Made by a program: the position numbers and the translations under genes
In this document: positions 1-64,000 of the stretch, in pieces
Layout of the letters: the number at the start of each line of letters is the position of its first letter
Position numbering within the stretch: the first letter of the stretch is position 1
NCBI RefSeq assembly: GCF_027887165.1
Contig: NC_077230.1
Location: forward strand, 289,206,949 to 289,270,948
DNA: 64,000 bases
Reading direction: 5' to 3'
From: Monodelphis domestica
Lineage: Eukaryota
The notes under the pieces: generated by a model
Told to the model about the DNA's origin: nothing
The model's database searches: none
Seen by the model: the letters and a program-made list of their open reading frames with translations, nothing else

Positions 1-55
1 GCTCTGTCTCTAGTCCATGAGAAGCAAAAAGTAAACATTATCAAGTTTGGTACAA
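1..55 (+). CDS. PARP4: PARP4 exon, 5'-truncated by the window edge (…ALSLVHEKQKVNIIKFGT + 1 nt), VWA-domain region; donor GTAAGT at 56
   Basis: In-frame translation matches the remembered human PARP4 'HALSLVGEKQKVNIIQFGTGYKELF'. The consensus donor gtaagt at 56-61 follows. Confidence 0.8.
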
Positions 56-2456
56 GTAAGTTTTCTGTTATTGTAGGCTACTCTCTAACAGTATGACTTT
101 CTAAACTTAATCTGTAATCTGAAAAGGAAGGGCATGAATTGCTTTGACAAGAAAAGCCACAAGAGAAAACTGCCTAAGTATTAAGTGACCAATTGTGTGC
201 TACCTTGAGAGGTCCTGGGCTCCTTGTCCCTGGAGGTTTTTAGCAGAAGCAGGATAACTAGATTTGGAGTATGTCATAGAGAAAATTCCTGTCCAGATAC
301 AAGTTGGACTAGATGACTACTGTGATCTCTTCCAACTCTGGGGTTCTCTGAGTCTGTACCAATGGGATTCTTAACTTGAGATCCTTGGGTAAATTTGAGA
401 GGGTCTGTAAACTTAGAGGGGCAAAAGAAAATCACATTTTTATTTTTACTAACCTCTAACTAAAATTCAGTGTTTCAATTATTTAAAAACATAATTCAGA
501 GAAGAGCTCCATAGGTTTCCCCAGGCTGCAGAAGGTACAAAATGTGAAAAAAAAAAAGATTAAGAACCCCTGGGACACTGGGAAGTTGTAGTTCTATTTG
601 TAGACCATATGTTATTAAAAGATGTGTAATCAGATCTTCTACACCTGGTGGGATCAGTGAAAGAGTCATAAGAGAAGGAGGATTGGGCACTGATTTTAAA
701 GAGGAGGCAAAATTCATAGAACAGGGGAGAGTGGAACTCTGTGCTCCATCAACCCATGTGCCCATGCCATTTGGAAAAAGGAATAGTTCTAATTAATATT
801 TTGTCCCACACCTTAGTGTTAACCAAGTGTGAACACTGGGGGTGAATGTTGGTGTAGGACCACAGAAGGAAATGTGAGCCTGTTACCTTTATAGGAATAT
901 AAAGGTTTATTTGAGATAGAGACACATCTTGTTTTACATAATAATTGAGTTCTAAATTAGTGATTTCATGGTATAAATATGTTAGAAAAGTTGCTTATTG
1001 AAAGGACTCCTATGTTGAATCCTTAGAATCCCCTAATTTATCCTTTTTTTAATGTTTCCCAAGCCTCACTCATCAGTTTACTCTGGTGCTGACAGATTGG
1101 AGCTCCCCAGGGTTGGACGCTACTGCTTTAGGGTTCTAGAAGGTGTGGGCAGATAACTGCCTCATAACACTGCCTCATGTGTCTCCACTAATGGACTCTC
1201 CCTTAACGCCCAGACAGAAAACTTGTTTTTTTTAGTCAAATGACATAACAACAACAGTAATTACAAAGCATTTTGCCCAACACCAGGGGCACATTCTCCC
1301 ACAGATCTATCCAGCGTCTTGGGAGAAAGGGCAAAGAGAGCATAAATTTAAAGCATAAATTAAATTTAAATTTAATGAGGCTGATGTGTGGGGAACAAAT
1401 GTAGCCAAGGCACCTCACAAAAATAAAAGTGCAGAGTGTTGGACCCCTTCTTTTTCTAGAGGTTGTTCTCAACATTTGTGGCAGAACAGGCATGGTGCTC
1501 TGGTGCTCTTCTGGGCTAGCTCCTCACAGGTCTGGGTCTCTGTGGCATCAGCCCCACAAATGAGTTTGTGAATCTTGAGGTGTAATATTTCCACTGGAAG
1601 GACCAATCTTCTGCTGGGCAGTTATGCTGGCTCCCCACCAGACTCAGCTACTGCTGATGGACAGTGGCATCTAGATAGAAGGAGGCAGCTCCTACCAGCT
1701 TGGACCAGGTTGATCTCTCAGGTCAGGAGGAGAGCATCCCTGCTCCATGTTTACATTTGCCTCTAGGTGGAGTCAAGTAGGTTGGCATGGTTAGCTGTCA
1801 ATAGACTGCTGTTCCTTAGACCTTTCAAAGTCTCCCAAAGCCCTGTTCCAAAAGATAGAAAATATAAGCAGGAGGTAGCCACATCCCAGATACAGACTTA
1901 CTTTAGAGCCCATAAACTCACTAGCTGGCCTAGTAGGGGGAGAGAGGAAAAGGATATACCCCTTACCACTGGCTCTCCAGATCTCAGACATCCTTATGTG
2001 TCATGACCATGGGAAAGAAAGAATGAGTTCCTATATTGGGACCTTTTGTTAAAACTCATTTCCTCAAGCAAAAGATCCCTCTTCACCATGCAGTAAGTGG
2101 GCAGGAAACAGTTGCAGAATAATTTCCATTGCTAGTAGAGAGCTGCATACTTTTGTCCCACATCATCATGATTTTCTAGAAATGGGTTCATCAAACATCC
2201 AAAAGTCCCCCAGTACATCCTCCTAGGATTAGCCCTCATTTGTCAGTCCCTTGTTACAATTACAAGTTAAGATATACGTATATATCTATATATAAAATCT
2301 ATATTAAATTTCCTAAAGGTGAGGCCCAACTAAATAAATGTATATAAACAAATATTTTAGATATTTTTAAATGATAGAAATAGAACTACATAATGATACT
2401 ATGCTAGAAATTACTGTAATAAATATTTAATGGAAATGTCAAATTTCATTATACAG

Positions 2457-2524
2457 ATTATACAGAATTATTTTCCTATCCAAAGTACTCTACAAGTAAT
2501 CCTAAACTGACTGAGTTCATTATG
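2457..2524 (+). CDS. PARP4: PARP4 exon (phase 1) encoding (N)YTELFSYPKYSTSNPKLTEFIM
   Basis: Acceptor ...cattatacag|at, donor atg|gtgagt. Reading from phase 1 after the previous exon matches human 'GYKELFSYPKHITSNTMAAEFIM'. A tandem alternative acceptor AG lies 9 nt downstream. Confidence 0.75.
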
Positions 2525-3614
2525 GTGAGTAAAACACTCTTTCTTAATCTCTTGAGTCTTTACCTGTGAAATTTCAACGATATTCCCAGGATTTTTCTGT
2601 ACCTGAGACTCTGAGTAAACATTGCTATTTTTGTTAAATTGCTTGTTACTATCTCATTTACTTATGTAGCTTTTGCACTTTTGGTGCTGATTTTTCCAAT
2701 CTGAAAAAGCATTGCAATTAGTATGTGACTGACAGTGACCATTTTATAAAGAAGTAGAAAGGAAGTAAAGGTGATATAGACACAGATGGGGAGGCAGGAA
2801 GGCAGATTTAGGTAATCTTTGGTGGAAAGACAGCTTAAGGCAGAAGATAATTTTTACAGAGAGTGAGTCACAGATGGGCAGGTAAACCAATTAAACCAGG
2901 GACCTGAACAATTGGTCTCTTAAGAGTCTAATGTATGATGTGCAATTTGAGACAAGCCACTATACCAATTCCTTTTTCCTATTTTCTCTAAAATAAGGCT
3001 GCAGCCAGGAATGAATTAAGAGCAATCATAAAGTAAGTCAAAATAATATCTGATTGTAACTCTTTTTCTTTGTCTTTTAAAAGTACTGGCTGTCAAGGGT
3101 TTTAATGGGACAATTTATAAGTCGAGGAGAATATAAATTAAAAAGTTTAATTGGTGACAAATGTAAGTTTAATTGATTTTGTGGATATTTAAAGTTAAGG
3201 GTGTAATGACATATTTAAAACAAACAGCAACAAAAGAACACATTCTCACTAAATGTAGGCACTTAAAAGAGAATGCTTGTTTTCTAGTTACCTGAAAGGA
3301 TATGTGAGAATTCTTTTTTTCTAAGTTCATAGTGCAGTAATGGAATATTAGTCTTCTTGTTCTTCCCAGACACAATAGTAAATATGTCATTTTAAAAAGT
3401 TGTTTAATAAAAAAATAAAGGGGGAGCCTTTTTAAAGAAGGAGGTATGCTCCTCTTTTGAAACAGTTAATATTAATTTTATTAATAATATTAATTCATTT
3501 ATTATAATTTATTAATTTATTTAGCTAACTATTTTATTAATTAATTTAATCATTATATTTAATAGCAAGTTCCTAAAGAGTTAATAAAGCCTTCTTTCTT
3601 TTAATTTTCTCCAG

Positions 3615-3802
3615 TCTGCTACACCTACCATGGGAAATACCGACTTCTGGAAAACCCTGCGCTTTTTAAGCTTACTTTATCCTTCTCAAGGGATGCGCAA
3701 CATACTTCTTCTATCTGATGGGCACATCCAGAATGAAAGCCTGACACTGCAGATTGTAAAAAGAAATGTTAGACACACCCGCTTATTTGCATGTGGCATT
3801 GG
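3615..3802 (+). CDS. PARP4: PARP4 exon encoding SATPTMGNTDFWKTLRFLSLLYPSQGMRNILLLSDGHIQNESLTLQIVKRNVRHTRLFACGI(G), VWA domain
   Basis: Polypyrimidine tract plus cag acceptor at 3612-3614 and donor gg|gtaagt at 3803. The translation is a near-exact match to the human PARP4 VWA segment. Confidence 0.9.
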
Positions 3803-4542
3803 GTAAGTGCAAGAAAAATCATTATGTTCATGGAAATCCAGGTGTGGGTGGCCAACAGAATGTTGGTAATGTGAGACTGGAATTTAGAGAATTAGGAGAG
3901 GATATATACATTATGCAGGTGATGTCAAAAGATAAATTAACCCCATGAGAGCTGAGGAGATAACCAAGGGAAAAACTGTAGAAAGAAGAGGACCAAAGGC
4001 AGTTCCTGAATTAAGAAGCAAAGAATGGATAGATCAGCAAAGGAGACTAAGAAGGAGTAGTCTGGAGAATAACTAGGAGAGAACAGGGTCACAGAAGCTG
4101 AAGGAAGGAGATGGTGTTTGGTTTTCCTTGGCATTTGGGTTAGGAACATGCATTTTTCCATAGTGGGTATAAGTGGTCACCATCATTTCAGTCCCCACCC
4201 CTGCTTCTGGTTGAAAGGAGACTGGTCTCTCTTTAGAAAGAAGTATGATCTGAAAGACCATCTGTCAACACCACTTTCCAAAAGCTTTGTTGAGAAAGAT
4301 CAGCACATCCATTAGTCTGAGGAGTTTAAATTACCTTTGTTCTCCCTAATATAGTTTATTTTATTTCCTTTGAATTACAAATCTCAAAACCACCATGGGG
4401 GTGGGGGGAGGAGGCATGACACCATCTGTTGGTGCCATGTGCTTTCTTTTGTTTACATTTTAAGCTTTGACATGTGTCATTGTAAAGACGCTTGAAATTA
4501 TTTCCATAATTCTTTGAAACTAAACCTTTAAAATTTTATCAG

Positions 4543-4642
4543 GTCCACAGCAAATCGTCATATCCTGAGAGCTTTGTCCCAGTATGGTGCTGGAGCATTT
4601 GAATACTTTAACACAAAATCTAAGTATAGTTGGAAAAAACAG
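4543..4642 (+). CDS. PARP4: PARP4 exon encoding (G)STANRHILRALSQYGAGAFEYFNTKSKYSWKKQ
   Basis: Acceptor atcag|g and donor cag|gtaagt at 4643. Matches human 'STANRHVLRILSQCGAGVFEYFNAKSKHSWRKQ'. Confidence 0.9.
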
Positions 4643-4840
4643 GTAAGTTTCTTCACCTTTTCATTCTTCTCTCAGTTCTTCCTATAAGAATATGAAATAT
4701 CACAAACATTAATTGTGTTTTTAAGTCTTATGCAACAGTCAGTGAAGCAGATTTCTGGTCTCTAACACCTATAGACACATAGTAAATCACTTCACTTTAG
4801 TCCTTGTCTTGGACTATACTAAGTGTTGGTTCTAAGTGAA

Positions 4841-4845
<5 letters not shown>

Positions 4846-4907
<62 letters not shown>

Positions 4908-4932
4908 TACATATATATGTATATATATATAT
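4846..4932. repeat. (TA)n microsatellite
   Basis: About 43 TA units read directly from the sequence. Confidence 0.95.
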
Positions 4933-7682
4933 TCTTGTTAGAAAGGATGGTAGGGAATCAGGTTGAATATACTATTATTGTTACAGAGTATCCCAATTCC
5001 CTTTAGGGCCAGTGCACACACCTTCTTTGAGACCAAATAGTATACAAGGTATTAAAGTTTATTTATAAACAAAGGATAGATTTTGAGGATAGAAATACCA
5101 GGATATCCTAGCTTTCCAACCCCAAATCTACACCCACCACAAGGTGGACTCTTCTGATCTTGATGCTACACTACTTCTCCCCGGCTCTAGCTATTTCCCA
5201 CCAAACCTCTCTATTCTACCTGACTAAATCCTCAATAGACTGAATGAGTTAGATGTCTCCAAGTTGTCTCCAGAAGTCACTGAGAATGAACTCAAGATGA
5301 CTAAGTTCACTCAGAGCAGAGGAAGGCTCTGCGGATGCCCCTCAGAGACCCACAAACCTTAAAGCAATATATCAATGTCCTCTGTTATGATCATAATCAT
5401 TGGTCTTGTTAAAAATTGGTTTCACCCAGTGGAATTGCAAATCAGCTACGGGGGGAGGGGGAAATAGGAGAGGAGGGAAAGAACATGAATCATGTAACCA
5501 TGGGAAAATATTCTAAATTAATTAAGTAAAAATTTTCAATTAAAAAATCGGTTTCATTATTCAATAACTAGACCTTGTATAAACCCCAAGAAAGGCCTGG
5601 AGTCCCTTATGACTGACATAGTGGAAAGAGGCCTTGACTAGGAATGCGGAAGGAAGCATTATGGAATGATGCAGAGAACTCTAGCTTAGAGGCCTGAAAT
5701 AGTGAAAAATAAATATTATATCAAATGTAATATTCTCAATGTAATATTTAGAAATTAGTTTGGAAATATAATACTAGTAAAAGATTGATGTGGTCACCAT
5801 TTATAAAATAATTAACCCTTAAGTCACGAGGATGATAGTAGCTTTTAACAATTTAATTTTAATATGAATATAGTTTAAGAAAGAAATAAGGAGGGAAGGA
5901 AATGGGAAAAAAATATTTCCTAGCCTGCCACCCTAATCTTACCAGCCCGCGTGAGTGTCTTTCACCCTAGCCTCCAGTGCTGAATCTCAGACAAGCTCCC
6001 AACCAAAAATCTCCAGAGAAAAGCCCCAGCCTCCTCTAGGGTCTCATTTTTATAGACCTCCTTCTCCAAATCACATCCTTTCACTGTGGGCTGGTCTAGC
6101 ACATCTCAGGAACCAATCAAAGTCTCTCTGACCCGGACTTGTAACCCTATGTTCTGGGTCATGCTCCTAGGGCTGGTTCGGAGGAGTAGAAAGTTCACTC
6201 CCCTAGGAGGAAGGGGTTCTCTTTAAAGGCCTGTGTTCAAATTCTGCTCCTGAGAGTACCTGACTGACTGAACAAGTCACTTAAGCTTCCCTGAACCTCA
6301 GCTTCTTCAGTTAAAAGTTGAAGAGGTTAGACTAGAAGGTCTCCCTCAGTTTTAGATCTATAATCCTCAATTTCCATATTAATAAGGGCTAGAAGAAAAA
6401 AGGATTAGATGGCCTCTGTAAGCCTTTCTAACTCAAAATCTTTGATCCTGTGATCAGAAGTCTTGAGATTGAATTCTTTGCCTAATACCCTGTGATTACC
6501 ATTGATACCCATTGAACTAAAATTTCCTCATCTAGAAAATGGGGATCATAACACTTAAAGGGTCTTATGAGATAAGCATTTTATCATCCTCAAAACACGA
6601 TGTAAATATAATTTATGACTATGACTAGGATCATTTTTCTAATTATGGATGTTTGGGTTCTTTTAATCACATTAAGTATAAAAATAAATTGCAATTTAAA
6701 ATTCATTTTTATGTTTTGAAAAACAAGTTGTTCTTTTTTTGTGTTTAGAAAAGGATGAGCCTAAGGGAAAAATGTAATAAAATAGAGAATAGACCATATT
6801 ACTGTCTGGAAAAATAAAGGTTAACCAACCTGTCTTTCATTAGAGGAGAAGGAATGAATAGAAATCTGAAAGTGGGCAGCATAATTCCTTGGTGAATTCC
6901 CAGAATCATCTGCCATTTCATCAAAAAAGTTTAGGTCCAGAAAGAACTCCAGTGATCATTTGATCCAACCAATGATACAGTGGAAAGAATGCTGGTATTT
7001 TGGTGTCATAGGACCTGGGTTCAAATCCTGCCTTGGTCACTTATGTGAACTTTGGGCACATTACTAATTGGACTTTTTTTGAACCTCAAATTCCCAATCA
7101 GTAGAATGAAGACGTTGAATTAGAAATGACCTTTCACATCCCTCCTGCTTCTAAATGTTGGGTGCTTTCCCAAATACTAAGTGATCTCTAGGGACACAGA
7201 CCCAAAATTAGAACCCTTATTTCTGAACTATCAGTCCAGTTCTCTTTCCCTATATTGGTTTTTGTCATTTACCTTGAACATAGTAGATAACATAACAAAT
7301 ATTTGTTCAGTGGTTCTTCCACAGATCATTTGATTTTCTGTGCTTTATAAAGTGTCGTGTAACAATCACCAAGCTAAGTGTTGTATAATACCTGTAATAA
7401 TACAATTAATTTTGTAACTGAAAGCTACTCTAAAAATTGGACACTAAAGACACTAATGAAGGCATTGCAGTAATTTTTACACATGTAAATTGGGTTACAA
7501 TGCTACTATAATAATTTAAAAGGGATTTTTGGCAATTTAATCCCAATATTTTTCTTCTATATAGATTAAGAAAGAAAAACTATAAAAGTATGAGAACACA
7601 AATATATTAAATTAGTATAAAAGTTCTTTTTTGTGGTGGATTTAAATCAAGGCCTAATCTATTTTTTTCTTTTGGTAAATAG

Positions 7683-7853
7683 ATTGAAGACCAGATGACA
7701 AGAATATTTTCTCCAGGATGTAGCTCTGTGTCTGTTAAATGGCAACAATTAACTCCAAATTCACCAGAGCCTATGCAGGCTCCCATACAAATCCAGGCCT
7801 TATTCAACAATGACAGACTTCTTGTGTATGGATTTATTCCTCATTGTACTCAG
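7683..7853 (+). CDS. PARP4: PARP4 exon encoding IEDQMTRIFSPGCSSVSVKWQQLTPNSPEPMQAPIQIQALFNNDRLLVYGFIPHCTQ
   Basis: Acceptor ag at 7681-7682 and donor cag|gtaaag. 57 codons, phase 0. Matches human 'IEDQMTRLCSPSCHSVSVKWQQLNPDAPE...LVYGFIPHCTQ'. Confidence 0.9.
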
Positions 7854-8162
7854 GTAAAGAGTGGTCCAAAGAAATCCAAGCCTTTTTTGAATATTTAATT
7901 TTTTTCTTTTCTTTTTCTTTTATTTATTTGCTGGTAACTATCTCATCTCCTTCCTTCCCTCCTTGCATCATAAAAGCTACCATTTAACAGAAATATAGAA
8001 ATATATATATATAAATTATGTCTTTTGTGTTTTTGTTTATCAGATCTTTTTCCAGAAGTAGACATTCACAAGTTATTCTTCAAATATTACTTCTGTAGCT
8101 GTATATAATGTTCCCTTGCTTTTACTTGTTTCTCTCTTCCTTATTTCATGTGGGTTTTCCCA

Positions 8163-9660
8163 AGTTTAAAAAAAATTTACCTCATTATTATGGCAAAATA
8201 GTATTCCATCTTATTCATATACCACAATTTGTTCAGCCATTCCTCAATTGATGGGCGTCCCTTCAGTTTCCAGTTCTCTGCTACCACAGAAAATGCTGCT
8301 ATAAATATTTTGGAGCATACAGGTTCTTTTCCTTTTTCCCTGAGCTCCTTGGGAAAGAGAGTAAATAGTGGTATTTCTGGGTCACAAGGCATACACAGTT
8401 TTATTATTCTCTGGGCATAATTCCAAATTGCTCTCCAAAATGTTTGGATCAGTTCACAGTTTCACCAACAACGTCCCTATTTTTCTACATCCTCTCCAAT
8501 ATTTGCCATTTTGCCCTTTTATCATTTTAGCAAATCTAATAGGTGTGAGATGATATTGCAGAATTGTTTTGATTTCCATTTTTCTAATCAGTCATTATTT
8601 AGAGCATTTTTTCATATGCTTTTATATATGGGTTTTATTTCTTTATCCAAAAATTGTATGTTCATATCTTTTGGCCATTTATCAATTGGTGAATAGTCCA
8701 TATTCCTTTAAATTTGACAGAATTCTCTAAAATATTTTAGATACGAGACCTCTATCTGAGAAACAGTCTATAAATTTTTTTCCCAATTTTGTTTTCTTCC
8801 TAGTATTATCTACATTAGTTTTATTTGTACAAATACTTTGTAATTTAATGAATTCAAAATTACCTCTTTACATCTTACAATGCTTTCTATCTTCTCTTTA
8901 TTCATAAATTCATCTCCTCACCATAAATCTAATAGATAATAAATGTTCCATGTTTCTCTAATGTACTTTATGATATCTTTCTTTATGTCTAAGTCATGTA
9001 TCCATTTTTATCTTATTTTAATGAATAGTGTAAGATACTGGTCTATGCCTAGTTTTTGCCAAACTATATTCCAATTATCCCAATAATTTTTACCAAATAC
9101 TGAGTTCTTATCCAAAAAACTTGGATTTATACTATCAAATACAGTTACTATAACTTTTTACTCTTACTTGTTATATGTCTGTTCAGTACCACTGATTTAT
9201 TTTTCTGTTTCTTAGCCAACATCAGCTAGTTTTGATAATTACTGCTATATAATACAGTTTAAAAATCTGACACTGCTAGACTTCCTTCCTTTACTTTTTT
9301 TCATTAATTCCTTTGATATTCTTGATCTTTTATTCTTTCAGATAAATTTTATTATTTTTTCTAGCTCAATAAAATAATTTTTTCTTAATTTAATTGGAAT
9401 AGTATTGAATCATTTAAATTATATTGGCTCTGCCATGGCATATCTATGAACCAATTACTATTTCTCCAATTATTTAAATCTGACTTTACTTGTGTAAAAT
9501 GTGCTTTATAAAAATGTTGTATTTGACTAGTTAGCCAACTAATCTATGGCTTATTTTGAAGCTCTATCCCTTCGACTGATAACGTTTTTCCAAACAATAG
9601 TAAATGTTTTTTGCTTCTGTCTTTCCTTGGGGATTATTTATTGTTAATTATTGGAATCAT
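8163..9660 (-). mobile_element. L1 (LINE-1) 5'-truncated fragment: ORF2 C-terminus plus 3'UTR. The poly(A) end lies at the low-coordinate side
   Basis: The minus-strand ORF at 8177-8392 encodes 'KIFIAAFSVVAENWKLKGRPSIEEWLNKLWYMNKMEYYFAIIMR', which is the conserved L1 ORF2 C-terminus. The sequence at 8400-9600 is homologous to the reverse complement of the ORF2 3' part of the full-length L1 in this window. A poly-T run sits at about 8163-8172. Confidence 0.8.
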
Positions 9661-9743
9661 CACTGCTAAAGGTATCAGTATCTTAGAGGTTAGGAATATA
9701 GAGTAGAAAAAAGTAATCACATTTTTTTTTTAATGTCTTTCAG

Positions 9744-9824
9744 GCTATCCTAAGTGCTTTATTTCAAGACAGAGAATTTCAAACAATGGTATCAACTACT
9801 GAACTACAGAAGACAACTGGAACT
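9744..9824 (+). CDS. PARP4: PARP4 exon encoding AILSALFQDREFQTMVSTTELQKTTGT
   Basis: Acceptor tttcag|gct and donor act|gtaaga. Matches human 'ATLCALIQEKEFCTMVSTTELQKTTGT'. Confidence 0.88.
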
Positions 9825-10020
9825 GTAAGATTCAAGATTTCATAGATAGATAGGTACCTTTGATAGTAATCAAAGTAATCAAATTTGCATACTTTTGTTT
9901 AATATACATCATATACTTAGTTTTGTGATATTCTGTGTACTTTAAAAATATTTTTATTTCAGTTTTTTCAAGTCTAACTTAGGGAAGTAATTGTCTGGAC
10001 ATATGAGCTTACTTTTCTAT

Positions 10021-13000
10021 AGTAGTAGTAGTCTCTCGGTGATCGAGAATGACTGTTGTCTTTGTGCAGTTTCATCTACGGTGTACCCTCATGTGGCTTT
10101 GGAGTCCAAAGGCTGAGGCGCAGAGTTTGTGGCACATGGGGCCTGGGACGCCAGTTGTTATGGGAGGTGCAGTTGTGGCCTGGTGTCGGCGTTCACGCGC
10201 AGCAGCAAGACGTCGACGTCGCTTATCTTCAAAGGTGGTGGCGGCATGGTTAATGTAGGTTCACCAGCTGCTTCTGACAGAGGCAGCGAGTTCTAGTTGC
10301 TTTGGTGTAATGCCAGCCCACTTCAAGTTAGACTTTAGCTGATCCTTGTATCTTTTCTTTGGTCGGCCTTGTTTCCCGAGTCCAGCTGACAGTTCACCGT
10401 AGAATACCTGTCTTGGTATTCGCTGTGGGTCCATGCGGATGACGTGTCCAGACCATCGTAGCTGGGTTTGGAGGACCAGGACTTCGATGCTGGTGGAGTT
10501 GGCTCTGTCGAGGACTTCCTGGTTGGTGATTCGGTCCTGCCATCGGATCCTCATGATTGACCGGAGGGAGCGTTGGTGGAATTGCTCCAGCTGTTTCATG
10601 TGCTTCCGGTACAGTGTCCATGTCTCGCAACCGTACAGGAGCGAGCTGAGGACCACTGCGTTGTACACTTTGAGCTTCATTGCAGTGCTTACACCACTGT
10701 GTTGGAGGACTTTGCAGCGCAGCCGCCCGAGTGCCTGGCTGGCCTTTTGGATCCTGGCATTAATCTCGTGGTCTAGGGACCCGTCGTTGGTGATGGTGCT
10801 GCCCAGGTACTTGAAAGTGTTGATGTTAGAAAGCTGCGTGCCATCGATTGTAATGCACAGCTGGTTAGTTGGCCTCCCTGGTGCAGGTTGGAACAGCAAC
10901 TCTGTTTTGCTGAGGCTGATAGTCAGGCCAAACAGTTTTGTTGTGATGGAGAACCTGTCCACAATGGTTTGGGGATGATTTTCTTGGTGGGCCATGAGAG
11001 CACAGTCATCTGCAAAGAGAGCTTCCAGTATGAGTCTCTCTGTTGTCTTTGTTTTTGCAGTCAGGTGGTGAAGGTCAAATAGTGAGCCATCCAGTCGGTA
11101 TTTGATTTAGACGCCCAGGTCTAGATCCATCACAGCATGTCGTAATACTTGGGTGAAGGATAGGTTGAATAGTACCGGAGCAAGGACACAGCCTTATTTC
11201 ACGCCATTGGAGATGTTGAAACGATCAAAAGTCTCTCCACCAGATAGGACTTCCCCTGTCATGTCGACATGAAAGAGCTGGATCAGTTTGACGAATTTTG
11301 CTGGGCAATCGAGCTTGCTGAGGATCACCCACAATGCGTCCCTGTTCGCTGTGTCGAAGGCCTTCGTCAGGTCTATGAAGACAATGTAAAGACTCAGGTT
11401 CTGCTCAAGGCATTTTTCCTGCATTTGCCTCACCATGAAGACCATGTCGATGGTGCTGCGATCTGCTCGGAAGCCACATTGTGATTCAGGCAGGTTCTGC
11501 TCTGAAACAGATGATAGGAGTCTGTTGAGTATAATACAGGCGAGGATCTTTCCAGCAGGGGAGAGTAGTGAGATGCCTCTGTAGTTGTCACAGGCTGCTC
11601 GTGAGCCTTTGTTCTTGTATAGGGCTACGATGGAGGCATCTCTGAGTTCTGGGGGAATGTCTTCCTCTTCCCATATGCTGGTCAGCACTATGTGGAATGC
11701 CTGGAGCGCCTTTCCATTTAAGACCTTGTACACCTCGGTTGGGATCCCGTCTTTACCGGGTGCCTTGCCTGCACTCATTTGTTTAATGGCTTTTTGGACT
11801 TCCTCTATTGAAGGAGGGACATCAAGTTGTTCAATGGAGTGGTTTTGGGGGATCTGGTCAAGGGCACTTTGGTTGACTGAAGAGGGTCGGTTGAGAAGCT
11901 GACTGAAGTGTTCTTTCCACCTGTTGCTGATGCCTTTTTTATCTTTTATGAGAGTGTCACCATCAAAGGATAACAAGGGAGTGGTGGTGGGTTTTAATGG
12001 CCCATAGACAGTCTTGAGGGCACTGAAAAATTGTTTGTAGTTTTTCATATCAACAAACTGCTGGATTTCTTCTGCCTTTTTTTCCCACCATTGGTCTTGC
12101 ATCTTCCTGATCTCATGCTGCACCGTGGCTTGGAGAGACTTGAATCTGTCCTTTTTAGGAGCAGAGTTTGGGTTATTTTGCCACTCCATAAAGGCTTTGT
12201 TCTTCTTGGTCAATAGGTCTTCAATAGCAGTGTTGTTCTCATCGAACCAGTCCTGGTGGTTGCGTTGTTTTGGGCCTAGGACTGCCTTTGATGTTTCCTT
12301 CACTGTGTCTCTGAACTAGTTCCATTTCTCAGTTGAGCTTCCAGTGAGTGGTCCCTTGGCAGACAGCTTGTTGTCCAGGCAGGACTGGAATGTTTGCAAA
12401 TAAGATGGATCTCTAAGATGACTCACATTGTAAAATGCGCAAACTGGGCGTGTTTTGGATGTCGAGGCGCAATGCGCATTTGAAGAGTCGCTCTAACCAA
12501 TTGGTGGTCTGTCCAGCATTCAGCTCCTCTCATTACTCTGGTGATCTGTACATCCTGGATGTCTCACTGGCGTACAATGATGTAGTCAATGAGATGCCAC
12601 TGTTTTGATTGTGGGTGCATCCATGTTGTTTTATATTTGTTTGCTATTCTGAACATAGTGTTCATGATGGTGAGTTCGAACTCTGCTGAGTTCGAAGACC
12701 TGCTGAGTAGCAGTAGGCCGTTGTTGTTCATTTTGCCCACGCCGTGTTTGCCGAGCACTCCTTTCCATCTTTCATGGTCCTGGCCAACGCGGGTGTTGAA
12801 GTCTCCCAGTAGTATCAGCTTGTCATTTGTGGGCACTGAGTGCAGGATGGCACTCAGGTCAGAGTAGAACTGCTCGATGGTCTCCTCTGTGCTGGTCAGT
12901 GTTGGGGCATATGAGCTGATGATTGTGGCATACCGGTCTTTGCTGAGAGACAAACAGATCTTCATGAGCCTCTCGCTGATGCCCACAGGCAAGTCTGGCA

Positions 13001-13330
13001 GCTGTTTGAGCAAACTGGTCTTGATGGCCAGGCCAACACCGTGGATTCTGTCTTCATTTGAGGCTCTACCTTTCCAGAAGAAGGTGTATCCAATGGTGGG
13101 TTCGCTGAGTGATCCCTCTTCTGTTAAGTGTGTTTCGCTTAAGGCTGCGATGCCAATGTTATATCGTGCCAGTTCTTTACCGATTAGAGCTGTTCTTCTC
13201 TCAAGTCTTGGGGTATTCTCTCTATCAAGTAATGTCCTGATGTTCTATGCTCCTAGTAGGAGTTTCTTTGTATTTTTTCTTTGATTTTGACCGCTTAAAG
13301 GGGATGACCTGCCAGCCACAGTGTGCTGAC
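10021..13330 (-). mobile_element. RTE-type (BovB/RTE clade) non-LTR retrotransposon, roughly 3.3 kb. It has a single ORF with AP-endonuclease and reverse transcriptase domains, disrupted by frameshifts and stops
   Basis: Minus-strand ORFs at 12564-13013 and further upstream to about 13265 show endonuclease motifs: 'WNIRTL...IAALSETH', 'LILLGDFNTRVG' and 'WMHPQSKQWHLIDYIIVR'. ORFs at 11194-12303 and 10261-10995 show reverse transcriptase motifs: 'CGFRADRSTIDMVF', 'VFIDLTKAFDT' and the C-terminal 'ITNQEVLDRA...LRWSGHVIRM'. There is no ORF1. A 3' (ACT)n tail corresponds to + strand 'agtagtagtagt' at 10021-10032. CpGs are largely retained. Confidence 0.75.
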
Positions 13331-14110
13331 CGGGTGTTTGTAGGGCAGGCAATGTTTGGGACACCTTTTCTAGTCCCCTCCCTTGATTAGGGTGAGCAGT
13401 GCTGTCCTAGAGAGGGCTGCTCAGTCGCCCAGGATGCTGCCAAATGTCCCTGCTGCCCACAGGGCCAAGCAACCACTGGTCCTTGGGCTGCCTACGTGCA
13501 GGATTGTGACTACAACTGCCAGTGGTCACCTCCACCTGTTGCGTCGTCACTCCCCCATCACCGCAGGTCTTGAAGAGGGTGGACGGGGTTAGGACAGATG
13601 AGTGTGCACAAAGATACTTGTGCATGAAAGAGATTTAAGTGGAAAAACCGATGCACAGAGACAGTCCCACTCTCTCGGTGTTGGAAGCCTGGGTCCAGTG
13701 GCATGAAAAATTGTTACGTCTGGAGACTTCCTCAGCTGCATTGGATGGCTGTATTGTCCTTTGTGCTCCAACCCGCCCTAAGCACTCCACAGTGCTTTGC
13801 TGCATTGCCCTCTCAGCCGTTGAACTTTCTTATTGGTTTCTTCCATCTGTTCAGCCAAAGCAGTCTTCACATGCTGGGTGAGCAAAGCCCTGGTTCACCA
13901 TGGGTCAACAACCCGATGGCTACCCTCACAAGGTTTGGCCGTCCTGTCGAAGCCATTGCCCAGGGTGTGGCCGCTGCCACATACTAGCAGCTACTGGGAG
14001 CCACAAGTGAGAGCTGGGTGTCAGGTGGGGGTCAGAGGCTGGAGAGCTGCCCTAGGAGGGCACGACAAGCCCTCCATACCAGAGATACTACCCCTCCCTG
14101 AGCACCCCAT
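13331..14110. other. GC-rich, roughly 0.8 kb block abutting the 5' end of the RTE element. No recognisable ORF. It may be the element's 5' region or a separate insertion
   Basis: There is an abrupt shift from AT-rich intron to GC-rich sequence, bounded by the RTE endonuclease start on one side and AT-rich intron from about 14110 on the other. Confidence 0.4.
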
Positions 14111-15924
14111 ACACCCCACTTTTCTATACATATAAACATTTAGCTTAATATTAGTATATTGAATAACCCAGGAATTTTATTTATATATTAAGGTGAAATT
14201 CATATCTACTTATCTCTTTTATTAGCTTATAAGCTTTCTGAGTAAGTCAAAATTGAATTTTATTCAGTGTACTATAAGAAAGATTCACTATTATAACCTA
14301 TTTTAAGGTTTATAAAGTGCTTTCCTCATAAAAACTCTCTGAATTATAACTAGTGCTATTGTCATTATTTAACTGAAGCTTAGAGAGATTAGGTTACTTT
14401 CATAATATAAAGCCTAATTGATCATGATAAATATTTTTTTAATTTTTAATATTTAACATATACTAATTTTTTGTTGAGTATTATTTGTATATTCATTAGG
14501 AAAGTTGATCTTTAATTTTCTTTTTTAGTGCTATCTTTACCTGGTTTAAAATTTACACCATATTTGCCCTATAAATGATATTAGGCAACTTTCCTCATAT
14601 TTACAAATAATCTATATAATATAGGAATGATTTGTTTTTGGTAAGTAAAACTTTATTTAATAGGTATGCTTTTTTAAAAAAAACTGCCATGGTATGGGGC
14701 AAGAATTGAAACTTTATTAGCGGATTCTAGAGGAGGTAGAATATCAGGAAGCAGTAGAGATGAACTCACCCAACCCCCTCGGCCATTAAACTCTACAACA
14801 CCTTCAAAAAAATCTAAGAAATATACCAGATTGAATTCTGATTGGGAAATTTAAAAAAATAATAATGAGTCATTTTTATAGCTCAGGGCAGCAAAAAATG
14901 TTGGATGAAGAGGTATGCTGACACCAGGGATGGTGGTCTAGCCAAGAATGGCCATGTGGAACATTCCTACCCAGAAAGTCTATGCATCAGAGCAATAAGA
15001 GGTTCCAAATCCATCAAAGAGGGGACCAGCCTTATGAAGGACACAGGAAGAGATGATAACTGACAATTCTGTTGTTCACTGCCTAGTTCTGGGTCACAGA
15101 TCCAGGACTAATTGAGAAAGAAACTCATGCCTAAGGGTAGCATTCTAGGATGAAGAGGTTACATGCTCTGTTCTGTGTACCAAACAAGGAGCAAAGTTCA
15201 GAAGCAAGCTATAGTTGTGTGGTTTTGAATCCAGAAAATGCGCAGCACTCCAAGTCTAAACTTCAGGCTAGAATTAAGCTTGCAATTGAATAACCAGGGT
15301 AAGAATCCAGGACTGAAGAAACGTATGCAGTTCTTTCACTCTGAATTGGCATCATTTTCTAGCTAGTTAGTTGTGGTAGAATCTGGCAGTAGTCTATTAG
15401 AACTCTAATTGGGGCAAAACCATAGCTGCTTCTACTCAGACCAAAATCCAAGTCAGGAACTTGTGGAGCTCATACTAAGAGGGCAGAAATTAGATTGTGC
15501 CCTGGATCATACCACTTTGAGAGCACTGAAAATTTGTAATTCCCTGGCACGATCTATCCCAGGGATGCTAGAATAACTCAGTACCTCAAGAAAGCAGCAA
15601 CAAGAGCAGCCAAGACATTCTCTCCAGAAGGGCACAGAGCCTAAGTCAACATAAAGACCACAGTCTGAAAGTAGGTTGGAAAAATTGTGCAAAAAAAAAT
15701 CCCACCATAAAAATCTATTAATTATGGTTATAGTGACACTCAGTATACATGAGTGGAAAACTAGGTGAAGAGGAATACATAGACAGGAGGAAGAAAGGAG
15801 GAAATTATCTTGAATAATTGGAATGCAGAAATAGAAGTCAATATAAACAATGAGGAAGGGGTGGGGAAAGGGATTGATACTTGAACCTTACACTCATCTG
15901 CAGTGATTGAAGGAAGGAAAAAAT

Positions 15925-15951
<27 letters not shown>
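15925..15951. repeat. (CA)n microsatellite
   Basis: acacacac... read directly from the sequence. Confidence 0.95.
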
Positions 15952-15955
<4 letters not shown>

Positions 15956-16957
15956 TATATATAGGAATACATTTCACTCAAAAAGAAAACAGGGAAAGTG
16001 GAGGCAGGAGAAGTATAGCTGAGGAATGGTAGGAGGGAGTAGTCCAAAGCAAAACAACTCTAAAGATGTGCAAAAGTATTTATAGCAGCTCTTTTTGTGG
16101 TGGTAAAGAACCAGAGACCGAAGGTGTACCCACCAATGTGGGAATGACTGAAGATGATATAGTTTATAATTGTGAGGGAATACTTTTGTGCAGTAAGAAA
16201 TGTTGAAAGGCATAGTTTCTGAGAAACCTAGGAACATTTATATGAACTGAGCCAGAGTGAGGTGAACAGAACTAAGAGAATGTTTTTTGCAATGACATTA
16301 TTGTAAAAACAAACAATTTTGAAAGACTTAGAAATTCCAGTCAGTGAAATAATAAACCATGATTCCAGAGGATAGATGATGAAACATTTTACCTACCTCC
16401 TGAAAGATGATGCATTCAAAGTCTAGTCAGACTTTTTTTTTGACATGGACAATACAGGAATTTGTTTTACTTGATTATTACATGTTTGTATCAGAGAGAT
16501 TTGTAGGTTTTTTTTTCTTTTTTAATTTGAAGAGGTGAGGACTGGAAGAGATGAGGCAGATTTGGTGACTAAAATAAAATTTAATTAAAAAAATAAACAG
16601 TAAAAGTGGAATAAAAAATAAACAGTAAAAGTGGAATATTTGTTTGAAAACAAAACAAAAAAGAAAACATCATTTGGTCATCTAAGTCATTTCTTAAGGC
16701 CAATCCTTATAAATAAACTATAAAGAGAAGGAAAAAATTATGTTGCAAAATTTTACCTTTTCTCAGAGAACATTTGTATAGACATTTTCCTAGTATTGAG
16801 TGGGAGTCACCTGGCCAAACCTGCTACTTGCTTATTTTTTAAAAAGATAATTAAGTTGAGGAACTAAGGAAATTTATTAATGACTTTTAAAAGTTGAGAA
16901 GGTAAAGTAGTAATAAAAGAAAAATTATGGTTGTGTTCTTTTTCCCCTGAAATGTAG

Positions 16958-17038
16958 ATGCTTCATAAGCTAACAGCTAGAGCTATCATCAGAGATTATG
17001 AAGATGGAGTACTCCATGAGGATGAAACAAAACATGAG
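16958..17038 (+). CDS. PARP4: PARP4 exon encoding MLHKLTARAIIRDYEDGVLHEDETKHE
   Basis: Acceptor aatgtag|atg and donor gag|gtttgt. Matches human 'MIHKLAARALIRDYEDGILHENETSHE'. Confidence 0.88.
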
Positions 17039-17720
17039 GTTTGTTCTTTCTGTGGAAAATATGTTCCTAAGAGTTTAACTCTTAGGTATTCTTTTTTAAA
17101 CTTAAAAAGCTAACAACATGTAAACTTAGGTAATCTGGATGAAGAAATAAATGTATTCATTAGTAAGAGTGATAGGAAGAATTATAGAATCATAGAATTT
17201 AGACTTAGAAAGAACTTTAGATATAATCTTATCCCAGAATAAAAGGACAACATGATGAAGAATATTCATCTATTTTTATGTCTTCAGAGAAAAGTAACAC
17301 TTTATTTTCTTCTATTATATTTTCATTTAAAAGGAAATCCAATGGAGAATCTGTAGCTATAAGACTAAGGTAACAACAAAAGCAAATGTAATATTAGGCT
17401 CCAGTGGTTCCAGGCTTCCAGGTAAACTTGGAAGAGCTCTTGTATGGAGATCATAAAGCCTGAGTTCAAATTCAATTTCTTATTTCCATGATCTTGAACA
17501 AGTCATCTAAGCTCTCTGTGCCTCATTTTTCTCATTTGTATGATGAGAAGGTTAGACAAGATCACCTTTAAAGTCCTTTCAAGTTCTGGATCTATGAGGC
17601 TATGCAAGGTTTTTATTATTGTAAAGACATTTCCCACTGGAATTCATGAACCTACAGATTTACAGATCTCCTGGCCTTACAGATGTCTATATAAAATAAA
17701 TGCTATCTTGAACCCTATAC

Positions 17721-18170
17721 CAGTAATGGTAAACCTTTTAGAAATGGTATGCCTTGCCCCTCCCCGCCACCTGCTGGGTATGCCCCGCTCCCCCTTACCC
17801 CACACAGGGGAGGGAGAAAGTTCTCCCATTGGGCTGCTGGTCAAAGGGGCATGTAAAGTGAAGAATATCCTCAGGTGCACATAGAGAGCTATGGGGGAGT
17901 GACCCAAGCACTCTGCTCCCCTCCAACTCTGCTGCCTGTGAACTGCCTACCTTACTCCCTTTGCACTCCCTTTGGACTGCTGGGCAGAGGGGCAGGGGAG
18001 GTGAAACAATGTCATCAGGCTCAGTGGAGATGGGGGAGGGGAGCAGCTTCACCCAAGTCCCTCTGCCTTTCTAGTAATGAACTCTGATGGGGGGAGGGGG
18101 TGACCATGTGCCCACAGAGAGAGCTCTATGTGCCATCTTTGCCATCCATGCCATAGGTTCCCCATCACAG
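17721..18170 (+). mobile_element. Non-autonomous hAT-like DNA transposon (MITE), copy 1, about 450 bp with degraded termini
   Basis: The termini are 'cagtaatggtaaacc' and 'ggttccccatcacag', diverged versions of the 15-bp terminal inverted repeat seen in copy 2. The internal sequence is about 75% identical to 52660-53095 along its full length. Confidence 0.6.
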
Positions 18171-18599
18171 ATGTATGCTATGGATAGGCAAAAGTTGCTT
18201 TTTAAGGAGAGTGATCCTAAGTTAACCTAACATTAAATTTGCCAAGCTTTTGGATGGATAAACTAATAAGTTATTTTCAAGATTTTCTAGTCTTATTTTT
18301 AAATTAGTCAACTTTCCTATCTGATTTTTATCAAAATTTTTCTTTTCTTTTCAATGTATAATTTATCAGACCAGTTAATAGTCTCCTAAGAGGTGGGTGA
18401 CATGGAGTCACCTATCTTATAAAAGTGAAAAAATGTAGAAGAAAACTTTAAGAATTATGTTTTATTTGTAATATTGATCCTAAAAATGTTTTCCCATATA
18501 TAATAATAAAACTTTCTACTTGAAGAGTATTTACAATTCAGAAAATATTTTCACATATATTCTTATTTAATTATCACAGCAACTCTGTTAAATAAATAA

Positions 18600-18800
18600 A
18601 AATCAGGTAGCATTGTATCCTTTTAATTTTTTTTAAACCCTTACCTTCCATCTTAGAATCAATACTGGGTATTGGTTCTAAGGCAGAAGAGAGCTAAGGG
18701 CTAAGCAATGGGGGTTAAGTGACTTACCCAGGGTCACACAGCTAGGAAGTGTCTGAGGCCAGATTTGAACCCAGGATCTCCTGTCTCTAGGTCTGGCTCT
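18600..18800 (-). mobile_element. tRNA-derived/MIR-like SINE (opossum SINE1/MAR1-like family)
   Basis: The + strand contains 'gtgacttacccagggtcacacagctaggaagtgtctgaggccagatttgaacccagg...ctctcaatccactg', which is the reverse complement of the SINE head and body. The A-rich tail reads as poly-T at the low-coordinate end. Confidence 0.7.
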
Positions 18801-18899
18801 CAATCCACTGGAATGCTTTGCTACCTCAATTGTATCATTTTTAAAAATGAAGAAACTGAAGCTAAGAGATTAAGATATATTAAAAGAATGTGGAAAAAC

Positions 18900-19130
18900 C
18901 AAAGCTTGAACCCACATCTTCTTTTTTTTTTTAAACCCTTACCTTCCATTTTGGAGTCAATATTGTGTATTGGTTCCAAGGCAGAAGAGTGGTAAGGGCT
19001 AGGCAATGGGGGTCAAGTGACTTGCCCAGGGTCACACAGCTGGGAAGTGTCTGAGGCCAGATTTGAACCTAGGACCTCCCGTCTCTAGGCCTGACTAGCT
19101 TCCACTGAGCTACACAGCTGCCCCCCCCCC
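18900..19130 (-). mobile_element. tRNA-derived/MIR-like SINE, second copy about 300 bp downstream in the same orientation, followed by (C)n(AC)n
   Basis: Near-identical to the copy at 18600-18800: 'aaacccttaccttccattttggagtcaatattgtgtattggttccaaggcagaag...'. Confidence 0.7.
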
Positions 19131-19373
19131 CCACACACACACACATCTTCTTATTCCAAGTCCAGTGTTCTTTTTGAACATAGTGGTCATACTTCTTTAC
19201 CTGAAGGGAAAAGGATTTTCTAGAATTTCTATTTAAGGAGTAAAAAAAGAGAAAAAAATGCCTGAATTAAAAAGGAGCATTTTGTAACTATATGAATAGT
19301 TTCTGTATACCTCGAATATAAAATACATCTGTTTGGTATAATATTTCTCTTCATTTGAAATGTTTCAACCTAG

Positions 19374-19469
19374 ATGAAGAAGCAAATTTTGAAGTCTCTG
19401 ATTATTAATCTCAGCAAGGAGAACTCTATTATAACACAATTTACAAGTTTTGTGGCAGTTGAGAAAAGG
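19374..19469 (+). CDS. PARP4: PARP4 exon encoding MKKQILKSLIINLSKENSIITQFTSFVAVEKR
   Basis: Acceptor cctag|atg and donor agg|gtaagt. Matches human 'MKKQTLKSLIIKLSKENSLITQFTSFVAVEKR'. Confidence 0.9.
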
Positions 19470-22059
19470 GTAAGTATTGTTGTTAATGGGCAAATAAATT
19501 TATTTTTCTTAACTAATAAAATAAGAACACTTAGAACTGTTAAATCATAGTTAATTATATTTGTTATTAATTTTGTTGTTTTTTTGTTGTTTTGTTTGTT
19601 TGTTGTTTGTTATTAAATTTATCATGTGAAACTTTAACTATGTGGCATAGTAGAAAAACTAAGTGATGTTTTGCTTAAAAAAGGGTAAGTGCCTTCCAGG
19701 ATATTATAAATCATAGGTATATTATTAATAATTATATAACTATTATTTCATTAGTAGTAATACTATCTAATATTCTCATAGTGCTTTACAGCTTCCAAAA
19801 TGCTTTCTTTAACACAATTCTTTGAGACAGTTCATGCAAATATTTTTCTCCCTAATTAAGAAAACTAGTGGACCTGAGAATTGAGGTTAATTCCTTAACC
19901 ATTGCAAAAGTGGTAGACTATCTCCAGGGCTCCAGTGGTTCATGATAGGTGCCTATCAACAAGTCTAGTAGCATACCAGCCCATTTCTGTAATGATGGAA
20001 AATTATAAAGATGACCTGGGAGGAGTCTCATCTGTTGTGAATTATTGTCTGCATATCTGGCTATATCAACTTTATTAGGTTCTCGAGTGTGCTGAATTTA
20101 AGCCTATACTTAGACTGTCATGGTTTGGTGGGATAACAGGCAGTACCTGAAGAACACTACCCTGGTGGCAAGGTTCTATTTTGGATCCTGCTAGGTTATA
20201 TATATATTGGTTCTTAAGGGGGAGTAATTTTGTGTTAGCTGGGTCATTGAAAGGTAAACCATCCTGTACTGATCCTTGACTCTCAGACTTTCCTATAAAA
20301 ATAGGATACCTTGATTGGAATTCAACAAATACTTATTAAGCTACTTCTAATGGCAAAATATTGTTAGGTCCTTCTGAATTTGCTGTAGTGATGTTTTTAA
20401 CTGAAGAGTTGATAAGGGTAGCCTATTATAAGAAAAGCTTCTTTTATAGATTATTCAGTTATTTTTCAGTTGTGACTCTTCATGACCCCCCTGGCAGTTT
20501 TCTTGGCAGAGATACTGGAGTGGTTTTCCATTTCTTCTCTAGCTTTCCTAGATAAACAATATATCTCGTCCTTAGGTAAACAATGATAAATTCTGATTTG
20601 GGGCTCTATTTTTTCTAGACTTCATGGGGACCATCAACTTACAGCTATAACATTACAATACAATCAAATAGATTTTAGTTTTCTTCATAAATGACCAAAT
20701 GTAAACTCCTTGAGAATAAGGAAAGGTTAATTTATCCTCTTCCCTAGCACCTATAGCCCATGGGGCATGGGGAGTGTTACAAGGGAATCACTTTAAAAGA
20801 CTGATATATATTAATTTAAGGTCGCCAAGGAATCAGCTATGTAATTCCTAATTGAAAAACTCAAGTCAGCCGTCAGCCTTTTTTGGAGTTTAATTACAAT
20901 AGGAGTAAGAAAGGAATTAGAGATATATATATAGAGAGAAGGGAATAGGGCTTAAATACCCCTTCTGTTTAGGCTGGGCCAAAAGGCCCAAGCCCTTAGA
21001 TAGCTGGGGCAAAGAAAAAAGATCAGTCCCTATTACGTGTCCAAAATGGAGAAACAGTCTCAGAGGCCCCCACCTTCAGCTTCCTTCAGAGCAAGCTTCC
21101 TCAGAGCCCAGGAACCACACCGACCAAAAAACTCCCACCTCCTCGAGTCTCCAGACCCTCCTATCTTTAAGGAAACCATCCAAGTTGCCTCCCCTCAGTC
21201 CTCACATCTACCAATCACTCTTCATCAATTTCCCTGTCAATGGAGGCTCTCGCTTAACCCAGGACCGCCCAGAGGTTTCTGGCTTTTGCACATGTCTGTT
21301 GAAGGTCATATTTTTCAAATGATTAAATCTTTACTCCTTTGTTACAGCCCTTTCTAAATCCTGTTAACTTGAGTATGGTAGAGATTGGAATAATTAAATT
21401 TTGATCTAGGCTGCAGCCCTTACTCAATCCTATTAGGACTGAATAGGGTGGAGATTTATTCCAAGTATCTCCATTGTATCAATTCTAAAATCAATCAAGA
21501 CTCAAAGAAATTCCTGTTCTATGCTTAAGCATAGGTCAAAGTCCTTTCCATTGTTCAGCAAAGGGTTTCTGTCCTAAAGTAATCTTAAGAAGGGAAGAGA
21601 AAGAACCTCCCATGCCAATGGGGTTCCCATTCCAATAGACTATCAGTAAGAAATTTTCCAAGTATGAAATATCCCAATGGTGAAATTTTCAACAATTATA
21701 AGTCTAAGGAAATTTGAGGTTTACAGGTGCACTTAACAATGAATACAGTAGATCACTCAGACAAGAGTACCTCAAGTTCATTCCCTCAAGACCATATATC
21801 ACAAGCATCCATTGTTATATTTATATTTAGTTGTTAACCAGGGGATACAATTAATTCAAAGCAAAAGCATATAAAGAAATAGCATAAGAAAAATAACAAA
21901 AACAACAATATGATGATAACAATAAAAATAATAGCTTAACATTCATATAGTGCTTACTATTTGTCAGGTACTATGCTAAGCACTTTACAATTAATATCTA
22001 AATTTTATCCTCACCAAAAAACAAAACAAAACAACAAACCTTTGGAGGCAGGTGTTACT

Positions 22060-22200
22060 ATCATTTTATAGATGAGGAATTGAGGCAAACAGTGGCTAAG
22101 TTACTTGCCCAGGGTCACACAGGTAGTAAGTGTCTGAGAAAGGATTTGAACTCCAATCTTCCTGACTACAGGCTTTTTCTACTACTACACCACTTCATCA
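22060..22200 (-). mobile_element. MIR SINE fragment
   Basis: Contains 'ttatagatgaggaattgaggcaaacagtggctaagttacttgcccagggtcacacag', a canonical MIR core in reverse orientation. Confidence 0.6.
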
Positions 22201-23158
22201 CCTTGCTACCCTCTAATAAAATACTTCTTAAAAACTAGGACACATTTTCTCTCAAATTCCAAAACTAGCAAGAAATGTGGAACACATATGGACAGTACAT
22301 ACATGGTAAAGATGTGTGGTCATGGTCCAAAGGTGGAGATAACTCAGACCTCTGGGTCCTGTACAGCTACCAATGTGGTCTTTTTGTTAACCCTGTTCCA
22401 CACATCTCCCCAGCTGGAGTGGCTCACTTTTGGTCTGACAAGGTCACTTTATAATGGTGGCCTGCTGACCCTCATGATCACTGCCAGGCAGTCTATTGGC
22501 CCTGAGGCTACAGAATTCCTCTTTGCTTCTAGTCTCTGACTTAAGATCTCCACCAAAGTGCTCCCTCTTCTTCACAATAAGCAGAGCAGTTTCTTTGATC
22601 ACTGTCTTCATTCTGACTTAGAGTAAGAAAGTTCATGTTATTCCCTATTAATTGCCAAATACTAAACTGCTTTTAGTCAGTTTCTCTTTAGATGCTACTT
22701 TTCTAGCAAATTTCCAAGGAGTCTCTGTACTACTCCACTCATCCACACAAACAAAATCCTCAACCTCAAATCTGTTTTGCTCTTTCTTAAATATGATCAG
22801 TACAGGAAAAGACCAGGGAGCAATGTCTTCCCTTGCCTCTCCAAATCCCTAGCCTTTAATGTGTATGTATGGCCAGCAAGAGCTTCTTTTATGATAAATT
22901 GAATTCACTACAATAAGTTACATTTTAGTTACTTTCCTGATTTTTTGGAGGCTATTTAGGCATGGCCATACTTTATCCACTTTTGTAGCTAATCTCATGA
23001 ATTTATTTTGGCTAGCTTCAGTTTTAGAAGGTGACATTTATTGACCATATATTCTTGCATGGTTTCTTATTTGGGGCTTACTGTTTTTGTGCATTGATTA
23101 TGGAATCATAAAAGCTTTATTATAAAAATCAGTTCTAAATTCATTCCTTTTTACTTAG

Positions 23159-23284
23159 GATGGCAATAAATCACTGGATTCCTGTACTCCAAATATTTTT
23201 GAACTTATTGCTACAGAAGATGTAGACTTTCTGCCATATATGGATTGGGAAGTAGAACAGTCTGAGTATGCAATGAAAAAGAAG
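23159..23284 (+). CDS. PARP4: PARP4 exon encoding DGNKSLDSCTPNIFELIATEDVDFLPYMDWEVEQSEYAMKKK
   Basis: Acceptor ttacttag|gat and donor aag|gtaaat. Matches human 'DENESPFPDIPKVSELIAKEDVDFLPYMSWQGEPQEAV'. Confidence 0.88.
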
Positions 23285-23290
23285 GTAAAT

Positions 23291-23945
23291 TTTTTTTTAA
23301 ATTTTATTTAATTAGTCAATTTAGAATATTTTTCCATGGTTACAAGAATCATATTCTTTCCCTAATGCTCCCCCCACCTCCTGTAGCCAATGCTTAGTTC
23401 CATTGGATTTTACATGTGTCCTTGATCAAAACCTATTTCCATAATATTGATGTTTGTACTAGGGTGATCATTTAGAGTCTACATCACCAATCCTATCCCC
23501 AATAACCCATGTGATCAAGCAGTTGTTTTTCTTCTGTGTTTCTACTACCACAGGTTTTCCTTTGAATATGGATAGTGTTCTTTCTCATAAATCCCTCCAA
23601 ATTGTTCTGGATCATTGCGTTGCTACTAATCGTGAAGTCCATTACATTCTATTTTACCACAGTGTATCAGTCTCTATGTATAGTGTTCTCCTGGTTCTGC
23701 TCCTTTCACTCTGCATCAATTCCTGGAGGTCATTCCAGTTCACATGAAATTCCTCCACTTTATTATTCCTTTGAGCACAATAGTATTCCATCACCAACAT
23801 ATACCACAATTTGTTCAGCCATTCTCCAATTGAGAGGCATCTCCTCATTTTCCAATTTTTTGCCATAACAAAGAGCTCAGCTATGAATATTCTTGTACAA
23901 ATCTTTTTCCTTATTATCAATTTGGGGTACAAAGAGAAGGTAAGT
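23291..23945 (-). mobile_element. L1 fragment (ORF2 C-terminus plus 3'UTR). Its poly(A) end starts 6 nt after the donor of the exon at 23159-23284
   Basis: The minus-strand ORF at 23654-23932 encodes '...[53 protein letters not shown]...'. The 3'UTR is homologous to the other L1 3' ends at 24760-25110, 35475-35815 and 45990-46250. The poly-T run is at 23291-23299. Confidence 0.8.
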
Positions 23946-24229
23946 CCTAATGCAAAAAAAAGTTTATCATATTTTATTTATATTAACTAATTATTTTTCA
24001 AGATGGATCCTCATAAGTCAGGTTTGGTGACCTCTTATTCTTTCTCTAATTATGTTCTCTTCTCATCTTTATTTTTTTAATTGTTTTATTTTATTTTCGG
24101 TTCCAAATTTTTTCCATCCAACTTTCCATTTACCTATTAAATAGGGAAAGCAAAAGTAAAATTACAAATATATAGTCAAATAAAATAAATTCCTGTATTA
24201 ACCTATTTTTAAAAATGTTTCAATATGCA

Positions 24230-24610
24230 CTCGAATTTCATCTCTCTATTTAGAGGTAGATAGCTTATTTCATTATGCATCCTTTGGAACTCTGGTTGGT
24301 TCCATGGTATTGATCAGAGTTCCTAAGCCTTTCAGAATTGTTTGTCCTTATAATACTAATGCTGTTGTATAAATTATTGTCCTGTTTCTGCTCACTTCCC
24401 TTTGCTTCAGTTCATAAAAAGTCTTTCCAGGTTTTTCTAAAACCATCCCCTTCATCATATCTTATAACACAATAGCATTCCATCACAAACACATGCCATA
24501 CCTTGTTCAGCCATTTCCCAAATGATGGGCATCCCCTAAATTTTCCAGTTCTTTGCCACAATGAAATCAGCGTAGCTTTAGTTTTTGCATATAACATATC
24601 CTCCATTCAG
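24230..24610 (-). mobile_element. L1 ORF2 C-terminal fragment (old)
   Basis: The minus-strand ORF at 24412-24606 encodes '...WQRTGKFRGCPSFGKWLNKVWHVFVMECYCVIR'. Confidence 0.6.
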
Positions 24611-25109
24611 TTCAACAACTATCAACTGAACACCTCCTAGGTACATTGAACTGTGTAAAGAAGTGTAATGTGCTTTAAATGATTAAAAAAATAAGAAATG
24701 ATTTCAATTATCAAAGAACTCATCCAATACCCAATTCAAAAGGGGAAATTTTTTTAAGTTATATTTTATTTGATCATTTCCAAGCATTATTCATTAAAGA
24801 CATAGATCATTTTCTTTTCCTCCCCCCCTACCCCCCCACCCCCCATAGCCGACGCACAAATCCACTGGGCATTACATGTTTTCTTGATTTGAACCCATTG
24901 CCATGTTGATAATATTTGCATTAGAGTGTTCATTTAGAGTCTCTCCTCTGTCATGTCCCCTCAACCTCTGTATTCAGGCAGTTGCTTTTCCTCGGTGTTT
25001 CCACTCCCATAGTTTATCCTTTGCTTATGAATAGTGTTTTTTTTTCTCCTAGATCCCTGCAAATTGTTCAGGGACATTACACCGCCACTAATGGAGAAGT
25101 CCATTACGT

Positions 25110-28100
25110 TCAATTATACCACAGTGTATTAGTCTCTGTGTACAATGTTCTCCTGGTTCTGCTCCTCTCACTCTGCATCACTTCCTGGAGGTTGTTCCAG
25201 TCTCCATGGAACTCCTCCACTTTATTATTCCTTTTAGCACAATAGTATTCCATCACCAACATATACCACAATTTGCTCAGCCATTCCCCAATTGATGGGC
25301 ATCCCCTCGTTTTCCAGTTTTTGGCCACCACAAAGAGTGCAGCTATGAATATTTTTGTACAAGTCTTTTTGTCCATTATCTCTTTGGGGTACAGACCCAG
25401 CAGTGCTATGGCTGGATCAAAGGGTAGATATTCTTTTGTCGCCCTTTGGGCATAGTTCCAAATTGCCCTCCAGAATGGTTGGATCAGTTCACAACTCCAC
25501 CAGCAATGAATTAATGTCCCTACTTTGCCACATCCCCTCCAGCATTCATTACTTTCCTTTGCTGTTATGTTAGCCAATCTGCTAGGTGTGAGGTGATACC
25601 TCAGAGTTGTTTTAATTTGCATCTCTCTGATTATAAGAGATTTAGAACACTTCTTCATGTGCTTATTAATAGTTTTGATTTCTTTATCTGAGAACTGCCT
25701 ATCCATGACCCTTGCCCATTTATCAATTGGAGAATGGCTTGATTTTTTGTACAATTGATTTAGCTCTTTATAAATATGAGTAATTAAACCTTTGTCAGAG
25801 GTTTCTATGAAGATTTTTTCCCAATTTGTTGTTTCCCTTCTGATTTTAGTTACATTGGTTTTGTTTGTACAAAAGCTTTTTAGTTTGATGTAGTCAAAAT
25901 TATTTATTTTACATTTTGTGATTCTTTCTATGTCTTGCTTGGTTTTAAAGCCTTTCCCCTCCCAAAGGTCTGATATGTATACTATTCTGTGTTTACCCAA
26001 TTTACTTATGGTTTCCTTCTTTATGTTTAAGTCACTCACCCATTTTGAATTTATCTTGGTGTAGGGTGTGAGGTGTTGATCTATTCCTACTCTCTCCCAC
26101 ACTGTCTTCCAATTTTCCCAGCAGTTTTTATCGAATAGTGTATTTTTGTCCCAAAAGCTGGGATCTTTGGGTTTATCGTATACTGTCTTGCTGAGGTCTC
26201 TTTCCCCCAGTCTATTCCACTGATCTTCCTTTCTGTTTCTTAGCCAGTACCAAATTGTTTTGATGACTGCTGCTTTGTAATATAGTTTAATGTCAGGGAC
26301 TGCAAGGCCCCCATCATATGTGTTTTTTTTCATTATTTCCCTGGATATCCTTGATCTTTTGTTCTTCCAAATGAACTTTGTTATGGTTTTTTCTAAATCA
26401 GTGAAGAAGTATTTTGGGAGTTCAATGGGTATGGCACTAAATAGATAAATAAGTTTGGGTAGGATGGTCATTTTTATTATATTGGCTCGTCCTATCCATG
26501 AGCAGTTAATGTTTTTCCAATTGCTCAAGTCTAGTTTTATTTGTGTGGAGAGTGTTTTGTAGTTGTGTTCATATAGTTCCTGTGTTTGTCTCGGGAGGTA
26601 GATTCCTAGGTATTTTATTTTGTCTAAGGTGATTTTGAATGGGATTTCTCTTTCTAGTTCTTGCTGCTGAGCTGTGTTGGGGTTATATAGAAAAGCTGAT
26701 GACTTATGTGGGTTTATTTTGTATCCTGCAACTTTGCTAAAGTTGTTGATTATTTCAATTAGCTTTTTGGTTGAATCTCTAGGATTCTTTAAGTAGACCA
26801 TCATGTCATCTGCAAAGAGTGATAACTTGGTCTCCTCCTTGCCTATTTTGATGCCTTCAATTTCTTTTTCTTCTCTAATTGCTACTGCTAGTGTTTCTAG
26901 TACAATGTCAAATAGTAGAGGTGATAATGGGCATCCTTGTTTCACTCCTGATCTTATTGGGAATGCATCTAGTTTATCCCCATTGCAGATGATATTAGCT
27001 GATGGTTTTAGATATATACTGTTTATTATTTTTAGGAATGACCCTTCTATTCCTATGCTTTCTAGTGTTTTTAATAGGAATGGGTGTATTATTTTATCAA
27101 ATGCTTTTTCTGCGTCTATTGAGATAATCATGTGGTTCTTGCTGGTTTGCTTGTTGATGTGGTCAATTATGTGGATGGTTTTCCTAATGTTGAACCAGCC
27201 CTGCATCTCTGGTATAAATCCTACTTGATCATGGTGAATGATCCTTCTGATCACTTGCTGGAGTCTTTTTGCTAGTACCCTATTTAAGATTTTTGCATCT
27301 ATATTCATTAGGGAGATTGGTCTATAGTTTTCTTTCTCTGTTTTTGACCTGCCTGGTTTTGGAATCAGTACCATGTTTGTGTCGTAAAAGGAGTTTGGTA
27401 GAACTCCCTCTTTGCTTATTATGTCAAATAGTTTGTATAGTATTGGGATTAACTGTTCTCTGAATGTTTGATAGAATTCACTGGTGAATCCATCAGGCCC
27501 TGGGGATTTTTTCTTAGGAAGTTCTTTGATGGCTTGTTGGATTTCATTTTCTGATATGGGATTATTTAAGAATTCTATTTCCTCTTCTGTTAGTCTAGGC
27601 AGTTTGTATTTTTGTATATATTCATCCATATCTCCTAAATTGGTGTATTTATTGCCATATAATTGGGCAAAGTAATTTCTAATGATTGCCTTAATTTCCT
27701 CTTCATCGGAGGTGCTGTCCCCCTTTTCATCTTTAATGCTGTTAATTTGCTTTTCTTCCTTCCTTTTTTTAATTAGATTGACCAATACTTTGTCTATTTT
27801 GTTTGTTTTTTCAAAGTACCAGCTTCTTGTCTTATTTATTAAATCAATAGTTCTATCACTTTCGATTTTATTAATTTCTCCCTTAATTTTTAGGATTTCT
27901 AGTTTGGTTTTCTGCTGGGGGTTTTTAATTTGATCGCTTTTGAGTTTTTTCATTTGCATTTCCAATTGATTGATCTCTGCTCTCCCTAGTTTGTTAATAT
28001 AAGCATTCAGGGATATGAATTTACCTCTGATTACTGCTTTGGCTGCATCCCAAAAGGTTTGAAAGGATGTCTCGCCATTGTCATTTTCCTCGATGAAATT

Positions 28101-28910
28101 ATTAATTGTTTCTATGATTTCTTCTTTAACTAAACGGTTTTGGAGTATCATATTGTTTAATTTCCAATTGGTTTTAGATTTGGTTTTCCATGTACCATTA
28201 CTAATCATTATTTTTATTGCCTTGTGATCTGAGAAGGCTGCATTCATTATTTCTGCTTTTCTGCATTTGTGTGCTATGTTTCTGTGACCTAATGTATGGT
28301 CAATTTTTGTGAATGTGCCATGTGGTGCTGAGAAGAAGGTGTATTCCTTTTTTTCCCTATTTATTTTTCTCCATATGTCTATTAATTCTAATTTTTCTAA
28401 GATTTCATTCACTTCTTTTACCTCTTTCTTATTTATTTTTTGATTTGATTTATCTAAATTTGATAATGGTTGGTTTAAGTCTCCCACTAATATGGTTTTA
28501 CTGTCTATTTCTTCCTTCAATTCTCCTAGTTTCTCCATTAGAAATTTGGGTGCTATATTATTTGGTGCATACATGTTGATTAATGATATTTCCTCATTGT
28601 CTAAAGTCCCTTTTAACAAAATATAATTACCTTCCCTATCCCTTTTGATCAAGTCTATTTTTGCTTTGGCTTTATCAGATATCATGATTACCACTCCTGC
28701 CTTCTTTCTGTCAGTTGAGGCCCAGAAGGTCTTACTCCATCCTTTAATTCTGACCTTGTGGGTGTCAACCTGCCTCATGTGTGTTTCTTGAAGACAACAT
28801 ATGGTAGGGTTTTGGATTCTAATCCATTCTCCTATTCGTCTACATTTTATGGGTGAGTTCATCCCATTCACGTTCAAAGTTATGATTGTCAGTTGTGGAC
28901 TCCCTGGCAT
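25110..28910 (-). CDS. L1 ORF2 protein (endonuclease, reverse transcriptase and Cys-rich domain), 1266 aa, apparently intact
   Basis: Endonuclease N-terminus '[23 protein letters not shown]'; reverse transcriptase motifs '[10 protein letters not shown]' and '[10 protein letters not shown]'; C-terminal '[25 protein letters not shown]'. No internal stops. Confidence 0.9.
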
Positions 28911-29313
28911 TTTGATAGCCTTCCCTAATTCTAACCTTTTCTTCTTCGGCTCTACCTTTTAGTCCAGTGATTTACTTTGAATCAGTCCCCCTTGTCCCCT
29001 CCCTTGATGTTTCCCTTTTTAGTCCCTCCCTTTTTGTTCCCTCCCCCTCCCCCTTCTCTTTCCCTCCCTTTTTGTTTTCCCTCTCCCCCTCCCCCCCTTG
29101 GTTTCCCCTTCTCCCTACCCTTGTTGGGTAAGATAGAATTCAAGATCCCAATGGATCTGGATGTTTTTACCTCTCAGAGTTGATTTCCCTGAGATTGAGG
29201 TTTAAGTAAAAAACCCTCTCTTCCTCTCCTTCTTATAGGAGTTTTCTTCCCCTCCCCTTCCCATGTGAATCTTTGTGTGAGAAAGATTATTCTATTTGGT
29301 CTTTCTTTACCCC

Positions 29314-30408
29314 CTATATATACATTACATTTTCCCCACATGTTAGTATACATAGATTGATATAAATGTTGTCCTTATAGAAGAGAGTTTGAGTAAAAGA
29401 AGAAGATAACATTTTTCCCCTTTCCTTAATATTTACCTTTTCAGGTATTCCTTGCTCTTTGTTTTTCGGTATCAAACTTTCCACAGAGCTCTGGTCTTTT
29501 CTTTGCAAAAAGTTGGAAGTCTCTTCTATTTTGTTGAATGCCCATACTTTCCCTTGGAAGTATATAGTCAGTTTTGCTGGGTTTCTGATTCTTGGTTGAA
29601 GACCCAGCTCTCTTGCCTTTCTGAAGATCATGTTCCATGCCTTACGATCATTCAGAGTACAACTTGCAAGGTCTTGTGTGACCCTGATTGGCATTCCTTT
29701 ATATCTAAATTGTCTTTTTCTGGCTTCCTGTAGGATTTTTTCTTTTGTTTGATAGCTTTGGAATTTGGCAATTACATTCCTGGGAGTTGTCTTTTGGGGG
29801 TTTAGTGTAGAAGGTGTTCTGTGAGCTCTGTCAGTGGCTGTATTGCCCCCTTGTTCTAGAATCTCTGGGCAATTTTCTTTGATTATATCTTGTATCACCA
29901 TGTCGAGTTTGGTGTTTATTTCTGGCTTTTCTGGAAGTCCAATTATTCTTAAATTATCTCTTCTCCCTCTATTTTCCAGATCTGTCACCTTGTCAGTGAG
30001 ATATTTTATGTTCTCTTCTAATTTCTTGGTATTTTGGCTTTGCTTTATTAATTCTTGCTCTTTTACACGATCGTTGTCTTCCAGCTGCCTGATTCTGGCC
30101 TTTAAAGCCTGGTTTTCCTTTTCAGTTTCATCACACTGGTTTTGTAGATGCGTGAATTTCTTTTGCATTATTTCCCACTTTTCCTCCCAGAAGGCTTCCA
30201 TCTTTTTGGTCATTTCTGATTCAAATTCTTCATGGGTTTGTGGAGAGTTTCCATTTCCTTTGGAAGGTTTTGGAGCATTTTCTTGTATATCATCTTCTAT
30301 CTCCTCTGTATTTTGTATTTTGGCTCCATAGAATGTGTCCAAAGTCGCCCCTTTCTTCTTATTTTTCTTGGTATTTTGCGGCTTCTGTGCTTCTGTGGAG
30401 TTTGCCAT
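29314..30408 (-). CDS. L1 ORF1 protein. The likely start is MANSTEAQK at 30408. A 2-bp indel near the C-terminus shifts the frame, and the canonical ending continues in another frame to about 29441
   Basis: Coiled-coil and RRM-like segments are present: 'RRDNLRIIGLPE', 'ENCPEILEQ' and 'RVTQDLAS...KAWN.IFRKARELGLQPRI..PAKL'. After 'KVWAFNKIEE' the frame reads 'TSNFLQRKDQ...', whereas the alternate frame at 29441-29638 gives the canonical 'FQLFAKKRPELCGKFDTEKQRARNT*'. Confidence 0.7.
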   Translation of the reverse strand: MANSTEAQKPQNTKKNKKKGATLDTFYGAKIQNTEEIEDDIQENAPKPSKGNGNSPQTHEEFESEMTKKMEAFWEEKWEIMQKKFTHLQNQCDETEKENQALKARIRQLEDNDRVKEQELIKQSQNTKKLEENIKYLTDKVTDLENRGRRDNLRIIGLPEKPEINTKLDMVIQDIIKENCPEILEQGGNTATDRAHRTPSTLNPQKTTPRNVIAKFQSYQTKEKILQEARKRQFRYKGMPIRVTQDLASCTLNDRKAWNMIFRKARELGLQPRIRNPAKLTIYFQGKVWAFNKIEETSNFLQRKDQSSVESLIPKNKEQGIPEKVNIKERGKMLSSSFTQTLFYKDNIYINLCILTCGENVMYI

Positions 30409-30665
30409 CTCTGAATGTGGAGGATTAGCTTTTCTTATCTCTGTCTGATGTTCAGAGGCTTTAGTCCTGGGCAGATTGTCGGTTCTATGAGCTTTCCCTG
30501 GGTTAAATTGAGTATGCCTTCCGGCAATGACTTTCACTGGAACTGGAATGGAAGGGTCGGACCAGGGGGGCCACATTCTCCCGCGGCTCTATCTGCTTCC
30601 CTGCAGGGGTCGGGTTGCTTTCTGGAAGTTGCCTTCAGAATAGCTGGCCGTGAGGCTGTTTTGTT

Positions 30666-30850
30666 GGCCCTGAGGGTTGCTGTTGTTTCAGAGGACCCTG
30701 CTCTCTGCGGGGGGATGGGCCATGGCTTCCGGGAGCTCCAAGGGCAGTGTGGGACTCGGATAGAAGGCCCTGAGGGTTGCTGTTGTTTCAGACGACCCTG
30801 CTCTCTGAGCGGGGCGGGGCCGCAGCTTCCCGGAGCCTTGGACTCTGTGC
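30666..30850 (-). promoter_or_regulatory. L1 5'UTR tandem monomers (about 100 bp, roughly 1.85 copies), GC- and CpG-rich, a putative internal promoter
   Basis: The direct repeat 'ggccctgagggttgctgttgtttcaga(g/c)gaccctgctctctg...' occurs at 30666 and again at 30766. Confidence 0.6.
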
Positions 30851-31379
30851 TCCTACCCCTTAGGTCTGAGTGATCTCGGGTTCTGGCTTTTGAGGGGGGC
30901 CGTACCTTTTGATCCAGGTCCAGGTCCAGGAGGAGGATTCCCAGGGTCTATGCTGTTGATCATTTTGAATTTCGGCACCTTAGGAGCTTATAGTTTGAGA
31001 TCGGTCGGTAAGGGTTTTCCGGAGATCTGAACTTTAGCTTTCTCTAAGCCGCCATCTTGACCGGAAGTCCAAAAGGGGAAATTTTATGTGTATATATATA
31101 TGTGTATATATATACATATTTAAATTACAGTAAAAGAGACATGATTAATTTCTGACATACATGACACAGACAGTAAATTCAATGGAATCCCAGCCTTCAG
31201 AGAGAAGAGGTGTGATGAAATAAGATCTCCCATTTGACTATATAACCAACTGCATTTTATTTCATTCTGTGCTTGTCTCCTGCCTGACCTCTAGGCTCCT
31301 CTGTAAAGAGGAATGTTGCCTTCCACTCAATGCTAAACATTCTTTTTTCTTTTAGACCTACACATGTCAGTAATTCTGA

Positions 31380-32060
31380 ACCCCTGGAGGTCATTATCCA
31401 AATTCTATCCCCTCATCTCCCACCTCCCAAGTCTTTATTCCCAAGACCTCAACTCTTCTACCCCAGAATCCCAATCAAATACCATCCATCCCTTCTACTG
31501 TACCCTTGGAATGTCTGTTCAATAGGCAACCAATTTCCCTTCATCCTAAATCTTTTCCTTTCCTATCTCTTTTATCAACCAATAGTCACTGAAACTTGGC
31601 TCTCTCCTCATGACACAGCCTCCCTGGCCACCTTTTCCATTACTGACTCACTTCCTTTTCTTCCTCTCAAGTCACTGGTCAATGTGGATGAATTGGAATA
31701 CTCCTTGCTCCGTTACCATCTCCAGGTTCTCCCCCCATCTCTATCACTTAGTTTCCTTCTTTAAGGTTCATGCTATGCATATCTACCATACTTATCAAAA
31801 TCCAGGTAGATGTTGGCTGTGAATATTTAGGCCATTCTCCTTCCTTCCTACCAGAGTTTGGTGTCTGGCTCACAGTTTTTCTCCCCTCTTTAACTCTTGC
31901 CCTCCTAATAGGTGACTTCAACATATGTATTGGCTCTACCTCAAACTACCTTAACAACTCATTCAATCAATTCACTTCTTATTCCTATTCCTCTACCCCA
32001 TTTCTGCTGCACACATATATGGACATACATTTGATCTTACCATTGTACTAGAGAGGGATC
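31380..32060 (+). mobile_element. CR1/L2-like LINE fragment (apurinic endonuclease domain remnant)
   Basis: ORFs at 31330-31764 and 31770-32051 contain 'PIVTETWLSPHD' and 'LLIGDFNI...HTYMDIHLIL' at the spacing of the CR1/L2 endonuclease motifs (ITETWL ... GDFNxH ... ). Confidence 0.5.
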
Positions 32061-35000
32061 AGGAACCAAAGCTTGACAGGCCTCTGAGAGGGAGGGAACA
32101 GATAAATAGGAGCACTACTTCCTCTCTCAGGCAAAACTGCCTCAGAGAAAGTGAAATCGGATCTATGTCCAGAGCTGAAGGGTAAGAGGAAATCCCCTTC
32201 AATCTCTAGTTTCTGTTTTCTTTTCTGGATGAATATTATCTTGAACCCCTTAGTACACTTTGAAGAATGAGATGTTTAGTTCTTCTATAACTTATAAGAT
32301 CTATTTATCAGTTGGAGATTCAGGATTGGTAGATAAGGGAACAGGGAAGATAGGAAATCCCTATTCTATTTTCAACCTAAATTCCCTTTAGGGGTTGAGA
32401 GCTCAGGTCTGGGGACCTGGGTCCCTGAAGACCACTATGGAGTCAGACTGATGTAATTTCCTGATATAGAGATATAGTTTTTTAAAGATATGGATTGAAA
32501 ATCTTCTGGATGGATAGTCTCTTGCCTTCCCCAAATGGAAAAAGTCTCTATCCACCTCTTTTGATGAAAGATGGCTATCTGGGTCTCTTCAGATCAATTG
32601 AGGGATTATAGCAGGCTAAGCTCTGCAAAGTTGCTCTTTTCCCTCTCAGTTCAGAAGGGACAAGAACTCCTTTGCAACTGTTTCCCTACTTTTCTTGGCT
32701 GGAGATTCCAGTCCCATCCCCATCATCAGCCAAAGTTGCATTTCCTTCCTGCATGAGGTTTCCTTGCAAAATCAAGTCTTTGCAGTGTATTCTGTATCTC
32801 TCATCCACACCATCACCCACAAATTCACCACTTTTGTGTTTAAAAATTCTGAAATCCGCTAGAGACTGTACCAAGAGATCTGACAAAGCTCCAAGAGGGG
32901 AGACTGACAGCCCCAAAACCAAAACAAAATGAGAGGAGCAAGAGCACAGCCAAATACGGGGAGCAAAGAAGGGGTAAACTCAAGCAAACAACAGAAAAAG
33001 AAGAAAGAGACAGCTTCTGCACAGGTAAGGAGCAAAGAGCGAATGAAACAGAGGGGGAGGACCCAGCAGAGAAAAAATCAGAAATCCCAGCGAATTGGAT
33101 ACAGGCTTTGGAAGAACTCAAAATGCAATTCAAAACACAATTAAGAGAGGCTGAAGACAATTGGGAAAAGAACTTAAAAACTGAGATAAGTCATCTGGAA
33201 ACAGAAAATAGTGTCTTGAAAGCAAAAATCAACCAGCTGGAAAATGAGGCAAAGGAGATGAAAGATGAGGCAAAGCAGATGAAAGATGAGGTGAAGAAGA
33301 TGAAAGATAACCTCCAAAGAAAACCGACCAAAAGGAAAAGGACGACCAAAAAACTAAGGATGAAATCCAGTCTTTAAGAACCAGAATACAACAACTTGAA
33401 TCGAGCGACCTCACAAGGCAGCAAGACACTATAAAAGAAAACCAAAAGAATGAAAAAATTGAGGAAAATATGAAGCATCTCATTCACAAAACAGAGGATT
33501 TAGAAAATCATTCAAGGAGAGACAATTTAAGAATTATTGGCCTACCAGAAGACCATGACAAAAGAAAAAGCCTGGACATTATATTACAGGAAATTATTAA
33601 AGAAAACTGCCCCGAAATCCTTGAACAAGAGGGAAAAGTAGAGATTGATAGAATCCACAGATCACCTCCTGTACTTAATCCCCAACTGACAACACCCAGC
33701 AATGTTATAGCCAAATTCAAGAACTATAAGACCAAAGAAAAGATATTACAAGCTGCCAAGAAGAAGTCATTCAGATACCAAGGAACCACAGTGAGGATAA
33801 CTCAGGATCTGGCTGCATCCACACTGAAAAAAAGAAAGGCATGGAAGACGATATTCCGGAAAGCAAGGAAACTAGGTCTACAACCAAGAATCAACTACCC
33901 AGCAAAACTGACTATATTCTTACAGGGGAAAGTATGGTCATTCAACAAAATAGAAGAATTCCAAGAATTCGTAAAGAAAAGACCAGACCTGAACAGAAAA
34001 TTTGATGTCCAAGCACAGAACTCAAGAGAATCATCAAAAGGTAATTAAAAAAGAAGGGAAAAAAGAAAAACAAAAAAAATTTTTTAAGAGACTCAATAAG
34101 TTAAAATGATATGTATCCCTATAAGAAAAGAGGTCATTGGTAACTCTTAAAAACTGTTGTTATTAGCTGGGCAGCAAAAAGAAGTATACTTAGAGGGAAC
34201 AGCAACAAACTGTATAGGATGAAAGGACAAGACATAAATAGGTATATAGATATATGCATGCAAAAATACATACGCATGAGTATGCATATATATATATAAC
34301 TAGAGCTTAAAAATAGGTTAATATTAAAAGAAATGGGAAAAGAAACAAATGGAGGTAAATTTATATGTCATAAAGAAGCTCATGGTGGGAGGGGGGAGAA
34401 CATCAATACACTGAAAGGGTAAAGAGGTCAGAGATAGGAAATACTCAACTTTTACGTGCTTTGAAAGTGACTCAAAGAGGGAAAAACAATCCAATCCATT
34501 GGGGGCAGAGAATAGATTTGCACCCTATAGGGGAGTAGAAGGGTAACAAATGGTCTGGTGGGGAGGGAAGCAGTACAAGAGAGGGAGGGAGCGGGGGGTT
34601 AATTTTAGAAAGACTACAGGGAAAATAAGGGGGGGGATAAATAGGGAGGGGGGTAGAAAGGGAAGTAAAAAAAGAGTGGGAACAAGGGGGAATGTTCAAA
34701 AGCAAACATTGGTGTAGAAGGAAATAGTGAAAGAAGAAAAGGCAGGTAAAGGAGCAGAAATAAAAATGCTGGGAAATACACAGCTAGTAATCATAACTCT
34801 GAATGTGAATGGAATGAACTCACCCATAAAACGCAAGTGAATAGCAGAGTGGATTAGAGTCCAAAACCCTACCATATGCTGTCTACAAGGAACACATATG
34901 AGAAAGGTAGATACACATAGGGTGAAAGTAAGAGGGTGGAGCCAAATCTATTGGGCATCAACTGACAAAAAAAAGGAAAAAATGCAAAGAAAGGAGGACT

Positions 35001-37190
35001 TGCAGTCCCAGATCTCAAACTATACTATAAAGTAGTGGTTATCAAAATAATTTGGTACTGGCTAAGAGACAGAAAGGAGGATCAGTGGAATAGACTTGGA
35101 GTAAATGATCTCAGCAAGACAGTTTATGACAAACCCAAAGACCCCAGCTTTTGGGACAAAAATCTATTATTTGATAAAAACTGCTGGGAAACAAAGAGAT
35201 AATGGACAAAAAGACTTGTACAAACATATTCATAGCTGTGCTCTTTGTGGTGGCCAAAAACTGGAAAACGAGGGGATGCCCATCAATTGGGGAATGGCTG
35301 AGCAAATTGTGGTATATGTTGGTGATGGAATACTATTGTGCTAAAAGGAATAATAAAGTGGAGGAGTTCCATGGAGACTGGAACAACCTCCAGGAAGTGA
35401 TGCAGAGCGAGAGGAGCAGAACCAGGAGAACATTGTACACAGAGACTAATACACTGTGGTATAATCGAACGTAATGGACGTCTCCATTAATGATGGTGTA
35501 ATGTCCCTGAACAATTTGCAGGGATCCAGGAGAAAAAAACACTATTCATAAGCAAAGGATAAACTATGGGAGTGGAAACACTGAGGAAAAGCAACTGCCT
35601 GAATACAGCGGTTGAGGGGACATGACAGAGGAGAGACTCTAAATGAATACTCTAATGCAAATATTATCAACAAAGCAATGGGTTCAAATCAAGAAAACAT
35701 GTAATGCCCAGTGGATTCACGCGTCGGCTATGGGGGGTGGGGGGGAGGAAAAGAAAATGATCTATGTCTTTAACGAATAATGCTTGGAAATGATCAAATA
35801 AAATATATTAAAAAAAAACTGCTGGGAAAATTGGAAGACAGTGTGGGAGAGATTAGGTTTGGATCAACACCTCACATCCTACACCAAGATAAATTCAGAA
35901 TGGGTGAATGACTTGAACATAAAGAAGGAAACTATAAGTAAATTAGGTGAACACAGAATAGTATACCTGTTAGACCTTTGGGAAGGGAAAGATTTTAAAA
36001 CCAAGCAAGACTTAGAAAGAGTCACAAAATGTAAAATAAATAATTTTGACTACATCAAATTAAAAAGGTTTTGTACAAACAAAGCCAATGTAACTAGAAT
36101 CAGAAGGGTAGCAACAAATTGGGAAACAATCTTCATAAAAACCTCTGACAAAGGTTTAATTACTCAAATTTACAAAGAGCTAAATCAATTGTACAAAAAA
36201 TCAAGCCATTCTCCAATTGATAAATGGGCAAGGGACACGAACAGGCAGTTCTCAGCCAAAGAAATCAAAACTATTAATAAGCACATGAAAAAGTGCTCTA
36301 CATCTCTTATAGTCAGAGAGATGCAAATCAAAACAACTCTGAGGTATCACCTCACACCTAGCAGATTGGCTAACATAACAGCTATGGAAAGTAATGAATG
36401 CTGGAGGAGATGTGGCAAAGTAGGGACATTAATTCATTGCTGGTGGAGTTGTGAATTGATCCAACCATTCTGGAGGGCAATTTGGAACTATGACCAAAGG
36501 GCAATAAAAGACTGTCTGCCCTTTGATCCAGCCATAGCACTACTTGGTTTGTACCCCAAAGAGATAAGAAGGAAAAAGACTTGTACAAGAATATTCATAG
36601 CTGCACTCTTTGTGGTGGCCAAAAATTGGAAAATGAGGGGATGCCCTTCAATTGGGGAATAGCTGAACAAATTGTGGTATATGTTGGTGATGGAATACTA
36701 TTGTGCTAAAAGGAATAATAAAGTGGAGGAATTCCATGGAGACTGGAACAACCTCCAGGAAGTGATGCAGAGCGAGAGGAGCAGAACCAGGAGAACATTG
36801 TACACAGAGACTGATACACTGTGGTACAATCAAAGGTAATGGACTTCTCCATTAGTGGCAATGCAATGTCCCTGAACAATCTGCAGGGATCTAAAAAACA
36901 CTATCCACAAGCAGAAGATAAACTGTGGGAGTAAAAATACCTATGAAAAGCAACCGCCTGACTACAAGGTTGGAGGGGATATAACTGAGGAGAGACTCTA
37001 AGTGAACATTCTAATGCAAATACCAACAACATGGAAGTGGGTTTGAATCAAGAACACATGTGATACCCAGTGGAATTGCGCGTGGGCTATGGGAGAGGTG
37101 GTGGGAGGGAGGGGAGGGAAGAAAAGAAAATGATCTTTGTTTCCAATGAATAATGTTTGGAAATGACCAAATAAAAATTAAAAAAAAAAA
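32060..37190 (+). mobile_element. L1 element, sense to PARP4, with a degenerate ORF1, a large internal deletion in ORF2, and a nested L1 insertion
   Basis: ORF1 pieces at 32929-33144, 33108-33377 and 33470-34048 include 'RRDNLRIIGLPEDHDKRKSLDIILQEIIKENCPEILEQEG...'. The ORF2 endonuclease start '[14 protein letters not shown]' is at about 34800. At about 34985 the sequence jumps to the ORF2 region '...GGLAVPDLKLYYK'. The ORF2 C-terminal ORF at 35841-36662 is followed by a 3'UTR and poly(A) at about 37175-37190. The 5' boundary near 32060 is uncertain. Confidence 0.75.
35186..35818 (+). mobile_element. Nested 5'-truncated L1 insertion (ORF2 C-terminus 90 aa plus 3'UTR plus poly(A)) inside the host L1 ORF2, with a target-site duplication
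   Basis: The left flank '...aaaaactgctgggaaa|caaagag' and the right flank 'ttaaaaaaaaa|ctgctgggaaaattgg' share a 13-15 bp direct repeat. The host L1 ORF2 reading '...[17 protein letters not shown]' resumes exactly after the insertion. The inserted ORF at 35202-35474 is '[51 protein letters not shown]...'. Confidence 0.8.
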
Positions 37191-38334
37191 TTTTTTTAAT
37201 TCTGAAATCCCCTTATCTGACTCTAAGTTAATGGATTTTTGCCTCTCCATCTGCTTTTTCTTACCAAACTCTAGTCTTCTTTCACACCATGTCTTCCAAT
37301 CTCTCAACTCCTCAGTTTTCTCCCAGGTCATCTCCCCTGTACTAGGCATTTCTTCATTTTTTCTACATCTTGAATTCCTTGGTGAATCATTTCAATTCTA
37401 CACTGTTCTCTTCTCTTGAGTCTCTTATTATATCAACAATTGTGCCATGCCAAGCATGCCTCAGAGTTGTATGGCTTCTACCATTGGTTGCCTTAACTCC
37501 AACACTCATGCTGTTGAATGATAGTAGAAATAACTTCAAGTGGGCCTGCACTGCTTTTAGGCAATCTTTCTTTCTATGCCTCCCTAATCAGCTTACTATA
37601 TCACTTTCCACTGTAGCCTTTCCGATCTTTGCATCCCTTCTCAAACCTCCCCAGAGCTCCTACTACTCACCCCCTGGCCCCTACTCAGATGAGAACTTTG
37701 CCTTATATTTCACAAAAAAAAATTTTTTTGAGGCTATTCTCCTTTGAGAGATGCTGGGAAAGTGAAATCAGCAGGCCTTAGCAACAGCTTGGACAGGAGG
37801 TGAGAGAGTAGGGAGCCTAGGATGACTCCAAAGTCAGGAATCTAAGGACTTGGGAGAATGATGTTGCCTCCTACAATGACAGAGAAGGTGAGAGATGAGG
37901 AGAGTTTAGGGGGAAATATAATGAGCTCTGTTTTGGACTTGTTGCATTTATCTTCTGACATTCAGTTCAAGATGTCTAAAAGTTGGTCAGAAATATGACA
38001 TCAGAGTTCAATGGAGAGGTTAGGGCTGGATAGGTAGATTTGAGAATCATCAGCAGAGAGGCAATAATTAAATCCATGGGAGTGGATGAGATCACCAGGT
38101 AAAGTAGTATATAGAGAGAAGAGGCTGAACATTTAGAGGGAGTGATCTGGGGGGGAATAGAGGAGAGATCAGAACAGTAGGAGGAAATCAGGAGAGAATA
38201 GTGTCCTGAGAGAAGAAAGTATCAAGGAGGAGACAGTGATCAATAGTGTCAAAGGCTCCAGAGAAGTTACAGAGAATAATGATTAAGAAAAAGACATTGG
38301 ATTTGGTGACTAAGAGATCCTTAATAACTTTGGA

Positions 38335-38545
38335 GTTGTTTTTTTTTTAAACCTTTACCTTCCATCTTGGAATCAATACTGTGTATTGTTTCCAAGGTAG
38401 AAAAGTGGTAAGGGCTAGGCAATGGGGGTTAAGTGACTTGCCCAGGGTCACACAACTGGGAAGTGTCTGAGGACAGATTTGAACCAGGGACCTCCTGTCT
38501 CTAACACTGGCTCTAAATCCACTGAGCTACCCAGCTTCCCCTGAG
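38335..38545 (-). mobile_element. tRNA-derived/MIR-like SINE
   Basis: Same family as 18600-18800 and 18900-19130: 'aaacctttaccttccatcttggaatcaatactgtgtattgtttccaaggtagaaaagtggtaagggctaggcaatgggggttaagtgacttgcccagggtcacacaactgggaag...'. Confidence 0.7.
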
Positions 38546-38884
38546 AGAGCAGTTTTTATGGATTGATGAGGTCAGAAGCTGGATTGTAAAGTATTAAGAA
38601 GTGAGCAAAAGGATAGAGAGTAGATGACTTTTTCCAAGAATTTTGGCCACAAAGGCCACAAGATAGAGAATGACACTTGGGCACAGAAGGATCAAGTGAG
38701 GGTTTTTTTGAAGATCTCTCCTCTGACACCACCACTATTCTGGCACCAGCCCTCAACCCCTAGCTGCTACATTCCCGTAATAGCCTGTTGGTAAGTCTGT
38801 CTGTCAAGGCTCTCTGCACTCCAGCTCGCCTGTTCTTCATATGCCAAAGTGATTTTCCTAAAACAAAGATCTCCCCACCACATT

Positions 38885-38914
38885 CTCTCTCTCTCTCCCT
38901 CTCTCTCCCTCCCT

Positions 38915-38990
<76 letters not shown>
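38885..38990. repeat. (CT)n / (CCCT)n microsatellite
   Basis: Read directly from the sequence. It generates spurious ORFs such as 'MRERERERER' and 'LSLSLSLS'. Confidence 0.95.
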
Positions 38991-38994
<4 letters not shown>

Positions 38995-39619
38995 GTGTCA
39001 CCTAGCTACCCCTATCAGGGCAAATTTCTTAAGACTATAAGCTCCAAAAGACGTGCTGACCTTCAATGGGAGAGGGAATTTTTTAATCTGAGAATATCAT
39101 GTAGTATAACATCACAGTTACAGTACTATCCCAGCTCTATCAAAATAGTTATATTAAAGTATTGTTAATTAACATAATCACACTGTCAGTGCCTCAATTC
39201 TACAGATGCTACTCCTATTTTTTTCATAGTAAGTAAAAATACAAAATGTATTTTATTCTAAAAGCAAAACATGATAATTATCACCACTTCCAGTTTTCTA
39301 CTTTGTGTAGAATACGTGGATAATCTAAGGAAAATGCAGGATGCTCTCACCTCCCTCTGTGATCTTTATATATGACAAACATGCATGTTATTAATCAGTG
39401 AAGGTGAACAAAAAACGAATGTAAATTTTCCTAGTATTTGTATTGGATAGGAATAACATTAAAAGAATATACTTAACATTCTTTTTTTTAAAACAATTTT
39501 TTGGGAGGACTTCATTTTCTTTTATCTTCATAGTTATTCTCAGTATCCTTCTTCCTCCCCCTCTCAGAGAGCCTTACCATATAAAAATAATATTTTTTAA
39601 AGAATAAATAAAAGAGAAT

Positions 39620-41255
39620 AGGATGGATGGAAATATAGTTAGCAACTCTGAATGTAAATGGGATGTATTCACCCATAAAACAGAAGCAGATAGCAGAATG
39701 TAATTGTTGTTATTGTTTAGAAACTTCAATCATGTCTGATTCTTCATAATGCCCTTTGGGTTTTCTTGGAAAAGACTCTAGAATGGTTTGCTGTTTCCTT
39801 CTTTAGATATAACAATAAGATAAGAAAAAAATCAAAGCAATAAGAATAGGCTCTGAGGAAACAAAACTATTACTCTTTCCAGATAATATGATACTCTACT
39901 TAGAAAACCCCAGACAATCAGTTAAAAACTAGTTGAAACAACTTTAGAAAATTTGCAAGTTATAAAATAAATTCACCAATTATCTGCAGGTCTATATATT
40001 ACCTACAAAACCCATTAGGAAGAGATAGAAGAAGAAATTTCATTTTAAATAATTATGGACAGTATTAAATACTTGGGAATCTACCTGCCAAGATACACAT
40101 AGAAACCCTGTGAACACAATTATAAAACCATATGAACACAATTACAGAACATTTTTTACAGATCTAAGTAACTGGAGAAATATAAATTGTTCATAGGTAG
40201 ACTGATCCAATATAATACAAATGGTAGTACTCTCTAAATTAATTTACTTATTCATTGCCATATCAATAGACTATCAAACTACTAATGAATTATTTTATAG
40301 AGCTATAAAAAAGAGTAATAAAAGTTGTCTAGAGGAATAAAAGGTCAGAACTATCAAGGGAACTAATGAAAGTGAAGCAAGGCTGCCTAGTACTACCAAA
40401 TTTCAAACTCTTCTACAAAGTAGTAATCATCAAGACAGTCTGGTGCTGGATCAGAATTAGACTGGTTGATCAAAGGAATAGATAAGATATACAGTATACA
40501 GAAATATATTCACATTAATCCAGAGATCTAAACTATTGATCCATAAGCTCACTATTTAACAAAAACTACTGGAAAAATTGGAAAATAGTTTAGCAGAAAC
40601 TAGACACAGATCAACATGTCTCACCATATTCCAAGATAAGCTCAAAATGAATATGTGATTTAGACATAAAGAGTAATATCATAGATAAATTAGGGGAACA
40701 TAGAAAAAATTGCCTATCATCTATGGATAGAGGACCAAGAGATAAAGGGGATCATAGTAGATAAAATAGATCATTTTGATGATATAAAATTAAAAAGATT
40801 TTGTACATATGAAACCAATGTGACCAAAAATTATTTTTAAAAAAGCAGGAAACTTGAGAAGGTGGTAATTTACAGCAAGTTTATCTGATAAAAGTTTTCT
40901 TCTTATTTATATAGGGAACTGAGCCTATTGTTCATTTTTAAAAGAGCCATTTCTGACCCACCCACTCCCATTGATAAGTGATCCATGTGACTATTGATAA
41001 ATGATCAAAGGACAGCGGGCAGTTTTCCAAAGAAGAAAGCAAAGCTGTCAATAGTCTAAATCACTAATAACTAGAGAAATAGAAATTAAAATATCTCTTT
41101 AGGTACTGCTTCACACTTATCATTTTGGCTAACATGACAGAAAAGGAAAATAACAGGTGATATGGAAAAATAGGGACAATAATATACTGTATTTGGAGTT
41201 ATGAACTAACCCAAACATTCTGGATAACAATTTGGAACAGTGCCTCAAGGCCTAT
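39620..41255 (+). mobile_element. Old, deleted L1 (ORF2-derived), + orientation
   Basis: Begins with the endonuclease start 'tctgaatgtaaatgggatgtattcacccataaaacagaagcagatagcagaatg' (NVNGM.SPIKQKQIAE). Later segments correspond to ORF2 'KYLGIYLPR...', '...TNWEKIF', 'GQFSKEESKAVNS.KSLI.REIEIK.SL.YCFTLI' and 'WSYELTQTFW'. Diverged from the younger copies. Confidence 0.6.
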
Positions 41256-41445
41256 AGGCCAGTGCAATTAGGTGACTCAGTGGATTGAGAGCCAGGCCTA
41301 GAGACCATAGGTCCTGGGTTCAAATTTGACCTTAGATACTTCTTATCTATGTGACCCTAGACAAATCACTTAACTCCTAATGCTTATCCCTTACTAATCT
41401 TCTGCCTTGGAGCCAGTACTTAGTGCTGATTCCTTTTTTTTTATC
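41255..41445 (+). mobile_element. tRNA-derived/MIR-like SINE (head-first orientation), inserted in or next to the old L1
   Basis: 'ggtgactcagtggattgagagccaggcctagagaccataggtcctgggttcaaatttgaccttagatacttcttatctatgtgaccctagacaaatcacttaac...', followed by a T/A-rich tail. Confidence 0.65.
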
Positions 41446-41859
41446 TTTTATTTATTTTTTAAATTTTTAAATTTTTAGTAATTATTATTTTTTTTTAGTG
41501 TTGATTCTTAAAAGGGAAGGTATGGGTTAAAAAAAAAAACCACCCTGTATACCCTTTGTATAATTGAAAATCTGTTACTCTAAAAAAGAACTACATTTCC
41601 TGGAAGCCTACCACCTTCCTGTCATTACATACTTCCTGTAGACAAGAGATATTAGGCAGTGATGTAGAGAGTCCCAGCCTCTTTGGCTTACAGCAAGCAT
41701 GGTGGTGGTAAGAGTGGGGATTTTAAATGGGCTAATCAGTCATGGTCACGTGGTCTTTATTTTGTATTCTCTTTGTTCCTTTAGTTCAAGTGATCATTAA
41801 TAAATCTACTAAAACATAATATTTTTATTATTTTTTATTGAGACCTAATTTTAATTTTT

Positions 41860-42480
41860 ACACCTTTGACCCAACAATACCACTCTTAGGTATTAGGTAA
41901 AGATCAAAGAAAAGGGGAAAGGATCCATATGTACAAAAATATTTGTAAGTAACTCTTTGTGGTGGGAAAAAAATTGGAAACTGAGGGGATATCAATCTGG
42001 GGAATGGCTGAAGAAATTGTAGGATATGATTGTGAAGGAATCCTATTATGCTACAAGAAATGACAAAAAGGATGCTTTGGGTTTTTTTAAACCTGGGAAA
42101 ACATGCTGCAGAGTGAAGTGAGCAGAACCAAGAGAACATTGTACAGCAATCTTTTATTGATAATTAATTATGAAAGACAACTACTCTGATTAAGACAAGA
42201 AAATTCCAAAGGACTCATGATGAAAAATGCTATCTACCTCCAAAGAAGGAACTCTGAATGCAGATTAAAGCATGCTTTTTCAACTTACTTTATTTTTCTT
42301 CTTTTTTTACAACATGACTAATGTAGAAATATGTTTTTGTGACTTCATATGTATAATGGATTTCATATTTCTTCCCTTCTTGATGGGCAGGAAAGGAGGA
42401 GAGAGAAAGAATTTGGAACTGAGAATAAATTTAAAAATTTTTTTAAATAAATTTAAAAATAAAAAAAAAATTTTAAGATA
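41860..42480 (+). mobile_element. L1 3' terminal fragment (ORF2 C-terminus remnant plus 3'UTR plus A-rich tail), about 430 bp upstream of the giant exon acceptor
   Basis: 'aaaaattggaaactgaggggatatcaatctggggaatggctgaagaaattgtaggatatgattgtgaaggaatcctattatgctacaagaaatgac' corresponds to the L1 ORF2 end ('KNWK.RGCPS.GEWL.KLWYM..MEYYCA.RN'). An A-rich tail lies at 42440-42480. Confidence 0.65.
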
Positions 42481-42913
42481 AATCAATAGAAAAGAAATGC
42501 TTATTAACTTGAAAATTAAAAGCAAAAAGCAAGAAAGGAAGAAGCAGCTGCTAAGAGAGGTAGAAGCAATTGCTTCTGGAACCATGACTATCAGTCCTGT
42601 GTGCAATTCCCACAGGAGAGGCTTGGCTGCTATCCTGTATTATTGTGTACTAAACTTATCCATATTGTACAAAGGATGACTAGATTATAATAATAACAGT
42701 TTAAAATCTTTAGGAAATCTTTAGTATCTTAATCATTTAGTGATATTAAAAAGATTGATTTATATATTATTCACCTTGTGTTTTTGATGCCTGTTGTCTT
42801 CATTTAAATTACTTTGGAAATCACCTCCTCAAATGTTCTTTAGTTGTTAAACTGCTTTAAAAACTAAACTCTTGTATTTTGTTCTGTTTTCCCTTTCTTA
42901 CATGAAATACCAG

Positions 42914-44350
42914 TTGAAACGATGTGCCAAAAGTTATCTTTCAACGGAGCAACATAATTTTATAGTTCCTCATAAAGATCCATCTGTATTTAAGTTAGAT
43001 TCAGAGAATGTTACTTTTGGGGACACTGTTCCTTGTTTGACAACATTTTCAGCACCACTTCATTTTCAAGACAGTCCAGAAAGAGAGTCTGAACTACAAT
43101 CAAGAGGGATAGATTACTCAGGAATAGATGAGGGAATAGAGGAAATGGAGGAAATGGATGGAATTCTTTTTTGTTCATTACAGATTACTCCTGGTACATC
43201 ACCAGAAACATCAGCAGATCTCTTCTTTGCTTCTGACCAGGATGGCCATTCCAAAGCAATAAATGTTGCTAAGAAAGATTCAGAGAAGGAAGTTTTATTT
43301 CATAAACATGAAAATCAAGATAGGAACTATGCAACCCGTTTCCTTCTTTCCTCTCCAGTTCCTCCCCCTCCTGTCCCTGTGGTTAATTCCTCAGGTTTAT
43401 TTGGTTCCTCCTTTGCTGCTCCTCATTCAGCCTTTGCCTTACCTACTACTACATTCCCTACTACTACTTTTATTCCTGCAAACTCTCTTTCTTCTCCTAC
43501 TTTAGACCAACTATCAGCTGACATTTTTCACTCTCCTCGTTCTCCTCGTTATCTTCCTCCTTTTTCTTTTTCTCGTACTAATCTTTCCTCTAATACTCCT
43601 CTATTTGGTCTTCCTCCTCCTCCTCCTCCTCCTCCTCTAGGTTCTGTTTCTATTGCTCCTCCTCCTCCTCTTCCAGGTTCTATTTCTCTTCCTCCTTCTC
43701 TTCTAGGTTCTGTTTCTATGTCTCCTCCTCCTCCTCTTCCAGGTTCTGGTCCTCTTCCTTCTCCTCCTCCTCCTCCTCTAGGTTCTGTTTCTATTACTCC
43801 TCCTCCTCCTCCTCTTCCGGGTTCTATTTCTCTTCCTCCTTCTCTTCTAGGTTCTGTTTCTATGTCTCCTCCTCCTCCTCTTCCAGGTTCTGGTCCTCTT
43901 CTTCCTCCTCTTCTAGGTTCTGTTTCTCTCCCTCCTCCTGCTCCTCTTTCAAGTTCTGGTCCTCTTCTTCCTCCTCTTCCAGGTTCTGTTCCTCCTCCTC
44001 CTCCTCTTTCAGGTTCTTTTCAGCTTTGTTCTAAATCTCAGTTAAATTCATTTGAGTTTCCAAGTAAAATGCATCAACCACCTTTAATACTTAAGGAGAG
44101 GTCTGATGGACCAAATGCCACTCCTCCAGATGTTAGTTTAGGAGATAAACCATTAATTTGGGAAAAAACAAAAAAGTTTGCATCAAGTCGTGGACCTATT
44201 TTTGGACTGAAAAAAGATGGACAACTGCCACGGCCCCACCAGCTTCTTCTTTCTCCATCCAGAGATGTTAGATCAGAAGCAGTGACTTCAGGTTTCTCAT
44301 TTAGAGAAAAGAATTCTGTAGAACAGAATGTTACCTCATCTGAAGCTAAG
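42914..44350 (+). CDS. PARP4: PARP4 giant exon (479 codons). Low-complexity, Ser/Pro-rich region with an expanded polyproline tandem repeat, ending ...NVTSSEAK
   Basis: Acceptor taccag|ttg at 42911-42913 and donor aag|gtaagg at 44351. A continuous ORF in phase with the flanking exons. Human PARP4 also has one very large, poorly conserved exon at this position. Confidence 0.8.
43600..44010 (+). repeat. PARP4: Coding tandem repeat inside the PARP4 giant exon. A unit of about 141 bp, built from about 45-bp sub-repeats, encodes polyproline motifs (PPPPLPGS(I/G)SLPPSLLGSVS...)
   Basis: 'ctaggttctgtttctatt(g/a)ctcctcctcctcc...' recurs at 43638 and 43779. A further partial unit begins at about 43915. 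Confidence 0.8.
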
Positions 44351-44440
44351 GTAAGGTGATGTGTTTTAGAAACAAATTTAGATAAGATCTGCATAAAGTA
44401 CATGAAAGTTTTCTTTACTGACTTTATCTTTGCCTTTCAG

Positions 44441-44542
44441 ACACAAAAACCCAAGACTGATATGACCCACAGAGGAAGTTGGTTCATTGATATTAAAGAG
44501 AATTTGATGCCTTGGACTCAGGTTTTTACTCTTCAGAGTGAG
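44441..44542 (+). CDS. PARP4: PARP4 exon encoding TQKPKTDMTHRGSWFIDIKENLMPWTQVFTLQSE
   Basis: Acceptor tgcctttcag|aca and donor gag|gtattc. Matches human '...DAVPWTELLSLQTE'. Confidence 0.85.
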
Positions 44543-45989
44543 GTATTCTTCTTTCTCTATTAGTGATTGCTTGTCTCAGCTGGTCAACACACAATGTGTC
44601 TGAACATGGCTATTTCTCTTCATGGAAAATTAAAATCAGTGCAAAGGCCATGGAATAAGGCTTATTTTCTGAAGTTCTAGACTGATATTTTGTTTTCTAA
44701 ATAAGTTCTTGAGGTACAAAAACTTTAAATGTATATGTTTTTAAATTTACATATAGTCTTCATTATGAACTGTAGCCAAGTATAAACTTTTTGTTGTGAA
44801 TGTAATCTTAAATATATATGTGTATATATATATATGTTGTATACACACATACATTTATGTTGTATAATAATATGTATATTTTCCTCTGCTTCATCTCTTT
44901 AGAATATAGATGTGTATTGTAATAAATGGATACTTGGAGATAGAGAGATACTAGAGGGGATACTCTGGGGTTTCAGTGATCTATACTTGATGGCAAATAG
45001 ATCAAAGATTTTGCCTACCCTCCTTCCTCAAAAATGCCACCTGTTTTCCACCCACTCCCTCCTGCCTCCGTTCCCCTCCCCCATTTTAGTCAGCCACCTT
45101 CTATGTAACTCAAGATGAACTGTAAGGTTAGAGAAGATACTCTTGTTCTCTTTCTCAAGTAAGGAGGTTTATTGGGGAAGACAGGACAGGATGGAGGATG
45201 AGGTAAGAGGATGGGGGTTTCCCTAATCTATACAAGGAGTTAGGAGGGTATTGGGAGTATTGGCAATTAGTCACTATCAGAGACAGTCAGAGATATGGAA
45301 GACAAATATTTTTCTTCTTTCTTCTTCTTCTTCTTCTTCAAACTCATCTCAGATATACAATTAGTTCTTCAGGTTCAGCTATCACCATCAGCCACACTAG
45401 ACAAAAGTTAGTTCAAAAGCTTCTCCTCCTGCTCCAGAAGTCACCAGGGTCTCTCAGCTTCAGGTCAGAAGCTAAGAGGGGTCCAGTCAGAAGCCTCTCC
45501 ACCTAGCCCCATAAGCTAAATTCTCCTGGCTTCCTTAGAAGTAAGTCTCTCAGTTCAGCTGCTGGCTTGGCTCCCCAACTGTTTCTCCTGGGAACATTCC
45601 AGTGGAATGTTACCTTTTGATTGACAGATGATGTCCTTTGCTTTGTGTTGCAAATCCTCTCTTTTATAGTTTCCAAATGTAATAACAATCAAGAACTCAT
45701 CCTATCATACACTAAGCAAGAGAACATTCTATTTAGAAGTTCCATATGGGCCATGTGGAGACTTCCAGTAGCATATGCAATATGGATACTTAGACATTAA
45801 CCTTGAAATGTTTTTATACTGAAAACATTTATAGTCCAGATTCATTAAAAAAAATTCTTTACTGCTGGCCTACCTTCCTATTTAGAAATGCTATTAGGCA
45901 TTTAAGTTCTGTTATGTTCAAAAAGTATAGTATGGTATCATGTTTGAGATTTATTGAACTCTATTAAGCATTTTATTATCATAGGAATA

Positions 45990-46250
45990 CAATTTTTTAA
46001 AAATTTTATTTAATTAGTCAATTTAGAACATTTTCTCCTGGTTATAAGAATCATGTTCCTTCCCTTCCCTTCCCCTACCCCCTCCCATAGCCAACACACA
46101 ATTCCACTGGGTTTTACATGTGTCCTTGATCAAAACCTATTTCCATGTTGTTGATGTTTGCACTAGGGTGAGAGTCTACATCCCCAATCATATCCCCATT
46201 GACCCATGTGATCAAGAAGTTGTTTTTCTTCTGTGTTTCTAGGAATACAA
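45990..46250 (-). mobile_element. L1 3'UTR fragment
   Basis: About 85% identical to 23300-23540 and to the reverse complement of the 3'UTR of the full-length L1. Ends about 90 bp before the exon at 46340. Confidence 0.7.
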
Positions 46251-46339
46251 TTTTTAAAAAAAATCTTGATTAAATTAAAATATAAAATGAATGAAACTGA
46301 AATTCTAATTGTCATTCTTTTTTCCCCTCAATTTTACAG

Positions 46340-46439
46340 GAAGGTTTTTGGAAACTTAGCCCTGAACTTGGACTTATTTTAAACCTGAATGTGAATAATT
46401 TAAACATCTTTCTTGTGCAAAAAGGCATTCAATCCCTAG
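46340..46439 (+). CDS. PARP4: PARP4 exon encoding EGFWKLSPELGLILNLNVNNLNIFLVQKGIQSL(G)
   Basis: Acceptor ttttacag|gaa and donor ctag|gtaact. Matches human 'DGFWKLTPELGLILNLNTNGLHSFLKQKGIQSLG'. Confidence 0.9.
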
Positions 46440-46679
46440 GTAACTCAGTTTCTTTTCAGTATTCATCAAATGGAATGATTATATTTATATTGACTCTAAA
46501 CAAAATTTTTGGTGTTCTGCATTCAGAATAATTGTATTTTTATGCTTACCTAAAAAAACCCATAATCACTAAATATTTTGAGATTAATCAAAGGTTTAAC
46601 ATTGGTCATATCTTGATTGTATTGCTGGGTAGAAGATACTGATACAGCTTCAAAATTTTGTCTCTTAAGCAATGTTGTG

Positions 46680-46890
46680 AAAAGAGGGATTTGGAGTGAA
46701 GATTTGGGTTTGAACCGTTCTCTGTTGCTGTTGCCTGGGTGACCTTGAGCAGTCCCTTCATTTCTCTAAGCTTCAGTTTGCTCATTCGTGAAATGAGGTT
46801 GTAGAACTAGATGATCTCTGATGTCCCTTCCAACTCCAAATCTATGGTCTTGTGATCAAAAGAATGCAATTAAAGGCAGGATGGTAAACC
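46680..46890 (+). mobile_element. MIR-type SINE
   Basis: '...gggtgaccttgagcagtcccttcatttctctaagcttcagtttgctcattcgtgaaatgaggttgtagaactagatgatctctgatgtcccttccaactc' is a canonical MIR core plus 3' part. Confidence 0.6.
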
Positions 46891-48589
46891 ACTAGGCTCC
46901 AGGCTAAACATAGATTTTGACTTAATTTCACTACTTCTTAGGGAGAAATTCGGAGAAGTAATAGCCCACAGTCATGTCTGAATTTATGCCTCTAGTTATG
47001 ATTGGTCAATAAACATCTCTTAAGTTCTTGTGTGCAAAGCACTCTGTTAGGTGATGGCAAAACAAAAACGAAGCAATCCCTGTCCTCAAGTCATTTGAGG
47101 GGTAGGGTATTATAGCATGAATGCAGAGAAGTGATCACTTGAGAAGAGAGAAAGCATTAACAATTGCAGGAACAGTGACAACAGTAAAAGGCTTCATTTA
47201 AAAGATGACACTTGAGCAGAACTTTGAAAAGAAGATAGCATCTTAGGAGGCAAAGGCAAAAAGAAGGAGGCAGCCTGTGGTGCAGAATGTTGAGTTCTAG
47301 GAACAGTGGGTGGGGCAACTTTGGTTGCAATATGGAATTGAAATAACCCTTGAAACATAAGCTAGAGCCAGATGGAAAAGTGCTTTAAAAGCCAGGTTGA
47401 CAGTGTATTGTTGCTTTGTTTTGCTTGACTCTAAGTTCTAATAAGAACTAATTAGAGAAGGTTCTTTTGGGACGGGAGCAGAGAAAGGGATATTTAAAAA
47501 GAAAAGCATCAATAAAGCATTTACAAAGAAAGAAAATAAGGAAGTTGTATCTTATTCTAGAAATAGGAAACCACTGAAGTTTTTGAGCAGGAGAATGGCA
47601 TTGTCTAATTTGTTGTTTTACTAATATTAATTTGGTGGCCATGTTGAGCATGAAGTAGAGAGGGAAACAGTAGGATACAGAAACACCATGGCAATACTCT
47701 AGGCTAGATTTTATGAGGGCCTGCACTGGGTGATCCCATGTGAGTAGATGACAAATGATAATACTATTATACATTAATTAAAATGGTCAGACCATATGTG
47801 AAGTACTATTTTCAGTTTTAGCTGCCACTGTTTAATGGAAATATTAATAAGCTTGAGCACATTTTTGCAGAGGGCAACTGGAATGATACAGGGACTAGAG
47901 ATGATGCCGCCATCATCAGTTAAGAGGCGATATTTACCCTGACAAAGAGAACATTTAGGGGGAACGTGGGGATTGTCTTCAAGTATTAGAAAGGATATCA
48001 ATTTGAAATGGATTCAATATAGATTAGATCTTTTCTTGGTATCGCAAGACAGGACAAGGGGGTAGTAGTTGCAGTTGGTCAGATTTAGACCTGATGTAGA
48101 TGAAACATTTCCTAACAATCAGGGCTTTTCAAAACAGAACTGAATTGCCTTTGAAGGGAGCAAGTTTCCTATCACTGAAGGTGCTCATTGGGAGGTTTAA
48201 TAACTACTTCTCTGGGCTGTTGTATAACATATATCTGGTCAGGTATATGTTTAGCCAAGTGACTCTCAGAGTCCTTTTAACACTGGGATTCTGGGACTAT
48301 ATCAATCCCACACCTCCACAACCAACCTAATAAAAGTTTCTCTGAGTTTTACCAGCCATCAGCTTTTCCGTCTCTCATTATTCTATCCTGAAAATCATAA
48401 AAGAGTTAGTTTAGGCTACTCTAGCTAAGATATCTTATGACTTAAGATAGCACAAAGCTGACGTAAAATCCTTTGAATGCCCTAGACTCATATCCAGTGC
48501 ACAACTCTGAGCTCAACTCAACCCTGACTTGTTACTTGTTACCAGTGTACATCATGGTCCCTATCCTCACCTAAGTTTTTCTGACCCAC

Positions 48590-48830
48590 GGTGGATAGAA
48601 AACTAGACATGGAGTCAGGGAGAACTGAGTTCAAATCCTTCCTCAGATACTTACTAGCTATCTTGGCCTTGGGCAAATCATTTAACCTTTTGATCTCAGT
48701 TTCCTCATCTATAAAATGAGGATCATAATAGCGGCTGCATCACAAAGTTGTTGTGAAGATCAAATGAAATCATTAATGTAAGGTGCTCTGGAAACCTTAA
48801 AATTCTATATAAATGCTATTATTACTAGCT
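48590..48830 (+). mobile_element. MIR SINE (near full length)
   Basis: 'ggagtcagggagaactgagttcaaatccttcctcagatacttactagctatcttggccttgggcaaatcatttaacc...tcagtttcctcatctataaaatgaggatcataatagcg...gttgttgtgaagatcaaatgaaatcattaatgtaaggtgctctggaaacc'. Confidence 0.7.
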
Positions 48831-50054
48831 ATTATGTCCTACATTTTACTAATAAAACCAGATTATCAATAGGACCCCAAGCACTAATGCTTCTTGTTCT
48901 GGACTTCCTACTCTGGTCCCAAACTTTCACTCTATGTAACCCAGAACTTTCTGTAAGAAGTAGGGATTAGATGAGAAATTGATGGTTCCATCTCTTTTTC
49001 CTTCCCACTTGTCTAATGAAAGAGTCTGATGGAGGAAGAAAAACCTATGATCATTAGAAGAGCCCTTCTTTTTCAATACAATGAGTTTGCAATTTAAAGG
49101 CAGGAGTTGATAGAAATGAAAAGAACTATATAATTTTGAAATTGTTTTTTATTATATTAAAGGAGCTCTAATATTCAGTAGTTTTTTATTAAATACCAGT
49201 CATGCTTTGGGGTACCATTTTGGAGAAGTAAGGATTTCTTTTGTTCTTTAATTTATTATTATAATTATAAAAATTTTTAAATTTTGTTATTCTTTTTTAA
49301 AATAAATTATTCCTTTTTTAAAAAATTTGTTATGAATTCTCTTTGTCCTAGTTCCTTGTACTCATTGAAAGGTAAGCAATATGGTATTAATGATACATGT
49401 GAAATCATGTGCAACACATTTCTGTGTTAGCCATGTTGTAAAAAATAAAGAAAAAAGTGAAAAATTATAAGAAGTAGGCATTTTAGAAAATAATTTTTAA
49501 AGACTTTATGACAAGTGTTCCACCAAATTTCATTTTGGTTTAGAGCAATGACTACAAAAAGCTTAAAAACCACCTTTGAATATATAATCTTTGGCTTGAG
49601 GCTAGGCATTTGACTTAGACTCTCCTCACTGGTAAAGAAAATGATTACTCAGTGCTCTACCCCTTCACCATACATACATGTTCTTAAAAGTTTTATTCTG
49701 AAAGATCCATTATTTAGTCATTGTGCATACTTCTTGTACCAAAGCAGATTGAAACCCCTGCCCTACCTTAATAATTATGAGTTATTATGACCAAAAAAAA
49801 TTACTATTTGATGGTAAAGTCACTTTTGAGTGATAAATATTTCTAAACTTAATTATTCTGGCTGTCTACAACCAACAAAACGCCCATCACCAGGCCCATA
49901 TTCAAATTCTTTCTAGTTTGGTAGAACCACCACAAATTTAACTGCTTTTATGGTGATATAAAATAGTAAGCGTGACTTTTGTATACTATTCTTATATTAT
50001 TTAGTATCTTATATATTATATATTTTGATAAACTTAATATATTTTTAATCTTTT

Positions 50055-50235
50055 ATTTTCCATCTTAGAATTAGTTGTATGTATTGATTTTAAGACAGAA
50101 GATCAGTAAAGACTAGGAAATGTGGGGTTAAGTGACTTGCCCAGGGTTATGCAGCTAGGAAGTGTCTTAGGTCAAATTGGAATCCAGGACTTCTCATCTC
50201 TAGACTTGGCTCTCAATCCACTGAGCCCCCTAGAT
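50055..50235 (-). mobile_element. tRNA-derived/MIR-like SINE
   Basis: '...ggggttaagtgacttgcccagggttatgcagctaggaagtgtcttaggtcaaattggaatccaggacttctcatctctagacttggctctcaatccactgagcc'. Confidence 0.65.
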
Positions 50236-50391
50236 GCCCCCATTATATTAAGGATATTAAATGTGTTTGTTAAATATTGCTTCTTCAGAGTGTTGTTCTG
50301 AATATTGTTTCAAGATCTACTATTATGTTTTCATATTTTTCATAGTAATAATGTTCTTAATTGGAAATGACTATTAAGACTTTTCTTTTAG

Positions 50392-50524
50392 GTCTCAAAG
50401 GAAAAGAGAATGTACTACAACTGGTTGCCACATTTCTGGTGCTACAGCTCATTCGAATTAAACTGGAGCTAGAAGGGATAGCAGTCAAGTCCCTGATGAA
50501 ATTAGATGACTTAACTACTTACAG
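50392..50524 (+). CDS. PARP4: PARP4 exon encoding (G)LKGKENVLQLVATFLVLQLIRIKLELEGIAVKSLMKLDDLTTY(R), MVP-interaction region
   Basis: Acceptor ttttag|gt and donor ag|gtatgg. The phase fits both neighbouring exons. Matches human 'VKGRECLLDLIATMLVLQFIRTRLEKEGIVFKSLMKMDDPSISR'. Confidence 0.88.
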
Positions 50525-52394
50525 GTATGGTTTAAACAGAATTGAGTAATCAGTTGACCAACAGACATATACTAAATGCCTACTATGGGTCAAGAATGCT
50601 GCTAGTTGCTAGAAAAAACAAATATAAAGAATGAAACAATTGCTTCTTTCAAGAAGCAAGTCAATTTTATAATTAAACATTGATTAAAAAAAGCTTTCAG
50701 AAACTCTCCTTTAATTCCAAGTATCTAAATATCTCTGATAGAGAGGGATTTCTCATTTTCTCATATCTCCTGGAAGATATGTATTGTGACCATTGTTGAC
50801 CAAAGTAATGGTTGGGAGAAGTAATGCACTATAGGTGTAAGGGGTAAAAAAATATAGGTCAAGGTACATTTGTCCCCATCCTTTCCTCCTCCTGACACCT
50901 CTGTACTAAAAGACCTCTGAAAGACTTTCCAGATATAAATTTATGATATGATGGTTTGTCGAGAATAGAAGATTTTGAATTAGTGGTTGTGTTTCTACCC
51001 CTCCACTTCTAGCCACTCTATTCTTACTCTTTTCCACACTTCTAATCATAACACTATATTTAAGTATTATAAAATTTAAATAAGACTAGCAAGCTACATC
51101 TGTCTAGCTCATAGAATTTAGTGCAGTGCTAATTAATCACAAATAATCATCCTCTTTTCTTCCTCCCTGCTGTAAGGCCTTGAATGGTCTCCATTTGATG
51201 TAACTACTTCCTTATCTCCTATGCTCTCCTCAACCCCCTTATAATTTGGCTTCTGGTAAAAACCATTCTATAGAATCTACTTTGTCAAAAGGTATCATTG
51301 CCTTACTAATTGCCAAGTCCGGTGACCGTTTTTTAGTCCACATCCTTTTTGACCTCTTTGAATGACTAGTTGGCGCTCAATAAAAACATTTTAAGGAAAA
51401 AAAATCTGAATTATGTAATATTTTAAAACAATCAGGTGTATTGCTTTCAAGGACATGCAGCAGATGTAGTAAAAATGATTAAGTCAAGAAACATTGGCAA
51501 GTAGAGATCTTTTGGAAATGTGTTTCAATAAATGATTGGGAATTGGCACATACTATTGCACCATTACATGTACTATGCAAATGAGTGCTTGTACAGTCCT
51601 TGGAATCAATTTATCTCCTTAAGTAGGTGAAACATTTTTCTTATGTCTTATGTTATTGATTTAGCATGGTATTAGTTTAAAAAGTTCTAGATTTGACATA
51701 AGGAGAGACCTGTGTTAAAATGCTATCTCTCATAACTTATTGTTCTTTAGGACCATGAACAAGTCACGGAACCCTTCACAGGGTTATTTTAAGAATCGAT
51801 TGTGATGATGTGTGTAAAAGCAAAAGCAATTATATTAAAGCAGTATAGAAACAGAATATTGTAAAGTATAATCATTGTTTAAGAGTGTGCCCTTTTTAGA
51901 TTTCAGCAAAGTTTTAAGTCATAAATAATAAATAGTAAGGATAGAGATGGTAAGATGGAAGAGTGAAGCCTTTTCAAGTGCAAATAAAAAGTTTTACCCC
52001 TTCTAAGGTAAGGTACCCCTTCCAATTTGAGGTCAATTGCACATGAAAAGGACAGAATTGACAATGAACCCAGAACCAGAGAAGCTGGGGAGCTATCTTT
52101 CCCCCAGTCACTTATTTGTCTAGATTCAGGAATTTGGGAAACATCTATATGTGAGGGTTACCTTCAGGTGGAGCTAAGTCCTTTACCAAGGCTAGAGCAG
52201 GAAGAATTGTCAAACAGAAGCAGCTGCCCTGTGCCACCTCCTGACTGAGAGATGAAACCAAACTGAGGAACTGAAGCCCCAAAAGAGTAGAACCAGAATG
52301 GCTTCAGCCAGCAGCACTCTAGCTACAGAACACAGTAGCACCCAGGCAAGCCTTAGGCTGGGGACGCTAGAAACGAGTGCTGCCTATCAAAAAG

Positions 52395-52580
52395 TGAGCC
52401 TTGGTGGTACAGCTAAGTGGCTCAATGGATAGAGAGTCAGACGTGAAGATGGGAGGACCTGGGTTCAAATCTGACCTCAGATAACTTCCTAGCTGTGTGA
52501 CTCTGGGAAAGTCATTTTGCCTAGCCCTTACCACCCTTCTACCTTAGAAACAATAATATTGATTCTAAAATGGGAGGTAA
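52395..52580 (+). mobile_element. tRNA-derived/MIR-like SINE, immediately upstream of the hAT-like element
   Basis: 'ggtggtacagctaagtggctcaatggatagagagtcagacgtgaagatgggaggacctgggttcaaatctgacctcagataacttcctagctgtgtgactctgggaaagtcattttgcc'. Confidence 0.65.
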
Positions 52581-52659
52581 AAGTTTTTTGTTTTTTTTTT
52601 AAGTGACCCTAGGGGGTTTATTATATTGGCTCATCCAACAGAGATGCTATACCCTATGA

Positions 52660-53095
52660 CAGTGATGGTGAACCTTTTAGAGATGAAGTACTGGGCCCTG
52701 CCCCCCTCCAGACCAGGTCCTGTGCCCCTCTCCCACTATAAGTGCCAGGCATACCCCCCCTTACCCCACAGATGGGCTACTGGGTGGAGGGGCGGGTGAA
52801 ATAAGGAATGTTCTCAGCAAGTGTAGAGAGAGGGAGGGATTAGCCCCATCTCTCTGCTCCCTTCTAGCTCTGCTAGCTGTGAGCTGCCCACCTTACCCCT
52901 GTGTACTCCCATTGGCTGCTGGGCAGAGGAGTGGGGAATGTGAAAAAATGTCATCAGGCTCAGTGGAGAGGGAGAGGGAGAGGGGAGCAACTCTGCCTGA
53001 GTCCCTAGTAACCAACTCTGGGGGAAGGAGGAGCATTGCTCATGCCCACAGAGAGTGCCATCTTTGGCACCTGTGCGATAGGTTCACCATCACTG
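52660..53095 (+). mobile_element. Non-autonomous hAT-like DNA transposon (MITE), copy 2, 436 bp, with a perfect 15-bp terminal inverted repeat and an 8-bp target-site duplication
   Basis: The 5' terminus 'CAGTGATGGTGAACC' is the exact reverse complement of the 3' terminus 'ggttcaccatcactg'. The element is flanked by the direct repeat 'ccctatga' at 52652-52659 and 53096-53103. No coding capacity. Confidence 0.7.
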
Positions 53096-55800
53096 CCCTA
53101 TGAGGTGTAAGCCCCTCTGAGATCACTATGCAACTGAATTTCTGTGCCTTGGGGGAAGTCTTCTCCATCACCCATACCACATCCTTCAGTGACCTTCATG
53201 AGGCCTGAAGAGAAGGAGCATCATGCCCTGCATTTCCTGAATTCTGAATTGACCACAAGTGCCTTAATGCTATTGTACTTTAAGTCTGACTCTACTCTCT
53301 CCACCCCAGAATTCTGTATGTATTTGTGGGAGAGGTTGCTCCAGGTTTGAGAGTAAAGGAAGAAAATGCTCTGTAATTACTATTCTTGCTATGCCTAACT
53401 ATGCCTCCACCATTTTATATTTTTGGAGTTGAATTTTTGTTCCTAAGAGCAAGACTTTATATTTATCTTTATTGAATTTCATCAGCTAGATTCAGCCCAA
53501 TATTCTAGCCCTGTCAGGTTCCTTTTAGATCCTAATTATGTTATCCATTGTGTCAATTATTCTTCCCAGCTTTATGTCATCTACAAATTTGATGAGCACA
53601 CCATTTCTACCTTTATCTATGCCAAGTCATTGATAGAAATGTCAGACATCAGAGGCCAGACATAGTAGAGTACTCCACTAAAAACCACTAACAACTAACT
53701 CTGAGTCAGGCTGTGTGAGCAGATCTCAATCCTCTGATTATATTAATTTCTAGTCCCATGTTCTCCACAAAAATAGTATCAGAAGTGGTGCTAAAAATGT
53801 AGTAATTCTGTCAAGAAAGAAAATTAGGTCAACCTGCATGACTTGTTCTAGATGAAGCCATGCTGTTCTCTATAATTCCCTTTCTAAATGTTCACCGATT
53901 GTTCCATTCTATAATTTTCCCAGGATAGATGTCAAACTTGTTGGCCTAGAGTTTGTGGAGTGTTGGCATTACTTTTTGGAAAATCAGACTAATTGCCCTT
54001 TTCTGATCTTGTGCTACCTCTTCTATTTCCTGTGTTCTTTTGAATATTCCAGTGGCTCAATAATCATATCTACTAGTTCTTTTAGGACCCAAAGATGTAG
54101 TTTATCTGAGCCAGCTGACTTGAATTCACCAAATGCAGCTAGGTGCTCTCTTATTATAACCTTATTTATCTTTTGAAATGTACTTATTTCATGATTTACC
54201 AAAGCCTCTCCATACTTAGCCAGGTAGGTTCTCAGAAAACATAGTCTGTTCTTGGACAACATACCAGACCTTTCCAGCATGATGGAACCAAACAGAACTT
54301 AGCTTTGCTGGCATAAATTTCAAGAATCCTGGTTTCAGCTCTATTCTACAATGAAGCACTAAGTAGGACTTTGTGGAGATTGAACAGTACAAAACAATGC
54401 CAAAAGAAAAAAAAGTAAAGTATAGAATAGAAAAATTTAATATTTTTAAATTCTTATGACATGAAGTCTTGCTCAAAGCAAAGCAAAACTTTCAATACAA
54501 TTTGTATCCAAGCCTACTCTTTAAGGAAATCCTCGGTACTCTTCACTGTTCTCTTCTAAACACAATGTTATTAGACATTCCATTCTTTATATTAGGAAGG
54601 CAGTAGAATAAAACACAAATAATCCTTTCTTATTGTTTTAGGCAACCAAAATCAGGGTGAACTTTTAAAATATCTTCTTAGAGATTTTGAGCATTGTTTT
54701 TAGGGAAATGTTTTCTACTTTTCAAAATCACGACTCTTAATTACCAAATACTTAGTAGTGACTAATATATACCTAGCTATGAAAAATACAAAAATACAAA
54801 GAAAAAATGGTATAAGCTAGGAACATTGCCTTCATAATAATTAGCACTTACAGTTTTAAGGTCTGTAAAGTGCTTTGCAAATATCACAACAACCCAGGGA
54901 GATAAGTATTATTATTATCCTCATTCTACAAAAGAGGAAACTTGGGCAAAAAGAGATAAAATCACTTGCCTAGTAAGTGTCTAAAATAGGATTTGAACTC
55001 AGAACCTCCTGACTTCAGCTCTAACACTTTATTGCAACACCAAGCTGCTTCTATTCATTTGCAGGTAGGGAGACAGAGTTAACAGACGAAATAGCTCATA
55101 ATAATAATAATAATATATTTCCATAATACTTTTAAGTTTGTAAAGTATTTAGCAGACATTTCTCACAACAATATTGTGAGGTACATGATGCAGACTTTAC
55201 CCCTATTTATAGATGAAATTGACACTTGAGAGATTAAGTGCTTACCCCAGTCATATAGCTAACAATTCTCTGAGGCTGGATTTGAATACAGCTCTATGAC
55301 TGCAGATGTAGCACATTACCAATAACCATATTTCCTCTCTAGTAAACCATCTTTAAATGTTAGCTTGTTATTTTAGTTTGAATTACAGTGTGAATTTAGG
55401 TAAAGGAGGAAGTCAATATAGGCTCGAACATTCTGGGAAAGATTAACAGAGAAGGTATTTTTTGAGTTTTGGCCTTGAGTTATTTGAAATGGGTAGGATA
55501 TGAGGAAAGGAAAAGATCTTGGAAGGGTGCTCTGGGCAATGATAATAGATATAGGAATAAGAAGGACTATGCTAGGAATAAGACCTAAACGTGCAAGCAT
55601 CTTTGTTATTAGGAAAGGATATGAAAAATAGGCAAAAGAATTTGGTTATTTGCTTGGAAATAGTACTTTCAACTAGATGTTTTTGTTAAATGTATAAACA
55701 GTATTCCTAATGCTTTCATTTCATATGCTTTCTTGTAAGCCATAAGCCTGGCTTCATGTATAGCCAGATATAAAGGTCTAACAGTCCCATTTATTCTTAG

Positions 55801-56002
55801 ATCCTGTGCCATATCTTGGAGTTTTGATGCAGTAAAAAAAGCAGTGGAGTGGGTAAGAAGAACAGAAGCACAATATCCATCTCTTTGCTCTCGGCTGGAG
55901 TTGGGCAAAGACTGGGACTCTTCCACCAAGCAGTTGTTGGGAATTCAGCCAATAAGCACCAGATCTCCTCTTTACAAAGTGCTTAATTGTAGTCAAGACT
56001 AA
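55801..56002 (+). CDS. PARP4: PARP4 terminal coding exon: (R)SCAISWSFDAVKKAVEWVRRTEAQYPSLCSRLELGKDWDSSTKQLLGIQPISTRSPLYKVLNCSQD, stop TAA at 56000-56002; the 3'UTR follows
   Basis: Acceptor ttattcttag|a. Matches the human C-terminus '...AIKQASEWVRRTEGQYPSICPRLELGNDWDSATKQLLGLQPISTVSPLHRVLHYSQG*'. Confidence 0.85.
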
Positions 56003-58411
56003 AGTTTGTCAAATTGTATTTGAAGCTTTTTCTTGTTTGGGTATATAAAGTACAGTTATTGAATAGAAAATTACTAAAATGTAATATGTTATATTCAGCT
56101 CACAAGACAGTCATTTGAAAATCATGTAACTTTATAATAAGCACATGCTATCTGTTGGCAACAAAAGAGGAATAATTATGATATAGAAAATTTAGTGTTT
56201 AACTCACTTTGATATTTTGATGGGATTAATTCTTTGATTTGAGTGCTTAACTGCTTAATTTTAACTAACAAACATTTGTAAAATTCGTTAAGTTTATCTA
56301 AAGGAAATCATTGTTTACTGAGTTAGAAAAGGGATAGTGAATATGTCATACTTAGGATTAAGATCTCAAAAATAAAAAATGTTCACTCTATAGAAATGTA
56401 GAAATTCAATTATTATAATCAACTCAACATTTGAAATAATCTATTCTTTCAGAATTCTTCTGTACTTCCATATGATTTAATTTTTGTTTCCCACTAAGTT
56501 ATTGAGTTGTGATGCAGTAAGCACTAAAAAATTATCATTCCCATTTTACAGAAAAGGAAACTGAAATACAGAGAAGGTGAGTGACTTGTACTAACAAGTG
56601 GCAGAATTAGGAGTTCAACCCATGTCTTCTGTAGTCAAATAATGCCTTATGTTCAAAAGTTAACCCCCACCCCAACAAACCACAACTCTCAACAAAAATA
56701 AGTAAACATACACATAAAGAAAAAGTAAAATTAATGTGTTTTTTTTTAATGAGCCACAAGCATTTAACAAGGTAGCAGTAAGTAAATGAACAAATCTTTT
56801 TTTTAAGCTCTTTTTTTTTTGTATCCACTAAGTCTACCTGAAGTTCTACTTCCTCTGGCCTTATTTTCTTTTTTTTATGCTATTGTAGTCATTTCATGTA
56901 CAGTTTGATTCTGCTGCTCTGGCTTTGGCATAATGGATAAAGAGTCTATGTCAGAAGTAGATCTGGAAAACTTGAGTTTATGGGACGATCAAATGTAACT
57001 GACTGCTACTAAAAGTAGCATAAAGATCCAGGACAACTCTGAGGGACTTATGAGAAAGAATGCTATCCACAGCTAGAGAAAGAACTGTGGGAATAGAAAT
57101 TCAGAAGAAAACATATGATTTATCACTTGTTTATATGGGTATAGGATTTGGGATTTTTGTTTTGTTTTGTTTTTTGAAAATTGTATTTAATTAGATGATT
57201 TAGAATATTTTTCCGTGGTTACAAGTCTCGTGTTCTTTCCCTCCCCGCCCAGGGATTTTGATTTTAAGAGATTACTCTATTACAAAAATGAATAATATGG
57301 AAATAGGATTTGAGTGATTATATATATATAATCTGGTGAAACTGCTTGTCAGCTCCAGGAGTGGGAAGAGAATAGGGGAGAGAAATAATAAGAAACATGA
57401 ACCATGGAAGAAAATTTAAAAATAAAATAAAATAAATTTTAAAATACTTTATTGCTAAAATAAATTCCAACCATCTTCTGAGTCTTCATTAAATTGTAAT
57501 TGTTTTGCTGATTGGAGGATCTTGTCTTAATGTTGATGGCTATTGAATGATCCATGTGAGGGCCTAATTTTTCACTTATCTCAGCTTTAGACAAGTCTTC
57601 CTCACTTAGCTTATCATTTCTAGCTTTTGATGTAAAGTAAGAGTCATGTGACTCTTCCTTTCACTTATTGTAGGGTAATTAATTGCCCTAATTTCAATAT
57701 TTTGGTCCTCTGCTTCTTCCCATTTAACTCCTTCAATAAACCTTTAAACACACTGTGGGTATCCTTGTTTCTTTTCTATTAGCACAATATCATTATGATG
57801 AATATTTTTTAGCCAGTCTGAAAGAAAACAAAGAGGCAAAGCTCCAAAGCAAATAAGTTTATTGAGAGAGATGGGGTTCCTCAGCAAATCTGGGTCATTA
57901 GACTTCCTTTCACCTAAAACCCTTGAATGAGGGTTTTCCATCTGTTATATCTCCTAACACTTCCTCATGCTAGACTTCTAGGGGACAGGTCATAGGGCCC
58001 AAGGCCATTCTCTACCCCACCCCACCCCTCTTCCCTCAGACAGGCCCTAGATGTGAAAGACCTATGTCTTAGAGGATAAGTATATATATAAAACCACTTG
58101 TATAGTGGTTTTACTTATAGCACCTGTTCAGAGATCATCACCCATAGGTCTTTCCCTGGGAGGACACTCAAAGGGCATAGCCTTCACATCTTTCACTTAG
58201 AGAGTGTATAGTGGGCATTGCCTCCCACAAATGAGTCACACCTTCCACTCTGGATACACTGGCCTTCTGCTTATGTGGAGTCACAACCTATTGCAACATG
58301 CTGGTTTATAGAAAATTACAGTATAAAAAAAGAAGTAGCTAAATATACTGTATTAGTGTAATAGCTAATGCCTTAGTTTTCACTTATAACCCTATAAAGT
58401 AATTATAATTC

Positions 58412-58425
<14 letters not shown>

Positions 58426-58456
<31 letters not shown>
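58426..58456. repeat. (TA)n microsatellite
   Basis: Read directly from the sequence. Confidence 0.9.
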
Positions 58457-58458
<2 letters not shown>

Positions 58459-59639
58459 ATGGGACTTCTGCTTTTGGGGGTTTCTTTCAAGAGGTGATTA
58501 ATGGTTTCTTTCTATTTTTACTTCCAATGTATCTGGGTAGTTTTCATTTCCGGTTTCTTGAACTATGTCTAGGTTTGTTTGTCTGTTTGATTTGTGGGGG
58601 GTTATGGTTTTCAGGGAATCTAGTGAGTCTTATTCCTTGACTTGTCTTCTAGATTGGTTTTTATTATCAGCTCTCTTACCTTTCCTTTGACATTTTTTCA
58701 GTTTATTTTGTTCTCATATTTCTTCCTATTTCATGCAATCATTAATTTCTGTTTAGTCTTTCCTAGTTTTCAGGCATCTGCTACTTGGGTAAGGCATACT
58801 ACTTTCTCTTCTAAGATATTTATTCTCTTTCCAATTCTTTCCTCAAGAGCTTTGGCTTTTTTTTTTTAATCTCTTGCTTGCTTCATCTCTTCTAGATATA
58901 CATGTATTCCTTGTGAATAGCCCATTATTTTTTTCTTTTGAGCTGCTCACAGTTGCTAGCTACTTGTTCCTTCCTTTAAGGAATCTTTAGGTTTGCAATA
59001 ATTTTTTGTACTAGTTAATGTTTTCTTTGTTTTACCTTTATACCTTTAGTTCCTGAATTATGGCTTTGTTCCAGGACCAGGTTTGTCTGTCTGTTTTGGG
59101 GTAGGATGGTTGGCCCTGTTTGTTGACCCTGAGTATCCTGATTTCCTGCACTGATCTCTACCTCTTAGACGTTGGACCTTTATGATCTTTGAGGTTCAGT
59201 ATGCTGGATCTTCAGTGCCCTCTTTGACATCTCTGGACAGTGTTAGCAACATCAGAACCATGGAATATCTTGGTCTGAGCTTTGATTGCACTGGTCACAG
59301 CTACTTCCTACATTCCAAAGCATCCATCCTGGAGCTATCTGAGCAATGTGGGGATGGACAGGGAATTTTCTGAAGGGTACCCTTTGTTCTTACTACTCTG
59401 GAACTAGATTGACCCCTTTGTTTTTGCAGTATACACGTATCTTTGTTCACTATACCACTGAGGAGGCAATAGGTTTCTTTGCCTTCCCTTGCTCTGGCTT
59501 TGCTAAGTGCCATAGTTTAGTAAGAACATTGATGAGCTGGAGATTATCTAAAGGAAGGCAATCAAAGTGGTGGTTGAATTCATGCTAACTATAAGTCAGT
59601 TGAAGAAACTGTGAATTAATTTAGTCTGGAGACATATAA

Positions 59640-59835
59640 ATGGTACAGTGGATAGAGTCTGGGCCTAGAGTTGGGAAGATGAATTCAAATCAAGCCTCAG
59701 ACTCCAGCAAGTCATTTAAACTGGCTGCATTAGTTTCCTCAGTTGTTAATAATAGTACCTCCCTTTTGGAGTTGTGAGGATTAAATGAGATACTTATAAA
59801 GTGGTTAGCATAGCCCCTGGCACATGGTAGGCCCT
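59640..59835 (+). mobile_element. MIR SINE
   Basis: 'ggtacagtggatagagtctgggcctagagttgggaagatgaattcaaatcaagcctcagac...gttgtgaggattaaatgagatacttataaagtggttagcatagcccctggcacatggtaggc'. Confidence 0.65.
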
Positions 59836-60970
59836 TTATTCAGGGATGTAATACTTGTCATAAAATATCTAAAGATTTGTCATGTGGAAGAAAAATGAAA
59901 CCTGTTCTGTTTGGTCCTAGGATGTAGAGTTGAAAGGCAATGGGTAAAAGTTGCAAATGTAGCAAATTTAAGCTTCATGTCAGAAGAAGGGAAAAAAACA
60001 AAACCTCTTACGAAGACTATCCAAAAATGAAATGGGCTGTTTTGGGACACCATGGGTTTCTTCTTACTTGAGAACTTTAAGCAAATGTTGGATGATAACT
60101 TACTTGCCAACTCTAATTTAAAGCTTTTTCCCCCTCAGGGACCAATTGAACTAGATAGCCACTGAGAAACCTCCTTGAAAATTCTGTAATGCTATAAAAT
60201 AATTATTTTCATTAAAGTAATTATTGCATTTATATTTTTATGGACATTTCCAACTATTGAATCTTATTAACATCTTAACCTGAGATTTTTTTAGGTACAC
60301 TCAGTTCCTTCTTAATTTCATTTCCTCCTTGAATTCCTTCAGTATGCCCATGAAATAGTTCTTTTTTCAGATTAGGATTTTCAAAATAGAGTAAATTGCT
60401 CATAATTCTCCTATCCAATTAAATTCCTAGTTTTGGTAGTAGATGTATGTCCAAAAGAGTAATTCTGTGGCAAATTCGTTTCAATGCCAGGGAACAAAGA
60501 AGAAAGCCCACAACAACAACAACAAAATTTATGTATCCAAACAATCATAGAGGATATTCTTTACAGCAATATGGAGTGTTAAAGCAAGAGATGACTTAAC
60601 CCTCTAAATCTTCACCCATCACAATGTAGGGGAACAGGATAGCACCTCACAAAGATATTCCAATTGTACAGGAAAGGTCTTATCACTTGACTTTCCATAG
60701 TCAATTTCTCTCACTTTCTGGCAGTCTAAAGCAAGGACTGGTGGGGAAACAAGACTTTTTCCGTTGCCTCTGCTCCCCAATGTGATATAACTCTTATTTC
60801 TATTGAGGTAGTTTCTAGACTAAGCCATGAGGTAGGTGAAGTGAATTATTTGATTAATATGTACTTAAGGACTTCTTTTCAGTACTTTTATGTTGAGGTG
60901 TCTTGAATCTGTGAAATGGCAAGCAAGGAAAGGGCCAAAGCTACAATACCACTGCCTCCAATATAATATT

Positions 60971-61036
60971 ACATATATATATATATATATGTATATATAT
61001 ATGTGTATATATACATATATATACACACACACACAA
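60971..61036. repeat. Compound (TA)n/(TATG)n/(CA)n microsatellite
   Basis: Read directly from the sequence. It causes the 'YIYMYIYMCIYTYIYTHT' ORF artefact. Confidence 0.9.
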
Positions 61037-61764
61037 AATACATTTTATTATATCTTTTGTTCTAGCTTCTTTTCTGCTGTTATTGTCAAGTATATTTTTA
61101 TCCTGCCTGAACCATCTCCCCTTCTCTTAATGAAGAGTATTTTCTCACTGTGTCAGATTCCTTTTGTTTATTTTTTGGAGCATTTTTTCCCTAAAATCTT
61201 TTTTTAAAAGTTTCAGAGAATTTTATTCCTTTTTGGAATTTGTTGATGTGCTTAATGATATCAAGATACTAGAATCTTAAATGAGATAAGTTGGAAAATG
61301 TTTTGCAAATCTTAAAGCCCTCAGTACATGCTATTGTTATTATCATCTTCCTGGAAGTTCTTGTCATTTAACTAACTGTGATATTCATGCATTTACTTTG
61401 TACTGCCTTTATTTGAGTCCTACTCCAAGTACTCAGAGGTCATGGAGTTCTCAAAGGCTATGCTTGCAGTGCCTAGATATGGCAGGTCTTACCAACTGGA
61501 ATGACTCTCATTCCAGTCCTACCAAAAGCTCTTTCCTACAACTCTTTGTGCTTCATACATTTATCTTATTTTGTAGGGGGAAGTAGTATAATTCCCATGT
61601 AGATTTTGTACATCTACATGGATTTGTCTAGGTACATCCAGCCTTCTCAAAGGGATATTTTGATTCTTGCCTTGAGCAGAAGCAGGGGTTGGTCATTCTG
61701 CTCTCCTTAGAGAAAGATTATTAGGTTGGAATTAAATCTGCACTCTTAAGTGTAAGGACAGCAA

Positions 61765-61925
61765 AGTGGTATAGTGAATAGAGCCCTCAGCTTGGAACTG
61801 GGAAGCTTCATCTTCATGAGTTCAAATCCAGATTCAGACACTAGCTGTGTGACCCTAGTTAAGTCTCTTAACCCTGTTTGCCTCAGTTTCTCATCTCTAA
61901 AATGAACTGGAGAAGTGTTTTTCCA
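61765..61925 (+). mobile_element. MIR-type SINE
   Basis: 'gtggtatagtgaatagagccctcagcttggaactgggaag...gagttcaaatccagattcagacactagctgtgtgaccctagttaagtctcttaaccctgtttgcctcagtttctcatctctaaaatgaactggag'. Confidence 0.65.
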
Positions 61926-62439
61926 AAAAAAAAAAAACCCAAATGGTGAGTAACAAAGAGTAACAACTAAACAACTCTTAAGTGTAGGGAAAATACTTTT
62001 AGATTCAAATTGAGTTCTTGAGCACTATGGCAGAGGAATGCTCCAAACTAAATTTCCAGAGCTCGACTCCCTTCCCACCAAAAGCCAGTTTTACAAAGAA
62101 TACATTTAGCAAATGAAAAATCAACCTATTCATCAAAATCAATAGCAAATGGAAACCAGAAAAGTTGTGCAAATGAAAACACACTAGACAATACACAAAG
62201 TAAAGGAGCTCTTTTATTGGGAGCAAGTTATTTTAGCACAACCCAAAAAGTTCCAGTTCTTATCCAAGAGAAATTCCCCTAAGCCTCTACTGTAGCAAGA
62301 TGGGTATAGGGATGTAATTGGGTTGCTGATTTCTCTACATGTCAGCTTCTTTCTAGAGTCTTAATATTCCTTTAGGAATAGGAAGAGAATCTGGAATCAA
62401 TGTACCTTCTTCCTAGAAGCTAGAATCCAGAAGATCAAA

Positions 62440-62800
62440 TTATCTTTTCACTAACTGAAAGGGAACTAGGCCAATGAACCAGGTGTAGATAAGCACCCTT
62501 CCTAGGCCAACGAACCTTGTGTGATAACCGCATTGACCTCTCCACCCTGTGTGATAGCCACATTGACCTCTCCACCCTGTGTGATAGCCACATTGACCTC
62601 TCCACCCTGTGTGATAACCATATTGACCCTCAGTAAGCTCCATGGTCAGCCCCAAGGGTATATAAGCCTGCCTTAAAAATTGCTTCGAGGAGGAACTCCC
62701 TTTGGGCTCCTCCCTGCGCGTGTGAAGTGTGTTACAATAAACTACCTCTCTGTGCAGATTGCCTCGTCTGTTCTGTTCCTTTGGACCCCTAAACGGACCC
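62440..62800 (+). other. LTR-like module (speculative): the 31-bp tandem repeats, then a TATA box 'gggtatataagcc', then 'caataaac' about 75 bp further
   Basis: The motifs occur in U3-R order. A related 'ccccaaagggtatatagga' motif recurs at 63875-63893 near the window end. Confidence 0.25.
62514..62632. repeat. 31-bp minisatellite, about 3.8 copies (ccctgtgtgatagccacattgacctctccac)
   Basis: Near-perfect tandem copies. It produces the repetitive 'GYHTGWRGQC' ORF artefact. Confidence 0.9.
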
Positions 62801-62916
62801 TAACATAACAAGCTTTAGCCAACTCCACTCCTCACTCAGGCCTGAAGCATTGAGAAATCAAATCATACCAATGAGGAGAATCTTCTACAAATAGTTTTGA
62901 TTCACAGAATGAAGAT

Positions 62917-62999
<83 letters not shown>

Positions 63000-63020
63000 G
63001 GATAGATAAACAGATAGATA
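62917..63020. repeat. (GATA)n microsatellite
   Basis: About 24 units read directly. It causes the 'YLSIYLSI' ORF artefacts. Confidence 0.95.
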
Positions 63021-64000
63021 ATCTCTCCTAGATTGCAATTTATAATAGAAAGTATACTAGTTCTGGAGTCAAAGGTACAGTAATATCTATGTACCTTGTC
63101 TAATGCTTGGCTCAAAGGGCCAATTATATGGCTTTCTCTTCTCATTTGAGGAGATTGATTCCTCAATGCTCTGCATGTGTGTGAGGGGCACCGGAGAGCT
63201 ATTGAGAAGAAAGATCTGGGCTCTTCTGATTTTCAACCTCAATTCAGAAGAAACATTATTCCAATCTCACTTCAGGTAAATCAAAGGAAAGACTAGGGAA
63301 AAGGTGACATGTTGAACTAGAGACTTCAAGGAATTTCTTCTTGGGTGAGCTGTAGGGCTCTCTCTTTTGGTTGAGTTGACTTGTCCTGCTACCAAAGGGA
63401 GAACTTATTCATTCTCCGAATTGTCTGCTATATATTCTGTTATGTATACTTTCTCTGAATTCTGTTTTTCTAATGACTTGGATAAATGGATTTACTTGTT
63501 GTTTGCTATGTGTGATCATTATGGAACTGGCATTTGAGGATGTCAACTGGGTTTTTTGCAAGTTTCAAGTTTGACCCCTGAGAAGTCACCCCAAGGGAAG
63601 TCCCAGACTCATTGGTTTCAGACTGAAAAGACCTTGGAGTGTTTGGGGACCCTGGTTAGGTGGGACTAGTGGACATAGTCAAATGTTAAATACCCTTTTT
63701 TGTCTTAGTAGTTTCTCCCATTATACTAAAGCCCTTTCCCAGGAAGCCCAGCTCTTGGTTTAACCCTTTCCTTTTGTATTCATTGTAGCAGACCACTCCC
63801 TGATTTCCCAGCTGCTGGCTGCAGCCTCTTTCCCAAGCCTGCTTGCAACCTGTCAATGTATGTTTGTAGTTCCCCAAAGGGTATATAGGACCCCCAGGTT
63901 CTGTTGTTTTTTGGAGAATCCTCCCAGAGATACTGTCCCCAGAGCCCCAGGGTTCCAACTCTATGGCACCTGGCTCTGTGATAGCAGCCTATTACTGGAC

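What the first reader, a model, noticed from the sequence alone, without database searches (positions are those of the whole stretch)
10021..14110. Relatively young RTE-type LINE (AP endonuclease plus RT, no ORF1) with retained CpGs, plus an unexplained 0.8 kb GC-rich block at its 5' end
Long ORF fragments of 369, 244 and 149 aa with the RTE hallmarks are broken by only a few frameshifts, and CpG dinucleotides are not depleted. Together these suggest a recent insertion. RTE/BovB elements are notable for horizontal transfer among vertebrates. The adjoining 13331-14110 block is GC-rich with no ORF and is bounded sharply by AT-rich intron. It could be an unusually long 5'UTR or promoter region of this family, or an independent element.
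Basis: partly seen in the sequence, partly recalled or inferred. Interest (0 to 1): 0.5.

Follow-up and report, generated by a model that had tools for sequence, protein, structure and literature searches.

The report
LINE 5' leader hides conserved RNA
The "unexplained GC-rich block" is the 5' leader of a dead RTE-type jumping gene in an opossum intron, and it holds a roughly 280-base knotted RNA fold, conserved from crustaceans to mammals, that appears to fix where translation of the element's AUG-less gene starts.

Summary
A full-length, inactivated non-LTR retrotransposon lies on the minus strand at 10022-14118, flanked by a perfect 11-bp target-site duplication. The host is Monodelphis (the neighbouring L1 ORF2 is 96% identical to opossum proteins). 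The element has one ORF (AP endonuclease, RT, degenerate C-terminal C2H2-like motif), no ORF1, a 53-nt 3'UTR and an (ACT)n tail, so it is RTE-type in architecture. The sub-clade could not be tested.

The GC-rich block is not a separate element. A 4.4-kb metagenome contig aligns over the whole 4.1 kb in one 80% HSP. Of 80 relatives sampled only by their endonuclease, 70 carry the same sequence just upstream.

The core, window 13567-13290, is non-coding. It forms 14 covariation-supported helices, three of them pseudoknots (95.8% of cells paired against 33-41% in slid controls). No Rfam family matches.

The reading frame is phase-locked to the 3' strand of the last pseudoknot in 46 of 53 relatives, and 45 of those 53 have no AUG there. 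Landmarks upstream of that point show no phase.

Best reading: an IRES-like leader that directs AUG-independent initiation. This step is inferred, not shown. Rivals are a protein-binding motif or a ribozyme.

The parts
10011..10021 (.). Target-site duplication, 3'-flank copy (ACTTTTCTATA on the + strand)
   Evidence: Exact 11/11 match to 14119-14129, read directly from the sequence. It abuts the end of homology to L002.
10022..10033 (-). 3' tail, short tandem repeat (ACT)n / (CTA)n
   Evidence: The same CTACTACTACTAC tail is present in relative L002. There is no poly(A).
10022..10074 (-). 3'UTR, 53 nt including the stop codon and tail, with a short CUCG(A)...CGAG hairpin next to the tail
   Evidence: Alignment A2. 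The hairpin motif is shared only with close relatives.
10075..13289 (-). Single conceptual ORF of about 1073 codons: one frameshift near 12440 and in-frame stops at 13247, 12566, 12318, 11196, 11109 and 10263. The first in-frame codon after the RNA domain is CAA at 13289-13287.
   Evidence: It is 71-81% identical to intact 993-1064-aa ORFs P0001-P0004.
12567..13217 (-). AP endonuclease domain (Exo_endo_phos). The conserved WNVRTL motif starts at 13247, where W has mutated to TAG.
   Evidence: Pfam PF03372, residues 25-241, E=5e-7. Coordinates.
10792..11607 (-). Reverse transcriptase domain (RVT_1), with the FADD motif at 11016
   Evidence: Pfam PF00078, residues 563-834, E=2e-28. Coordinates. 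The closest solved relatives are L1 ORF2p and R2.
10075..10143 (-). Degenerate C-terminal C2H2-like motif. It is CX2CX12HX3H in intact relatives; here the first Cys is replaced by Gly.
   Evidence: The Pfam zf-C2H2 hit is sub-threshold, E=0.021 in P0090.
13290..13567 (-). Conserved structured RNA domain of the 5'UTR: 14 helices including 3 pseudoknots. The window copy keeps 65 of 67 consensus pairs.
   Evidence: Alignment A5 and pair counts. Cross-validation. Mapping to the window. nhmmer hit at 13571-13284, E=9e-62, the only hit in the window.
13358..13377 (-). Hairpin P-j with the near-invariant loop UAGAAAAGGUG
   Evidence: (helix 12, 98.1% paired, 4 of 5 pairs with double changes).
13290..13334 (-). 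Hairpin P-k (13334-13308). Its loop ACUGU (13322-13318; consensus ACCGC) pairs with GCGGU at 13294-13290 to form pseudoknot PK3, across a pyrimidine-rich 10-13-nt linker. The ORF frame is locked to this 3' strand.
   Evidence: (PK3: 95.4% paired, weak covariation).
13568..14118 (-). Upstream part of the 5'UTR (about 550 nt, GC 0.54). It is conserved only among closer relatives. It is presumed to be a promoter or leader region; no function has been shown.
   Evidence: 83.5% identical to L002. blastn hits reach the 5' end only in L001-L006, L014 and a few others. The 5' end is defined by the TSD and by the start of L002 homology.
14119..14129 (.). Target-site duplication, 5'-flank copy
   Evidence: Exact match to 10011-10021.

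Best explanation
SHOWN. Window 10022-14118 (minus strand) is one full-length but inactivated copy of a single-ORF, RTE-type non-LTR retrotransposon. It inserted into AT-rich opossum DNA by target-primed reverse transcription, leaving an 11-bp TSD.

The GC-rich block is the element's own roughly 830-nt 5'UTR. Its 3' third (13567-13290) is a non-coding RNA domain conserved across the whole family, in metagenomes and in lancelet, catfish, mantis shrimp and opossum genomes. On the sense strand it forms a long irregular hairpin followed by a multi-hairpin core tied together by three pseudoknots.

The reading frame of the endonuclease-RT ORF is fixed relative to the 3' strand (GCGGU) of the last pseudoknot and to nothing upstream of it. 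Most family members have no AUG between that point and the first conserved residues.

INFERRED. The domain works as an IRES-like translation-initiation element. It captures a ribosome and places the codon immediately 3' of pseudoknot PK3 (usually CGA; CAA in this copy) in the decoding site, so that the ORF is translated without an AUG and probably without cap-dependent scanning.

The hairpin P-k, its loop-to-downstream pairing, the variable pyrimidine-rich linker and the A-rich unstructured start of the ORF resemble the PKI module (anticodon-codon mimic plus variable loop region) of dicistrovirus intergenic IRESs. This would suit an ORF1-less element that is often co-transcribed inside host introns.
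For: Element and 5'UTR:
- TSD and tail.
- One 4135-bp HSP at 80.4% to L002 covers 14116-10020.
- Close relatives carry roughly 700-800 nt upstream of the ORF with no ORF1.
- Of 80 loci sampled only by EN-domain homology, 59 match the window's 5'UTR by blastn and 70 by an nhmmer profile. The lancelet, catfish and mantis-shrimp genomic copies also match.
- The domain is the best-conserved part of the element: 90.4% identical to L002, against 81.2% for the ORF.

Not coding:
- There are 3-4 stops per 100 codons in all three frames.
- Gene callers read it in different frames in different relatives.

Structure (unless stated):
- 67 pairs; 95.8% of cells paired, against 77.5% in shuffles and 33-41% in slid controls.
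- 58 of 67 pairs show double-sided changes (699 cells).
- Covariation score 0.600, against 0.246 in shuffles (0 of 500 reached it) and at most 0.12 when slid.
- Helices found in one random half are 97-98% paired in the held-out half.
- Sense strand 95.8% paired against 86.0% antisense, with 11% G-U cells.

Frame lock:
- The PK3-to-W distance is a multiple of 3 in 46 of 53 relatives over a 27-90 nt range (binomial p about 1e-15).
- There is no phase preference for any landmark at or upstream of column 400.
- 48 of 53 have no in-frame stop there, against 29-30 of 53 in the other frames. Only 8 of 53 have an in-frame ATG.
- Some relatives have in-frame stops inside the linker. There is no conserved near-cognate start codon.
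- Three independent genome copies show the same pattern.
- The three domain-less relatives with an intact N-terminus all have an in-frame ATG.
- The linker is 74% pyrimidine, and the first 30 nt of the ORF are 51% A.
Against: - No experiment or ribosome data exist. The function is inferred from anatomy alone.
- PK3, on which the IGR-IRES analogy rests, is supported mainly by conserved complementarity: only 6 cells show double changes.
- No Rfam IRES model matches, even at E<=10. The RNA is about 100 nt larger than IGR IRESs and its helix order differs.
- Single-sequence folding energy is no better than shuffles (z=-0.35).
- Metagenome contigs may be consensus-like or defective copies, so missing AUGs could partly reflect decay.
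- RTE families commonly give rise to non-autonomous elements that keep the LINE 5' end (PMC3747384). That would fit a non-translational cis role.
- The sequences are phylogenetically related, so shuffle statistics overstate independence.
Confidence: 0.55

Rival explanations
1. The structured domain is a cis-acting binding or assembly site for the element's own protein. It would act like the pseudoknotted 5' protein-binding RNA of R2 that controls second-strand cleavage, or serve as an RNA stability or export element. Translation would begin near it for unrelated reasons.
For: - The fold is strongly conserved and sense-strand specific.
- R2 provides a precedent for a pseudoknotted 5' RNA bound by the RT (the reference list of PMC8501958 cites Christensen et al. 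2006; the rest is my own knowledge).
- RTE-derived non-autonomous elements keep the LINE 5' end (PMC3747384 table).
Against: - It does not explain why the coding phase is locked to the PK3 3' strand while no AUG or near-cognate codon is conserved there.
- It does not explain why domain-less relatives have AUGs.
- The two roles are not mutually exclusive.
Confidence: 0.2
2. The domain is, or contains, a self-cleaving ribozyme that processes read-through host transcripts and thereby promotes expression. HDV-like ribozymes of R2 and RTE elements and twister variants in the Perere-3 (RTE) 5'UTR do this.
For: - The fold is complex and multi-pseudoknotted, and sits in a LINE 5'UTR inside an intron.
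- Published precedents exist in RTE-clade elements (PMC8501958; Ruminski et al. 2011, cited there).
Against: - No match to any Rfam ribozyme family at E<=10 on five relatives or on the window copy.
- The helix order does not fit the HDV-like nested double pseudoknot (my own comparison).
- Full-length genomic copies keep about 550 nt upstream of the domain, bounded by a TSD. The retrotransposed RNA was therefore not cleaved at the domain.
- Cleavage alone would not impose a codon phase.
Confidence: 0.12
3. The GC-rich block is a separate sequence: an independent element, a remnant ORF1, or a host CpG island fused by chance to a 5'-truncated LINE.
For: There is a sharp composition change at 14118 and no long ORF.
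Against: - Homology to L002 is continuous across the supposed junction at 13330.
- The TSD brackets the block and the LINE together.
- The block is attached in 70 of 80 independently sampled relatives and in three animal genomes.
- Stops occur in all frames.
- The window holds no second copy.
Confidence: 0.02

Closest known systems
RTE-clade LINEs (C. elegans RTE-1, Bov-B, Schistosoma Perere-3; opossum RTE-1/2/3_MD in Repbase)
   Same: - A single ORF with an N-terminal AP endonuclease and an RT.
- No ORF1, a very short 3'UTR, and a short tandem-repeat tail instead of poly(A).
- Patchy cross-phylum distribution.
- The opossum is already known to host several RTE families, with suspected horizontal transfer (Gentles et al. 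2007, as cited).
   Different: - About 4.1 kb rather than about 3.2 kb, because of the roughly 830-nt 5'UTR.
- The tail is (ACT)n, not the TAAGTATC repeats given for marsupial RTE (PMC4408412).
- Intact relatives end in a C2H2-like motif, which I do not recall for RTE-1 or Bov-B (my own knowledge).
- Sub-clade (RTE, RTEX or Proto2) not determined.
Dicistrovirus intergenic-region (type 6) IRES, especially its PKI module
   Same: - Three pseudoknots.
- A hairpin whose loop pairs with about 5 nt lying immediately 5' of the first decoded codon.
- A variable-length loop region between the two strands.
- A non-AUG first codon whose phase is set by the pseudoknot.
- A-rich, unstructured downstream sequence.
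   Different: - No sequence or covariance-model similarity.
- About 280-330 nt against 150-190 nt, with an extra 5' hairpin domain and a different helix order.
- It sits in a cellular retrotransposon, not an RNA virus.
- Factor-independent ribosome binding is untested. A 2013 review raised IGR-like IRESs in non-LTR elements only as a hypothetical (PMC3894237).
HDV-like ribozymes at the 5' end of R2, RTE and Baggins elements, and twister-variant ribozymes in the Perere-3 5'UTR
   Same: - A structured, pseudoknotted RNA in a LINE 5'UTR.
- These RNAs are reported to promote expression of an ORF that may lack an AUG.
- They are relevant to elements co-transcribed with host RNA.
   Different: - No Rfam ribozyme match.
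- The domain is internal, about 550 nt from the element's 5' end, and is retained in retrotransposed copies.
- It is much larger, and cleavage is untested.
R2 5'UTR pseudoknot / 5' protein-binding motif
   Same: A conserved pseudoknotted RNA of about 300 nt at the start of the ORF of a single-ORF LINE.
   Different: A different clade (restriction-like endonuclease, site-specific insertion) with no sequence relation. The frame-lock feature has not been described there, to my knowledge.

Membership tests
RTE-type LINE (broad sense) | Single ORF with an N-terminal AP endonuclease followed by a reverse transcriptase | tested here: met
   Pfam Exo_endo_phos at residues 25-241 and RVT_1 at 563-834 on the conceptual protein. 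The same order holds in intact relatives P0001 and P0090.
RTE-type LINE (broad sense) | No ORF1 upstream of the EN-RT ORF | tested here: met
   Intact relatives L001-L005 have only 36-64-aa chance ORFs upstream. The upstream region has stops in all frames across 61 relatives.
RTE-type LINE (broad sense) | Very short 3'UTR ending in short tandem repeats rather than poly(A) | tested here: met
   53-nt 3'UTR with an (ACT)n tail, shared with L002.
RTE-type LINE (broad sense) | RT domain groups with labelled RTE references rather than CR1/L2 in a phylogeny (for example RTclass1) | not testable with these tools
   No clade-labelled LINE proteins were reachable. Database names were generic, PDB holds only L1 and R2, and a motif search of papers found nothing.
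Bov-B / marsupial RTE as described for the Tasmanian devil and opossum | 3' end made of TAAGTATC tandem repeats (PMC4408412, Fig. 1 legend) | tested here: not met
   The tail is (ACT)n.
Canonical RTE-1/Bov-B protein | No Cys/His motif after the RT (my own recollection of Malik & Eickbush 1998) | tested here: not met
   Intact relatives end in CX2CX12HX3H. The Pfam zf-C2H2 hit is only sub-threshold. The window copy has lost the first Cys.
CR1 / L2 LINEs | Two ORFs (ORF1 plus EN-RT ORF2) | tested here: not met
   No ORF1.
Dicistrovirus IGR IRES (Rfam IRES_Cripavirus and relatives) | Match to the family covariance model | tested here: not met
   No IRES family hit at E<=10 on L001-L005 or on window 9900-14300.
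Dicistrovirus IGR IRES (works-like test) | Pseudoknot directly 5' of a non-AUG first codon that sets the reading frame | tested here: met
   Frame lock in 46 of 53 relatives to the PK3 3' strand only; 45 of 53 lack an ATG; in-frame stops occur in the linker. PK3 pairing is 95.4% but with weak covariation.
Dicistrovirus IGR IRES (works-like test) | Factor-independent 80S binding and initiation without Met-tRNAi | not testable with these tools
   This needs ribosome-binding, toeprint and reporter experiments.
Self-cleaving ribozymes known in LINE 5'UTRs (HDV-like, twister, hammerhead) | Match to an Rfam ribozyme model or its core topology | tested here: not met
   No hits at E<=10. The helix order differs from the HDV-like fold (inference).

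The most novel reading that the evidence does not exclude
A previously undescribed class of cellular IRES. It would be a roughly 280-nt triple-pseudoknot RNA carried by a cross-phylum family of RTE-type retrotransposons (crustaceans, lancelets, fish, frogs, a marsupial). [quoted passage not shown] That would make it a retrotransposon counterpart, and possibly an evolutionary relative or source, of the factorless dicistrovirus IGR IRES.
Probability: 0.3. Interest if true: 0.9.

Novelty: new variant of a known kind. Interest (0 to 1): 0.72.

Why it matters
How single-ORF LINEs that lack ORF1, and often lack an AUG, get translated is an open question. A 2013 review (PMC3894237) noted that if IGR-type IRESs existed in non-LTR elements, ORF definitions and bioinformatic analyses would have to be revisited.

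This work gives a concrete, alignable RNA with precise predictions: 14 helices, 3 pseudoknots, a defined first codon, and intact exemplars from several animal genomes. It can go straight into reporter, toeprinting and structure-probing experiments.

If confirmed:
- It would be a new RNA family for Rfam.
- It would explain why this family keeps a long GC-rich leader.
- It would give a cap- and AUG-independent expression module that works in hosts from arthropods to vertebrates. That is relevant to the horizontal spread of RTE elements and useful as a tool.

The LINE copy itself is ordinary: a dead intronic insertion of a repeat class already catalogued in the opossum.

Tried and rejected
- Other copies in the window: blastn of the element against the masked window, and nhmmer, found none.
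- Rfam at gathering threshold on the whole window, and at E<=10 on the element and five relatives: only noise, with no ribozyme, IRES or tRNA-like family. ARAGORN found no tRNA.
- Single-sequence folding: z=-0.35 for the sense strand and -1.62 for the antisense strand, so uninformative.
- Coding or ORF1 hypothesis for the block: rejected. There are stops in all frames, and different relatives are read in different frames.
- Splice-acceptor reading of the pyrimidine tract plus AG before GCGGU: rejected, because about half of the relatives have UG rather than AG.
- Conserved near-cognate start codon in the linker: none.
- HDV-like topology: the order of strands does not fit (inference).
- Clade labelling: generic database names; a peptide-motif search of papers gave 0 hits; Gentles et al. 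2007 is not held in the library; PDB holds only L1 and R2.
- Host identification from a putative exon (42872-44359, N-terminal part): no homologues. An exact lookup of the L1 ORF2 found nothing on record. The question was solved by a homology search with the L1 ORF2.
- Viral contigs scanned with the P-j loop motif: two chance matches inside long ORFs of AT-rich contigs, with no domain and no EN.
- 3'UTR hairpin regex across the loci: found only in the closest relatives, and not pursued.
- No covariance model was built. Alignment A5 exceeds the 400-column limit, and the MAFFT-based evidence was already decisive.
Full report
1. WHAT IS IN THE WINDOW

The region 10021-14110 stands out as a block of about 50% GC in DNA of 25-30% GC. 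All coding signal is on the minus strand. They carry Exo_endo_phos and RVT_1 domains.

Reading the minus strand through its lesions gives one conceptual ORF of about 1073 codons. It has one frameshift near 12440 and six in-frame stops. Pfam places the endonuclease at residues 25-241 and the RT at 563-834, E=2e-28.

The element is bounded by a perfect 11-bp direct repeat, ACTTTTCTATA, at 10011-10021 and 14119-14129. The insertion is therefore 10022-14118, or 4097 bp. It ends in an (ACT)n tail after a 53-nt 3'UTR.

CpG o/e is 0.47 in the ORF and 0.27-0.29 in the 5' leader. The flanks have 0.10 and intact relatives have 0.57-0.77. CpGs are retained relative to the host but clearly eroded. There is no second copy in the window.

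2. HOST

The window also holds a full-length L1 with both ORFs open. Its ORF2 is 96% identical to Monodelphis domestica proteins and 75% identical to Sarcophilus. The window is therefore opossum DNA or DNA from a very close relative.

The opossum is already known to carry several RTE families (RTE-1/2/3_MD). It also carries non-autonomous partners built from RTE 5' and 3' ends (PMC3747384 table; PMC4408412).

3. RELATIVES, AND WHETHER THE GC-RICH BLOCK BELONGS

A protein search with the conceptual ORF found intact single ORFs of 993-1064 aa at 71-81% identity. They sit on contigs of 4.0-4.5 kb from freshwater and marine metagenomes and from Logan assemblies. At 46-65% identity there are proteins from Branchiostoma, a catfish, a frog and a mantis shrimp.

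The contigs carry roughly 700-800 nt upstream of the ORF and no ORF1. One of them, L002, aligns to the window in a single 4135-bp HSP at 80.4% identity. That HSP runs from 14116 to 10020, across the supposed junction at 13330, and ends exactly at the TSD-defined termini.

For an unbiased sample, I scanned JGI metagenome contigs with an alignment of the endonuclease domain only. This gave 80 loci at 50-72% amino-acid identity. Of these, 59 match the window's 5'UTR by blastn just upstream of the endonuclease. Seventy match a profile of its core by nhmmer. The lancelet, catfish and mantis-shrimp genomic copies match too. Most of the ten non-matching loci simply lack enough upstream sequence.

The block is therefore the family's own 5'UTR. 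The 'independent element' alternative is refuted.

4. THE CONSERVED CORE IS A STRUCTURED RNA, NOT CODING

Conservation is concentrated in window 13575-13290, where column conservation equals that of the WNVRTL codons. Against L002 this segment is 90.4% identical, compared with 81.2% for the ORF.

It is not coding. Sixty-one relatives have 3-4 stops per 100 codons in every frame. Gene callers that happened to extend into it read it in different frames in different relatives.

A MAFFT alignment of 53 non-redundant cores (A5) shows compensatory changes throughout. I derived 14 helices with 67 pairs, listed here by A5 column:
- A long irregular hairpin made of P-a to P-e, columns 94-186.
- P-f 189-193/259-263, enclosing hairpin P-g.
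- P-h 267-273/293-299.
- P-i 300-303/313-316.
- P-j 319-323/334-339, with the near-invariant loop UAGAAAAGGUG.
- P-k 373-382/391-400.
- Pseudoknot PK1: the P-g loop, 230-235, paired with 356-361.
- Pseudoknot PK2: 290-292 paired with 353-355.
- Pseudoknot PK3: the P-k loop ACCGC, 385-389, paired with GCGGU at 415-419.

The pair counts are as follows:
- 95.8% of cells form standard pairs, against 77.5% in shuffles and 33-41% when partners are slid.
- 58 of 67 pairs show double-sided changes, in 699 cells.
- The covariation score is 0.600, against 0.246 in shuffles (0 of 500 reached it) and at most 0.12 when slid.

Because the structure was derived from the same alignment, I cross-validated it. 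Helices detected in a random half are 97-98% paired in the held-out half, with 240-250 double-change cells against 14-41 for slid controls.

The fold belongs to the sense strand: 95.8% paired against 86.0% on the antisense strand, with 11% G-U cells. The window copy keeps 65 of 67 pairs.

PK3 is the weakest element. It is 95.4% paired, but both strands are nearly invariant and only 6 cells show double changes.

No Rfam family matches, even at E<=10. The literature searches I could run found no description of such an RNA.

5. LINK TO THE START OF THE ORF

The distance from the last nucleotide of GCGGU to the W codon of WNVRTL varies from 27 to 90 nt. It is a multiple of three in 46 of 53 relatives (binomial p about 1e-15). 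Landmarks at or upstream of the 3' end of P-k show no phase preference, about one third in each phase. Coding constraint therefore begins within the stretch that contains GCGGU.

Several other observations point the same way:
- In that interval 48 of 53 relatives have no in-frame stop, against 29-30 of 53 in the other frames. Only 8 of 53 have an in-frame ATG.
- The 10-13-nt linker before GCGGU is 74% pyrimidine and has no conserved near-cognate codon. In some relatives it holds an in-frame stop two codons before the CGA.
- The first 30 nt after GCGGU are 51% A.
- The codon after GCGGU is CGA in 35 of 53 relatives, and CAA in the window.
- Three genome copies that were not used to build the model behave identically: distances of 39, 36 and 39 nt, with no ATG and no stop.
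- The three relatives that lack the domain but have an intact N-terminus all carry an in-frame ATG.

6. INTERPRETATION

Shown: the GC-rich block is the 5'UTR of a dead, full-length RTE-type LINE. It contains a deeply conserved, pseudoknotted, sense-strand RNA domain. The ORF's reading frame is set at the 3' edge of that domain in a family that largely lacks an initiating AUG.

Inferred (about 0.5): the domain is an IRES-like element that directs AUG-independent initiation at the codon following PK3. The P-k hairpin, PK3, the variable linker and the first codon mirror the PKI module of dicistrovirus IGR IRESs. The resemblance is functional and architectural only. It is not membership: no covariance-model match, a larger size and a different helix order.

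The rivals are:
- A protein-binding or RNP-assembly motif like the R2 5' RNA (0.2).
- A processing ribozyme like the HDV-like and twister elements of other LINE 5'UTRs (0.12). This is weakened by the 550 nt of retained upstream sequence and by the lack of any ribozyme match.

7. FAMILY ASSIGNMENT

The architecture is RTE-type: a single EN-RT ORF, no ORF1, a short 3'UTR and a tandem-repeat tail. The Bov-B label is not supported, because the tail type differs. Intact relatives also carry a C-terminal CX2CX12HX3H motif, which I do not recall for RTE-1 or Bov-B.

Whether the family is RTE proper, RTEX or Proto2 could not be tested, because no clade-labelled references were available.

DNA identity of 72-80% over the whole element, between an opossum copy and contigs from aquatic metagenomes, is compatible with the horizontal transfer already proposed for opossum RTEs. 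It cannot be dated or given a direction here.

8. VERDICT

The LINE copy itself is ordinary and its class is already catalogued. The 'unexplained block' is explained as the 5'UTR. Inside it is an apparently undescribed structured RNA with a specific, testable role in translation initiation.

Noticed in passing
window 25110-30576 (minus strand): A full-length L1 with both reading frames open: ORF1 at 29314..30576 (420 aa) and ORF2 at 25110..28910 (1266 aa). ORF2 is 96% identical to Monodelphis domestica proteins, so this may be a retrotransposition-competent L1-1_MD-type copy. It is also what identified the host.
   Followed up: partly
window 33470-36662 (plus strand): Further L1 pieces in the opposite orientation: an ORF1-like 192-aa ORF at 33470..34048, and ORF2 C-terminal fragments at 35202..35474 and 35841..36662.
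   Followed up: no
window 42872-44359 (plus strand): A 495-aa open frame with long proline-rich PPPPLPGS-type repeats (FH1- or formin-like). It may be a large coding exon of the host gene. Its N-terminal 136 aa found no homologue in the protein database.
   Followed up: partly
window 13568-14118 (minus strand); L001-L006, L014: The upstream 550 nt of the 5'UTR is conserved at 70-84% only among the closer relatives and diverges in the rest of the family. This fits a lineage-specific promoter or leader region. There are too few sequences to test for structure.
   Followed up: partly
L019, L025, L061 (metagenome loci): A minority of family members lack the structured RNA domain and instead have an ordinary in-frame ATG 12-35 codons before WNVRTL. 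They could serve as natural controls for the function of the domain.
   Followed up: partly
L052:1597-1941: One relative carries a 29-nt internal duplication (GGGCGACTGAGCAGCCCTATTTAGAAGCT) of the 5' arm of helix P-h inside the domain (seen in alignment A4).
   Followed up: no
L002 (ENA freshwater metagenome ERZ936936), L005 (Tara Oceans scaffold), L001 (Logan SRR21398042): Whole-element DNA identity of 72-80% between an opossum copy and contigs from aquatic metagenomes of unknown source organism. This is suggestive of horizontal transfer, but the donor organisms are unidentified.
   Followed up: no
window 38900-39000 and 62950-63050: Simple-sequence tracts: a (CT)n-type run that translates as SLSLSL, and (ATCT/TATC)n-type repeats that translate as IYLSIYLS.
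   Followed up: no

Follow-up and report, generated by a model that had tools for sequence, protein, structure and literature searches.

The stretch of DNA analyzed here, referred to as the window, comprises 64,000 nucleotides of the Monodelphis domestica genome and harbors a full-length L1 retrotransposon, which occupies 24753-31069 of the minus strand and spans 6,317 bp. An initial annotation had correctly recognized the element as full-length but had drawn its limits at 24757-31078; the element proper is bounded by target-site duplications (TSDs). These duplications, which that annotation had proposed looking for, are present and perfect. The direct-repeat search paired a 16-bp sequence at the 3' end of the element (24737-24752, reading CAAAAGGGGAAATTTT on the plus strand) with another at its 5' end (31070-31085), and the two copies, to which no strand is assigned, are identical at 16/16 positions with a spacing of 6333. 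In element orientation the duplication begins AAAA, and the bottom-strand nick site is 5'-TTTT/AT. The 16-bp TSD, the TTTT/AT nick site and an AATAAA motif with an A-tail 3-7 A long are hallmarks of LINE-1 target-primed reverse transcription (TPRT). Insertion proceeded by endonuclease-dependent TPRT at the TTTT/AT site, in antisense orientation, into an intron of PARP4.

All the parts of a complete L1 are found on the minus strand between these limits. A 5'UTR (30409-31069) is followed by ORF1 (29441-30408), an inter-ORF spacer (28911-29440), ORF2 (25110-28910) and a 3'UTR (24753-25109). The spacer, 530 nt when counted from the canonical ORF1 stop, is rich in purines and G, and contains imperfect short tandem repeats at 29012-29127 as well as a G4-type motif at 29091-29120. 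The 357-nt 3'UTR houses a G-rich tract of the G4 type (24822-24844), the AATAAA motif (24765-24770) and a very short A-tail, with only 3 A beyond the TSD (24753-24755). Paralogs inside the window share this 3' end, and their A-tails are likewise short. An Rfam scan of the whole window returned 0 matches.

The host gene is read from the opposite strand. PARP4 exons run collinearly on the plus strand on both sides of the L1, with 12 collinear exon matches; these matches provided a lead only, the identity of the gene being drawn from the exon translations of the window, which match proteins named PARP4, none of those returned being an opossum protein. The intron that hosts the L1 is about 19.6 kb long and follows the PARP4 exon at 23189-23266. 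When the empty site is reconstructed, stops interrupt each of the three frames, and insertion into an exon was therefore rejected, in keeping with the original placement of the element antisense within a PARP4 intron. The window also contains a large P-rich exon at about 42851-44356.

The 5'UTR is 661 nt in length, with a GC content of 55% and 23 CpG dinucleotides (obs/exp 0.47). It carries a YY1 box, CAAGATGGC, on the minus strand at 31051-31059, which is 10 nt from the 5' end, at element position 11. Within it, a GC-rich core of 71 nt is duplicated (30666-30736 and 30766-30836, minus strand), the two copies being 87% identical and 100 nt apart from start to start. The duplication has a local score of 97, against 22 or less in shuffled sequences. 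The cores are separated by a 29-nt unrelated spacer and followed by a 16-nt vestige; apart from this vestige, no third copy rises above shuffled background in the 5'UTR of the element. Tandem 100-bp monomers had been described at 30666-30850. The GC-rich repetition and its 100-nt spacing are real, but there is no array, only a single duplication of the 71-nt core, and TRF called none over it.

The comparison that had been drawn with the monomeric promoters of rodents is consequently wrong in kind. Direct repetition of a GC-rich 5'UTR segment is the extent of the likeness; a rodent-type monomer promoter was rejected on account of the YY1 start, a typical feature of L1s outside the rodents, and the single core duplication; both place the element outside that architecture. 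Rodent monomers are about 200 bp long in the mouse and about 650 bp in the rat. Rodent L1s have no terminal YY1 box and instead bear arrays of promoter monomers together with a tether (PMC5381506). For opossum L1 the same work has already described the YY1 start, a 5'UTR with short tandem motif duplications and 31 CpG, and a long intergenic region; by comparison, the 5'UTR of the present copy has two motif copies rather than three and 23 CpG rather than 31.

An antisense promoter in the 5'UTR had also been proposed to drive antisense PARP4 transcripts, which reverses the orientation. As the L1 is antisense to PARP4, it is its sense promoter that would yield antisense PARP4 RNA, while an antisense promoter would read PARP4 in the sense direction. 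No description of an antisense promoter of opossum L1 was found in the literature consulted. Apart from its presence as intronic DNA, in an antisense orientation that is commonly tolerated, the element has no demonstrated effect on PARP4.

ORF1 consists of the canonical 321 codons with an additional 2-bp insertion. It begins with MANSTEAQK, as first reported, with its ATG at 30408, and is of the Transposase_22 type, a class defined by coiled coil, RRM and CTD (PF02994 at 2.5e-16). The frame aligns with human ORF1p (2ykp) at 2.6e-31 and has the RRM and CTD fold regions. A match to PF17490 is cut short by the frameshift and covers only positions 3-43 of 65. The frameshift arises from a +2 (GA) insertion at 29520-29523, where this copy carries GAAGAGACTTCC, and displaces the frame after codon 296 of 321. 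The shifted frame continues to a stop at 29314, and the canonical tail, FAKKRPELCGKFDTEKQRARNT with its stop, is found in another frame at 29441-29509. Deletion of the GA (29520-29523) gives an ORF1 of 321 aa, which is exactly the family length, with 97% identity to P0113. The initial annotation was thus right that a 2-bp indel replaces the last 25 residues and that the canonical ending lies in another frame, but it had placed the indel near codon 330 and extended the ending over 29441-29638.

Neither is the damage to ORF1 restricted to its tail, as had been thought. The replacement Y276N (29581-29583, minus strand) strikes the YPAKL motif, in which S275R is also present, and aligns with the tyrosine of human YPAKLS. 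Alanine replacement of YPAKLS282-287 severely lowers retrotransposition (PMC2951350). With the final structured segment of the C-terminal domain stripped away by the +2 frameshift and the conserved YPAKL tyrosine gone, ORF1 appears to be inactivated.

The frameshift itself may predate the insertion, since another opossum copy carries it as well. The M. domestica ORF1 entry P0120 has an identical frameshift junction and 41 identical residues of the shifted tail (KIEETSNFLQRKDQSS...), and among the ORF1 sequences compared it alone shares the state S250C (29659-29661, minus strand). The two copies thus have two derived characters of one segment in common, which lends some credence to the tentative view that the source element already carried the +2 frameshift; the latter would then mark a small ORF1-defective L1 lineage and would not be a lesion acquired after insertion. 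The copying of such a lineage would either rely on ORF1p provided in trans or dispense with a functional ORF1p C-terminus. Against this, P0120 is the only such relative among the cluster representatives and members examined, and it bears its own 14-aa deletion in the coiled coil. Moreover, this deletion and the sequence DQTV assign its N-terminal half to a different subfamily, so that shared ancestry would require recombination or gene conversion. The site itself is a GA-repeat/T5 tract, and P0250 is independently frameshifted 4 codons away, which makes recurrent slippage plausible. The strong cis preference of L1 also counts against an inherited frameshift. The shared lesion could accordingly reflect either a frameshift-prone site or ORF1-defective L1s mobilized in trans. 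It seems improbable that it marks a sub-lineage that went on producing copies despite an ORF1p without its normal C-terminal helix, whether by means of ORF1p in trans or through a tolerated 68-residue tail; if true, this would be a natural example of the propagation of an ORF1-defective L1.

ORF2 encodes 1266 aa with the endonuclease (EN), reverse transcriptase (RT) and Cys-rich domains, and the original description of it as an intact frame at 25110-28910 is confirmed, in that it has no internal stops and retains all three domains. Pfam matches are to Exo_endo_phos (1e-12) and RVT_1 (1.8e-44), and the alignment of the protein with human ORF2p (8sxt) covers its full length, at E=0. A chance open frame is ruled out by the 1266 codons in DNA of 35% GC together with this homology. 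The catalytic residues N13, E42, D144/N146, D204 and H229 are present, as are IDAEKAFD and FADD, and so the lack of catalytic residues on alignment that the initial annotation had allowed for does not arise. The EN, RT and Cys motifs are all retained, among them one at 699 and CX3CX7HX4C at residue 1123. The PIP-like box is not Q-initiated, and this is the same throughout the family.

That ORF2 is open and its catalytic motifs are intact is nevertheless no proof of activity. The frame ends at a premature TGA (25110-25112) that is 2 codons ahead of the family stop, leaving 1266 aa against the 1268-aa family form, and this shortening is due to a CGA>TGA change at a CpG. In addition, five private replacements, all of them non-conservative, fall at conserved sites on the minus strand: R23C (28842-28844), E324K (27939-27941), G568E (27207-27209) and E1068V (25707-25709) alter residues whose conservation extends from fish to mammals, and the residue altered by Q608I (27087-27089) is conserved in mammals. 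Some of the private ORF2 replacements may be fixed states of an active subfamily that lies outside the sample. On the basis of the 4-5 non-conservative changes at conserved positions and the loss of 2 C-terminal residues, the ORF2 protein is probably impaired, and the suggestion that it could be supplied in trans is, with R23C, E324K, G568E, E1068V and Q608I in place, doubtful. ORF2 would have remained open mainly because little time has elapsed since insertion.

The nearest relatives of both proteins are L1 proteins of Monodelphis domestica, at 96-97% identity. For ORF2 the identity is 96% to M. domestica clusters with 171 and 252 members, and for the repaired ORF1 it is 97% to a cluster with 87. 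These values and the ORF1 of 321 aa assign the copy to the L1-1_MD type, the comparison having been made through proteins. Among the opossum L1 families of Repbase, L1-1_MD is the youngest, and it is the one used in PMC4408412 and PMC5010896. Features held in common with this type are the long repeat-bearing spacer between the ORFs, the YY1 box at the 5' end, the duplicated motifs of the 5'UTR and a 3'UTR rich in G; the copy differs in having an ORF2 of 1266 rather than 1268 aa and an ORF1 with a frameshift and Y276N.

Dating was based on paralogs within the window and on protein comparisons. ORF2 differs from the consensus of the youngest M. domestica cluster at 42/1266 residues, about 13 of which are ancestral states common to the older opossum L1s P0003 and P0004 and about 13-23 of which are private, a split that is approximate, having been made with 38 protein sequences. 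Only 2-3 residues of ORF1 are private. Comparison with paralogs in the window over about 600 nt of the 3' region shows 3 private substitutions, all of them CpG>TpG and one of them the ORF2 stop, and there are no private non-CpG changes. Exact look-ups found no record of DNA encoding the ORF2 of the window, P0120 or P0085, and a scan of metagenome and viral contigs for the exact pattern of a conserved 32-mer gave 0 matches. From these sequence comparisons the copy would seem to be geologically young, with about 0.5-0.9% private change; it belongs to a Monodelphis L1 lineage near the youngest cluster of the L1-1_MD type but a little outside it. The insertion had been called very young. Youth is upheld by the 16/16 TSD and the 3 private changes in about 600 nt, but "very" is not, given the position outside the youngest cluster, the 42/1266 differences and a CpG decay that has already begun.

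The same decay bears on the accuracy of the assembly. It is very improbable that faulty sequencing or assembly gave rise to the 2-bp ORF1 insertion, the ORF2 TGA or both, such that the true element, with GAAGACTTCC at the ORF1 site and CGA at the ORF2 site, would be doubly intact and potentially active. Dinucleotide repeats are indeed error-prone, the copy is otherwise near intact, and about 500 doubly intact opossum L1s exist (PMC4408412). However, the identical frameshift is present in the independent database protein P0120, Y276N and the conserved-site changes in ORF2 are substitutions rather than typical indel errors, and the pattern of 3/3 private 3'-region changes, the stop included, being CpG>TpG is a signature of real germline decay.

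A competent ('hot') L1 has two intact ORFs, whereas in this copy ORF1 has the frameshift and Y276N, and ORF2 is 2 aa short. We regard the locus, with a probability of roughly 85%, as a full-length opossum L1 inserted by endonuclease-dependent TPRT antisense in a PARP4 intron and now disabled. As judged from its sequence, the copy is very probably immobile, and it is best viewed as a non-autonomous relic. It is unlikely that it is instead a very recent and functionally relevant copy, one that acts in trans as a source of active ORF2p for elements such as SINE1_Mdo and whose 5'UTR drives transcripts that affect PARP4. The open ORF2 with all its catalytic and Cys motifs, the complete 5' end with its YY1 box and a still moderately CpG-rich 5'UTR would be in accord with such a role; human ORF2p is able to associate with its RNA independently of ORF1p (PMC2951350), and opossum L1 and SINE1_Mdo have been reported as active (PMC4408412). 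It is countered by the five non-conservative replacements at conserved sites and the C-terminal truncation of ORF2, by the 23 CpG of its 5'UTR as against the published 31, CpG decay elsewhere suggesting germline methylation of the copy, by its place outside the youngest cluster, and by the wrong orientation of the proposed antisense-promoter effect.

The element is of a type that is already known; it has thousands of similar copies, and all of its features have been described previously. The opossum genome contains about 13,000 full-length L1s, and about 500 have both ORFs intact (PMC4408412). Its value beyond annotation is small, as the YY1 start, the duplicated 5'UTR motifs and the repeat-bearing spacer have been published (PMC5381506). 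With human L1 (L1HS/L1PA; 8sxt, 8uw3, 2ykp) it shares an ORF2p that can be aligned collinearly over 1253 residues and has every catalytic residue, the RRM and CTD fold regions of ORF1p, the 5' YY1 box, and insertion by TPRT at a site of the TTTT/A type, with a TSD. In contrast to human L1, with about 53% identity in ORF2 and an unrelated 5'UTR, the opossum copy has a 530-nt spacer, a very short A-tail and the PIP-like box KAIIRNYF. Long spacers between the ORFs have been reported only for the L1s of opossum, elephant, hyrax and pig, whereas those of most other mammalian L1s are 26-82 bp (PMC5381506).

The element is a complete LINE-1 of 6,317 bp (24753-31069, minus strand). It is a real, well-preserved and ordinary member of an already known opossum L1 family, of a type and architecture that have been described, in a genome with about 13,000 full-length L1s (PMC4408412). 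The initial annotation suggested looking for flanking target-site duplications (TSDs), and a perfect 16-bp direct repeat (16/16), CAAAAGGGGAAATTTT, is indeed found at 24737-24752 and 31070-31085. As the TSD starts with AAAA in the orientation of the element, the first-strand nick is placed at 5'-TTTT/AT on the bottom strand, which is a normal site for the L1 endonuclease. The A-tail past the TSD comprises only 3 A's. A (TA/TG)n microsatellite (31085-31119) directly adjoins the insertion site.

All parts of the element are encoded on the minus strand. The 661-nt 5'UTR (30409-31069) starts with GACTTCCGGTCAAGATGGCGGC and contains a YY1 box, CAAGATGGC, at element position 11 (31051-31059). It is followed by ORF1, with its ATG at 30408 and the start MANSTEAQK, a purine/G-rich inter-ORF spacer of 530 nt, ORF2 (28910-25110), and a 357-nt 3'UTR with AATAAA at 24765-24770 and a G4-type G-tract at 24822-24844. 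This tract, which differs in length between the in-window paralogs, is one of two G-quadruplex-type motifs in the element, the other being found in the spacer (29091-29120, minus strand).

The 5'UTR had been described as carrying 100-bp tandem monomers like those of rodent L1 promoters, a description that does not hold. It harbors two 71-nt cores (30666-30736 and 30766-30836) of 87% identity, positioned 100 nt apart and separated by 29 nt of unrelated sequence. No third copy of the core rises above shuffled background in the 5'UTR, and TRF reports no tandem array there. Opossum L1s have been reported to contain motifs of ~70-100 bp in three tandem copies with 31 CpGs in the 5'UTR, and a long spacer with imperfect short tandem repeats, while a YY1 box is found at the start of mammalian L1s, mouse and rat excepted (Boissinot and Sookdeo, PMC5381506). 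The element matches this description in its YY1 start, in its duplicated 5'UTR motif and in its long spacer, where imperfect short tandem repeats are also present (29012-29127), and its architecture is therefore the published opossum one. It differs in having two cores rather than three motif copies, and 23 CpG rather than 31. The 5'UTR has a GC content of 55% and a CpG observed/expected ratio of 0.47, and only its first 200 nt marginally qualify as a CpG island. A rodent-type monomer array is dismissed, given the YY1 start and the two cores without an array.

The ORF2 frame is open over 1,266 codons, with Pfam matches to the endonuclease domain and RVT_1, and residues 5-1257 align to structures of human ORF2p, 8sxt among them (E=0). 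Equivalents of the endonuclease residues N14, E43, Y115, D145, N147, D205 and H230 are present, and the reverse transcriptase aspartates and the CX3CX7HX4C motif are kept. To this extent the earlier account of ORF2 stands, with the qualification of an early stop and of replacements at conserved sites. The nearest database proteins, M. domestica L1 ORF2 at 96% identity (clusters of 171 and 252 sequences), belong to a family whose full-length protein has 1,268 aa and ends in ...LWYNRT. The target reads AAT TGA ACG TAA where a 95%-identical paralog (35192-35812) reads AAT CGA ACG TAA, and its stop, which comes two codons too soon, is thus a C>T transition at a CpG. In all, 42 residues differ from the young-family consensus (up to 38 proteins). 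Of these, ~13 agree with the older opossum L1 proteins P0003 and P0004, and the element therefore descends from a slightly older or sister subfamily; ~13-23 of the 1266 residues are private. Several private changes are non-conservative and affect positions conserved far outside marsupials: R23C (R in 12/16 eutherian and 26/42 non-mammalian L1s), E324K (E in 16/16 and 30/42), G568E (G in 14/16 and 26/42), E1068V (acidic in nearly all L1s compared) and Q608I (Q in 15/16 eutherian L1s and every opossum sequence). R23C (TGT) and E324K (CTC AAA) are of a form expected from CpG decay. ORF2 is thus an open frame of uncertain activity. Human ORF2p has the PIP-like box QTTIREYY, whereas the aligned opossum residues 407-414 (~27669-27692, minus strand) read KAIIRNYF in the target as in each M. 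domestica family member seen, so that the family as a whole lacks the canonical leading Q.

The private ORF2 residues would correspond to roughly 0.5-0.9% nucleotide change if neutral. A comparison of ~600 nt at the 3' end with two in-window paralogs gives 3 substitutions private to the target, each a C>T at CpG, and zero private non-CpG changes; the figure for the 95% paralog is ~20. Intact copies of L1-1_MD, the youngest opossum family in Repbase, differ by a mean pairwise distance of 1.3% and form the putatively active opossum set (PMC4408412); the target is in the same age class. The perfect TSD and the few private changes agree with the proposal of a very young insertion, and the older-subfamily states and CpG decay temper it: the insertion is young without being brand-new, with methyl-CpG decay already visible.

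The element is very probably immobile. Read from MANST, ORF1 keeps to the family frame for 296 codons and departs from it at GAAGA[GA]CTTCC (29520-29523), with the shifted junction marked by GAAGAGACTTCC; the canonical tail, FAKKRPELCGKFDTEKQRARNT*, runs on in another frame to 29441. Removal of the GA yields 321 aa, the exact family length, and 97% identity over 100% of the M. domestica ORF1 entry P0113 (cluster of 87 sequences). Alignment to human ORF1p (2ykp) locates the frameshift within the structured C-terminal domain, and the Pfam match to the dsRBD-like domain is accordingly limited to positions 3-43 of 65. Damage is not confined to the tail, as had been thought, since a second lesion was overlooked: every relative has I(S/N/G)YPAKL, whereas the target has IRNPAKL. 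The lost Tyr aligns with that of human YPAKLS, and substituting alanines for YPAKLS282-287 impairs RNP localisation and causes a severe drop in retrotransposition (PMC2951350). S250C is the sole other unusual residue in the repaired ORF1. The uncorrected frame (29314-30576, 420 aa) includes a foreign tail and 56 in-frame 5'UTR codons (30409-30576, minus strand), up to an ATG at 30576. A homologous extension is present at the N-terminus of the M. domestica ORF1 entry P0114 (392 aa); the upstream extension and this likeness may reflect chance or annotation artefact.

The only thread of modest interest at the locus is that the ORF1 frameshift is shared, and it may have been inherited from the source element. 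P0120, a distinct M. domestica entry with its own 14-aa deletion in the coiled-coil, is identical to the target at the junction and over 41 residues of the shifted tail, and among the ORF1 sequences compared it alone shares S250C with the target. However, the N-terminal half of P0120 belongs to another subfamily, and the entry P0250 is frameshifted independently, four codons downstream in the same GA/T5 stretch, which makes recurrent slippage or gene conversion live alternatives to inheritance. This GA-repeat/T5 stretch (29509-29526), where the last ORF1 helix begins, seems to be frameshift-prone.

With regard to the host gene, an approximate probe sequence detects 12 collinear PARP4-like exons on the plus strand, from position 1 to 55996, and translations of the window's own exons retrieve proteins named PARP4 by their sources. 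The L1 sits between the exon at 23189-23266 and that at ~42851, in an intron holding many older L1 fragments, and all frames of the reconstructed empty site contain stops. The collinear exons and these stops bear out the original placement of the L1 as antisense in a PARP4 intron. The suggestion that an antisense promoter in the 5'UTR could drive antisense PARP4 RNA has the orientation reversed: it is the L1 sense promoter that points antisense to PARP4, and a hypothetical antisense promoter would run in the PARP4 sense direction, toward the exon at ~42851. The literature on opossum L1 covered here documents no such antisense promoter. A Pro/Ser-rich open frame of 502 codons (~42851-44356, plus strand) is probably a large, poorly conserved PARP4 exon undetected by the human probe; coding repeats occur within it (…LPGSISLPPSLLGSVSMSPPPPLPGSGPL…, two or more times).

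The 95%-identical paralog (35192-35812, plus strand) is a 5'-truncated young L1 3' end with the ORF2 tail ...LWYNRT. It is flanked by a duplication of ACTGCTGGGAAA type and nested in an older L1 ORF2, split KNCWE|NWK (34966-35191 and 35800-37176). Another older L1 (33311-34045, plus strand), of ~70% DNA identity to the target, has kept a 245-aa ORF1-like open frame (…INYPAKLTIFLQGKVWSFNKIEEFQEFVKKRPDLNRKFD…), and a long (CT)n-type run, translated as SLSLSL…, is found at ~38900-39000.

Follow-up and report, generated by a model that had tools for sequence, protein, structure and literature searches.

Two copies of a miniature element, very probably of a hAT-HT1-type family, in a 64-kb genomic window

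Introduction

The 64-kb stretch of DNA analyzed here (the window) contains a 436-bp sequence that is bounded by an inverted repeat and flanked by a short direct repeat, and about 35 kb away lies a second sequence that resembles it. Are the two the remains of a mobile element, to which superfamily would it belong, and did the short form itself multiply? Our analysis indicates that both sequences are very probably copies of one miniature, non-coding hAT family, derived from and dependent on a transposase-encoding element of the hAT-HT1 type. We refer to the 436-bp sequence as copy A and to its relative as copy B.

Results

The ends of copy A can be read directly from the sequence. The string CAGTGATGGTGAACC at 52660-52674 is the exact reverse complement of 53081-53095; the terminal repeat, put at 15 bp in an earlier note on this DNA, is indeed perfect, but its length is 16 bp (CAGTGATGGTGAACCT). 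The 436-bp extent and the 8-bp flanking duplication CCCTATGA given in that note stand, with both duplications present in the sequence. TA occupies positions 4-5 of the duplication, as in the weakly palindromic, TA-centered target of hAT elements (nTnTAnAn-like), and its bottom strand reads TCATAGGG, which conforms to the family target consensus NYMTAGRN. Copy A was also described as G/C-rich and devoid of an ORF. Its GC content is 56% versus 37.5% for the whole window, its CpG observed/expected ratio is 0.06, and we found no coding capacity in either copy, the longest overlapping ORF being 74 aa.

Copy B, which had been reported as a second member with about 75% identity and mutated termini, is a genuine relative (BLASTN E 1e-43), but the identity is lower, at 71% over 424 aligned bases (K2P 0.375). 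Each of its termini carries two mismatches, the left being CAGTAATGGTAAACC and the other CTGTGATGGGGAACC. The flanks of copy B both keep the central TA of the family target consensus, and agree with one another at only 4/8 positions; therefore, a duplication around copy B is not demonstrable. Homology between the two copies ends exactly at the termini, and the flanks share no more than a few bases, indicating that copies A and B are separate insertions. From the intact termini of copy A and the decayed termini of copy B, we infer that copy B either inserted earlier or represents an older subfamily. With its termini and duplication intact, copy A would thus have entered its site long after the A and B sequences had diverged.

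Positions of copies A and B and of their component features within the window
Feature	Position	Strand	Basis
Copy A, non-autonomous hAT element, 436 bp	52660..53095	-	ends, duplication, composition
Copy A, left target-site duplication, CCCTATGA (ccctatga)	52652..52659	.	identical to 53096-53103
Copy A, right target-site duplication, CCCTATGA (ccctatga)	53096..53103	.	read directly
Copy A, left 16-bp terminal inverted repeat, CAGTGATGGTGAACCT	52660..52675	+	perfect complement of 53080-53095
Copy A, right 16-bp terminal inverted repeat	53080..53095	-	read directly
Copy A, left subterminal stretch, homologous to family 'TTTTA' end	52676..52695	+	alignment to family elements
Copy A, right subterminal stretch, homologous to family 'TATGG' end, GGCAC-type motifs	53037..53079	-	alignment
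Copy A, internal direct repeat unit 1	52772..52836	+	aligns to 52911-52980
Copy A, internal direct repeat unit 2	52911..52980	+	aligns to 52772-52836
Copy B, 450 bp, older or diverged member of the copy A family	17721..18170	-	71% identity to copy A
Copy B, left terminus CAGTAATGGTAAACC, 2 mismatches	17721..17735	+	comparison with copy A terminus
Copy B, right subterminal region and terminus, homologous to family 'TATGG' end	18039..18168	-	alignment
Copy B, internal direct repeat unit 1	17823..17899	+	aligns to 17966-18038
Copy B, internal direct repeat unit 2	17966..18038	+	aligns to 17823-17899
Copy B, left flank CCCTATAC (ccctatac), possible decayed duplication	17713..17720	.	4/8 match to right flank
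Copy B, right flank ATGTATGC (atgtatgc), possible decayed duplication	18171..18178	.	4/8 match to left flank

The two copies have in common a family-specific interior of about 290 bp, which is 78% identical over the central 200 alignment columns and includes an internal direct repeat. The two units of this repeat align with a score of 31 in copy A, where 300 shuffles reached at most 25, and of 50 in copy B, where 300 shuffles reached at most 23. Because interior and internal repeat are common to both, the non-coding form itself must have multiplied. The 64-kb window holds no further copies and no transposase remnant of the same lineage. Near-matches to the terminus at 10941, 31368, and 39396 lack homology to the family and are chance matches.

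Copy A displays the hallmarks of a hAT element: an 8-bp duplication, a short inverted repeat, a central TA, no coding capacity, and a second dispersed copy. The inverted repeat (CAGTG...CACTG) also fits the YARNG terminal motif described for hAT elements (PMC3014272). Table 1 of the same paper lists hAT-HT1_AC of Anolis carolinensis (Novick et al.), a 2968-bp element with an 8-bp duplication and the repeat CAGTGATGGSSAACCT, together with its 585-bp non-autonomous derivative hAT-HT1N1_AC, whose target is NTCTAGAN. The copy A repeat CAGTGATGGTGAACCT matches CAGTGATGGSSAACCT at 15/16 positions. The single difference is a T in place of S (C or G) at a CpG. Further points of likeness to hAT-HT1_AC are the CTA core of the 8-bp duplications (NTCTAGAN versus CCCTATGA in copy A) and the existence of short non-coding derivatives, which far outnumber the autonomous form. 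The host of hAT-HT1N1_AC is Anolis, whereas the window looks marsupial, and that element is 585 bp long compared with 436-450 bp for the window copies. The link to the named hAT-HT1 family rests on the 16-bp repeat and the type of target-site duplication.

Relatives with the same ends occur in metagenome contigs, which were scanned with the relaxed 18-mer CAGTGATGGYGAACCTWT. The scan returned 120 loci (L001-L120), 70 of which have one of two conserved family ends, with JGI24021J15306, JGI24022J15233, JGI24158J21664, JGI24159J19872, and Ga0210059 as the main sources. Neither a 22-mer from the left end nor an interior 23-mer gave a match in the viral, metagenome, or prokaryote-genome collections. 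Like the window copies, the metagenome elements have a 16-bp repeat followed by …CCTATGG at one end and …CCTTTTA at the other, and their subterminal regions are homologous to those of the window copies over about 130 nt and 35 nt, respectively. Copy A matches family elements at 92-96% over its first 24 bases, with similarity extending in the alignment to about base 36 of the element, and at 72-77% over its last 59-68 bases (about 76% over the last 68 nt, best E 1e-11). In copy B, the first 24-36 nt likewise match the 'TTTTA' end, and the last 131 nt are 73-74% identical to one family terminus (E 2e-15). Because the 'TATGG' end sits at its right side, copy A is probably in canonical orientation on the minus strand; the transposase of the related element L044 reads from that end. 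The commonest 5-mer in the subterminal 94 nt of the family is GGCAC. In copy B, GGCA[CT] motifs are found at distances of 19, 37, and 59 nt from its end, where the family consensus has them too; in copy A they lie 37 and 50 nt from the right-hand end.

Among 23 metagenome elements with paired termini, 8-bp duplications like that of copy A match at 8/8 positions in 10 and at 7/8 in another 6 (16/23 in total). TA stands at positions 4-5 in 51/66 termini, and the logo NYMTAGRN bears out the target preference at which the earlier note had hinted. The metagenome elements differ from the window copies in length (1.1-3.7 kb, with miniature forms of 341 and 486 bp) and in their interiors, which are unrelated; the approximately 290-bp interior found no match among the recovered family elements. 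Their host DNA is not depleted in CpG (observed/expected 0.79), which suggests that the host is probably an invertebrate. The longest element (L044:1278-4971, 3694 bp, duplication CCTTAGTC) contains frame-shifted, decayed pieces of a hAT transposase that match GTF2IRD2-like/FAM200-type hAT-derived proteins (E 1e-50). The Pfam domains precomputed for the matched proteins are PF14291, PF27073, PF27046, and PF05699; a direct Pfam scan of the decayed pieces gave nothing significant. The two best protein matches fall at L121 and L122 (Pycnogonum litorale); these loci are without the family terminal repeat and belong to other hAT families. Taken with the structural hallmarks and the hAT-HT1 repeat match, these homologous elements with 8-bp duplications and decayed hAT transposase uphold the original reading of copy A as a member of the hAT superfamily.

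Discussion

Could an inverted repeat with direct repeats on its flanks have arisen by coincidence in non-repetitive DNA? Several spurious repeats of 8-10 nt do exist in the window. We ran 100 Markov-1 simulations of the window and counted perfect inverted-repeat pairs of at least 15 bp, 50-2000 bp apart. The simulated windows have a mean of 0.3 such pairs each, and 0/100 have one with an 8-bp flanking duplication. Two pairs are present in the real window, copy A and a pair at 23817/25739 that is made up of two L1 pieces in inverted orientation and lacks a duplication. With a second homologous copy in the window and dozens of related elements elsewhere that have the same ends, coincidence is vanishingly improbable. 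A miniature of another superfamily (Tc1/mariner, PIF/Harbinger, or piggyBac) or a solo LTR deserves consideration because CAGT-initiated repeats occur in some Tc1/mariner elements, and the TcMar-N families CAGTAGAG... and CAGTGTTC... appear in Table 1 of PMC3014272. The duplication is nevertheless 8 bp, as opposed to TA, TWA/TTA, TTAA, or the 4-6 bp of LTRs, and the related 3.7-kb element encodes remnants of a hAT-type transposase rather than one of mariner or PIF. Termini of CAG...CTG instead of TG...CA speak against a solo LTR and, with the 8-bp duplication and homology that stops at the termini, against membership in a larger retroelement, a possibility raised in the earlier note. We therefore consider assignment to another superfamily or to an LTR extremely improbable.

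A different question is whether the two sequences belong to an amplified miniature family at all. Each might be an isolated remnant left by internal deletion of a full-length hAT element, or the pair might stem from segmental duplication, and only two copies are visible in the window. Two independent deletions would not leave the same interior with the same internal direct repeat, however, and the unrelated flanks of A and B rule out a segmental duplication, making this explanation clearly unlikely. It is very unlikely that the element now serves as a host feature, such as a regulatory module, a structured RNA, or a microRNA precursor, and that copy A is intact for this reason. The single-stranded DNA folds somewhat better than its shuffles (z = -2.26), the interior is GC-rich with G-runs, and the region also holds a long proline-rich ORF (42872-44359), a 495-aa frame for which no homologues were found. 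Yet the 16-bp terminal pairing accounts for most of the fold, the centroid retains hardly any structure, no match to an Rfam family approaches threshold, and the decay of copy B has been about as fast as expected for neutral DNA. The depletion of CpG likewise indicates unconstrained, methylated DNA.

The reading as a miniature hAT family implies a mode of transposition that we model on what has been established for Hermes, Ac, and hobo. These elements are bounded by short inverted repeats and moved by a DDE transposase, which cuts the target with an 8-bp stagger, and Hermes uses short subterminal GTGGC repeats for binding, which are close to the GGCAC motif of the window family. The termini of these elements have no sequence relationship to those of the window family, and the transposase clade of the latter is Charlie/GTF2IRD2-like. 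Neither copy A nor copy B is able to move alone. A hAT transposase made elsewhere would recognize the 16-bp terminal inverted repeats, and probably the repeated subterminal GGCAC motifs as well, and mobilize the element in trans. The element would be cut out as double-stranded DNA and inserted at a staggered 8-bp cut in an NYMTAGRN-like target, and repair of the stagger would create the 8-bp duplication. We found no transposition assay for this family in the literature.

Two other hAT families, SPIN and OC1 (OposCharlie1), have been reported as horizontally transferred in opossum, Tasmanian devil, and other tetrapods. They resemble the window family in superfamily, 8-bp duplications, CAG-initiated 16-bp repeats, abundant miniatures, and marsupial hosts. 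Neither qualifies as the parent family, as the repeats of SPIN (CAGYGGTTCTCAACCT; PMC3014272) and OC1_Das (CAGGGGTCCTCAAACT) differ from CAGTGATGGTGAACCT. The window element is an ordinary non-coding hAT relic of an already known kind, very probably from a lineage described in lizards.

Conclusions

The hAT-HT1 lineage in Anolis has been published as horizontally transferred. A search of the literature for the exact terminal 15-mers gave a single match, a microsatellite primer of the snake Natrix maura (ACCAGTGATGGCGAACCTTT) that contains the terminus. It is possible, though we would not call it probable, that the window copies record, in a marsupial-like genome, the hAT lineage of Anolis, probably a snake, and at least two metagenome hosts that are probably invertebrates. 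On its own the element is of little import; interspersed repeats of this standard sort would be masked by a repeat library, and the element should not be taken for a gene or a regulatory feature. If the shared lineage is true, presence in a marsupial would extend the network of cross-phylum hAT transfers by one node, and copy A, being intact, would suggest that the miniature derivative was active comparatively late. More modestly, the element may be useful as a marker in dating and presence/absence phylogenetics, and as a further data point on the host range of hAT-HT1-type elements, a lineage that the literature treats as horizontally transferred.

Structure of the 436-bp element

The element (copy A) starts with CAGTGATGGTGAACC and finishes with its exact reverse complement, and it is bracketed by the 8-bp duplication described in the earlier note. 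The perfect inverted repeat reported there is also present, though it spans 16 bp rather than 15. As a chance test, 100 Markov-1 sequences with the composition of the window (37.5% GC, CpG observed/expected 0.14) were simulated, and perfect inverted repeats ≥15 bp long and separated by 50-2000 bp were counted. The simulated sequences contain a mean of 0.3 such pairs each, and none in the 100 simulations is flanked by an 8-bp duplication. Besides copy A, the window holds one more pair (23817/25739), formed by two L1 pieces in opposite orientation. Here, a short inverted piece shares a 17-bp inverted repeat with the interior of a full-length L1; lacking a duplication, this is not a transposon terminus.

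As had been claimed, the interior is G/C-rich (56% GC for copy A versus 37.5% for the window) and devoid of coding capacity, with no ORF longer than 74 aa. Almost no CpG is left (observed/expected 0.06). The predicted fold is weak outside the 16-bp terminal pairing (z = -2.26, nearly empty centroid), and copy A is predicted to form no long hairpin. No Rfam family approaches threshold. Just upstream of copy A lies a tRNA-related, CORE-SINE-like repeat (containing GGCTCAATGGATAGAGAGTCAGACGTGAAGATGGGAGGACCTGGGTTCAAATCTGACCTCAGA), which we take to resemble marsupial MAR1/WSINE-type SINEs. Together with the full-length L1 and the GC content and CpG ratio of the window, this repeat suggests a marsupial source, possibly an opossum.

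Coordinates of features in the window and in related metagenome loci
Feature	Position	Strand	Basis or remark
Copy A	52660-53095		
Copy A left duplication CCCTATGA	52652-52659		sequence read
Copy A right duplication CCCTATGA	53096-53103		sequence read
Copy A perfect inverted repeat	52660-52675 / 53080-53095		
Copy A internal direct repeat	52772-52836 and 52911-52980		alignment vs shuffles
Copy B	17721-18170		
Copy B internal direct repeat	17823-17899 and 17966-18038		alignment vs shuffles
CORE-SINE-like repeat	~52390-52600		
ATGCTAT	52644-52650, 17700-17706, 18175-18181		
Full-length L1	25110-30576	minus	
Inverted L1 piece / its match	23817-23833 / 25723-25739		
Broken L1	33470-36662	plus	
Broken L1 ORF1 fragment	33470-34048	plus	
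Broken L1 ORF2 C-terminal fragment	35841-36662	plus	
GC-rich non-LTR block	10261-13013	minus	
Proline-rich open frame	42872-44359	plus	
Longest family element	L044:1278-4971		metagenome
Transposase fragment	L086, ~1-600	minus	contig edge
Putative sister-subfamily loci	L095:563-1048, L085:422-762, L049		metagenomes Ga0181449, Ga0181464, Ga0302173; miniature elements

Relationship of the two copies

Copy B is a diverged homolog of copy A (BLASTN E 1e-43) whose termini carry two differences at each end, in agreement with the mutated second copy proposed earlier; the identity, however, is 71% over 424 positions of the global alignment (K2P 0.375), not about 75%. Within 300 bp on each side, the flanks of copy A are unrelated to those of copy B. 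Homology therefore ends at the termini, indicating that the copies are separate insertions and ruling out segmental duplication as their origin. No duplication is demonstrable for copy B, whose flanks, CCCTATAC and ATGTATGC, are identical at only 4 of 8 positions. Both copies share an interior that includes a direct repeat of ~70-77 nt with a spacing of ~140 nt, for which the alignment scores in A and in B exceed all 300 shuffles. This shared interior indicates that the non-coding form itself multiplied. The window contains neither further family fragments nor a hAT transposase remnant of this family's clade.

All 48 bases of the copy A repeats and duplications are intact, despite the A-B divergence. 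Taking d as the divergence per site that has accumulated since insertion, exp(-48d) ≥ 0.05 gives d ≤ about 0.06, which, set against the K2P distance, suggests that the A and B sequences had parted well before copy A inserted. Copy B would be an older insertion or a member of an older subfamily; both readings come from two copies rather than a consensus.

Both copies have the 7-mer ATGCTAT 10-21 nt upstream, and copy B has it a second time 5 nt downstream. The window contains 14 occurrences on this strand, and such a 7-mer is common to two random sites in ~2% of cases. The 8-bp target preference does not account for its position, which is probably a coincidence.

Other features of the window

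The full-length L1 has both reading frames open, encoding an ORF1 of 420 aa with an L1 RBD-like domain and an ORF2 of 1266 aa with endonuclease and reverse transcriptase (Pfam E 2e-44), and may be competent for retrotransposition. The gene-position collection has no record of its exact ORF2 product. A second L1, in the opposite orientation, is broken. Three neighbouring ORFs in the GC-rich block (about 50% GC, versus 35% in the surrounding sequence) belong to a different non-LTR retrotransposon, with Pfam matches to reverse transcriptase at E 9e-16 and to endonuclease at E 1e-4. Finally, a 495-aa open frame of repeated proline-rich units (PPPPLPGS...) has no Pfam match and no homolog by protein search; it could be an exon that is unannotated or lineage-specific; otherwise, a CCN-rich repeat holds the frame open.

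Family assignment

The hAT families best known from marsupials are OC1 and SPIN. Both are rejected as the family of the window copies because their terminal repeats, CAGGGGTCCTCAAACT for OC1 and CAGYGGTTCTCAACCT for SPIN (PMC3014272), differ from that of copy A. The window repeat CAGTGATGGTGAACCT instead matches 15/16 positions of CAGTGATGGSSAACCT, the 16-bp repeat of hAT-HT1_AC, a 2968-bp Anolis carolinensis element with an 8-bp duplication (PMC3014272, Table 1, Anolis DNA-transposon survey). The same table includes a 585-bp non-autonomous derivative of hAT-HT1_AC, named hAT-HT1N1_AC, whose target is NTCTAGAN, and the survey places hAT-HT1 among four Anolis hAT families gained by horizontal transfer (PMC3014272). 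The sole mismatch, a T in the window for the expected C or G, falls at a CpG, in DNA nearly devoid of CpGs. One microsatellite primer of Natrix maura, a snake, has the sequence ACCAGTGATGGCGAACCTTT, which includes this terminus and the three bases that follow it at the left end in the window; this is no more than suggestive that the lineage occurs in that host.

Related elements in metagenomes

A left-end 22-mer and an interior 23-mer have no match in viral, metagenome or prokaryote-genome collections. The relaxed 18-mer CAGTGATGGYGAACCTWT recovers at least 120 metagenome loci. At least 70 of these, for the most part from five JGI metagenomes, have a conserved end of one of two types: the TATGG end, beginning CAGTGATGGCGAACCTATGGCACGCGTGCCAGAGGTGGCACGCACAGCCCTCTCTGTGGGCACGCG, or the TTTTA end, beginning CAGTGATGGCGAACCTTTTATAGACCGAGTGCCTAAACGGCAACCC. 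These contigs (40% GC, CpG observed/expected 0.79) are thus eukaryotic DNA from a host that is not CpG-depleted, judging by composition probably an invertebrate. Copies A and B are homologous to both ends. The TATGG end aligns with the last 131 nt of copy B at 73-74% identity (E 2e-15) and with the last 68 nt of copy A at about 76%. Copies A and B each match the TTTTA end over their first 24-36 nt. Where the consensus has a CpG, C>T or G>A changes affect about one in three aligned bases of the window copies.

Among the loci listed, 23 elements of 341-3694 bp have both termini, and their 8-bp flanks match at 8/8 positions in 10 and at 7/8 in 6. The 8 nt outside 66 non-redundant termini of these loci yield the target logo N-Y-M-T-A-G-R-N; positions 4-5 are TA in 51 of them. 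On the bottom strand the copy A duplication reads TCATAGGG, in agreement with the logo at all specified positions. Each copy B flank still has the central TA and follows most of the consensus, which explains most of the likeness between its left flank and the copy A duplication that had hinted at a target preference.

The longest element among these loci (3694 bp, duplication CCTTAGTC; L100 is the same locus again) contains frame-shifted transposase pieces on the strand reading from the TATGG end. This probably marks the TATGG end as the canonical 5' end of the family, relative to which copies A and B are both reversed. Joined, the pieces match 166 proteins (best E-value 1e-50), the named ones being GTF2IRD2-like or FAM200-like hAT-derived proteins with PF14291, PF27073, PF27046 and sometimes PF05699; a direct Pfam scan of the pieces gives nothing significant. 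A better-preserved hAT transposase fragment in L086 (containing GIQLDESTDISSESQMMVFCRF) lies outside the element bounded by terminal repeats and probably belongs to another hAT family of the same metagenome host.

Three loci from other metagenomes share the 16-bp repeat and the TATG/TTTT asymmetry, with different subterminal sequence; one is a 486-bp miniature with a perfect TTCTAGAT duplication. Their subterminal motif is GACCCAC/GTGGGTC, unlike that of the main family, pointing to a possible sister subfamily whose host is different again. The lineage is thus present in more than one further host.

Proposed mechanism and host range

The anatomy of the copies agrees with a cut-and-paste mechanism in which a hAT transposase would be provided in trans and a staggered 8-bp target cut would be filled in to give the duplication. 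Hermes transposase binds subterminal GTGGC repeats. Comparable motifs may exist here, since GGCAC outnumbers every other 5-mer within the subterminal 94 nt of both family ends among the loci listed. Its occurrences 19, 37 and 59 nt in from the TATGG end, and inverted ones 29 and 70 nt from the other, are putative transposase-binding sites. Of the three TATGG-end positions, copy B retains every one and copy A two, with one shifted by a 9-nt deletion.

The family-level 8-bp duplications, the hAT-HT1-like repeat and the related transposase pieces support the earlier reading of a non-autonomous hAT transposon, here of a published lineage type. The element is an already known kind of interspersed repeat, and only its host range is mildly interesting. 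These termini are present in a lizard (published), in the marsupial-like genome of the window and in further, probably invertebrate, hosts, and probably also in a snake, a spread that agrees with the earlier proposal of horizontal transfer for hAT-HT1.
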